Assembly (NCBI GenBank): GCA_001244265.2
Contig: LN717261.1
Span: 496,001-560,000 of the forward strand
DNA: 64,000 nt
Reading direction: 5' to 3'
From: Microbotryum violaceum
Taxonomy: Eukaryota
Each line of letters begins with the position of its first letter. Position 1 is the first letter of the stretch. The notes below the pieces were generated by a model. It did no database searches. It was not told where the DNA came from and was given only the letters and a program-made list of their open reading frames with translations. Below are positions 1-64,000 of the stretch, piece by piece. The position numbers and the translations under genes were made by a program.

Positions 1-88
1 GTAGGAGATCAGATCGGCAGGGGGTGCGTCCCCATCGCCTGTTTCGACGTAGAGCGTCGAGCTCATAACCTGAAGTAAAAAGTGCACC

Positions 89-245
89 ACCTATAGAGGT
101 GCAGTGGCAGCAGTAGGACGATACGCAGCAGTGTCAGAACCGATAGTTGAGGAACAAGTGACTAAGTATTGCAACTAACCTATAGAGGTGGCAGCAGTAG
201 GACGATACGCAGCAGTGTCAGAACCGATAGTTGAGGAACAAGTGA
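89..245. repeat. Two-copy direct repeat (~70 bp units, 89-bp spacing)
   Basis: ACCTATAGAGGTG..GCAGCAGTAGGACGATACGCAGCAGTGTCAGAACCGATAGTTGAGGAACAAGTGA at 89-161 and 178-245. Confidence 0.9.
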
Positions 246-384
246 TTAAAGAAAAGCTAAACAAGGGAGTCCGCATTGCGAAGGCATAGGCCCACGCGCA
301 AGAATATAATCCACTCAGACACTAAGTTTAAACCACTGCCTTAAAACCAATCGAGCCCTGGGCGCGCGCCGCGCCTCGTTACCG

Positions 385-1151
385 ATGGCCTACCACTTAG
401 ACAACATTTGCGCTGCCCCTTTACCAGATTATCCTTCTCGAACACCAGTTCTACTCTTCCCAACTCATGTCACCAATCATTGGATACTTGTCGAGGCACG
501 CCTTTCGGATTGCACATTTCGGGTGTACGACTCTCTTTTTGGCAGGGAGAACATGCGCAAGGAGGCAAACAAAAGTCTCGATGTGAGTTCATCCCCATGA
601 CCATCACAAAGCACTTTCAAAGGCGCTCAAACTCTGCGCAGCTGCTGACGTCATTCGCCCTTTCTGCCTGCCAATCAATCATCACTTTCTTGGAAACTCG
701 TGCAGAGAGACCGATAGAGCGCATCACTGGAGGCATCGATCGACCGACGGTCCCGTACAGAAATTGGAAGCGATTGATTGTCAAAGCGGCGAAGGCCGGC
801 GATCAGCCTCAACCGGATAGATATCCTCAACAGACTGATGGCAACGCGTGTGGGGCGTTCGTGTGCCGAGCGATGATAACCCTGGTATGCGCAGCAGTCG
901 CCAAAATGGAACCCGATTGGAGCTGGGGCCCACAGGTTGAGCCGGGAAGATTTTATTCAGAGCTTCGAGACTATATGTTGGATGTCACCCTGCACTCTCG
1001 TCTACGATGCGACATGAGCTCGTCTTGGTTTTCGGGCTCGCCGGAGTCTCCAACCGTCTCGTGTGCTACTCGTGATCCAGACAACACAATGGATAGCAGG
1101 AAGCCTCATGGCAATACACAGCCTGGAGATCACCTCGGTGAGTTCGAATAA
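385..1151 (+). CDS. Ulp1/SENP-like (C48) cysteine peptidase catalytic domain, spliced, probably partial and transposon-borne
   Basis: First frame gives PVLLFPTHVTNHWILV..FRVYDSL (His, Asp). After a GTGAGT donor at ~583, the 408..1151 frame gives PQQTDGNACGAFV (oxyanion Gln, catalytic Cys). True start unclear. Confidence 0.65.
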
Positions 1152-1382
1152 GATATTGAAGCTCCTGCATGCTCTATTGTCCTAAGGAGCTCTGCTCTTC
1201 TCCTCCTCCTCATGTCCCTTGTTGTTTCGGAATGACTCACCCCTGATCTCATCACTCGGCCATTGTTTCGTACCAAACTACTACTCTCCCTGCCTTGCTG
1301 CCCTTCGCTCTCTCGTATGTAACATAGGATACTCGACGTAAGTGCTACCAAATCTGTCCTGCGAATGTTATTCAAAGTCCCT

Positions 1383-1553
1383 ACCCTTTGCACCGATCCC
1401 GATCCCTGCTACTGAGACTTGCGCCTGTTTTAAGAAGAGCTTGGTGTCAATATCTCAATATCTAGTTTAGTTTATGCTTGACGGGGGCAGAAGTGCTGAC
1501 AATTTATTTTAGTGCGGAGAATGCTCTCTGCTTCAAGTTTGAGCACTCACCGT
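1383..1553 (+). repeat. ~170-bp segment shared with the interior of the KDZ element (54224-54394)
   Basis: ACCCTTTGCACCGATCCCGATC...CTTCAAGTTTGAGCACTCACCGT occurs at both places with about 10 substitutions. Confidence 0.9.
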
Positions 1554-1621
1554 CCACTGGGTTGGAGGCAAGTCATGCCATGCCATGAGTCATGAGTCAG
1601 GACCGAGCCCTTGCGCAAGCG

Positions 1622-1624
<3 letters not shown>

Positions 1625-1666
<42 letters not shown>

Positions 1667-1760
1667 CTGTCTCTTGTCTCTTTTTTTTTTTTTTCGCGCC
1701 CGATTCTCGTGTCCCTCCCGGCGCCTCATTTTTTTTCTCTATCTTTTCTTTTTTTTTTCC

Positions 1761-1794
<34 letters not shown>

Positions 1795-1880
1795 CTTTTC
1801 TTTTCTTTTCTTTTCCTTTCTTTTCTTTTCTTTTCCTTTCTTTTCTTTTCTTTTCCTTTCTTTTCCTCTCCTCTCCTCTC
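1625..1880. repeat. Poly-T and (TTTTC)n low-complexity pyrimidine tract
   Basis: Long T runs followed by TTTTC/TTTCC units. Confidence 0.95.
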
Positions 1881-2202
1881 CCCCACCCCCCGACATGGGT
1901 ACGGGCCCAAAAGTTTCGCGAGTGTGGAGGCAATAAGCACTGCCGTTCGAGCGAAACGAATAAGGTGCAGAAGCGAACAGGCATTTCTCTCGCCTACTCC
2001 ACTCTAAGTGCATGCGCGCCACCCCCAGGGGCGGCCCACCCATCCTGGCGACGCAAGACTTCTTGTCTTTGGACAGCCCGGCGTCACCCGGCGTTGAACT
2101 TAGCCTGTTCCCATCTCTGGTGTCGCTCTCCGAATTCATCGGTTACAATTATCGCACGAGTAGCTACAAGCTCACCCCCGGACTTGGTCCTCTTTGCTCA
2201 TC

Positions 2203-4006
2203 ATGTCCTCCAATGACTCGACACCGGTCGCGCGAAACAGGAAGCGTCAGTCCCCACCCCATCACGGACGATGGCACGGCTAATCTCGTGACAGGAGCCT
2301 GGCAGGGTCCCCTTTGCTGACTCTACCACTCCATCACTCCACCCACCGCATTGCTAAATCGACTCAGCCCTACCCTTCGTCTATCAGTTTACTGCGGGTG
2401 CAATCGCTGGTGTCACCGAACTGTTGTGCCTCTACCCGCTAGGTCCGTCTCTCGTCTCCTCGGCATGTCACAGCCCGAACCACGATTGTTATCGCTGCTG
2501 ATCATCCCTCCCTCGCACACCCTCTCCTTCTCCCCTCGTTCCGTTGCGTCTGCTCCAACCGTTTTCGTGTGCAATCGCGGGCGTCTACCAGATGTGGTCA
2601 GTCTGCGCGACAAGATGCCCTATGGTCTCGTTGAGTTGCGTCTCAGCCAAGCCAACACTCTGTCCTCCCTTTGCCATCTGCGCCCCCCCCCCCCGGGCCA
2701 TGCAGGTCAAGACCCGTATGCAACTTCAGGTCGGAAAACCCGTCGCTGGTGCGGAGCATTACAATGGGATGGTCGACTGCTTCAAAAAGATTATCGCTCG
2801 CGAGGGGTCAGTTCACAGATGCGATCCGGTCACGGCTCGAAACAGGGACACTCATGTGGAACTGCTGCCTCCTTGATCAGCGCCGGCCGCCTATACCGGG
2901 GACTCGTGCCGCCGCTGATGCTCGAGGCACCCAAGCGCGCCGTCAAGTTCGCTGCCAATGATTTTTGGGGCAATACGTACAAATCGGCACTTGGAACTGA
3001 CAAGATGACCCAGGGGCTGTCGATCCTCACGGGTTGCAGCGCTGGGGCCACGGAAAGTGTGGTGGTCGTGCCTTTTGAATTGGTCAAGATCCGACTGCAG
3101 GACAAGAATAGCACCTATAAGGGGCCGATGGATGTTGTGGGCCAGATCGTGCGCAAGGAAGGCTTGTTGGGCCTCTATGCCGGTCTCGAACCTACGTTCT
3201 GGCGGTACGTCGACCCCCGCGAACCTCTGTTGCTCAGACTGACCTGTTTTGCGAGCCCCCTACGCTTTAGCCACGTGACATGGAACGGAGGATACTTTGG
3301 GTGCATCTTCCAAGTCCGCGCTCTGATGCCTAAGGCCAAGGTTTGTCAACCCGGGTCTGGTCTGCGTTTTGACATTCTGCGGGCTGAATCAAGCCGTTGA
3401 AGACTTGTCCTAAACAGAGCAAATCTGGCGAGCTGTTCAACAATTTCGTGTCCGGTGCCATTGGTGGCTTCGTTGGAACGGCATTCAACACCCCATGTAC
3501 GTTTACTCGATCTTGGTGCTTGCCTTCTTCCTTTCTGTTTCTTTTTCTTCCCTCTTTTGTCGCTCCCCCTTGTTCGTCTTCTTCCTTTTGCTTCGGTATG
3601 GGCTGACCTCAGATCTATCACCTTGAAACATCAGTTGATGTGGTCAAATCCCGCGTGCAGAACTCGATCAAGGTCCGTAGAGCTGACAGACCCTGCCATG
3701 CCTTTTCTGTCGCAAATCAGAACGCTGAGCGAATCTTGCCATGCTTACGGCTCCTCCATCTGCGTGACCTTCGCTCTCTGGATTGTGTTCTCATGATGCT
3801 GCCCGCAGGTTGTAGAATCGACTCCCAAGTACAACTGGACCTTCCCTTCTCTCCTGCTCATCGCTCGGGAGGAGGGTATTGGCGCGCTCTACTCAGGGTT
3901 CGTGCCGAAAGTACTTCGACTTGCGCCTGGTGGCGGAGTGCTGCTCCTCGTTGTGGAGTTCACACTCGGCGTGTTCAGGAAAGAATTGGGATCCCCTTAC
4001 ATTTGA
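2203..4006 (+). CDS. ODC: Mitochondrial 2-oxodicarboxylate carrier (ODC1/ODC2, SLC25A21 family), multi-exon
   Basis: Spliced reading MSSNDSTPVARNRK|PLPFVYQFTAGAIAGVTELLCLYPL|..VKTRMQLQ..EAPKRAVKFA..PFELVKIRLQ..WNGGYFG..PKVLRLAPGGGVLL..SPYI*. Carrier PxD/ExxK motifs and GT-AG introns. Confidence 0.9.
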
Positions 4007-4046
4007 CAAATCTAATGATGTGCGCATTGTTGTGCAATCGAAGCTC

Positions 4047-6965
4047 TCACTTCTGAAAACCAAACTTCATCTTTTTGGATTCAGCAGAGATCTTTGACAC
4101 GGTAGATTGGGTCCGAAGTTTGTCGATGGAAGCTTCGATGCTGTCGGCCCATTGCAGGACGAGGTGACGGCCTAGTAGATGAGTGTGCTCAAGCGCGGCC
4201 AAAGCGAATTGCTCATCTCGGTGAGTCGCAAAGTCGACAAAAGCCAATCCTCTCGTCTTGTGATCGAGCTTGCGAGGAAGGCGGACCGATCGAAGCTGTC
4301 CGTACGCACTACGGGTGTGATCAAGAACATAGTTCGGAGGGGTTAGAGGCAAGGTTGTTCCGGGCGGCGCGCGGCACATGGCAGCGACCATGAAAGTACT
4401 AACCTGAACAGCTCGCGGATCTCCTTTCGGGTAATCTCGAAGGTAGGTTTTTAACGAGCAGCTTTGTGGAGTTTCCAGACCCTGACGGCACTCCTGATTC
4501 TGCCGTCGAACTCTTGCCGTCGCCGCCACGATGCGCAATCCGAATTTCGAGCTGATAGCCATCAAGAAGCAGGCCATCCCGCACAGTCTTTGCGTGTTGT
4601 GCAGCAGATGGCGTTCGAAACCCAACGAACCCAAAGCCCATGCTCAGGGAGCGACCAGGCGTAACGGGATCAGGTTTGTTCTGAACACGCGCGAACACAA
4701 ATTCTTGCAGGTGTTCGAATGAGGATCGAAGCGCCTCTGTCGTGGTGGCGAAAGCCAGGTTCTTGACGAAGAGGGTGCTACCGGCCTCGGCGGCCATGGC
4801 AACGTCGTTCGTATCGAAAACGCGTTCGTTTGGCTTGGCGCTCGGTGCGACAGGTATTGAGTTCAAGGGGAACTTGGGGGCGTCCTCGCCCAACCTGTCG
4901 CTTGAGGCGACCGCCCGGATCCCTGCGGGGGCTTTCTCGAGGTATAGCACACTTGACCCAAGCTTCTTGTACGCAAGCTGTCGCCAAGCGGCAGAGGCTG
5001 AAGAGGCGTCGCCCATCTCGACAACGGCCATAGTCCCGCTGGGCGGCAAGAGAAGGCGCATCACTGAGCCAGACAGAGCGAACATATCTTTCAATATTGC
5101 GTAGCTTGTTCCGAAGGGGATGTTTTGACGAGGATTGTGGTGGTCGACCTTGGCCCACGTGAGGCGAAGGACGAGATGTTCACGCCAGCCTGTTCAGAAC
5201 GTTCGTGAGATCAGTGAAATTGGGATTGCCCAGGTTTGTGGGCCTGCAAACGAACCGACTGGAAATAGTGCTTCGTCTCGGTTATCACGTGAGTTTCGGC
5301 GAGAGCGACTCGGACGGCAGCGCTATCCACAGTGGGATCCAGCAGTGTTGCTTTTGACAAGCCCAGACGATCCGACACCGATGTCATAACGGCATCACTC
5401 TGAACGATTATGAGGCAGATTGGCAAAGGCTCAGTGGTCGTGGTCGTGGAAGCTTCTCGTCAAAGCTCCAAAGGCGGCTCACATTCATGTAAAGAGTCGC
5501 CCATGTCAGACGAGAGACGGAGCTCGCTTTGCGAGTTTCGAGGCGCCCGTCTCGCACGCTCCTATCGACGCGCGGAGAGTCTGCGACGTTGTATCCATTG
5601 CTCACGGCCGGAATGATGTGGAGAAGACGACCTTGGAAAGACCGGCTGTCCAAAGCCCGAAACGCGGCAGCCGCACAGTCTGATGCTGTGAATGTGACAT
5701 ATGCGAATCCTTTCGACGACTTTGAGGAGTCAACCGGGACATGGACCTGAAGGCGTATCATCGGATCCAGCCAGGCATGGCATACGTTATGTGCACAGAG
5801 CACCCATTCAGATGAAGCTCACGTCGCTGATCTCGCCAAAGCTACCCAGCGCATCGCGCAGGTCTTGTTCGGCCACCGAATATGCAAGGTTGCGAAAAAA
5901 CAGTCGACCATGCCCGAGAAGCAAGGCCATTGCCCGGTCTCCATCGGCAGGGCTTGCCAAAAGATCCGCGAGATCCGCATTCTGCATGAACGCCTACATA
6001 TGGGTATTGAGTCGTCAGTCGCTGCACGTGCGCGAGAGGGTACACAGGGTGATAAAGAGAGGCGCCGCTACATACTTCGTGCCGGATCTCTGTACCCGGT
6101 GATTGGGCCCGTTCTGGTAAAAGAGTTTGCACCCCGAACCCCTCGCTCGAGTCTTCGTCGTCTAAGCCAATTATCTTTCGACGCGAAAAGTATTTTTGGT
6201 CCGAAACCGAATCGTCCCGAGCTGCTGCATCGATCACAGATCCGCCCTCGGTGCTCTCGCCCACTCCGGTCGCAGATGCATGGTTGCAACCATGCAGGAA
6301 AAGTGGCGGAGCGACAGAGTCGGAAGTTTTGGTTTCGACTCGAGCTCCGGTTTCTCGCCCAGGCCAATGCTCGTGAAGGGCCTTTGGTCGCAAATTGCCG
6401 CTTGTGTGATTCGGGAAACCAGGACCGGCTGGTTGATCCAGGATTTCGAGCGCACGATTGCGACGAGGTGCCATAACCGACATGAATTCGAGGAGTCGTG
6501 CATCGTCGGCGTCTCTGGCCATGCGGGACGCTGGAGTCGTGCTTGGCTGCTCTCTTGCCAATCTTGCCTTCTTGCGAAGTGGAGGAGCTCCGCAGGTCTA
6601 TACAGAGCGGATATCACGCAAGTCAGTCCTATGTCGGCGGCAGAAGGGAGACACGGATCGGTTGAACGGGACGCAACAACCCACATCCTGTGCCCAATCA
6701 ACCTTGACGCGGGCGCCGCCGCCTGCACCCAACTGTGCTGGAGCCAGGACAGCACTCGGTCTGCGTCCTGATGCGACTTGAATCCGAGGAAAGCGAGGCG
6801 GCGTGACGTGCCGTCAGGCTTTTGCAGCACCTTAACGTCGGTGAGCTCCGGCGGCGATGGTGGACAAAGCTGCACGTGCTGGCGGAGATGCGCATCCTGG
6901 ACAGAGCGTGCCAGGTTCGTCACGATGAGCCGCGTCCGGTCCGCCTGTACTGGCTGTGAGGCCAT
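4047..6965 (-). CDS. MRD1: Multiple RNA-binding domain protein 1 (Mrd1/RBM19), five RRMs, multi-exon, three apparent 1-nt deletions
   Basis: RRM1 TRLIVTNL..SRRLAFLGFKS; RRM2 KGFAYVTF..SFQGRLLHI..WATLYMN; SAAVRVALAETHVI; RRM3 LLLPPSGTMAVVE..LAYKKLGSSVLYLEKAP; RRM4 STLFVKNLAF..LSMGFGFVGF; RRM5 YGQLRSVRLP..RGLAFVDF..THLLGRHLVLQWA. Confidence 0.92.
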
Positions 6966-7111
6966 TCTGGTTTGCTTCGTAGACTTTGGTGGGAGAGCCG
7001 ATGTATGGTATAGTGCGATTTTAGTTATGTACGTGAACAAGTGTTTGTGCGTCGACGGAGCGCGGGCTGACGATGGCGCGCGACTCTAGGCAGAGCAGGA
7101 CCCCCGAAAGC

Positions 7112-10088
7112 CACCTCGGGCAGACATAAAAAATACGCCTCAACAGGCGCGCGCGCAGCGCCCCCTTACGCGCCTTCCAAGTCACTGCCCCAGCGGGGTG
7201 CAGCCTTGCTACCCCAGGGCGCCGACTTGCCCCAGGTTACACCCAACTCTCTGCTTCGAGTCGATTCTGTGTACACACAACACTCTAGCAGCTGCTAGAT
7301 TGATTGGGAAAGTGGGTAGTAGATGCATTCCTTCCTTCATAGCATCTTTCGGATGTCGTCAATGTCACGTGTCCGAAGCGGTCGCGCGGGATTTCGGTCC
7401 CGAGATCGAAGGGTCCGAGCACACGCGTTGGCGGCAGTCGGCAGTCGGCCACGCGCGCCGAGGCCTAGCGGAACATGCGAGGGACCTTCCACTTGACATG
7501 CCGCCTCACCTCGTTGCTTTCGCTACAGCTCATTGTAGCGTCGCCATCGACTGTACAGGCCCCACGGCTCGCGTTCGTCCTCTCGCTCCCTCTCGCTCAT
7601 GCACTTGACTCGGCGTCGCCATGCCGCCGAAGAGAAGATACAAGTCCAAACCGTCGGTCTATCAATTGCAGGTCACCTTCTGTGCCTCCGAGTCGCGGTG
7701 TGCTACGAATGTTGAACGCTTGGCCCAACTAGGGTTCATCTCTTCGACCGCTTCAATGCCGATGACCGCCTTCTCATTTCGACTGGTCGAGCAGGCCCAC
7801 GCGAGCTGGAAGGTCAGCCCCCGCGCTATCACCGGCTATGCGGACGGCCTCAAAGAGTATTACTCCCGTTGTGGGTGGGTCGGGGTCACTATACGGGACA
7901 TCCTTGGGTGAGTTTGGACGCTGCCATCGTCTCATGGGCACATGCTTAAAGCCTGCCTTCCGCGCATACAGGACAAAGACCTTCGGAAGCAACGCGATCG
8001 ACGAGTACCGCGCTCTCGAAACATAGGAGGACAGTGGGGACCTTCTCGCAGGCACCGTCGATTCGTTCTAACAAGTGTCCCGCGTGCTTCGGGCCAACGT
8101 GACTTAATCAACCTTGTCACGACGTCACATTGGATTGCGTGCTTGCATACGACGGCAACTTTCAGCACATGCGTGAGAAAAAATCGAACCACGACCAGAT
8201 TGTTCCGGACACTTTCTTGGGTGAGGAAGAGGTTCAGGCGATGAAGGCCGAGGTTGAAGCTTCGGTGCGGCCGACCAAAAAGGTGAGCAATGCCGCTTTT
8301 TGCATTTGCCTTAATGGGATCGCTTACCTCTACACCCAGCCACCCTCGTAGGCGTGCACAGAGTCGTGGAAGGCTGCCGACGACGGAGCTGCTCCGACCA
8401 CTCAGATCGTACTATGCGCTTGCCATCCTCAAGCACATCTCAGAGCGCCTTCCTGAAAACGCCAAGATCGGAGTCTTATACGACATTGGTTGTAACTTTA
8501 AGCACCATACTGAAAAGGTATGCTTCAATCACGACGCGTCCCTTCCTCCTTAGTCTCGTTGGCACAGACCAAATGTGCCTACTTTCTAATCATTTGTCAC
8601 CAGAGGCAGCTCCTGCCAAAGCTTTTCAAGCGACTGGAGTTCGCCACGAGCGTCTTCCATGCATGCACCCATATCTGGTCCTGCCAAGTCGATTTCAGCC
8701 CCCGCCTCATTTTGAACTTCGGGTTGACTGATGGAGAGGGCTGTGAGCGATTGTTGAGCGGGCTACGGTCGCTCATTCCGAGGAGTAGCAGCTGTGCGCG
8801 CCAAGGATCGAGTCGGTGAGGAGAAAGCGCTGATCGGCGCCGAGGTGCGGCAAGCTTTGGCTTTGATCGAAGATGTAAAGACCTGTATCACTAGTTGCCA
8901 AACACTCTGGACTAACGTGTCGGGTAAGTTTTCGATACAGCGTGCTCCATATAACCTCTTATGTCGCCCTGACATCTTTCAAACTATCCCAACAGATACC
9001 CTTCTTGAATCGATCGACGCAGCTGATGCCAAGTCTATATTCGGCACTGAAGATGTTGAAGAGATCCGAGACCGCGCGCTCATTATACTGGATCGCCGGA
9101 TGGAGCTTCTTCAGCTGCACGAATGTTCTTGGTCCCAGAACGACCATTTTTTCGATGTTTGGCTCGACACTCGCGGGCAGTCAGAGGGCGCTTCCGAGCC
9201 CATGCGTCCTGCACTATCAGAATTTCGTGGTTTACATCAGCGATTGAACGCGACGGGAAGGATTGTCGAGAAGGCGAAACATCACCAACTACCTGCACAT
9301 AATCAATCGAGAACACGCGGTCCTATGGAGACATCTGGCCTCGACGACTCGGTGCGGCCTGCACCGCTGGCCCGTGACGTTCAACAAGTGCGGGTCATTC
9401 AGGCGCAGATGGATATGAGTGACCAGATTCAACTCGCAAAGGAGGTGGGGCCTTTCTCCGCATAACTCCTCGAGCAGGACGGTGAGATGGGCAGCTCTTT
9501 GGGTGAAAGCTACGGCGATGAATTCGCTGGTCAGGAAGACGAATACTTCTCGGGCGTTCAGACCAGCTTCTGATGTAGATTGAATTTGTGGAGCAACTTA
9601 ATGTTGAAATAATGGACATGGTGTTTGCAAACTATAGTCGTCTCAATTGCGGTGGGTGAGAGTAATAACACCGTCTTATAGAAATAAATATTGTCAGACC
9701 TAATCTCTGGGCTGCGCCTGCCTTACTAGGCTCCTGCTGGGTGACTTGCCGGGTGACTTTTCAATTAAAGCGCATGCAATTGCTCGAGTACCTAGAATGT
9801 CTACCACGTGAAAATGGGTGAGGGGGTTTGGTCAATATAGAGAATGTATCTCCTACCCTCAGACAGGGTTGAATAGCAAAGTTGGCATGTGCGTGCAACC
9901 CCTTCTTCCAAACAAGATGGCTCGGCGATTTCCCTTACCAGTGCCGGGTGACTGTCGTCCAATCAAAGCGCATGCAACTGCTCGAGTACAGAATGTCTTC
10001 CACGTGGAAACAAGTGAGTGGATTTGATCAATATAGTGAACCTCCTACCTTCGGACAGGGTTGAATAGCAAAGTTGGCATGTGCATGC
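7112..10088 (+). mobile_element. KDZ-type DNA transposon copy 1 (left TIR plus transposase; right half lost)
   Basis: Starts CACCTCGGGCAGACATAAAA like copy 2 and is near-identical to 50736-~53700. It is cut at 10089 by a Copia LTR and does not resume. Confidence 0.85.
7621..9573 (+). pseudogene. KDZ (Kyakuja-like) transposase, spliced, internally deleted
   Basis: Motifs TAFSFRLVE (CxC1-like region), YDGNFQH, CTESWKAA, YALA..GVLYDIGC, FHACTH..CQ..GLTDGEGCER; acidic tail. Confidence 0.8.
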
Positions 10089-11598
10089 TGTTGGAAGGGA
10101 CTGCGTGAGCAGTAATGGCTAGAAGCGTCTTTGGGGTTTTTGGGTAGTTTAAGCCATTTTGGCCAGGGAGGCGCGGACTGCGTCAGCGGCGGTGCGGAGT
10201 CCTCTTGATTGGTTCCTCACCAATCATTGACTCTGCTATCGACCGTTGACTGAAGTTCGTGTTCTCGTCTCCCTGGACCAAAGATCGCCTCGCACCGAAA
10301 TTTAACTTGGTAGCGTCTGATCAGTTCAACCGTGAGCTTAAATTGTGGTGCACAATCATCGAAAACACAACTGGTCAACAAACCGGAAAAGCACAGCCAA
10401 CGATGTCCAGAAAGGCTGAATCCCTCGAATCCATTGGTCTGCTCACCCGCATCAACTGGCCGGCATGGGCGCCTGCGATGCGTCTTGCGCTGCAGTCAAT
10501 CAGCGCATTCCGCGTCGCAACCGGCGAGCAAAAGAAACCGCCCGCCTCGCAGCCGCCCAATCAGTCGCTCAAGAATTACACGTCCTTATGCAACGACTAC
10601 GATGAAGGACGCTAAAGGGAGGACTTTGATTCGGTCACATGTTGATGAGAACATGTGGTTCAAATTGAAGGGATCCGCCGTCGACGCCAGCTTGCATCCA
10701 GTCTGGACCGGGCTCGTGCGAGCCTACGAGACCAACTCCGTCCCGTTCGTGGGGACCAAAACCCTGCGAGCGTACTGGAACCTTCGCTACGAGCCAGGAA
10801 CGAGCGTTACATCGTTCATGACCGAGGTGGAACGACTCGGTGAACTGTGCCACCGGCAGAAAAAGTCGTTCTGGAAGCAACAGCTTGGGATCGGCACCGA
10901 GGAACTGCAGGGCTTCTACGCCCAGATCATTGACATCCTTGGTGAGGAACGTGGCAAAGCACTTTTGTCGATGGTGCTACACGTCGACGATTTTGCCATC
11001 AAAACCGTTCTCATGGAGCAGCTTCCCGAGAAATACACGTTCGCATTCCGCAAAGAAAAGGACGTCGACTTATTCCTCGAGAAGGTCCGAACCGCTTACG
11101 ATGAAGACGTCATCATGAACGGTGCCAACGACAAGGAGCAAACTGAGGCACCTGCGAGCGCACTCGCCGCGGCTCGCCAAGAGGCCGATCCGGGTCAGGC
11201 ACCGCCTTGCAACGGCAATTGCGCTTGCGGACAGCAACCCCACGCGTTTGCGACAGCTGGTCAGCCCAGGGGCCACGCGGGTCGGAAGCCATAGAAACCA
11301 CCATGGCGATCGACAAGTTCTTGTGGAAGGCGATCATTCTTGCTAGGATTCCCAGAGATATTGCCGAGCGCGTCCAACACCTCGACAACGAGTCGCTCAT
11401 CGACGCCGCTTGCGACCTCTGGAAGGAATGCCTGGATCGCGAGAAAAAGAATGCAAGCACCGCCAAGCCCGAACAGCCCCAAGTGTTTTTGATCACACCG
11501 GGATGCGTGCCGGGATGTTGTTGCCCATCATGCCAGCCCAACCTTTACCCAAAAGTCCTTGCAGCGCAAGCAGTGCAACCACTGGCAGCCAAGAAGAA

Positions 11599-20460
<8,862 letters not shown>

Positions 20461-20709
20461 GAGGTGTTGGAATGGGTTGGTGCAACAGAAGACAATCTTG
20501 TCTGTGAGCACAATGGGAGCCAACTGGGTTGAGGCGGTGATTGTGAGTGAGAGCAAGGCCAGGGATTCTTGGGCTCAGTATTCATTAGAAAGTGTCCAAT
20601 TGGTTATTGCTTAGACGTTGTTAAGCTCCGCGCGCAGAAGCGGCTTAGTTTCTCCCCATCCGCTTCTCAATGTGCTTTTGCTGATCAGGGAGTCGATTTC
20701 CTCAACGTC

Positions 20710-21598
20710 TCCAAGAACTCTATATGATGGTGTTCCTCAAAGTGGGGGAACGGCTCAAGGATTCCTTACGGAGGGGCTCGACGTAAGTGTTCCAGATGTA
20801 GCTGCATGCATTACATGTAATCTGGGTTAGCAGACAAATTCCGATTTGGTTCACCAGGCCACGTATGCTCGCCAGTCAAAAGTGCCGCCCAAGGGGCTGT
20901 CAAGATATCCCTGCACAATTATGTCTGCAACGCCGCTGAGAAATTGTTTGTATGCCCTGCAAGTCTTGTCCTTGGCGTCACGCTGCTCCGCATTGCGGAT
21001 CCTGACAAAAGTAACCTATAGGAGACAGGCGAGGCTTTTCGAATCAGCGCTTAGCATAGGAGATCGTGGTGGTAGTGAATTACTTACTCCGAGGCACCAG
21101 AACATGATATGTTTGTCACAGAAGGCCAGTGAGTTGTCAAGAAAGGTGATCATCAAAGAGAGCGGATCGCGCTGCTTCTTGATTTGGTCGCTACTAGTCT
21201 TGTTCAACTGAACCGAAAACATGGGTTTCAGTCGCATTAACTGTATAGCTTCTGCTATCTTGCCTCGACTCACATGCCCGATATAGTCTGACCTTTCATC
21301 AGCCATGGCAAGAGTGAGCGCCCTCCTAGTGTTTTGACAATATAAGGCAGAGGTTTCTTCGAGTTCGGTCTTAGTCAGTCTAACTTCTCAATGTCTGTTC
21401 AGCTTTAGTGGTAAGAGTTCCACGCTCATTGTTCAAGCGCGCATCCGTGCATTCTAGTCCTGACTCAGCGTCAGCCGATCCTAGCCTCTCAGGAGCGCTC
21501 AGCGTATTTTCCTAGCCTCTCCGGAGCGCTCAGCGTATTCCTAGCGTCCTAGGTCTCTCCGTGAGTTCCTCAGAGCCCTTAGCCTCTCTAGAGGGCAG
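20710..21598 (-). mobile_element. Terminus of an unclassified TIR-like element with subterminal tandem repeats and an unknown spliced ORF
   Basis: Ends GAGGGCAG before TATATA, matching the CTGCCCTC terminus at 26607. CTAGCCTCTC..GAGCGCTCAGCGTATT repeats at 21481-21590. Minus-strand ORF from 21306 with a GTAAGT donor. The left boundary is approximate. Confidence 0.4.
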
Positions 21599-21604
21599 TA
21601 TATA

Positions 21605-21916
21605 CTGCCCACACCGTCAGGCAAGGCACTGGGCAGGCCTGCGCGAGCGCCAGCCTGAATATTCGAAACCAGTATTGAGCTCGGGCCGCCTTGTTTGAGG
21701 CAGGTCTGAGCCGGATGCGGGCGGTGTGGGTCAGCGCGCGAGGCCGGGCCCCTTACTCGCATGTTTTGGCCACAGCCCACTCAACTCACACTCTAGTCGT
21801 AGGCTGGGCTGGCGGTAGCATACTCCTTTGTGGCGATTTTACACCCTCCTTTGCAAGCAGCTTGAGCTGCTCCAGTCCTGTATTCATCGCAACCCGAGTG
21901 CCTTGCCGCTGGTGAG
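21605..21916 (+). repeat. 312-bp inverted-repeat arm (partner 26612-26923)
   Basis: Reverse complement of 26612-26923 with about 4 mismatches; preceded by TATATA. Confidence 0.95.
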
Positions 21917-24900
21917 TGGATTGTTGAGTTTGGCGGGCACCGTGCACGCGTCTGTCCGTGATGAGGTCGCGAACGAACCATAATTGACTTCATTCAGCTG
22001 CGTCTCACCTCTCCACTCTCCTCGCAGATTGAACGAAGAGGGCGCCACGTCTCCCTTGACTTTAACCTCGACAGCCTGCGTCCTGTCGACTCGCACGAAC
22101 GCTATACGATCTCTCTTGATCAACACTGAGTGCGCTTAGAACTTCCTCACGTAACCGTCTTCCGAGCTCTCGGTTGGACCGACGAGCTCTCGTCTCGACC
22201 GATCTCGGCACCGGCGCCACCAAATTCGCACTGGACTCACAGCAATTTCAGACCAAAGCGAAAGAAATGACTCTCAACTCCTCCCCCATTCGTGGCTCGG
22301 CTAGAACCGCGCACTCAGTCCCTGTCACCGATTCGAACGCCGATCGCCGCGACGAATTCGAATGTCGAGAGGACGACGGCGAGCACGCCGAGAGTGAGCG
22401 TGAAGCAAGCGAGGGTGAGGGCAATGAGCAGGACATGGAAAGTCTTGCTGCACGACGTGAGTCTCTTGTCTTATCTATCCTATCCTCGGACTCGGGGCAA
22501 ACCCGGGACTTAGGCGCGAATTTTTACTGACGGTTGCTGCTCGCCGCCCGCCGTCTGGCCGAGATTCCAGTTCAAGCGTCGAATAACGCGATCATCGCCA
22601 GTTGCACTAGCACATTCAACTTGGCGCCCAAGACAGTCAGTGCATACGAAAAATCGCTCAAATCTTACACCAAATTCATGGCTGAAACGTGGCCCGGTGC
22701 TTGCGTTCGACCAATCGACCCAGATATGGTCTTGAATTTTTTGAGCTCCGAGTCCAAGCGACCCGCGCGCAGATCAGGTACGGGTGCCGATCAAGGCGAG
22801 GACATCGAAGGCACGACCATTGGTGTATCGGTGCTCAAGAATGTGAGTGTTATCTCTCGACTGTGGCCTGTGACTGGCCTCTCAGGCACCTAGCGAAGTG
22901 GGCGTCTATGGATCGCGCCATGCCGGCTTCCTCGCCGTTTATAGCATCTCAACGCCCTCGAACATGTAAGCTCGCATGCCTTTCCCTTCGTACCCGCAAT
23001 GAATCTACTCCCTTAACTAACACATGTTGCTTACTTTTGACGTGCCTTCAGTACCGTGTAATCGATTCAATTGATCGCACAAGCGTTGCGGCCCGTGGCA
23101 AGCTGCGAGATTTTCCCCCCATCGGTAATCTCGAGGCCGGCTGGAAGAAACGCGAGGCCGGTCGAAAGAAGTCCGCCCAGACCAACAAATCGAAGGAACG
23201 GCATCCGACAATGTCACCAAAGAAGAACAACTACAAATCAGTGAACACCTTCTTTGCCAGGGGCCGACCGGTAAGCTGACCGCCGTACACTCGGTGACCC
23301 GGTCGCTTCGCAACCGCGCCATGTGGGCAGTCTCTCTCGCCACGCTATTCCGCGGCGACAACACTCGTGCTCTCGCCTTCTCGGATTTGTCAATGCGAGC
23401 GCTCGAACGACCGGATCACCCGCCGATCAAGACGCTCTACATCGTCGCCGATTCGGGCAAGACGAACAAGGAAGGTCGTCTCGACTACAAGCCCGTTGCC
23501 CGTCATTTCGACCCTCGTATTTGCAATGTCGGCGCGGTCGCCTTCTATATGTGGTTCCGCGATGCGCACACTGGAGGACTCCCATATGGTTCGTTCGAGC
23601 CAGACTTCTCTAAAGGCAGCTCGAAATACGGGTATCGAGAATGGTACAACGTGCCCCTTTTCCCAAGCGCATTTAGCGGCGACGCACAGCTGCAGCTAAT
23701 CTCCTACTCGGGTGAGTCGGCACTATTGGTGCCTGATCGAAGGCAAGAGCTGGCAGTTAGCTCGACTTGCTGAGATCGGTCGGTCGCTGACTGAAATCTT
23801 TGCTCGTCTTCGCTCATGTCTGCGATGGGGATGGGATTTTCAACTCCGCCATCTTCTTCGTCTAGGTCACAACGTTGCCGTTTCGACGTTCCTCAAGGAG
23901 TGTGATGTGCATTCTAGTCACACGACTCATCTCAGTCGCATTGCTGGTGCCCAAATGTCGGCGGAGAGAGGCGCGAATGAAGCCGACACGAAGGCTCTTG
24001 GCGGCTGGAGCGATGGCACCTTCCGCAGCGTCTACCAACATGGCGATCCGACCACCTCCTTCATCGCCCTCGCCGGTTTCAATGGAAAGTTTCCAGAGAG
24101 GTACTACGTGGCTCGTGATATCGAGGCTGGTATGTCTACTCCTTCATCGAGCTTTTCGGTCTGGCAATATTGACCTCTCCGTCCCGTCGCTCTCCCAGAT
24201 GTGCCTGACGATCTTCAACGACTTATCTTCCCATGGGTCGAAGCCGCTTTGGCTGAGTTTGAGGAACGCTTTGAGGCCGACGAGCTCTGTCAAGACAAGG
24301 CGTTGGTCGATCACCTGAAGCTGCTCCAATGGTTCCGACTCGTCATCCTTCAAGATGCGGCGTTTTTGATTTCAGCCTATCCAGATGCACCGATTTTCCA
24401 AGCGCCCCTGTTTCAGTCGGACCGATTTCGAACGTGGGCTTCGCATTTTGTGGCCAGTGTGGAGGGGAATGGCCGCGAAGAAACCGCCCTCAAAGTGGTG
24501 TACGGCGGCCTCCTTGATTCCATCATCGACAGGCTTAGCGCCCAGCAATCCTCGGAGCGCCAATCTGCGACTGCTCACCTTCGCAGCGATAATCATCGAA
24601 TCCTGGAGCTTCTCATCGAACAGCAGAATCAAGGCGGTCACTTTCACGGTCATGTAAGGAAGCGACGACGACCTGAATATGTCCGCGACTTCGATGACTT
24701 CGATGACGATTCCGACGACGACCGTCGTGATTTGTCGAATGCGCACATGTCTGCGCCTACAAGTACGTATCTGCTACGTTCTGCGTGCATCAACTAGTGC
24801 TACTACTACCCAATACTCACTTGTCTTTCCTTTGTATTAGGATATCGAGATACTAGCCGGAGGTCGCACCCACTGCAATCGCCTTCGTCCCCGGTCTTAG

Positions 24901-26545
24901 CTTCGCCCTCGTCGTCTCGAGGAGTACCGGCACCCGGGGCCCATTCCCCCGCCTCGCCGTCCCGGTCTGCCAGTTTCCGAACCCCGTCTTCCCGATCGAC
25001 GAGTTTCCGAACCTCGCCAACCCACCCAGCGATATCTCATACGGCCATGCGCGCAGCTGTCCTACCAGCCGCCGCGGGCAATCGATCGGATCGCATGCGT
25101 GTTGGCCGATCGCTGGCGTACGGACTACCGTCCCATCATGCGACCATGGACGCTCTCTTGCGACCTCCAGCAGGCGACCAGTTGGAGGATGTTGGCCACC
25201 TGCTCGCCGAATACCGACGGGTCAAGCAGAGAAATCCTACATATGTCGATCCGCGAGTCGACGCGCTGGGCCTCGATGATCTTGCCCGGTTCCCCGGCAC
25301 GCTCATAGAATGGAACAGCACCATCACACCCCCCGGATGGCTTCCCGTCGTTAAGTTCAATCCTGCTACGAATGTGGAGGATGTGTATCTCCTCTACGAA
25401 ACGGGTGTGGCAAAGGATGGTGATCGGCGAAACCCCTCGATGCCTTGGCGCGAAATGGAGCGCCGCTTCGGAACTCGCTGGCGCGGTGCGCCAGGTCAAA
25501 CCGCACCCGGTGTCGAATGGACTCGCATAAACAGGGTCCTGAAGTTCATCAACGAGGCCGTGGAAGGAGTTCCATCCTCGACACGGTACCTTACAGCAAC
25601 GAAGTGAGCTCGTTGTGGCAAGCATCAAGACGGCGCTTGCCCCCGCGGACTTCGCAAGGTACCGAAAGTTCTACGAGCACATGCAGAAGAAGGACACGCG
25701 CGAAGTCAATGGAGCGCAACTCAACAACTACGATGCTCTCAAATTGGCGGTCCGAGTCCAGTATCAATAGTGTATGGTGGAGTTGGGCATATTCACATCC
25801 ACAACATGCATCGAGGCTGGCACTTGGTTCGCTTCCGTCGGGGGGCATCGGCCCCTCGCCGATCTGTTCATCTGTTCGACCTCATCTCGCCCCAGCCCTC
25901 CGTTGTTTCTGTTCTTCTGAACCTTCTCTGTCTCTCTTCATCTGTACCCTCTACATTCGGCTGCACTCTGTCGCATTCCGTCCATCGCATTTGTTTATTA
26001 CACGACTCGTGATCCGTTCTGACCTCCCCCCGTTCGCTTCGTTCCCCGGAGCTTCACTCGGTGGCTTCCGGCTCCACTGCCGGAGGCACCTCTTCGGCCC
26101 TACTTTTAATTTCTCTTCTTTAGCCTTCCTTGCGAATGCATCTTCAGTCACTGTCATTTCGTTCGTAAAAATCTTTGCTTGCTCAAGTCAAAATAAGGCC
26201 GGCCTTACAAAACCTCGCGATCTGCGCGAGCTGACGCGGCACCTCATTTTTATTTTGGCCGGAACGAAATTGAGCGAGTATCAAGTCGAGGAGGTGCATA
26301 TAATACACTGATCCCTGTGGAGTACCCTAGATATTAGCCCTCTTTACGAACATAAACCCGTACTCTACATAATCTACTCCATGCCATAGACTTCTCCATC
26401 TGCATTACCCATCGCATATCTCGAGAGGAATTCTCGCTCCGGCGCTTTGAACCAGACCGAGTCTGAATAAATCACATTAGCAGGCTACCCTGCTCGACGT
26501 GATCAGATGTATCCAACATCGAGGATCCTCAACCACGTGGTTTGT
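21916..26545 (+). mobile_element. CryptonF-like tyrosine-recombinase DNA transposon (core boundaries tentative)
   Basis: Contains the YR/GCR1_C gene. Imperfect short direct repeat GTGGATTGT (21916-21924) and GTGGTTTGT (26537-26545) lies at the junctions with the flanking repeats. Confidence 0.6.
22267..25770 (+). CDS. CryptonF-type tyrosine recombinase (NDC10_II-like) with C-terminal GCR1_C-like domain; multi-exon, two apparent 1-nt indels
   Basis: Catalytic set present: LFRGDN (R), GKTN (K), THLSR (HxxR), LGGW (W), FRSVY (Y). Also RH.DPRIC.VGA, LIFPW and VILQDAA. C-terminal NVEDVYLLYETG..PWREMERRFGTRWR. Frame changes near 23195 and 25580. Confidence 0.88.
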
Positions 26546-26602
26546 CTCGTTCTAGAATGTTCTTTGTCTCGACGACGTTTTTTATTCTTTAAGTTTTAAG
26601 GA
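26533..26602 (-). repeat. Inverted copy of the Helitron-like 5' end (partner 26928-27005)
   Basis: Reverse complement TCCTTAAAACTTAAAGAAT..AGACAAACCACGTGG matches 26928-27005 apart from an 8-bp duplication and one substitution. Confidence 0.9.
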
Positions 26603-26606
26603 TATA

Positions 26607-26923
26607 CTGCCCTCACCAGCGGCAAGGCACTCGGGTTGCGATGAATACAGGACTGGAGCAGCTCGAGCTGCTTGCAAAGGAGGGTGTAAAATCGCCACAA
26701 AGGAGTATGCTACCGCCAGCCCAGCCTACGACTAGAGTGTGAGTTGAGTGGGCTGCGGCCAAAACATGCGAGTAAGGGGCCCGGCCTCGCGCGCTGACCC
26801 ACACCGCCCGCATCCGGCTCAGACCCGCCTCAAACAAGGCGGCCCGAGCTCAATACTGGTTTCGAATATTCAGGCTGGCGCTCGCGCAGGCCTGCCCAGT
26901 GCCTTGCCTGACGGTGTTGGCAG
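26607..26923 (-). mobile_element. MITE-like unit with ~28-bp imperfect TIRs, flanked by TATA on both sides
   Basis: CTGCCCTCACCAGCGGCAAGGCACT ... AGTGCCTTGCCTGACGGTGTTGGCAG; TATA at 26603-26606 and 26924-26927. Confidence 0.75.
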
Positions 26924-26927
26924 TATA

Positions 26928-27036
26928 TCCTTAAAACTTAAAGAATTAAAGAATAAAAAACGTCTTCGAGACAAAGAACATTCTAGAACGAGACAAACCA
27001 CGTGGCGTGACGTCATGGCGCGCTTCACCCCACTAG
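26928..27036 (+). mobile_element. Mini Helitron-like element (109 bp)
   Basis: A|TC start, AT-rich 5' end, GC-rich imperfect palindrome near the 3' end, CTAG|T finish. Confidence 0.55.
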
Positions 27037-27058
27037 TCCTACTATATATATATATATA

Positions 27059-30000
27059 TCCTTAAAACTTATAAAATAAAAAACGTCCTGAGACATAGAC
27101 AAACCACGTTGCATGACGTCATAGCAGCTCTCGGCCCAGCGTCCCAGCTAGCTAGGGCTGTTTCAGACCGTTTCGCCTACGTTCGCCTACGTTCGTCGAG
27201 CTTCCATTGAATAGCACGTGACCCTCTGTGTCTCGAAGCAGACTGTTTTGCGTGTCTACCACGTCAACATCAAAGAACGTCAGAGAACGGGAGACAAACC
27301 AGGTGGCGACAGACCGTTCCGTCCACGTTCGCCGAGGTTCCAACGTTCGTCGAGGTTCCATTTCCCATCAAAGCAGCTGGGCACGTGACCCTCTGCTTCG
27401 GGCTTCACTTCACAATGTTCCGCAGCCTTCCGCGACATTCTATGAGTCCGGTTTAAACTGAGGCGCAGGCTTCTCCATCTTTCTCCCTCCTGCTCTTCAC
27501 ACCTTACCCATCGCACCTCATCCCGTCGCCACCTCAAGCTTCCGACATCCGAAGCGGTTGCCGTGGAAGCTCTGCAACGAATACGGAATCAAGAAATGGC
27601 TGCAAGCAACATAGCTACGAATTCGAGTAAGTAACTTCATGGATTGTGCTCTTGCTGTGTTGTTTAGAAGCTAATGGAAAACTACCAAGCAGGAATTCCC
27701 TTTAACACATCCTCTTCGAATGTCAACGCTCGAGTTGTTTCTTCACCGCCAGCTGGTGACACGCATACATGAGTCATCCCTTGACATGGCTGTGCAGTCT
27801 TAGATATGACGGAAAAACTGACACCAAAAACAGACATTGAACGTCAGTGAGACAGCGGAAGGATTGACTTCGTACGGTTGAGAATCCGGGTCATTGGCAC
27901 ACTAAATGTGAGTCTTTACTGCCCTTGCTAGAGATGGACAACAGCAAGAATAATGATAGTTGCACAACGTCTCGGAGGTCTGAAGGCCAGCAACGACGAA
28001 GGCTCGAGCGAGAGCGTTCCGGTCCGGTCCCACACAGTTTTTCGCCGAACCCTGCCTCTACCGCATCAACATCGACGGATCATTTTATTTCCAGAAGATT
28101 TAGGGCACAACAATTGCGGAGACTCCGGGAAAGGCAGCAAATTTGATTCTATCAATCAATCGCCTCCACCTCAGCCAACGCCCAACGTCCCCTCTGTCCC
28201 GGTGGATGTCGCCGCACAGTCAGCAATTGCACTGCTTCCACTGCCGTAAAATCGACTTCATCCAATGGATCCACCACCTGTGAACGTTGCGATCTCTCGA
28301 AGGTCTCAAGATCAGCAAAGACGTCGTCAACAGGAAAGCCTTGAGCGAGAGCGTTCCGTTCCGGTCCTGCACAGTTCTCTGCCCGACCCTCCCCTTTGCC
28401 AAACCACGACGAATCAGTCCATTTTTTTATTTTTATTTAGAAACTGTTCATCATATTGCCCCCAATCCATGTTCCCCCTATTTGGCCTACGGAAAAAACT
28501 AGATGGAAGTCGACGATGATAACACAAACCGCCCGCAAGATGCGAGAAACGGGCCGGTGTCCACCAATCCGATACTTGGGATTCAAGTGCCCGAGCCAAG
28601 CGGTTGCTCCCCCCAGGAGACGAATGAGAGAGAGAAGAAGAGAGAGAGAGAAAGAGAAAGAGTACAAAAATAATTGACTAACGACAAGATTTTTTTATTT
28701 TTTTTGACTGGGGCTCATAAATTGCAATCCTTCGGGTTGGCTGGGACCGCTACAAAAAGAGCTCAAGGAGGTTATAAAGCAACGACGGCAAGCAGTTGGG
28801 TGAAAGTCAAACCCCTGCGCGCAAAGAGCGCTGCGCAGATCAAAACCCGCCGAGCACCTAACGCGGACTCCAACGGGCGGTGAGTACTGCTGCCGCTTCA
28901 CGTCCCAAGAGCGGGAGCAAAGATACTCGAAAACCAGGCAAGAACGCCTAGAGAAAGAAGGGGAGAGTATACAGAAATTCACAACTGGGGATACGGAGAA
29001 CCAGGAATACTAAGACAGAGAGGAGGGGAACACACCCGAGGGGCCAAGGGAGGGGTCGAAGCCGGAGGTAGAGGTCCCCAGGGACTAACAGGCCGCAGCC
29101 AAGCCCCAGCTACTCGTCACCCCGACAGCGCCTGATGTCCTCCCTTGGCTAAATCTTGAGTGCTGGCTGTTGAGCCGTCGGGGCCGAGAGAAAAGCGATC
29201 CAGTACAACGAAACGAGCCTCGCCTTGACGCGAGAATATTGACCAGAAACGAGCGACCTTCCTTCCCGAGCCATGCCGTAGATCTTGACCAACGCGAACG
29301 AACGAACCATTCAACGGAACCCAACACACGGCTTAGGAGTAAAAGGAGAAGTGGCTGAAGCGTAGTCAACAACCGAGCAACAGGAACGAGAAGAGGCAGG
29401 GAAGGGAAAAAGGGGGGAAAGGAGAGGGAAAAACTTCACAAAGCCTCCAACGCAAAGACAATCGACCTGGCTTGCCGATCCATCCAAGAACAAAAAACCG
29501 CTACTGCGCAAAGTAGAGAGAGAGAGGGAGAGGTGCGCAGCCTTCCACTGCGCAACAAGTTCCAAGACAGTCAGCTTCTAAGACCCACCTCCAGGAGATC
29601 AGAAGATAGATGAAAGCAGCGTAGAACCGTAGCCATCTGCAACTGCTGATTCTCAATGTGAGGTCGCGCCGAACCTAGTTTCAATAGGTAAAGGTCGGCA
29701 GTTCGGATCCCGGTGGGTCATTTTTGAAGGATGCTATTTTGCCAGCCGCGGAGAAAAGCCCGAGCAGGACCGGCGCAATGTGTAGCCCTTGGGCCGACCT
29801 AGTTATTTTGATCTCTAATGGCCGTGACGAATGAATGAATGAACGGTGGGGCCATTAGAGATTCATCTAACCATGCTTAGAGTGTCTCTAAGTCTGGTGG
29901 TGGCGGGTGTAAGGCTCGGTTGCCTTACGCTATTTGGCTACCCTTCTGATTTCAATATGCATCTATTGAAATCGTCAGTCTTTTGGACCGTGTAACCTAG
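27059..30000 (+). mobile_element. Non-autonomous Helitron-like element with a decayed spliced ORF
   Basis: Same 5' end family as 26928, after a (TA)n run. Ends CTAG|T at 30000 with upstream hairpins. Internal repeated SRRS.xQQRRR..RER motifs; no Rep or helicase motifs seen. Confidence 0.45.
28558..29569 (-). mobile_element. ~1-kb solo-LTR-like insertion
   Basis: TGTC...GACA termini. Flanks GCCGG and GTCAG could be a TSD decayed by two transitions. The host SRRSE motif resumes after it. Confidence 0.4.
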
Positions 30001-30024
30001 TCGTGAAGGGCCTGGGGTATTACA

Positions 30025-30620
30025 GCCAGGCAGGTGTTGCATGAGAAGTCTACACACTCAAAGTCACTATAGGGCCAATCCAAACCCTCCACCTGGCCAG
30101 AGGCCGCCAGTTTTTTAAGTGTCTGGACAGAGACGTGGCCATAGCGGTGGTGAAGGGTAAGTAAAGGTAGCCTAGTGGACTTGGTGGAGACGAGCGAGGG
30201 TAGCGCACCTTTGCTGCCAGCGTGGACTGAAGCGTTGAGTTTGTAAACGTGGGACACGATGGCTGATGCTGTGGCAACGCACCCTTGCGGCGTGCAGAGC
30301 TCGATGTGTCCGTGTTCGAAGGTGATGCGAACACCTTTGCTGTCGAAGGCCCGGACCGAGATGAGGTTGGTTGGGCTCTTGGGAGCGTAGATCACGTTGT
30401 TGAGGGTGAACTTGGTACCAGCATCGGAGACGAGCTTGACCGAGCCGATTCCCGAGGCCCTCACCGTTCCCCCTAGACCTTGCAGGACTTGCTGGGTAGG
30501 TGAAAGGGGACCGTCAAAGAAGGACACATTGTTGACAATGTGGCGCGCCAACGCCGAGTCCAGCAGAAGGATGTCAGGTTGTCCGATGTTGACAAACGTG
30601 GCAGAAGAAAAGTAGGACAA
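30025..30620 (-). pseudogene. Copia pol fragment (protease and GAG-pre-integrase)
   Basis: [20 protein letters not shown]...[18 protein letters not shown]. Confidence 0.85.
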
Positions 30621-30622
30621 GT

Positions 30623-33600
30623 TATCACGAAGGACAAAGATAGGAGGAACGAGCCGGACGAAGGGGCTCGAGACGAGGGGCGAGGGACGAGGGACAAGTC
30701 GAGAGAGGTTCTAGGGACTTCTCAAGAGAGACGAGGACGAGGGACGAGTGCAAGGATGTGACCTTTGACGAGATTCGAGTTGCAGAAGGGAAAGAGAGAA
30801 GTAAGCTACGGAAAGGGGAACTAGACCAGAGGAGTCGGGGACGAGGTGACGAGCTTGAGGAGGCGAGGCACGAGGATCACGTAATAGTGTTGAGGCTGAG
30901 GATCACGTAATAGAGCTTGGTTGATGATCACGTAAGAGTCGGGGCGAGAGGGTTCTGAGTGTGTAGTTGGAGGAGAAGAAAGCAGTGCAGGTGCCGAAGC
31001 GGGGAGAGGAGGTCCGAGGCGCGGGAAGGCCGAGGTCACGCGGATGACGAGAGTGCTGAGAGGCCGAACTCGGAGTGGCGAGCTTCCATTCGTGACAGTA
31101 CCCCCGGGTTAAGCGTCGAGCTACGCGAGATGTTGGATACGGTCGGCGCCAGGCTTGCGAGGTTTCGAGCGATGAAAGTCGAAAACGAGAGCATCGTCAT
31201 CATCAAAACCGGGAACGTATATCTTGTGGTGTTGTAGGAGGAAGCCATCTTGAAGTGCAAAGTCGGGGTGAAGCGAGGCGTCACGATTGAGATCGTTGAT
31301 GACGCAAAGAGATGCCGGATCATGAAGAAGGCGAGACTTGATCAAGTCAGCGATCTCTGAGGAGGGTGAAAAGGTGGCGGAGATAGAGGATGGACGTAAA
31401 AGCACTACACCGGGTTGTTCACAAGCTTTCCCCCCCGCGGCAAAGTCGGGACGCCGAGAGAGCGCGTCGGCCTTGTTGTTTTGAGCGCCGGGTCGGTACT
31501 TGATGATGTAGTTGAGGTGATTGACCGTTTCGGACCAGCGAGCTTGGCGACCAGTGAGCACTTTGGTCGTCTGGAAGTACTGAAGCGCGTTGTGGTCCGT
31601 GAGGATCGTGATTGGGTGGTGAACTCCTTCGAGGTAGTGTCGCCAAAGTTTCATGCAGGCAACAATGGCGAGGAGTTCCTTGTCGTGGATCTCGTAATTT
31701 TGCTCGGCAGGGGTCATCTTGCGAGAGAAGAACGCAACAGGACGAAGCTGAGAATCGACTGACTGGGAGAGGATTGCGCTGATGGCATAATCAGACGCAT
31801 CGGACTCGATGACGCAGGGAAGCGAAGGTTCGTAGTGACGAAGGACGATGTCGGACGCGAAGAGCGACTTGAGGCGATTGAAGGTGGCGAGGGCCAAGGA
31901 GTCAAAGTCGAAGACGGCACCCTTCTTGAGAAGACGAGTGAGAGGCGAGATGATGCGAGAGTAGCCTTGAATAAAACGCCGGTAGAAGTTGGCGAAGCCG
32001 AGGAACTGTTGCAACTCCTTGAGCGTGGTAAGAGCTGGCCAGGAAGTGATGGAGTCCACCTTCGAAGGAGACATCGAGACACCGTCGGGCGAAATGATGA
32101 AGCCGAGGTACTCAGTCGAGGTCTGGTGGAACTCACACTTCTTCGGGTTGCAGTAGATTCGATTGTCGATGAGGCGACGAAGGACTTCTTGTACATGAAC
32201 GACATGGTCGGAAGGCGAATCCGAGAAGATGAGGATGTCGTCGAGGTAAACGAGCACCGTGACGTCGAGGAGGTCGCGGAAGATGCTGTTCATCAAGTGT
32301 TGAAAGGCAGCAGGGGCGTTAGTGAGACCGAATGGCATGACGAGGCATTCGAAGTGACCGTAGCGTGTGCGAAACGCGGTCTTCCATTCGTCTCCCCCTT
32401 TGATGCGAACGAGGTTGTAGCCGGAGCGCAGATCGAGCTTGGTGAAGATCTTGGCCAAACGAAGTCGGTCGAGCGCCTCCGGGATCAAGGGCAAGGGATA
32501 TCGATTCTTGAGGGTGACCGCGTTGAGTCCCCGGTAATCGACACAGAGGCAGAGCGACCCATCTTTCTTGCGAACAAAGAGAATAGGAGCGCCCGCTGGC
32601 GAAGTCGACGGGCGGATGAACCCCTTCGAGAGGTTCTCGTCGATCCAAGTCGAGAGTGCCTGAAGCTCCTTTTCGGACAGAGGGTAGAGAGGGCCGAAAG
32701 GAGGTTGCTTGCCGTCTTCTATCTCGATGGCGAGATCGAAGGGTCGATGAGGCGGGAGAGTGTCGGCCTGCGCTTTGGAGAAAGCCTGGAGAAGGTGGTG
32801 ATACTCCGAAGGAAGCGCAGATCGCAAGTCATCGAGGTATTCGGCAGAATCAGGTGGACCCACAGGGAAGACTGACGGGGAGGCTTCCTCTGAGGTCGAG
32901 AACAAGTACGAGTGCGCTGGATCGCGATTGATCAGGCCAAGGTAGGGCTCATTGACCAGACTTTGGTCGAAGGCGTCGGAGGAAACGAGGGCGACGTCCA
33001 GAGCGAGGTCGGGCGCCGAATGTACGAGTGGGAGGCCCTGAAAGCTGACATCAACTGAGGTTGGATGTCCAAGAGCGCATTGAGAGCACAAGAAAGTGAG
33101 TGTATTGTCTGCCCAATTGATAGAGGGATTGAAGAGACGTAACCATGGGGTGCCGAGCACCAGCGGGTAGGTACCCAACTGCGTGACATCGGCCTGAATG
33201 ACATGAGAGTGTCCTCCGAGCGTGATCGTGAGGCGAACGAAGTGGGTGACGTGGCCGGACGCAATGGGGCGGCCGTCGATGACGAAGAGTGGGATTGGAG
33301 TCGAGTGGGGGCGGCGGACGAGGCCATGACGAGACACGAAAGAGTCGTCAATGAACAACGAGGTCGCACCTGAGTCGATGAGGGTCGAGCCTGAGATCGG
33401 AGGTTCCAGGCAGAAGTCGAGGGGTAGGACGAGATGATCGAAAGGTTGTGTGTCGAGTGTGGATGCCAGAGTGATGTAAACCGGTGAAGGAGGTGACCGA
33501 GCGATGCCGTGCGCGTGTGTGATGTCCTCGTGCGTACACGAGGGCAGAGGACGCTCTAGTTTTTCGAAGTGCTAGAGGGGGCAGCGGCATCTGTGATGGA

Positions 33601-33850
33601 GAAAGTGGCGTTGCCAGCACGACGTCCTGGATACTTCCTTGGAGCGGCGGGGCAAGAGCTGACCTGGTGGCCACCTTCACCGCAGTAAAGGCAGAGGTTG
33701 TTCTTGAGACGTTGTTCGCGTTCTTGAGGGGTGAGAGGAGCCCTGCGAGTGGTCGTGGCGTCGACGTCCATGGGAGTGGGGCCCTGGGTCGTGCCGTTCG
33801 TGGTGACGCGGGTCGGCGGCGAAGCCGAGTTGCCGCGTTGCTGAGAGTGT
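30623..33850 (-). mobile_element. Ty3/Gypsy fragment: gag knuckle, protease, RT, RNase H; integrase deleted; 3' LTR 30623-31097
   Basis: [73 protein letters not shown] follows a G-run. Confidence 0.9.
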
Positions 33851-33879
33851 TGTGAGTGAGGCTTGGCGGTCGCCTTCGC

Positions 33880-36076
<2,197 letters not shown>

Positions 36077-36079
36077 TAA

Positions 36080-43018
<6,939 letters not shown>

Positions 43019-43225
43019 TAGCGTGTTCGAAACACTGTTTTCCATTTGTTGCCTTTGGCGATCCTGATGAGATTGTAGGCCCTTGAGTTAGATATTGGGC
43101 TGATCCGATGCAGAGCCAAACATGAGGAAAAGACCCAGTTTGGTGCCCGCGGGATCAGGCCTATCAAATTCCATTCACTCGCGCATACGCTGCACAGACC
43201 TCCTTGACCTCTCGCCCCTTCACGC

Positions 43226-43562
43226 TGTTGTGGATTTCGACTTGGAGTACCAATGAATGAATGAAGATTCGCTGTAGCTACACGGCGTTGATAGATGACC
43301 TATTGTGAGATAGAGTATCGCCAAGGTCAATCAACTTGTAGCAGGCAAATGGGCAAGATAGATATCGAGTGTGTGTTAAAGAAGAAGGAGAGAGTGAACA
43401 AGACCAGAGCCTTAGATAGTATCAGCGTGAAAGCCACCTGTGAGTCCAATCAATACGCCACACCGCCATCTGCCTCCATCCGGTGCCGCGCCATGCGCGC
43501 GCCAACTTCCCAATGCCACAAGTCCCTCTGGACTGCCGACCCTTTACTAATTTCCCACAACA
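43226..43562. mobile_element. Solo LTR (337 bp), TSD CACGC
   Basis: TGTTGTGG..CCACAACA termini; CACGC at 43221-43225 and 43563-43567. Confidence 0.85.
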
Positions 43563-45701
43563 CACGCAATGCATCTACCAAACTCATTGCGTGAACAAAA
43601 TCCCAGTGTTTCCTTGACCCAAGCCCCTTTGTCAGGACGTCCGCGGCCATCGTGTTTGTTGGGATCCAGACCATCTCAATTGTACCTTCGGCAATGTGGT
43701 CCTGGATGAAGTGGAAGTGAATCCCGATGTGTTTTGTGCGAGCATGGAAAGCAGGGTGTTTTGCAAGCCACATCGCCGCTTGATTGTTGCCATGGAGTCT
43801 TGTCGGCTCTGTCTGAGGGAAGCCCAGTTCGGATAGGAGGCAGCAAAGCCAGATCCCTTTGCGGGCGGCAAACAACATAGCAACGTACTTGGCTTCGGTG
43901 CTGGAGACGGTGACAAGCGCCTGTCGCTTGGACATCCACGAGACCATGCCCCCCGCACAAAGGAAGACGAAACCTGTGACACTGCAACATGTTTCCGGGT
44001 CGGCTCCGTGATTGGTGTTGACAAAACCATTGAGCAAGGGGGAGCCCTCCGACTTGCGGAACAGAAGCCCAATGTCTTGGGTACCTTGCAGGTAGCAAAG
44101 AATGTGCATTAGAGCCTCCCAATTGTTTTGTGAGAAGTTGTTGCAATGCGAAGCGACCTTGGAGACTGCAAACGCAATGTTGGGTCGAGTGGTCCCGCTG
44201 AGGCATAGGAGCTTGCCAACAATTGCGCGGTAAGGCTTTGTTGAGGCATTGAAAGCCGAGTCTTTACGAGAGTGAGACTTGTAGAGCGATACCGGGGTGG
44301 TCCTCGGACTGCAACCCGCCATGTTGTGGTCCTTGAGGATTGACAAGATGAAGTGAGGTTGATGAATGATGGCCGCTCCCATTTTGCCGTCCCTCATGAT
44401 CTGTTGGCCAAGGAAGAAGGTTGCCTTGTCCGAGCTTTTCGCTTCAAATCGAGACTTGAGTTGTTGAATGAAACCATCGAGGTCGCCTTCACCAGTGAGG
44501 AGGCCGTCATCAACGTGGATCGAGAGGAAGAGCTTGCGCACCCCTTCAGTTTTGACAAACACAGCGTGATTGCTCTCGGTTCGGACAAATCCAACTGATT
44601 TGATCCATCCCGCAAAGACTTTGTACCACTCTTGACCTGCTTGACACAAGCCGTAGAGGGTTCTGCGGAGACAGACAACGGACTTGTCCGGCAGCCGCAT
44701 GTGGACAACAATGTCGCCCATCTCCCCATTGAGGTATGCTGAAGAGACGTCGAATTGGTGTGTTTCCCATTCGTTCTCGACAGCTAAACCGAGCAGGAGT
44801 CGGTGTGAAGCCGCGCGGCCGGTAGGCAAGAACATTTCCTTTTAGTCGCGCCCAGCCTTTTGCATGTTGCCGCGAGCAACAAGACAAGCCTTGTACTTTT
44901 CAATACACCCTTCACTGTTGCGCTTGATAGCGAGAACCCACTTGCTTCTGATGATTGGTGTGCCCCAAGGGAGGTGGAAGAGCGGGGGAGAGAACGTCCC
45001 CTTTGCTGCAAGCACGGCCTTTTTGGTCTTGATCACCAGCAACCACATCCCCTGTTCTTCACTTGACATTGCCTCCCAATAGGTCGGAGCGTCAGGATTT
45101 GGCCGGGCAGTGAAGGCCCATTCAAAGTCAATGATCTCGACCGCATGTGCTTTGTCGGCACCAAATTTGGTGACAGCTGTCGCCGCCATTGTGAACTCAC
45201 CGAAGCGTGCCGGGGGCCGCGGTTGCAAGTTGACCAATCACCAACCGACTCTGACCAGGCCGGTCCCGGATTATCAAAGCCGAGCCCAGGTGGGGGCGGT
45301 GGAAAAGGAGGGGCGGGCGGGTCGTCGGCGGGCGCGTAGGGAGGAGCCGAGCCAATGAGTCCGCTGGGGGAGCCAATTTGTTGTTGTCAATGATGTCATC
45401 AAGATATGCAGGAGTGGTCAAAACCCCATCATGAATCATACCGTTCCACCATCGAAGGGTTCGAGCTTCTTTGTTGTGAGTGTGACCAAATTCCTGCTCC
45501 GTAGAAGGTGGCTTGTGATGACTCGAAGACCTTGCGGCGAGCGGGATTGTAAAAGCGCCACGCTTTTGATGTCTGCAAGTAGCCAACAAAGAAGCAGTGG
45601 CATGACCGGGGTGCAAGCTTGTGCCCACGTTGTTCCGGCAGCAGTGGAACGAGTGCATGACAGCCGCAAATGCAAAGGCATGACCTGCGTGGGTGACAAT
45701 G

Positions 45702-45881
45702 TGTAAGGCACGGCTCCACTAGCGCCTCATGACCGCCTCAAGCCACCCTGCGCACGGCGCCATGGGCACCTCTTGACCCCACGCTTTTCGAGTAGTTTAT
45801 CTTTGCCTGCGATTACACCGTTTGATCCTTTCTGTTCGAACTCGGAATCAGTGAGGCTCGAGAGCGATCTTGTGCCTTTCA
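45702..45881 (+). mobile_element. Solo LTR (180 bp), TSD CAATG, related to the 11599 LTR family
   Basis: TGTAAGGC start and CAGTGAGGCTCGAGAGCGATCT.GTGCCTTTCA end shared with 11599-11832; CAATG at 45697-45701 and 45882-45886. Confidence 0.9.
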
Positions 45882-48800
45882 CAATGTTCAGCGACCGGAT
45901 CGCCGGAAGCGTGGAGGACTAAGTCCGGGGTTGAGTTGTTGAGTGCAGACCTGGCCGTCTGGTTGAGGGCATAGACCGCAGCATGTGCAGCCTCCTCCCA
46001 GAGGAAGAGTGGGAGACCGGATTGAGCAAGAGCCGTGTGAACTTTGTCAAAAATTGAGCACCACGAGCGTTCCTGCAGTCCCATCTGACTGTGCGCGTAG
46101 GGGGCTGACAGTTTGTGTACAATGCCTCGTGACGCAAGCCAATCATCTAGCTGTCTGTTCACAAACTCTCCGCCACGATCTGTCACCAACGTGCAAAAGG
46201 GGGAGCCAGGGTACTGAACATCGGCAAATGCAATGAGATCCTTGAAGGAGCGAGTTGCGTTGCTTTTGGCAGAGATGCCACAGAGCCATCAATATTGGGA
46301 GAATTGATCTGTAGCACCGCAGAGGTAATGATGACCTGAGAGGGAGATGACAGGGCCGGGGCCCCAGAGGTCCATGTAGACTCGGCCAAAGGGCGCCGTC
46401 GCGCGGTGCGTCGCGGGAGCGTGAGAGCAATGGGCAGCATCCTTCCCCAAATGACAAGGGACACAGTCTTTGACCAGTAGCATCAAGTCCGGTGTTACAG
46501 CAGCAGTATTCAACCCAATTGACCCCACTTTTCCGCTTGCCAACACCGCATTCACCCCACTATGTCCCAAGCGACCGTGCCAGAGTGGCAGATCTGCACA
46601 GGGAGGTAGGGTGATGTTGAGTGCGGAGTCACAAGGAAAAGAGGGCGGGAGGGGACTTGCCTCAAGGACGAACTGCTTGTTGCGAAGCCGGAAGTGTGCA
46701 TCGACCGTGTCACGGAAGATGATGAGGCCCAGGGCCTCAGACGCCAACGTTGTAGCCATCCTCAATCAGGCAATTGAGCGAGACGAGCTCAGCCTCAAGG
46801 CCAGGGACGTAAAGAATGTTGCGGAGCACCATGTCTTTGCCCCCGGTGCCGCTTGTGAAGCCTCCCGAGCCAAATGCTCCAGTGACACGAACACGACGGT
46901 CAGCCAGCAAAGGGCAATAGTCGTGAAGGAGGTCGAGTCGTGTGGTCATGTGCCTTGTGGCACCCGAGTCGAGGAGAAACGGAGTCAACACCTTGGTACG
47001 GAGGCACTGCTCACCTTCCTTGCCCAAGATCCTGACGTGCCAGCTGGCGGCGGAAGCTTCTTGCATCTCGTCGTCGTCGTCCACACTCTGCACCAACGCT
47101 TGAGTCACCAAGACTTTCTTGAGGTCGTCTTGAGTGAGGGTGTTGTGCAGCAGTGCGCGAGCCTGTTCCGTCGTGACGGAGATCTCGTGCGCCCTCAACA
47201 TGTCGACCCTCGACTTGAGGAGAAGGTGGGGGAGGACAGTGCACGCGTTGGCAAGGTGGCCATCCTTGTAGGACAAGTAGCGTTGAGTCGGGTAGAAGCC
47301 AAGGCGGCCCTTCTTCAAGACTCCGGCCGGCCATTTGTTGATGTTGCGGAGCTTGCGAGCGTCAAGAGGCTGGCCCGTGTAGCCGATGCGCTTCGCAGGC
47401 GGCGGCAAGCGCGGGCCCGAGGCGCCATGCGAGGACATGCGGCTTGCGAGAGGTGCCGACGGCGGCGCGAGTCGAGCGGCGAGAGCCTGAGCTTGGTCAA
47501 TATGCGCAATGTGAGCCTGAGTCTGTTCACAACGAGCACAATCTCCGAGGGCCGCACGGCGTAGCTGTTGCACAAGTTTCTCGAGGTTGTCGCTGTCGTT
47601 GACCGAGTTGACCGTGGAGGCAAACGTCTCGGGCATCAGGTTGCAAAGCCAGTCCTTCACAATCAGCGCATCCAGTGGGTCGCACGTCGTACACGTATTC
47701 GCAGATTTGGCGTGCTTGACCGCGTTGTTGAGCGCTTTGACTGACATGTTGAAAGTGGCGATCCAGACCTCGAAATCGTCGCCGGTGACAATGGTTGCAT
47801 GTTGATGAGTTCAACAAGCTTCGCGCGGCGGTCGACGGTGCTCGAGGTAGCTGCGAAGCTCGATTCGAGCTTGGCCCACTGTTCGTGCACAGGAAGCTCC
47901 TTCGCCATGTCGTAAGTCGCCTGGCCGACGCACATCCTTAGATGGGCCTTTGCAGTCTTGATGATAGTCGTACTCTTGGCGGTGGCATCGGCGTGGGATT
48001 GCTGGTGGTTGTACCAGCCCACCGTGTCAACGACGCCCGCTTTGGTGAAGTCGGCGAGCCTAAGCATTGCGGGGACGATCGAGGCGGTCTTCAGCCGGAC
48101 GAGGTGGTCGGCGCCGTCGAGTACCAACACCAGTTGCTCCTTCGCGAGTGACCAGTTGCCGGCATCAATGTTACCAAAGTAGGTACCAAGTAGGGCCTTA
48201 GTCGAGGCTACATTGATGTGCGACATTGCTGGTGCCTATGGGTGACGGTCGAGCCTTATCGTGCGGTTGTTTGTTTGCCTTACGGCAGGGACAGACGCTA
48301 CCAAGTTAGATATTGGGCTGATCCGATGCAGAGCCAAACGTCAGAGTTAATCATTAGACACAATGAGAGATGAATACGGTAGTACACACCTGATCCGATG
48401 CAGAGCCAAACGTGAGGAAAAGACCCAGTCTGGCGCCCGCGGGATCAGGCCTATCAAATTCTATTCACTCGCGCGTACGCCGCACAGACCTCCTCGACCT
48501 CTCGCCTCTCCTTCCAACTCTGCGAAGGTCGATCTTGGAAAAAAAATTGGAGCCGGAAAGTCGATCCAATGATTCGCCAATGAGCGGAAGGGGATATTTG
48601 TTTTTGATGGTGGCATTGTTGAGTGCGAGGTAGTCGACGCAGAGGTGCATGGATCCGTCTTTTTTCTTGACGAAGAGGATTGGTGCACCGATAGGTGACT
48701 GTGATTGCTCGATGAAGCCTTTTTTGAGGTGGTCGTCGATGTAATCGGCGAGGTTCTTGAGTTCCGATTCGTTCAAAGGATATAGACGACCTGCAGGGAC

Positions 48801-51242
48801 CTTGATGGAAGGGTCCAGCGGAATGGAATGATCGTACGGATGACGTGGCAGCAGCTTGTCTGCCTCCTTTTCGTCGAAGACGTCGAGGTAATCGTGGTAT
48901 TGAGGTGGCACAAGGGCCCGAGGATCTTTGGTGGTGGCGTCTTGAGTGGCGTCGGAGCGCTGTACGTGGGGTGATTTGGTCATGGCGCACATGATAGGTG
49001 TAGAGTTCGTTGGCGTGATATATCCGACGGAGATCAGGTCGTCGGTCTACAAGAGGTGTGCAAATTCGGTTGTGGCCACAACTTTGATCGCATCGTCCAA
49101 TTGCTCAGGGTGTTGGATGCCGGAAATATCGAGGGATGTACTTGGTGTTGTTGAAAAGTCGCCATAGATTGGATGTCGCGGCAATGTGTGCACCATTGGC
49201 GTGACTGCAAGGCAAGATTTTGAGCAGTGATCGGAGTCAAAGTGTACGATGTGTTTGGACCATGAAACTGAGGGATTGTGGAGTTTGAGCCAAGGGATGC
49301 CGAGGATGATTGGGTAATGCGCGATAGTCGAGATGTTGAGTTGAATTTCTTCGTGGTGATCGCCAATGTTGAGGTCAATGAGGGCTGTTTGGTGCGTGAT
49401 GGGCTGGGCAAGAGGTCCGTCGAAAGCTTCGACAATGTACGCATCCGGGATGGTGACTTGAGGTATGCGCAGTGAATTGACGTAGTCGCGCGAGATAAGG
49501 TTGAGTTGAGAGCCCGAGTCGATCATGGCATAAGTGAGTTCGTCCACGGTCGTAATCGATAGTTGTGCTGGTACAATGATGTGTTCCGTGGAGTCGAATT
49601 ATGGGGAGACAATGGAGTTGGCGCAAACGTGTTTTGGTACAGGGAATCCTTGGACTGACGAGAATTTTGATAGGTTTTGAAGGTCGTTTGTTGTGATTTT
49701 GTTGGTTCTTGGGGAATTTCTAAGACGATAGGGGGCGAAGGCGATGTAGTTGTTTCTTGAGGGCCATTTTGTGGTATTTTCGTTGAGTCTTGAATTATTT
49801 TGAGGAGGCTGTTGATAGTTGTTTTTGTTTCTTTTGGGGTGTTTATGTCGTGTGAAAGTGTTGAGTCCGGTGTTGTACAGTTGGAAGTCGAGAGAAGGTT
49901 GGAGGAGTCGCCCTGGAAAGCACCTCCTAAGCATTCCGGGCTCGGGAGTTTTTTGGTTGATGGCTGCCAAGCACGGAAGCATTGGGGTCAGTGAGACGGA
50001 AAGACACTGCAGCACTCCTCTTTTGGTCGTAGATGTTGGACCTGTGTTGTCCAGCGTTGGTATAACGTTCGTTGGTCGACCGAGGGTAGGAGTTGCGCGA
50101 AGGTGTGGTTGGCTGCTGGGGTCGAGCACGGCAGTTTGCGAAGAGATGTCCGGCGCGGCCGCAGTAGAGGCAGAGATTGTTCGCACGGCGGCGTTCTTTC
50201 TCGTTCTCAGACAGGGGTCCTCGACGAACGTTGGTATTGTTGACTTGGATTCGGCGACGGTTGGCGTCAATGTCCATGGTCGCGGTCCTCCATCGTCCAG
50301 TGAAACAGCCGATCATGAGGTGGCAAAATCATTGGGTGGATACCCATGCGGCGAGGTAAGTAAGCACCAGTATTGATGGCTTCGTTTTGAAGGTCCAAAT
50401 CGATTCGGTTTGCCTCTTTGATCAATTCATCAAGGTTCTTGGGTTGAGGCCGTAGTACTATGATGACGGCGCGGATCCTAGCATTGAGTCCTTGGCGATA
50501 GAGCCAGAAAAGTGAGCGGTCATCGGAGACCTCGGCGATGGTTGCCAGACGTTGGAATTCGGAGTAGTTGGCGACCGAGTTTTGTTGACGCATCATGTGG
50601 AGTTGTTGATGAGCATATTCCTTTTTGTTGGCCTGTTTGATCTTCTCTTGGAACTTGGACCAATGGCGAAGGAAGTCATACTGGTCTGATGTCTTGGTGG
50701 ACTCAGGGAGGTTGCAGAATGCTGAGAACCATTTGCACCTCGGGCAGACATAAAAAATACGCCTCAACAGGCGCGCGCGTAGCGCCCCCTTACGCGCCTT
50801 CCAAGTCATTGCCCCAGCGGGGTGCAGCCTTGCTACCCCAGGGCGCCGACTTGCCCCAGGTTACACCCAACTCTCTGCTTCGAGTCGATTCTGTGTACAC
50901 ACAACACTCTAACAGCTGCTAGATTGATTGGGAAAGTGGGTAGTAGATGCATTCCTTCCTTCATATTTTTCTCGCATCTGTCGGATGTCGTCAATGTCAC
51001 GTGTCCGAAGCGGTCGCGCGGGATTTCGGTCCCGAGATCGAAGGGTCCGAGCACACGCGTTGGCGGCAGTCGGCAGTCGGCCACGCGCGCCGAGGCCTAG
51101 CGCAACACGCGAGGGACCTTCCACTTGACATGCCGCCTCACCTCGTTGCTTTCGCTACAGCTCCTTGTAGCGTCGCCATTGACTGTACAGGCCCCACGGC
51201 TCGCGTTCGTCCTCTTGCTCATGCACTTGACTCGGCGTCGCC

Positions 51243-53244
51243 ATGCCGCCGAAGAGAAGATACAAGTCCAAACCGTCGGTCTACAAATTGCAGGTCACCT
51301 TCTGTGCCTCCGAGTTGCGGTGTGCTACGGATGTTGAACGCTTGGCCCAACTAGGGTTCATCTCTTCGACCGCTTCAATGCCGATGACCGCCTTCTCATT
51401 TCGACTGGTCGAGCAGGCCCACGCGAGCTGGAAGGTCAGCCCCCGCGCTATCACTGGCTATGCGGACGGCCTCAAAGAGCATTACTCCCGTTGTGGGTGG
51501 GGTCGGGGTCACTATACGGGACATCCTTGGGTGAGTTTTGACGCCGCCATCGTCTCATGGGCACATGCTTAAAGCCTGTCTTCCGCGCATACAGGACAAA
51601 GACCTTCGGAAGCAACGCGATCGACGAGTACCGCGCTCTCGAAACATGCGAGGAGGACAGCGGAGACCTTCTCGCAGGCACCGTCGATTCGTTCCAACAA
51701 GTGTCCCGCGTGCTTCGGGCCAGCGTGACTTAATCAACCTTGTCACGACGTCACATTGGATTGCGTGCTTGCATACGACGGCAACTTTCAGCAAACACGT
51801 GAGAAAAACTCGAACCGCGACCAGATTGTTCCGGACACTTTCTTGGGTGAGGAAGAGGTTCAGGCGATGAAGGCCGAGGTTGAAGCTTCGGTGCGGCCGA
51901 CCAAAAAGGTGAGCAATGCCGCTTTTTGCATTTGCCTTAATGGGATCGCTTACCTCTACACCCAGCCACCCTCGTAGGCGTGCACGGAGTCGTGGAAGGC
52001 TGCCGACGACGGAGCTGCTCCGACCACTCAGATCGTACTATGCGCTTGCCATCCTCAAGCACATCTCAGAGCGCCTTCCTGAAAACGCCAAGATCGGAGT
52101 CTTATACGACATTGGTTGTAACTTTAAGCACCATACTGAAAAGGTATGCTTCAATCACGACGCGTCCCTTCCTCCTTAGTCTCGTTGGCACAGACCAAAT
52201 GTGCCTACTTTCTAATCATTTGTCACCAGAGGCAGCTCCTGCCAAAGCTTTTCAAGCGACTGGAGTTCGCCACGAGCGTCTTCCATGCATGCACCCATAT
52301 CTGGTCCTGCCAAGTCGATTTCAGCCCCCGCCTCATTTTGAACTTCGGGTTGACTGATGGAGAGGGCTGTGAGCGATTGTTAAGCGGGCTACGGTCGCTC
52401 ATTCCGAGGAGTAGCAGCTGTGCGCGCCAAGGATCGAGTCGGTGAGGAGAAAGCGCTGATCGGCGCCGAGGTGCGGCAAGCTTTGGCTTTGATCGAAGAT
52501 GTAAAGACCTGTATCACTAGTTGCCAAACACTCTGGACTAACGTGTCGGGTAAGTTTTCGATACAGCGTGCTCCATATAACCTCTTATGTCGCCCTGACA
52601 TCTTTCAAACTATCCCAACAGATACCCTTCTTGAATCGATCGACGCAGCTGATGCCAAGTCTATATTCGGCACTGAAGATGTTGAAGAGATCCGAGACCG
52701 CGCGCTCATTATACTGGATCGCCGGATGGAGCTTCTTCAGCTGCACGAATGTTCTTGGTCCCAGAACGACCATTTTTTCGATGTTTGGCTCGACACTCGC
52801 GGGCAGTCAGAGGGCGCTTCCGAGCCCATGCGTCCTGCACTATCAGAATTTCGTGGTTTACATCAGCGATTGAACGCGACGGGAAGGATTGTCGAGAAGG
52901 CGAAACATCACCAACTACCTGCGCATAATCGATTGAGAACACACGGTCCTATGGAGACATCTGGCCTCGACGACTCGGCGCGGCCTGCACCGCTGGCCCG
53001 TGACGTTCAACAAGTGCGGGTCATTCAGGCGCAGATGGATATGAGTGACCAGACTCAACTCGCAAAGGAGGTGGGGCCTTTCTCCGCATAACTCCTCGAG
53101 CAGGACGGTGAGATGGGCAGCTCTTTGGGTGAAAGCTACGGCGATGAATTCGCTGGTCAGGAAGACGAATACTTCGAAAGCTACGGCGATGAATTCGCTG
53201 GTCAGGAAGACGAATACTTCTCGGGCGTTCAGACCAGCTTCTGA
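51243..53244 (+). pseudogene. KDZ transposase copy 2, same internal deletion, 45-bp in-frame duplication in the acidic tail
   Basis: Same motifs as 7621-9573; 53131-53220 is a 45-bp tandem duplication. Confidence 0.8.
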
Positions 53245-53418
53245 TGTAGATTGAATTAGTGGAGCAACTTAATGTTGAAACAATGGACATGGTGTTTGCA
53301 AACTATAGTCGTCTCAAATGCGGTGGGTGAGAGTAATAACACCGTCTTATAGAAAGAAATATTGTCAGACCTAATCTCTGGGCTGCGCCTGCCTTACTAG
53401 GCTCCTGCTGGGTGACTT

Positions 53419-54149
53419 GCCGGGTAACTTTTCAATTAAAGCGCATGCAATTGCTCGAGTACCTAGAATGTCTACCACGTGAAAATGGGTGAGGGGGTTT
53501 GGTCAATATAGAGAATGTATCTCCTACCCTCAGACAGGGTTGAATAGCAAAGTTGGCATGTGCATGCAAGCCCTTCTTCCGAACAAGATGGCTCGGCGAT
53601 TTCCCTTACCAGTGCCGGGTGACTTTTCAATGAAAGCGCATGCAACTGCTCGAGTACCTAGAATGTCTACCACGTGAAAATGGGTGAGTGGGTTTGGTCA
53701 ATATAGAGAATGTATCTCCTACCCTCAGACAGGGTTGAATAGCAAAGTTGGCATGTGCATGCAAGCCCTTCTTCCGAACAAGATGGCTCGGCGATTTCCC
53801 TTACCAGTGCCGGGTGACTTTTCAATGAAAGCGCATGCAACTGCTCGAGTACCTAGAATGTCTACCACGTGAAAATGGGTGAGTGGGTTTGGTCAATATA
53901 GAGAATGTATCTCCTACCCTCAGACAGGGTTGAATAGCAAAGTTGGCATGTGCATGCAAGCCCTTCTTCCGAACAAGATGGCTCGGCGATTTCCCTTACC
54001 AGTGCCGGGTGACTTTTCAATGAAAGCGCATGCAACTGCTCGAGTACCTAGAATGTCTACCACGTGAAAATGGGTGAGTGGGTTTGGTCAATATAGAGAA
54101 TGTATCTCCAACCCTCGGACAGGGTTAAATAGCAAAGTTGGCATGTGCG
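53419..54149. repeat. 195-bp tandem array (~3.7 units) inside the KDZ element
   Basis: Units recur at 53489, 53684, 53879 and 54074; the internal units are essentially identical. Confidence 0.95.
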
Positions 54150-57100
54150 TATGGCTGGGCGGCTCTCTCTTTATGAGGATTCCCGATCGAAGGATTCGAC
54201 TTCCTGCCATGGCGCGGCAAAAGACCCTTTGCACCGATCCCGATCTCTGCTACTGAGATTTGCGCCTGTTTTAAGAAGAGCTTGGTGTCAAGATTTCAAG
54301 ATCTAGTTTAGTTTATGCTTGACGGGGGCAGAAGTTCTGACAATTCATTTTAGTGCGGCGAATTCTCTCTGCTTCAAGTTTGAGCACTCACCGTGGGGCC
54401 TGAGGATTGGCGGCCTACTTCATCAAGTAAGAGGTAGGTATGAGCGGCCATCGATCATGTCTCGGAGTCAATTGAGGTTCTCGCTCCAAGAGCCTGTTAC
54501 AAGCCTAAGCCGTCCATGTTTTCACCGAACCTATTATCAAGTTCGACCCACCCCTCATCAAGCACGTACTTTGTCGCTACTTCGCAACTTACGACTGATT
54601 ACCTACGTGTTCCGCTCCGCTTGCGCGTTCAGGGGCTCAGATCAGTTCGCCTTCTTCTGGGAGCGCGCGCCGCTTGAAGTCAGCCGGCCAGGGGTCGTCA
54701 CCGTGGCCCAACAGCTCTGATTGGTACTTTGGCGAAGACCGAGTCCGGTCAGATGCAACCCTTGCCCGTTCACTTTAGTGCTAATATATTATAAAAAGAT
54801 GCTAACATACACTGCAATTATTGGAAGCGTGTTGCGAATTCTGTTCATTCATTCTTTGCTCAGAGTCACTTCCGGAAAGCAGACGCTCCGTCTGGTCCAC
54901 GGATCTCAGGGAGCACTCCATTCTCACTGGGCAATTCAACTCTACATAGTACTTCGAAAACAACCGAGCAGAACAAGAAGGATAATGTTTGTGAGCAGGG
55001 TTACGTCCCTGGCACATCCCACGTCAACAAGGAGAGGTCGGTCTCGAGCGGCCTAGGGGAAGATTAGGCACGAAGGGCAACGAACAATCACCCTCTCCGC
55101 CTTAGTCACCAAGAGCCGGATGCATATGAAGCAAAATATCAAAGAACAATTGTGGTGGCCTGTGTTGTCCAACGAATTCTGGCCCTTCAACAGCCAAGAC
55201 CTCCGCATCGCATGCGCGTCGACGAGTCCGGCTGGCGCTGAAAGCTCGGCCATCGTCACCTCACTCACTGTACTCGTCGGAGCTCGTGTTCCGAGTCCGC
55301 CGGTCAGCATCGCTGTCGCCGCCTTCATCGCCGTCGGCCATTGCCTGGTCTGCACTTGACCCGATTACCTCTTCCTCCAGCCTGAAGCTCAGCTCGCCTG
55401 CACGCAGCAATGGGATGATCCGATCCAGGTCGTCCCAACAACTTGAGCTTGCTACTCGGGCTTCGGAAATCCGCTTTGCGAAGGAGCGCGCCGCGCTGAA
55501 CAATGATTCTGGCGTTGTCCCTGAGGGCCTTTACGTCATAGACGAACTTGGGCGATTGGATCTTCTCGCCGTCCAGCACGGAGCGTTGGCGCAGCGCGGA
55601 CTCTGAAGACAGCGAGCCGGGTCAAAATTAGGCACCTTGTATGGAAGAGTAGGCAGGCTGCACTTCTTGTACTCACAGAACAGTTCCTTGCGGATGATGT
55701 CGTATCATTGACATTTGGTATCAACGTTTCTTGTCGGCCACGGGTGCGTTCCAAGCTGTGCGCAGACATTCGCTGATACATCCCTCCCTCCTGATGCGCG
55801 GCCTCCCTCCTCGTCTTGGGAAACTTGTGCGGACCGCAACTTTTGACGATCGCGAGCGGAAGGTGCAGTATTTGGCAAACCTGCCGCGTCACCCGTGCCG
55901 CCAGGATTGGTCCCTCCTTGTTCGACTATGCTTGCGATGCTTGCTGGCGGAGCTAGATACGGGCCATCGATGCGTCCAGGATCGGGGAACGTTGGGACGG
56001 TAAACTGGTTGGTTGGACGAAGCAGATCCCGGCGACGATTGATAGTTGCACGACACAGGATTCGAGATGGCCGTTACGCCAGCGAAAGTGGACGCTGGAT
56101 CGGGTGCACGACGGTGTAACGTCAGAACAGACCGATGCTGTACGCGATCGACGCGACGGCCACCCACGGACCCGAATAGTCGTTATATGCGGACTGATAG
56201 GAAGTCCAAGGCAAGGTGCGCGACTCGTACCTAGAGGCAGCATATGAACCTACGTGTCAGATGTGATCGTGAGCCGGTAGTCCAGGCAGAGCACCGGTGT
56301 CGATCGGCGGCAAACATACTGCTGTTCATCGCCGGAGCGCCAAACGTTGGCTGCGGTTCGGGAGGTGGTTAAGTTGATTGGATTGACTCATCATGGTAGG
56401 GGGCGATTGGGCGAATTAAAGCAGAAGAATGGGAGCGTCTCCGGAGTCATGACGCGTCGACGTCCCGGCCAGTCCCGGCCCCAATTGTTCCGCGCGACCC
56501 GTGCCGAATCACGTGTTCGAGGTAGAGCTCTTGTTCAGCTTGCAGAGGACAATAGTAACTCTCAGAAAATATGCAAAAATCTGAATGCACTATTATTCGC
56601 CGACTCTGCCTTTGTTTCCAGGTTTTCCACCGAGTTATAGTGGGAGTGAACGTCTCGGTAGCTCGACATCGAGGTGGGCATACCTCAAGTGGGCCAAGTC
56701 GGCGCCCTGGGGTAGCAAGGCTGCACCCCGCCGAGGCAGTGACTTGGTGGGCGCGTGAGGGGGCGCTGCGCGCGCGCCTGTTAAGGCGTATGTTTTATGT
56801 CTGCCCGAGGTGACCATTTGAGTGCCTCGTCGGTGAGACACATGGCAGCATAATTGATCTTGGACTGCTCATCCAGGAACTGCTCAGGTGATGTAAGGAA
56901 TACATTCTTGAGTTGTTCAAGGTAGTTGGAGGTCTTGCGTCAATCGCCGTTGAACTTGTCCGGCGTGAGCGTCTTGAAGTTTGGCTTGGGGCCGGAGGTG
57001 TTGTTAGGGGTTGAGATATGCTGACTAATTCGTGTCAACGCCTCTTCGACCACATTTTGGTGTTGGACTTGGTTTTGAAGCACAGCATTTTGCATATTCG

Positions 57101-58176
57101 AAGGTATTTTTATGTGGTCCAATTGATAAGCAAATAAATAATAGGGGTTCACACAATAATCCAGTATCGAGGATGGTCACGTGAACACTCGCGCAGCGAG
57201 CAACTAGTGAGGCACGCGCGCTCAAGGTCCGTGCTCAGGAACGGCTCGTAACACAAGGCATTCAAACTCGAGAGGCTTGTCTGTCGACCATGAAAGCTGT
57301 ATCCGGGTGTCTGGTTTGTCAAAGCTGGAGGCGAAAAGCTCAGACACCCTCACGTCCAAGAGGGGTGCTATTCACTCAAAATCATCGTCAAAGAGATCGA
57401 TATCCGGACCTCTACGTTTCGTCAAAGCAAGCCGTGCCGAGAATGTAGGATATTGGTGATGATGGCACAGACGGTGTTGACGCGACGCGGCGGGGAAGGC
57501 AAGAGACGCGCGCACTCAAACGTTCAACAACCAGCCAAGAGGTTATAAAAAATATCCATCAATTAGAGCCGTTGTTGTGAATTCGGTACAGCCCAGTTTG
57601 TCTCGCGCGCGCTCCCGCGGCTCTTGAGGGTCGGCAAACTTTGGCTTTCCAAGCCGAATGTGGCCGAAATGGGTCCCGATTTGTCCACTGAAACCTACGG
57701 GCCTAGGTCCCCACCCACACCGGCGCACCATGATTTGTCCACGCTCGACTACGCGCCTTGGCGATTTTGGCCCATTTGAGGCCCACAATTTGTCCAGTCG
57801 GGCGCTACACGCCTTAGGCCGGGCTTTCGGGGGTCCTGACTGCACTCGAATTCCTTTGATCGCCCTAAAGTAGGGCTTGCGCTCCCACCACCACAACAGA
57901 CGCTCACACAGCGCAAATCGCAGACCTATACCAAGATTCTAGCTCGGCGTCCGACAACTACTGTTACCATCGCTTTCGACTGCATCTTGGTGATCAAGCA
58001 TTTGGTGCCGCAGGCCAGCCTCCGTCTCTCAGCTCCAGGTTCAGCTTCCCCGTGCCAGGGGCCTTTGTCTCGCGATCGAGGTGCGAAGACGGGAGTGTCC
58101 GTCCGCGCATTGATCCAGCCCGTTGCCTGTGGCGTTCGTCATCGCCGAGTCGACCCGCGGGACCAACGTCCAGGCG

Positions 58177-61100
58177 ATGACATCGTTATTCCAATCCGCA
58201 CCTTTGATCTCGACACCCTCGCCATCTTCGATCGCCGTCGCTCACTACGGACCGGCATCAGGCGCTGGAGCAGGGGTCGGAGACAGTGGTGGTGGGGCGA
58301 TCGCGGCTAATTCGACGTCGCGGTCTCACCTTCTGTCGCAGAAGCAGGCCCAATCCACCCCGATTACTGTCGAAACAGCTACATCTCTGATGATAGCCGA
58401 TGCACCGCCGATCGCGACCAACTCGGCGTTGAACAAGGTCGCTTCGGCGTCTTCGTCCTTGTACCAGAACTGTCGGGTGGTGCTCATGCGCCTACGCCGT
58501 GTGCCTGGCTTCGCCGAACGCTTCTTGGACGGACCAGCGACGGCGGAAGCCGAAGCGGTGCTCGGACTTTTAAGCGATCCCGTATCACGATCTCTTCACA
58601 CATTGCGTCTTGGATCCTCCCTATGCTTCCTCTTCAATGCTCTCGGCCTCGACCACCAACTGGACATCAATCCGAAAGCGACGATCTCAAATCTCAAGGC
58701 GTGCCAGCGGGGGACCGCTCATTTCATCATGGCGTGTAAGCAAGATCTCAAGTGGCCCGACGGCCAGCTTTTTGCAATTCACGAGCTGTACGGACAGGAC
58801 ACGAACGGGGTTGTCAAGGTGAGTTTCTGAGCAGACTGCTTTGCCAAGCTGTCGGAAGGCGCCTACTCATGGCGGCTTCCCCAATTCGCTGCAGGTCATC
58901 CACACCGTGAATTTTCTGCTCAATATGCTCCAGATACAAGGGGCCCTTCTTGAGCCTGTTGCCGAGTCTGATCCGGTGAAGCCGACTAGTGGGCCTTCCG
59001 ACGAGCGAACAATGATCGTGCGCGAGATCTTGGACTCGGAACGGAAATATGTTCAGGATCTGGAGGTGCTACAGGTGAGTCTTGTGGAGTGGGAAGCCAT
59101 TTCCTCGGGCCGCTTATTTATCTAAGGTTGTACGATACCCCTGGGGGCTGTGCTCGTGCAGGATTACCAACGACAAGTTCAAGCGAATGAGGTTCTATCG
59201 CAAGATCAAGTGCACGCGCTCTTCCTCAACCTCAACACACTGACAGATTTCCAACGCCGAGTACTGATCGGTGTAGAGGCAAATGCCTCGCGGCCGCCAG
59301 AGGAGCAACGCTTTGGGAACTTGTTCTTGCAGATGGTACATGACCTACGCCCCTAGCGTCTCTTGCGATGATGACTACGCCCTGATGCCTCGAGCCGTTC
59401 TTTCCCCTCCACCCTAGGAGGAGCACTTTTCTATCTACGAGCCGTATTGTGCCAACCTGACTTGTGCGCAAGAGTTGGCGATGGCAGAAAATGCAGCCCT
59501 TTTGGTGAGCTGGTTCGGGAAGTGTGAAGGGCCAGCACTGGGTGACTTAAGCAATTCGTCCCGATCCTTTGCAGCGGTTGGCGCATGTGCTCGATCCCAT
59601 TTCGGAGTTGGCACCGCTCCTTATCAAACCCGTTCAGCGAATATGCAAATATCCTCTGCTTATTGGTGTACGTCAGGATTTGGACGTTAAGCTGAGCTCG
59701 AGGGCCGTTTCTCACCTGACTGAGATCGGTATTCAATGGTTTGCGCAGTCGCTTCTCAAGAACACGCCCGAAGAGTCGCCCTATCATGGAGAGCTCAAGG
59801 CGGGGCATGCTGCCATCATGCGAGTGACGGACCGAGTCAACGAGATGAAACGTCGCGAAGAAAATCACAAAGCTGTGATGGATCTCAGAAAACGAGTCGA
59901 AGATTGGAAGGGGCACGACATCGACTCGTTCGGCGAGCTTCTGCTTCACGACGTCTTCAGTGTTCAAAAGAATGATTCGGAGCGCGAGTACTTCGTGTAC
60001 CTCTTTGAACGCATCATCCTGTGCTGCAAAGAGGCTGCTCCTGTGGGTAGGAGAAGTGGGAGGGCTGGGTCCGTCAAGGGCAAGACGGGGGGTCGCAAGG
60101 TCCCTGGTTTGGTGTTGAAGGGTCGCATTTTCGTGCACAATGTGACAGGTACAACGGCGACGCATCGCACATGTGAGTCTTCGAGAGCCCCAAGTCTCCT
60201 GTCCCCACTTTGCTCACTATTCGCGGGCGTCTGGCTTGTTCGACGCCCTAGCTCAAAACCTTCTCGAGATCCGATGGCGGGGCGATGTGGGTGAAGAGGC
60301 GTTTACCATCAAATGTCGAAGTGAGGACGTGCTCAAGCATTGGGAGAAATCGGTCGCCAAGGCCGTGGACGAAGTGGTGACCCGCCGTCGTACGAACCAT
60401 CTGTCGGCAAGTCGAAGATCGGAGATGTCAACCACCCCTTCCTTATCCAGCTTCCAGGGCGACGGCATGTCCTCGTCGTATGCTTGGCACGGCTCAATGC
60501 TCCCCAGCGAAGGACCCAGCAGCAGCAACTGCGACGACTCAGAGTTCATCTCCGAATCTGGCCGATCGACGCCGAACAGCACAATGTACGCCGGCCTTAC
60601 GCGACATGCTTCCGGCAGCATTCGATCGATTCCGATCGATGCGCATGGAACAGTGCAACGACTGCGACCGAACGCCAGCGTCGAGCGCATAGCGTCTCCT
60701 GCAAAGTTGACCCGGTCAAAGTTCACCAGCGGGACCCATACGCCAGCTCACGGCACCGGATCTCCCATCGAGCAGGTGAAGCCCTCGAACGCTATGACTA
60801 AGCCTTCGCCACCTCGACGACCGGTTCTGGCTCGAACACGCTCCGCAAGCAGTCCCGTAGAATCCACCAAATCAATATTGGGCGACAGCTTGCCACAGGT
60901 CTTGGATTCAGAGTGGTCCGTGCGCGGTGGCGATCAACACCGCGCCACCCATCCCTACGCAAGTAAGCCGAGTCCGGTCGAAGAGCTTACTTCGGCCAAA
61001 GTGATGGGCGGTCACAAGCCAGGAGGCACGAACTCGGGTGCGACGCTGGCGTCCCAATCCTCGGCGACCTCATCGAACCTGAAACGGTTCAGCTCATCCA

Positions 61101-61528
61101 GTATCGGTACCGATCGCTCCTCAGCGACCTCGAGCATGTCAACAAGTCTGCCCGCAACGAACAGGCACTTGCCGTCACCTTCGTCGCCTCAACAATTCTC
61201 GGCCCAGCACGAGACATATCCCTCGGGGAGAGCCATTTCTTCGACGATGTTTCGATTTAAAATCAACTTTGGGAACTGCACGTTCATAGTCGTAGCTTCG
61301 GGCCGGGTCTCGCACCGTGAGCTCCTGGACAAGGTGCTCAAGAAACTACGTCTCTGCGGTCACGCGATTCGGGACAGCACCGGTCTGCGACTTCGCTACG
61401 AGGACGAAGACGGGGACCGTATCCTGATTGGGAACGACTCGGACTTGCAAATCGCTTTGGAAGATCTGGAAGAGTCGACCACGACGGGTCAGCCGACTCT
61501 TGTCTTGTCCGCCAAGCTTGACGCTTAG
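58177..61528 (+). CDS. CDC24: Cdc42 GEF Cdc24/Scd1 (CH-DH-PH-PB1), multi-exon
   Basis: SLYQNC..LRLGSSLCFLFN (CH); REILDSERKYVQDLE, LIKPVQRICKYPL (DH); RVEDWKG..FGELLL..YLFERIILCCKE..LKGRIF (PH); LRYEDEDGDRILI.NDSD (PB1). Confidence 0.95.
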
Positions 61529-61887
61529 AAGTATATGCGCTTGCCACATCATGGAGCAGCGAGCATGTCGCTTCAAGTTCAAGTTGGACAATCTTGTCGC
61601 TCTCGCATCCGCCACCCCGCTTCGCGCCCAGTACTCGCTATTATATACTGAGACCTTATCACATAATTACACGGAATCGGCTGTCGTATTTCTTCAGTAT
61701 GTCCATATCAATGTGTAAAATATGAGTACCAAGTAGTTCGTTAGTGCCCTGTTTGAATTACATTACACTTGCGGCCGCAAAGCGATGGAACGAGAACAGA
61801 CGAGAAGTAGGCAGGCCGGACTTGAGTTGTGGTCTTAGCGACTTGGCTTCGCTCCTGTTCGTTCCCCGCTAGCTGTAGTGTGCTACG

Positions 61888-63489
61888 ATGACGGACGCAG
61901 CGGGTGGCAATGCTGGGTACCTGCTTTGTGTGATTGTCAGTGCGCTTCTGCCTCCACTGTTGCTACCGTGCCTGCTGCTGTGTTTGCTGAGTGATGCCCT
62001 TCGTTGACGTGGACCTTGCCCTCGCGTGATCACCCTCGCCCCACAGCTCGATTTGAATCCACTGGCTTGGTCGCTGTCGTCGGTCGCCGATCCACAGACT
62101 CACGATCAACTCTCACTCGAACAGGCGTTGGATCAGGTGCTGATCTTTGCCAATGCCCATCTTGCGTTGCGCCATGAGAACCAGATCGCCGTATTCGGAG
62201 TGGGATATTCGATGTCGTCAGTCCTCGCTTCAGCCTGGTCGAGCCCAAGCAGCCACCGGCTCGGCGGCCGGTGCCCCGGGCCGGGCACGATGCAAACGAA
62301 CTGACTTGTTCTGTTCTGTTGGACATCGTTCCTTGAACTAGGAAATTGCTCTACTCGTCCTCTCTTGCACCTTCGGCTGCACCTTCCGTCGAGCCACTCT
62401 CATCCGCGAGAGATGCCAACACCTATCAGCAGTTCAGGATCGTCAACAAGGGTACCACAAACGGTGTGAGGGATATGATGGCCGAGCAGTCGGACGATAA
62501 CGTTGGGAAAGGTGCGTGCTCTTTTTCACCAGGCCATCGGCGGTCCACAGGCAAGATTGGGACCATATCGCTGACAAGTGGCCCACGTCGATCCCAGCGG
62601 ATGTCGACATGGTCGGCGCCCTCGCAATGGTGCTGTGTCGTGCGTTGTTTTCGGCACTCCTTCCACGATTTGCATACAGTTAAGGTGGAGCTGAACTTCC
62701 TCAGTTCTCTTTCGTCCTCACAGATGTGAATCGACTGAACTCGGCCTCGACACTTACGCCGAACCTGAACAAGCCTCGACCACGGATCCTGGTTCTTAGC
62801 GTGACCGATGACGCCTCAACGCAATACGTCTCGACTATGAATTGCATCTTCACCGCACAAAAGAATGTCAGTGATTCAATTGTTGAGCGGACGGTTCGTA
62901 TTGCGTCCCAGTTTCCCCGTACCTAATGCACAAGCCCGTGGGACACATTTTGCCGTCTCTAGAGTATTCCCATTGATGTCTGCAAAATCTTTGGGCGAAA
63001 TGCGGTTTTTCTACAACAAGCCTGCCACCTCACAGGCGGATCGTATTTCAAGATCGCTCAGCGACGGGGCCTCTTGCAATACCTCATCGTGCGTGTATCG
63101 CTGCAAAACTCGTCGTACCTTCGCTCTATCCAAATTCGGACTGCGAGCTCACTCAGCACGGAAGCGAACCTCCACAGATGACCTTCCTGCCTGGCCCATC
63201 GGCTCGCAAGCATCTAAATCAGCCGACACAAGATCAAGTTGATCTCCGCGCGGCATGCTTCTGCCACCGCAAAATTGTTGATGTCGGCTACGTGTGCTCC
63301 GTGTGCCTATCGATCTTCTGCGCGCCGGTGCCGGTCTGCGCGACGTGTCGGACCAAGTTCCCCATGGCGACCTTGAAACGATTTGGATTCGGTGCAAGAC
63401 CAACGAACAGTGGGGCAATTGCGAGATCGAAGAAGCGGAAAGCGCCGCCGAACGGGGAGACCCTCCCTCCAGTTTCGATCGGCGTTTGA
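61888..63489 (+). CDS. TFB4: TFIIH subunit Tfb4/p34 (GTF2H3), multi-exon
   Basis: LLCVI|LDLNP..LIFANAHLA..NQIAV; RILVLSV..QYVSTMNCIFTAQK; FLQQACHLTGG; VDLRAACFCH..GYVCSVCLSIFC..CATC. Confidence 0.95.
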
Positions 63490-63599
63490 ACCGGCCAGGG
63501 GACTGTGCGCTATACCAGCATAATGTACGTTGACGCCTTCCGATGTTGTAACAATGACGGTGCATGTGTCGCGTCGTATGCGCATGAGACGTGGGCCCT

Positions 63600-64000
63600 C
63601 TAAGGCCTATGGTCCGATATCTTGCGCGTGACATGAGCCCACAGTTTAAGCCAGTCGGCTCTGACTTGCTCCGAGCCTTGGGTCCACTCGCCTCGCAAAG
63701 AGCACCCGGCATCTTCTCCATCATCCTGTAGAGCCGTAAAAGTGGCTTCGATCTGATTGCCACCTGTTCCAGCGGTGTTTTGGCCGGCGATACCTGTCTG
63801 AGTGGGGTTTCGCGCCATCCGACGAGCCGAGCGAGACCAAGAATTGCACGCCGCTCTCATTTGAATCACGCCTGGTGCAGAATGTGAGGTCTTGACGCCA
63901 TCTAGCGAGTATAGAATGGTACAGACAAGATTATAAAGAGTCGGGGCGTCCATTTCTGACGGAGCACGAAACGTGGCGGAGTTCACCGGAGGGGAGAACT
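63600..64000 (-). CDS. 3' end of a gene running off the window; resembles the C-terminus of fungal METTL16-like methyltransferases
   Basis: Open frame with NSWSRSARR and W.QG...W.KLWAHVTRK; identification from recalled motif similarity only. Confidence 0.45.
   Translation of the reverse strand, partial: FSPPVNSATFRAPSEMDAPTLYNLVCTILYSLDGVKTSHSAPGVIQMRAACNSWSRSARRMARNPTQTGIAGQNTAGTGGNQIEATFTALQDDGEDAGCSLRGEWTQGSEQVRADWLKLWAHVTRKISDHRP

What the first reader, a model, noticed from the sequence alone, without database searches (positions are those of the whole stretch)
21593..27005. Tyrosine-recombinase (CryptonF-like) gene enclosed by 312-bp inverted repeats with TATA at both outer ends
Seen: the YR gene with all catalytic positions (R, K, HxxR, W, Y) and a GCR1_C-like tail lies between 21605-21916 and its reverse complement 26612-26923 (about 4 mismatches). 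TATA lies just outside each arm, giving a 5.3-kb unit. Known: fungal Cryptons are described with only short terminal direct repeats, not long TIRs, and YRs acting on inverted sites invert DNA. Inference: this is either a composite transposon in which two MITE-like ends carry a YR gene, or a YR element with long inverted ends that might flip or excise. Coincidental nesting of two MITE copies remains possible.
Basis: partly seen in the sequence, partly recalled or inferred. Interest (0 to 1): 0.8.

Follow-up and report, generated by a model that had tools for sequence, protein, structure and literature searches.

The report
Crypton transposon flanked by inverted MITEs
A tyrosine-recombinase (Crypton) transposon copy of the anther-smut fungus Microbotryum sits between two inverted copies of a small 317-bp mobile unit, and this looks like two separate elements lying together, not a new kind of transposon with long inverted ends.

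Summary
Arms 21605-21916 and 26612-26923 differ at 4 of 312 bases, TATA lies outside each, and a CryptonF-type recombinase gene lies between them.

The arms are not simple ends. Each is a copy of a self-contained 317-bp unit with its own terminal inverted repeats of about 29 nt. The right copy (26607-26923) is complete and has TATA on both sides. Removing it restores a 152-nt palindrome, so it inserted where it now lies. The right edge of the "5.3-kb unit" is therefore not the edge of something that arrived whole. The left copy lacks its last 5 bases.

A Microbotryum saponariae gene model (P0002) starts inside the same arm, upstream of its own copy of the gene. The left arm has therefore been linked to the recombinase gene for a long time.

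The window gene is MVLG_05909 plus MVLG_05910. It keeps the catalytic residues but has two 1-base frame breaks.

Best reading: a CryptonF copy plus two MITE copies, composite in form only. I could not search any fungal genome DNA, so copy numbers and true ends remain untested. Interest is modest.

The parts
21601..21604 (.). TATA just outside the left arm
   Evidence: Read directly. The bases further left (21479-21600) are a local tandem repeat of about 31 bp, not part of the unit.
21605..21916 (+). Left arm. It is a copy of the 317-bp MITE-like unit with its 'A' end (CTGCCCACACC...) facing out, and it lacks the last 5 nt (GGCAG) of its inner 'B' end.
   Evidence: It differs at 4 of 312 bases from the reverse complement of the right copy. 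Residues 5-50 of the M. saponariae model P0002 are a translation of 21783-21917 (76% identity, E 1.3e-15).
21917..22266 (+). 5' leader between the arm and the start codon
   Evidence: P0002 residues 49-89 match 22167-22286. P0154 residues 20-29 match 22130-22159. P0002's model splices CCGCTG|GTGAGT at 21913|21914 to about 22167.
22267..25770 (+). CryptonF-type tyrosine-recombinase gene (MVLG_05909 plus MVLG_05910), read through several introns, with 1-nt frame breaks at 23189/23190 and at 25578
   Evidence: Pfam NDC10_II and Phage_int_SAM_1. Catalytic R, K, HxxR, W and Y are present. Exon matches to P0001, P0160, P0003 and P0161. The first three GT..AG introns were read directly at 22457-22569, 22843-22944 and 22966-23051.
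25771..26532 (+). 3' region of unknown extent. The true right end of the Crypton was not located.
   Evidence: No Pfam family on its open frames. The ends of the interior share no repeat beyond chance.
26533..26606 (.). Inner arm (H') of a TA-centred palindrome, ending in TATA at 26603-26606
   Evidence: 74-nt inverted repeat with 26932-27005, 91% complementary. Palindrome reconstruction. Hairpin fold, z = -15.2.
26607..26923 (-). Right arm. It is a complete 317-bp MITE-like unit with inverted ends of about 29 nt and TATA on both sides.
   Evidence: No coding capacity was detected. No Rfam family or tRNA.
26924..27005 (.). TATA (26924-26927) and the outer arm (H) of the palindrome. A further direct copy of H follows at 27055-27125, after a (TA) run.

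Best explanation
The window holds one copy of a CryptonF-type DNA transposon of Microbotryum, and two copies of a separate, non-coding 317-bp element flank it.

**The transposon.** It consists of a tyrosine-recombinase gene with a SAM-like N-domain, an Ndc10-type catalytic domain and a divergent GCR1_C-like tail.

**The 317-bp unit.** It has its own inverted ends of about 29 nt and is flanked by TA or TATA. That is the signature of a MITE moved in trans by a TA-targeting cut-and-paste transposase (inferred).

**Left copy.** It is old. It sits at the head of the gene's 5' leader, has lost the last 5 nt of its inner end, and is inherited together with the recombinase gene. It may supply the promoter or first exon (inferred).

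**Right copy.** It is a later, separate insertion made in place, into the TA centre of an older 150-nt palindrome about 0.85 kb downstream of the gene.

**The pair.** Together they look like a 5.3-kb element with 312-bp inverted ends and TATA outside. That unit did not arrive here as one piece, and nothing shows it has ever moved as one.

**The recombinase.** When intact, it is expected to move the Crypton through a circular intermediate and short matching sites, as described for other CryptonF elements, and not through the arms (inferred from the literature). This copy has two frame breaks and is probably not autonomous.
For: 1. **The unit is self-contained.** It has its own inverted ends (24 of 30 aligned columns), and the complete right copy has TATA on both sides.
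2. **The right copy inserted in place.** Its flanks 26533-26606 and 26932-27005 are a 74-nt inverted repeat. Deleting the copy and one TATA leaves a 152-nt sequence that matches its own reverse complement in 142 of 160 columns. The region folds as one long hairpin, z = -15.2, with 0 of 100 shuffles as stable.
3. **The left copy lacks GGCAG at its inner end**.
4. **The left arm and the gene are linked in another species.** P0002 (M. saponariae C57g00317) residues 5-50 translate 21783-21917 and then splice to the 5' leader.
5. **Coding sequence is better conserved than the arm.** Between P0002 and the window, the translated arm plus leader is 66 of 87 identical, against 343 of 365 in coding exons (Fisher p = 3e-6). 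Selection therefore acted on the recombinase while the arm stayed attached.
6. **The gene family is CryptonF-like.** Pfam gives NDC10_II (E 7e-32 for P0001). The catalytic residues are kept. Distant relatives carry GCR1_C in 8 of 8 cases. A profile of the family matches the Ndc10 structures 6gsa and 4aco.
7. **Nothing else is encoded.** No other enzyme domain was found on any open frame tested between the arms.
8. **The family is multi-copy.** M. saponariae models sit on Chr1, 3, 7, 8, 11, 12 and contig C57.
9. **The literature describes no such ends.** CryptonF elements are described with short direct repeats and no inverted ends (PMC3212892, passages). An active CryptonF ends in CACCG and targets CAYCG (PMC9977147, passages).
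Against: - Both copies of the unit in 64 kb flank this one gene in inverted orientation. Published counts give only 39 MITE copies of all families in this genome. Two independent hits 4.7 kb apart would be unlikely without local hopping or a real link.
- The two arms are 98.7% identical. The left arm differs from the M. saponariae arm by roughly 10% (rough estimate). An old left arm and an unrelated recent right arm should differ more. This needs gene conversion between the arms, or a right copy derived from a Crypton-borne arm.
- The right copy has the 5 nt that the left one lacks, so it was not copied from the left arm as it now stands.
- P0002 is a single gene model and could be the orthologous locus.
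- No other genomic copy of the unit or of the Crypton flanks could be examined. The MITE status (dispersed copies, a matching transposase) and the Crypton's true ends are therefore inferred, not shown.
Confidence: 0.5

Rival explanations
1. True composite transposon. The two outward-facing 'A' ends of the MITE copies are used together by a TA-targeting DDE transposase supplied in trans. The whole 5.3-kb block, recombinase gene included, then moves by cut-and-paste. This would be an in-trans version of MarCry-1_FO.
For: - The outer ends are the same end of the unit in inverted orientation, with TATA outside both.
- The left copy has lost its inner end, so it can no longer move alone.
- There is a precedent. 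MarCry-1_FO is a Crypton inside 16-bp Mariner inverted ends with TA duplications (PMC3212892, passages).
- The left arm is linked to the gene in M. saponariae.
- MITEs are rare in this genome.
Against: - The outer flank of the right arm mirrors its inner flank. The right copy therefore inserted here on its own, and the block did not arrive as a unit.
- TATA outside both arms carries no weight, because the complete right copy has TATA on both of its own sides.
- No DDE transposase lies inside the block. None with matching ends lies in the window. The only other element with inverted ends, at 50736-56812, has unrelated ends.
- No second copy of the block is known.
Confidence: 0.18
2. The arms belong to the recombinase element and hold its recombination sites. 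The enzyme acts on the two inverted copies to flip the 4.7-kb interior, as Flp does on the inverted repeats of the yeast 2-micron plasmid. Alternatively it joins the ends GGTG(A/T)GGGCAG-TATA-CTGCCCACACC into a circle, with TATA as the crossover and not a duplication.
For: - If joined, the ends would form 11-nt inverted arms around a TA-rich core. That is the general layout of tyrosine-recombinase sites as summarised in PMC3212892 (passages).
- TATA is a direct repeat at both ends of the complete unit and of the block.
- The near identity of the arms (4 differences in 312) would fit copying or conversion tied to the mechanism.
- Inverted CryptonF copies cause inversions in Chlamydomonas (PMC9977147, passages).
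- The left arm is linked to the gene in a second species.
Against: - Described Cryptons have no inverted ends (PMC13465315, passages).
- The right copy is a complete unit inserted into a palindrome, while the left copy is truncated and not flanked in the same way. The two 'ends' are therefore not equivalent.
- The arms and the interior share no motif of 12 nt or more.
- The recombinase gene of this copy has two frame breaks.
- Inverted ends of 29 nt with TA flanks are typical of transposase-moved MITEs (recalled general knowledge).
Confidence: 0.12
3. Plain coincidence in a transposon-rich region. Both MITE copies inserted independently next to a resident Crypton, and P0002 is simply the orthologous locus that inherited the older left insertion. 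Neither arm travels with the Crypton.
For: - The window from about 10 to 45 kb is a pile of nested elements: Gypsy at 11595-16855 and at 37841-43015, Copia fragments at 16.8-20.6 kb, 30 kb and 43-45 kb.
- The right copy clearly inserted in place.
- P0002 is about as far from the other M. saponariae copies (about 95%) as from the window copy (about 94%), and it is itself a degenerate model.
Against: - Coding exons are far better conserved than the arm and leader between P0002 and the window (343/365 against 66/87, p = 3e-6). Two dead orthologous copies decaying in place should not show this.
- MITEs are rare in the published annotation (39 copies).
- The arms are 98.7% identical to each other.
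Confidence: 0.15

Closest known systems
CryptonF elements (Crypton-Cn1 of Cryptococcus; CryptonF-1_cRei of Chlamydomonas)
   Same: - A single gene for a tyrosine recombinase with the R, K, HxxR, W and Y signature, an Ndc10-type catalytic domain and a C-terminal region aligned with GCR1_C of relatives.
- No reverse transcriptase.
- Multi-copy within a genome.
- The gene contains introns.
   Different: - Described CryptonF elements have 4-6-bp direct repeats and no inverted ends (PMC3212892). Here a 312-nt MITE-derived block heads the 5' leader and a second copy lies inverted downstream.
- The GCR1_C match of the Microbotryum protein is below Pfam's cut-off.
- The true ends were not found.
MarCry-1_FO of Fusarium oxysporum (Crypton fused with a Mariner-type transposon)
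   Same: A Crypton recombinase gene enclosed by inverted ends with TA-type flanks, so that a DDE transposase rather than the recombinase could move it (PMC3212892, passages).
   Different: - MarCry carries its own DDE transposase and has 16-bp ends, and four copies of more than 97% identity show that it moves.
- Here no transposase lies inside.
- The ends are whole 312-317-nt MITE copies.
- Only one copy was seen, and its right arm inserted in place.
TA-flanked fungal and plant MITEs (mimp of Fusarium, Stowaway-like elements; names recalled, not tested by any search)
   Same: Small size (317 bp), no coding capacity, inverted ends of about 29 nt, TA or TATA on both sides, and insertion into a TA-rich palindromic site.
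   Different: The ends (CTGCCCACACC...) were not compared with any library of known MITEs or transposases. The copy number in the genome is unknown.
DIRS1-type elements (tyrosine-recombinase retrotransposons with inverted terminal repeats)
   Same: A tyrosine recombinase between inverted repeats a few hundred nt long (PMC13465315, passages).
   Different: No reverse transcriptase, RNase H or methyltransferase domain was found. No internal region complementary to the arms was found. The recombinase is of the Ndc10/CryptonF type.
Yeast 2-micron plasmid FLP and its inverted repeats (recalled)
   Same: A tyrosine-recombinase gene bounded by long inverted repeats, which in the plasmid are flipped by the enzyme.
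   Different: The window's locus is chromosomal. No recombination target has been identified in the arms, and the arms are copies of an independently mobile unit. I could not test inversion.

Membership tests
CryptonF (Crypton DNA transposons) | Encodes a tyrosine recombinase with the catalytic R, K, HxxR, W/H and Y residues | tested here: met
   In the 10-protein alignment, R225, K261 and R362 are invariant and H359, W385 and Y394 nearly so. All are present in P0001, the window's gene model. NDC10_II matches at E 7.4e-32.
CryptonF (Crypton DNA transposons) | C-terminal GCR1_C DNA-binding domain | tested here: inconclusive
   The window piece 25047-25604 scores E 0.0038 and 17.9 bits, under the cut-off of 23. 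P0001 and P0156 give no hit at E <= 0.01. The 8 distant relatives in the alignment all hit GCR1_C (8 of 10 members, best E 2.4e-13) and align with the Microbotryum tail.
CryptonF (Crypton DNA transposons) | No reverse transcriptase or other transposition enzyme in the element | tested here: met
   No further Pfam family was found on the 7 other open frames tested within 21917-26606, on both strands, or on the pieces scanned.
CryptonF (Crypton DNA transposons) | Short (4-6 bp) terminal direct repeats and no terminal inverted repeats | tested here: inconclusive
   Only one copy was available. The candidate GTGGwTTGT pair (21916 and 26537) gives 4 matches in the window against 1.1 expected. Three of the four lie in copies of one local repeat unit. 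The ends of the interior share nothing beyond chance.
CryptonF (Crypton DNA transposons) | Several dispersed copies in a genome | tested here: met
   At the protein level only. M. saponariae gene models lie on Chr1, 3, 7, 8, 11, 12 and contig C57. M. silenes-dioicae has two copies, and M. lychnidis-dioicae has a second diverged fragment.
TA-targeting MITE (non-autonomous element with inverted ends) | Short, non-coding, with terminal inverted repeats | tested here: met
   317 bp, with ends matching in 24 of 30 aligned columns. No Pfam family. The longest open frame has no protein relatives: 0 of 56 candidates scored, and no candidate at near lengths.
TA-targeting MITE (non-autonomous element with inverted ends) | Target-site duplication (TA or TATA) on both sides | tested here: met
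   The right copy has TATA at 26603-26606 and at 26924-26927. The restored site is a perfect local palindrome. The left copy shows TATA only on its outer side, because its inner end is truncated.
TA-targeting MITE (non-autonomous element with inverted ends) | Many dispersed copies with unrelated flanks, and a transposase-encoding partner with the same ends | not testable with these tools
   There are two copies in the window and no partner in the window. I could search no fungal genome DNA collection.
Composite / MarCry-like transposon | The outside flanks are unrelated to the interior, so the inverted ends mark the limits of the mobile unit | tested here: not met
   The outer flank of the right arm (26932-27005) is the inverted repeat of its inner flank (26533-26606).
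Composite / MarCry-like transposon | A DDE transposase encoded inside the unit | tested here: not met
   No DDE or other transposase family was found between the arms.
DIRS-like retrotransposon | Reverse transcriptase and RNase H beside the recombinase, and an internal region complementary to the repeat ends | tested here: not met
   No RT or RNase H domain lies between the arms. The arm and the interior share no 12-mer.

The most novel reading that the evidence does not exclude
The 317-bp unit may not be a transposase-moved MITE at all. It could be a miniature, non-autonomous Crypton. Under this reading:
- Its joined ends (GGTGAGGGCAG-TATA-CTGCCCACACC) form a classical tyrosine-recombinase core site.
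- TATA is the crossover sequence, not a duplication.
- The Microbotryum CryptonF enzyme moves both the small unit and the 5.3-kb block, and can flip the interior between the two inverted copies.

This would be the first Crypton lineage with defined recombination sites, long inverted ends and a non-autonomous derivative.
Probability: 0.1. Interest if true: 0.7.

Novelty: new member of a known kind. Interest (0 to 1): 0.3.

Why it matters
Cryptons are rare, and their ends are poorly defined. No paper in the searched library links Cryptons with Microbotryum: the search for 'Crypton' plus 'Microbotryum' found 4 papers, none about such an element (listing only). This locus adds a multi-copy CryptonF lineage in anther-smut fungi.

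It also shows how a small element with inverted ends can become welded to a recombinase transposon. That produces a structure which automated pipelines would classify as a transposon with terminal inverted repeats. If the block does move as a whole, or if the recombinase does act on the arms, it would be a second, independent case after MarCry-1_FO of a Crypton borrowing cut-and-paste ends. It could even give the first defined Crypton recombination site.

As it stands, the structure is most simply two known kinds of element lying together.

Tried and rejected
1. **Arm copy number through proteins.** I translated the longest open frame of the unit (26748-26921) and searched the 5.8-billion-protein set. 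At longer lengths, 56 candidates were found and none scored. At near lengths there was no candidate. This says nothing about genomic copy number, because the set holds predicted proteins and not six-frame DNA.
2. **GTGGwTTGT as Crypton end repeats.** There are 4 matches against 1.11 expected, and 4 of 100 shuffles reach 4. The matches at 26537, 26993 and 27099 all lie in copies of one local unit. The homology of that unit runs 4 nt beyond the motif. I rejected this as evidence.
3. **A remnant of a third unit left of the left arm (GAGGGCAG before TATA).** That stretch is the decayed third copy of a 31-bp local tandem repeat. Rejected.
4. **Shared motifs between the arms and the interior, or between the two ends of the interior.** One 11-mer and no 12-mer were shared. 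The best local alignments of the ends scored 16-18. Nothing was found.
5. **A transposase partner in the window.** The only other element with inverted ends (50736-56812) has unrelated ends.
6. **RNA genes in or near the arms.** No Rfam family at E <= 0.1 and no tRNA.
7. **Solved structures with the single protein P0001.** No hit. The family profile did hit Ndc10.
8. **Unchecked sources.**
   - Genome contigs holds only bacteria and archaea, and I did not scan it.
   - Supplements were closed. Additional file 1 of PMC3212892 (Crypton ends) and the repeat library of PMC4469406 may bear on the ends and on the MITE family.

Full report
**1. The observation.** The inverted repeat is real. The repeat finder reports arms 21597-21916 and 26612-26931, 320 nt and 98% complementary, 4695 nt apart. 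TATA lies directly outside each arm. The unit occurs only twice in the 64-kb window.

**2. The gene and the organism.**
- Translated pieces between the arms match Phage_int_SAM_1 (22531-22890), NDC10_II (23303-23770 and 24177-24794) and, weakly, GCR1_C (25047-25604).
- A search with 23129-23770 found 4 proteins at E <= 1e-3 among 1261 candidates, all from Microbotryum.
- The exons of MVLG_05910 (P0001) and MVLG_05909 (P0160) of M. lychnidis-dioicae p1A1 Lamole match the window almost perfectly. The match includes a read-through tail of P0160 that is plain window sequence. The window gene is therefore this pair of split gene models, or an identical copy.
- A whole-library search with 24174-24794 gave 331 relatives at E <= 1e-3, 30 at <= 1e-10 and 3 at <= 1e-30.
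- I aligned 8 of the 150 listed relatives, chosen for full length, with P0156 and P0001. R225, K261 and R362 are invariant, and H359, W385 and Y394 nearly so. The window's model has all of them.
- All 8 distant relatives carry Pfam GCR1_C. The two Microbotryum proteins do not reach E 0.01, but they align over the same region.
- A profile of the alignment matches Ndc10 (CBF3 subunit A) structures. This fits the published view that Ndc10 derives from CryptonF (PMC3212892, passages).
- No other enzyme domain lies between the arms.

This is a CryptonF-type element.

**3. State of this copy.**
- The first three introns can be read directly as GT..AG: 22457-22569, 22843-22944 and 22966-23051. Further gaps in the protein matches sit at about 23720-23834, 24129-24197 and after 24761.
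- Compared with the continuous models of M. silenes-dioicae and M. saponariae, the window is one base short at 23189/23190, in a run of A.
- It has one base too many at 25578. There P0161 residues 177 and 178 are separated by one extra nucleotide.
- This explains why the published annotation splits the gene.
- Unless these are sequencing errors, the copy cannot make the full protein.

**4. What the arms are.**
- The right copy runs from 26607 to 26923 (317 bp).
- Its two ends are inverted repeats of each other, CTGCCCTCACCAGCGGCAAGGCACT... against CTGCCAACACCGTCAGGCAAGGCACT..., matching in 24 of 30 aligned columns.
- It has TATA on both sides.
- The left copy has the same outer end and TATA. 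It stops 5 nt short at its inner end, where GGTGAG is followed by TGGATTG and not by GGCAG-TATA.
- The unit has no Pfam match, no protein relatives for its longest frame, no Rfam family and no tRNA.

A small non-coding unit with inverted ends and TA or TATA on both sides is the standard picture of a MITE moved in trans by a TA-targeting transposase. This step is inference, because I saw neither dispersed copies nor a partner.

**5. The right arm inserted where it lies.**
- The 74 nt inside it (26533-26606) and the 74 nt outside it (26932-27005) are inverted repeats of each other, 91% complementary.
- Removing the unit and one TATA leaves 152 nt that match their own reverse complement in 142 of 160 columns, centred on AAGGATATATCCTT.
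- The whole region folds as one hairpin (z = -15.2).
- A third copy of the same half-unit follows at 27055-27125 after a (TA) run.

If the 5.3-kb block had arrived as a unit, the DNA outside its right end would be unrelated to the DNA inside. It is not. TATA outside both arms also carries no weight for a composite, because the unit alone has TATA on both sides.

**6. The left arm is linked to the gene in another species.**
- The M. saponariae model P0002 (C57g00317) begins with 50 residues that translate the arm: 21783-21917, 76% identity, E 1.3e-15.
- It then continues, after a predicted splice at CCGCTG|GTGAGT (21913|21914), in the 5' leader at 22167.
- Between P0002 and the window, the translated arm plus leader is 66 of 87 identical, while coding exons are 343 of 365 identical (Fisher p = 3e-6).
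- The recombinase was therefore under purifying selection along the path that separates the two copies. Two dead orthologous copies would not show this, so the arm most likely travels with the gene.
- The inference is limited. It rests on one gene model and a small sample, and P0002 is about as far from the other M. saponariae copies (about 95%) as from the window copy (about 94%).

**7. What does not fit neatly.**
- The two arms differ by 1.3%. The left arm differs from the M. saponariae arm by about 10%, on a rough conversion of residue identity.
- The right copy has the 5 nt the left one lacks.
- Gene conversion between the arms could explain both facts. So could a right copy derived from another Crypton-borne arm with an intact end. 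Neither was tested.
- The published annotation counts only 39 MITE copies of all families in this genome, 438 elements with terminal inverted repeats, 57 DIRS and no Crypton class (PMC4469406, Table 2 text). Two unrelated hits 4.7 kb apart would therefore be unusual.

For these reasons I keep the composite and integral-end readings alive, at 0.18 and 0.12.

**8. The proposed Crypton end repeats.**
- GTGGwTTGT occurs four times against 1.1 expected.
- The matches at 26537, 26993 and 27099 all sit in copies of the palindrome half-unit.
- That unit's homology extends 4 nt past the motif.
- If the Crypton had inserted into that half-unit, the rest of the half-unit should lie left of 21916. The arm lies there instead.
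- The ends of the interior share nothing beyond chance.

The true Crypton ends remain unknown. If the left arm travels with the gene, the left end lies at or beyond 21605.

**9. Comparison with what is known.**
- Cryptons are described as lacking inverted ends and having 4-6-bp direct repeats that reflect site-specific recombination (PMC3212892, passages; PMC13465315, passages).
- An active CryptonF in Chlamydomonas ends in CACCG, targets CAYCG, excises cleanly, and causes inversions between inverted copies (PMC9977147, passages).
- The one published Crypton inside inverted ends is MarCry-1_FO. It carries its own Mariner transposase and has 16-bp ends and TA duplications.
- The present structure resembles MarCry only in outline.
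- No paper in the library links Cryptons to Microbotryum (4 papers listed, none relevant by title or abstract). None of the 10 papers that mention CryptonF appears, by its title or abstract, to describe long inverted ends (listing; passages read in 4 of them).

**10. Verdict.** The most likely account is a CryptonF copy, probably defective, with an old MITE-derived block at the head of its leader. A second copy of the same MITE inserted later into a palindrome downstream. The element is new for Microbotryum but belongs to known kinds. Searching Microbotryum assemblies for other copies of the unit and of the Crypton with their flanks is the decisive test, and I could not run it here.

Noticed in passing
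window 50736-56812 (partial copy at 7112-10088): A 6.1-kb element with 123-bp terminal inverted repeats (CACCTCGGGCAGACAT...) and an exact 8-bp duplication, ACCATTTG, at both flanks. An open frame at 51231-51569 matches the CxC1 cysteine cluster associated with KDZ transposases (E 9e-8). The first 3 kb recur at 7112-10088 at 95.6% identity. Inside lie tandem repeats of about 195 bp (53418-54148).
   Followed up: partly
window 22267-25770: The recombinase gene has two single-base frame breaks relative to sister-species gene models: one base missing in an A run at 23189/23190 and one extra base at 25578. This explains why the published annotation splits it into MVLG_05909 and MVLG_05910.
   Followed up: yes
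M. silenes-dioicae gene models C011g06666-06669 (proteins P0003 and P0161; no DNA seen): Models 06666 and 06669 are identical (N-terminal part), and 06667 and 06668 are identical (C-terminal part). The gene order N, C, C, N suggests two copies of the Crypton lying tail to tail. The centre would fall where the window has its palindrome with the right arm.
   Followed up: no
window 26533-27125: A half-unit of about 75-95 bp occurs three times next to TA runs: inverted at 26533-26606, and direct at 26924-27019 and 27055-27125 (the last after (TA)9). It contains CACGTG and TGACGTCA motifs. Its origin is unknown.
   Followed up: partly
window 21479-21600: Three decaying tandem copies of a 31-bp repeat (TCCTAGCCTCTC.GGAGCGCTCAGCGTATT) lie directly left of the left arm.
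   Followed up: partly
window 10000-45000: A dense transposon cluster. It holds a Gypsy element with 238-bp LTRs (11595-11832 and 16618-16855, 97%) and Copia fragments at 16829-20614, 29997-30710 and 43453-44841. It also holds Gypsy pol and integrase frames at 31124-35863 and a Gypsy element with 181-bp LTRs (37841-38021 and 42835-43015, 96%). Host genes appear only at the edges: a mitochondrial carrier at 2.3-3.4 kb, an RRM protein at 4.4-5.2 kb, and a Cdc24-like gene at 58-61.5 kb.
   Followed up: partly
window 1383-1553 and 54224-54394: A 171-bp segment is repeated at 94.7% identity. One copy lies near the mitochondrial-carrier gene and the other inside the KDZ-like element.
   Followed up: no
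proteins P0005 (MVLG_03281) and P0162 (M. silenes-dioicae C021g09276): A second, more diverged lineage of the same recombinase family (81-85% identical to the window's protein over shared parts). It is present as short gene fragments in both sister species.
   Followed up: no
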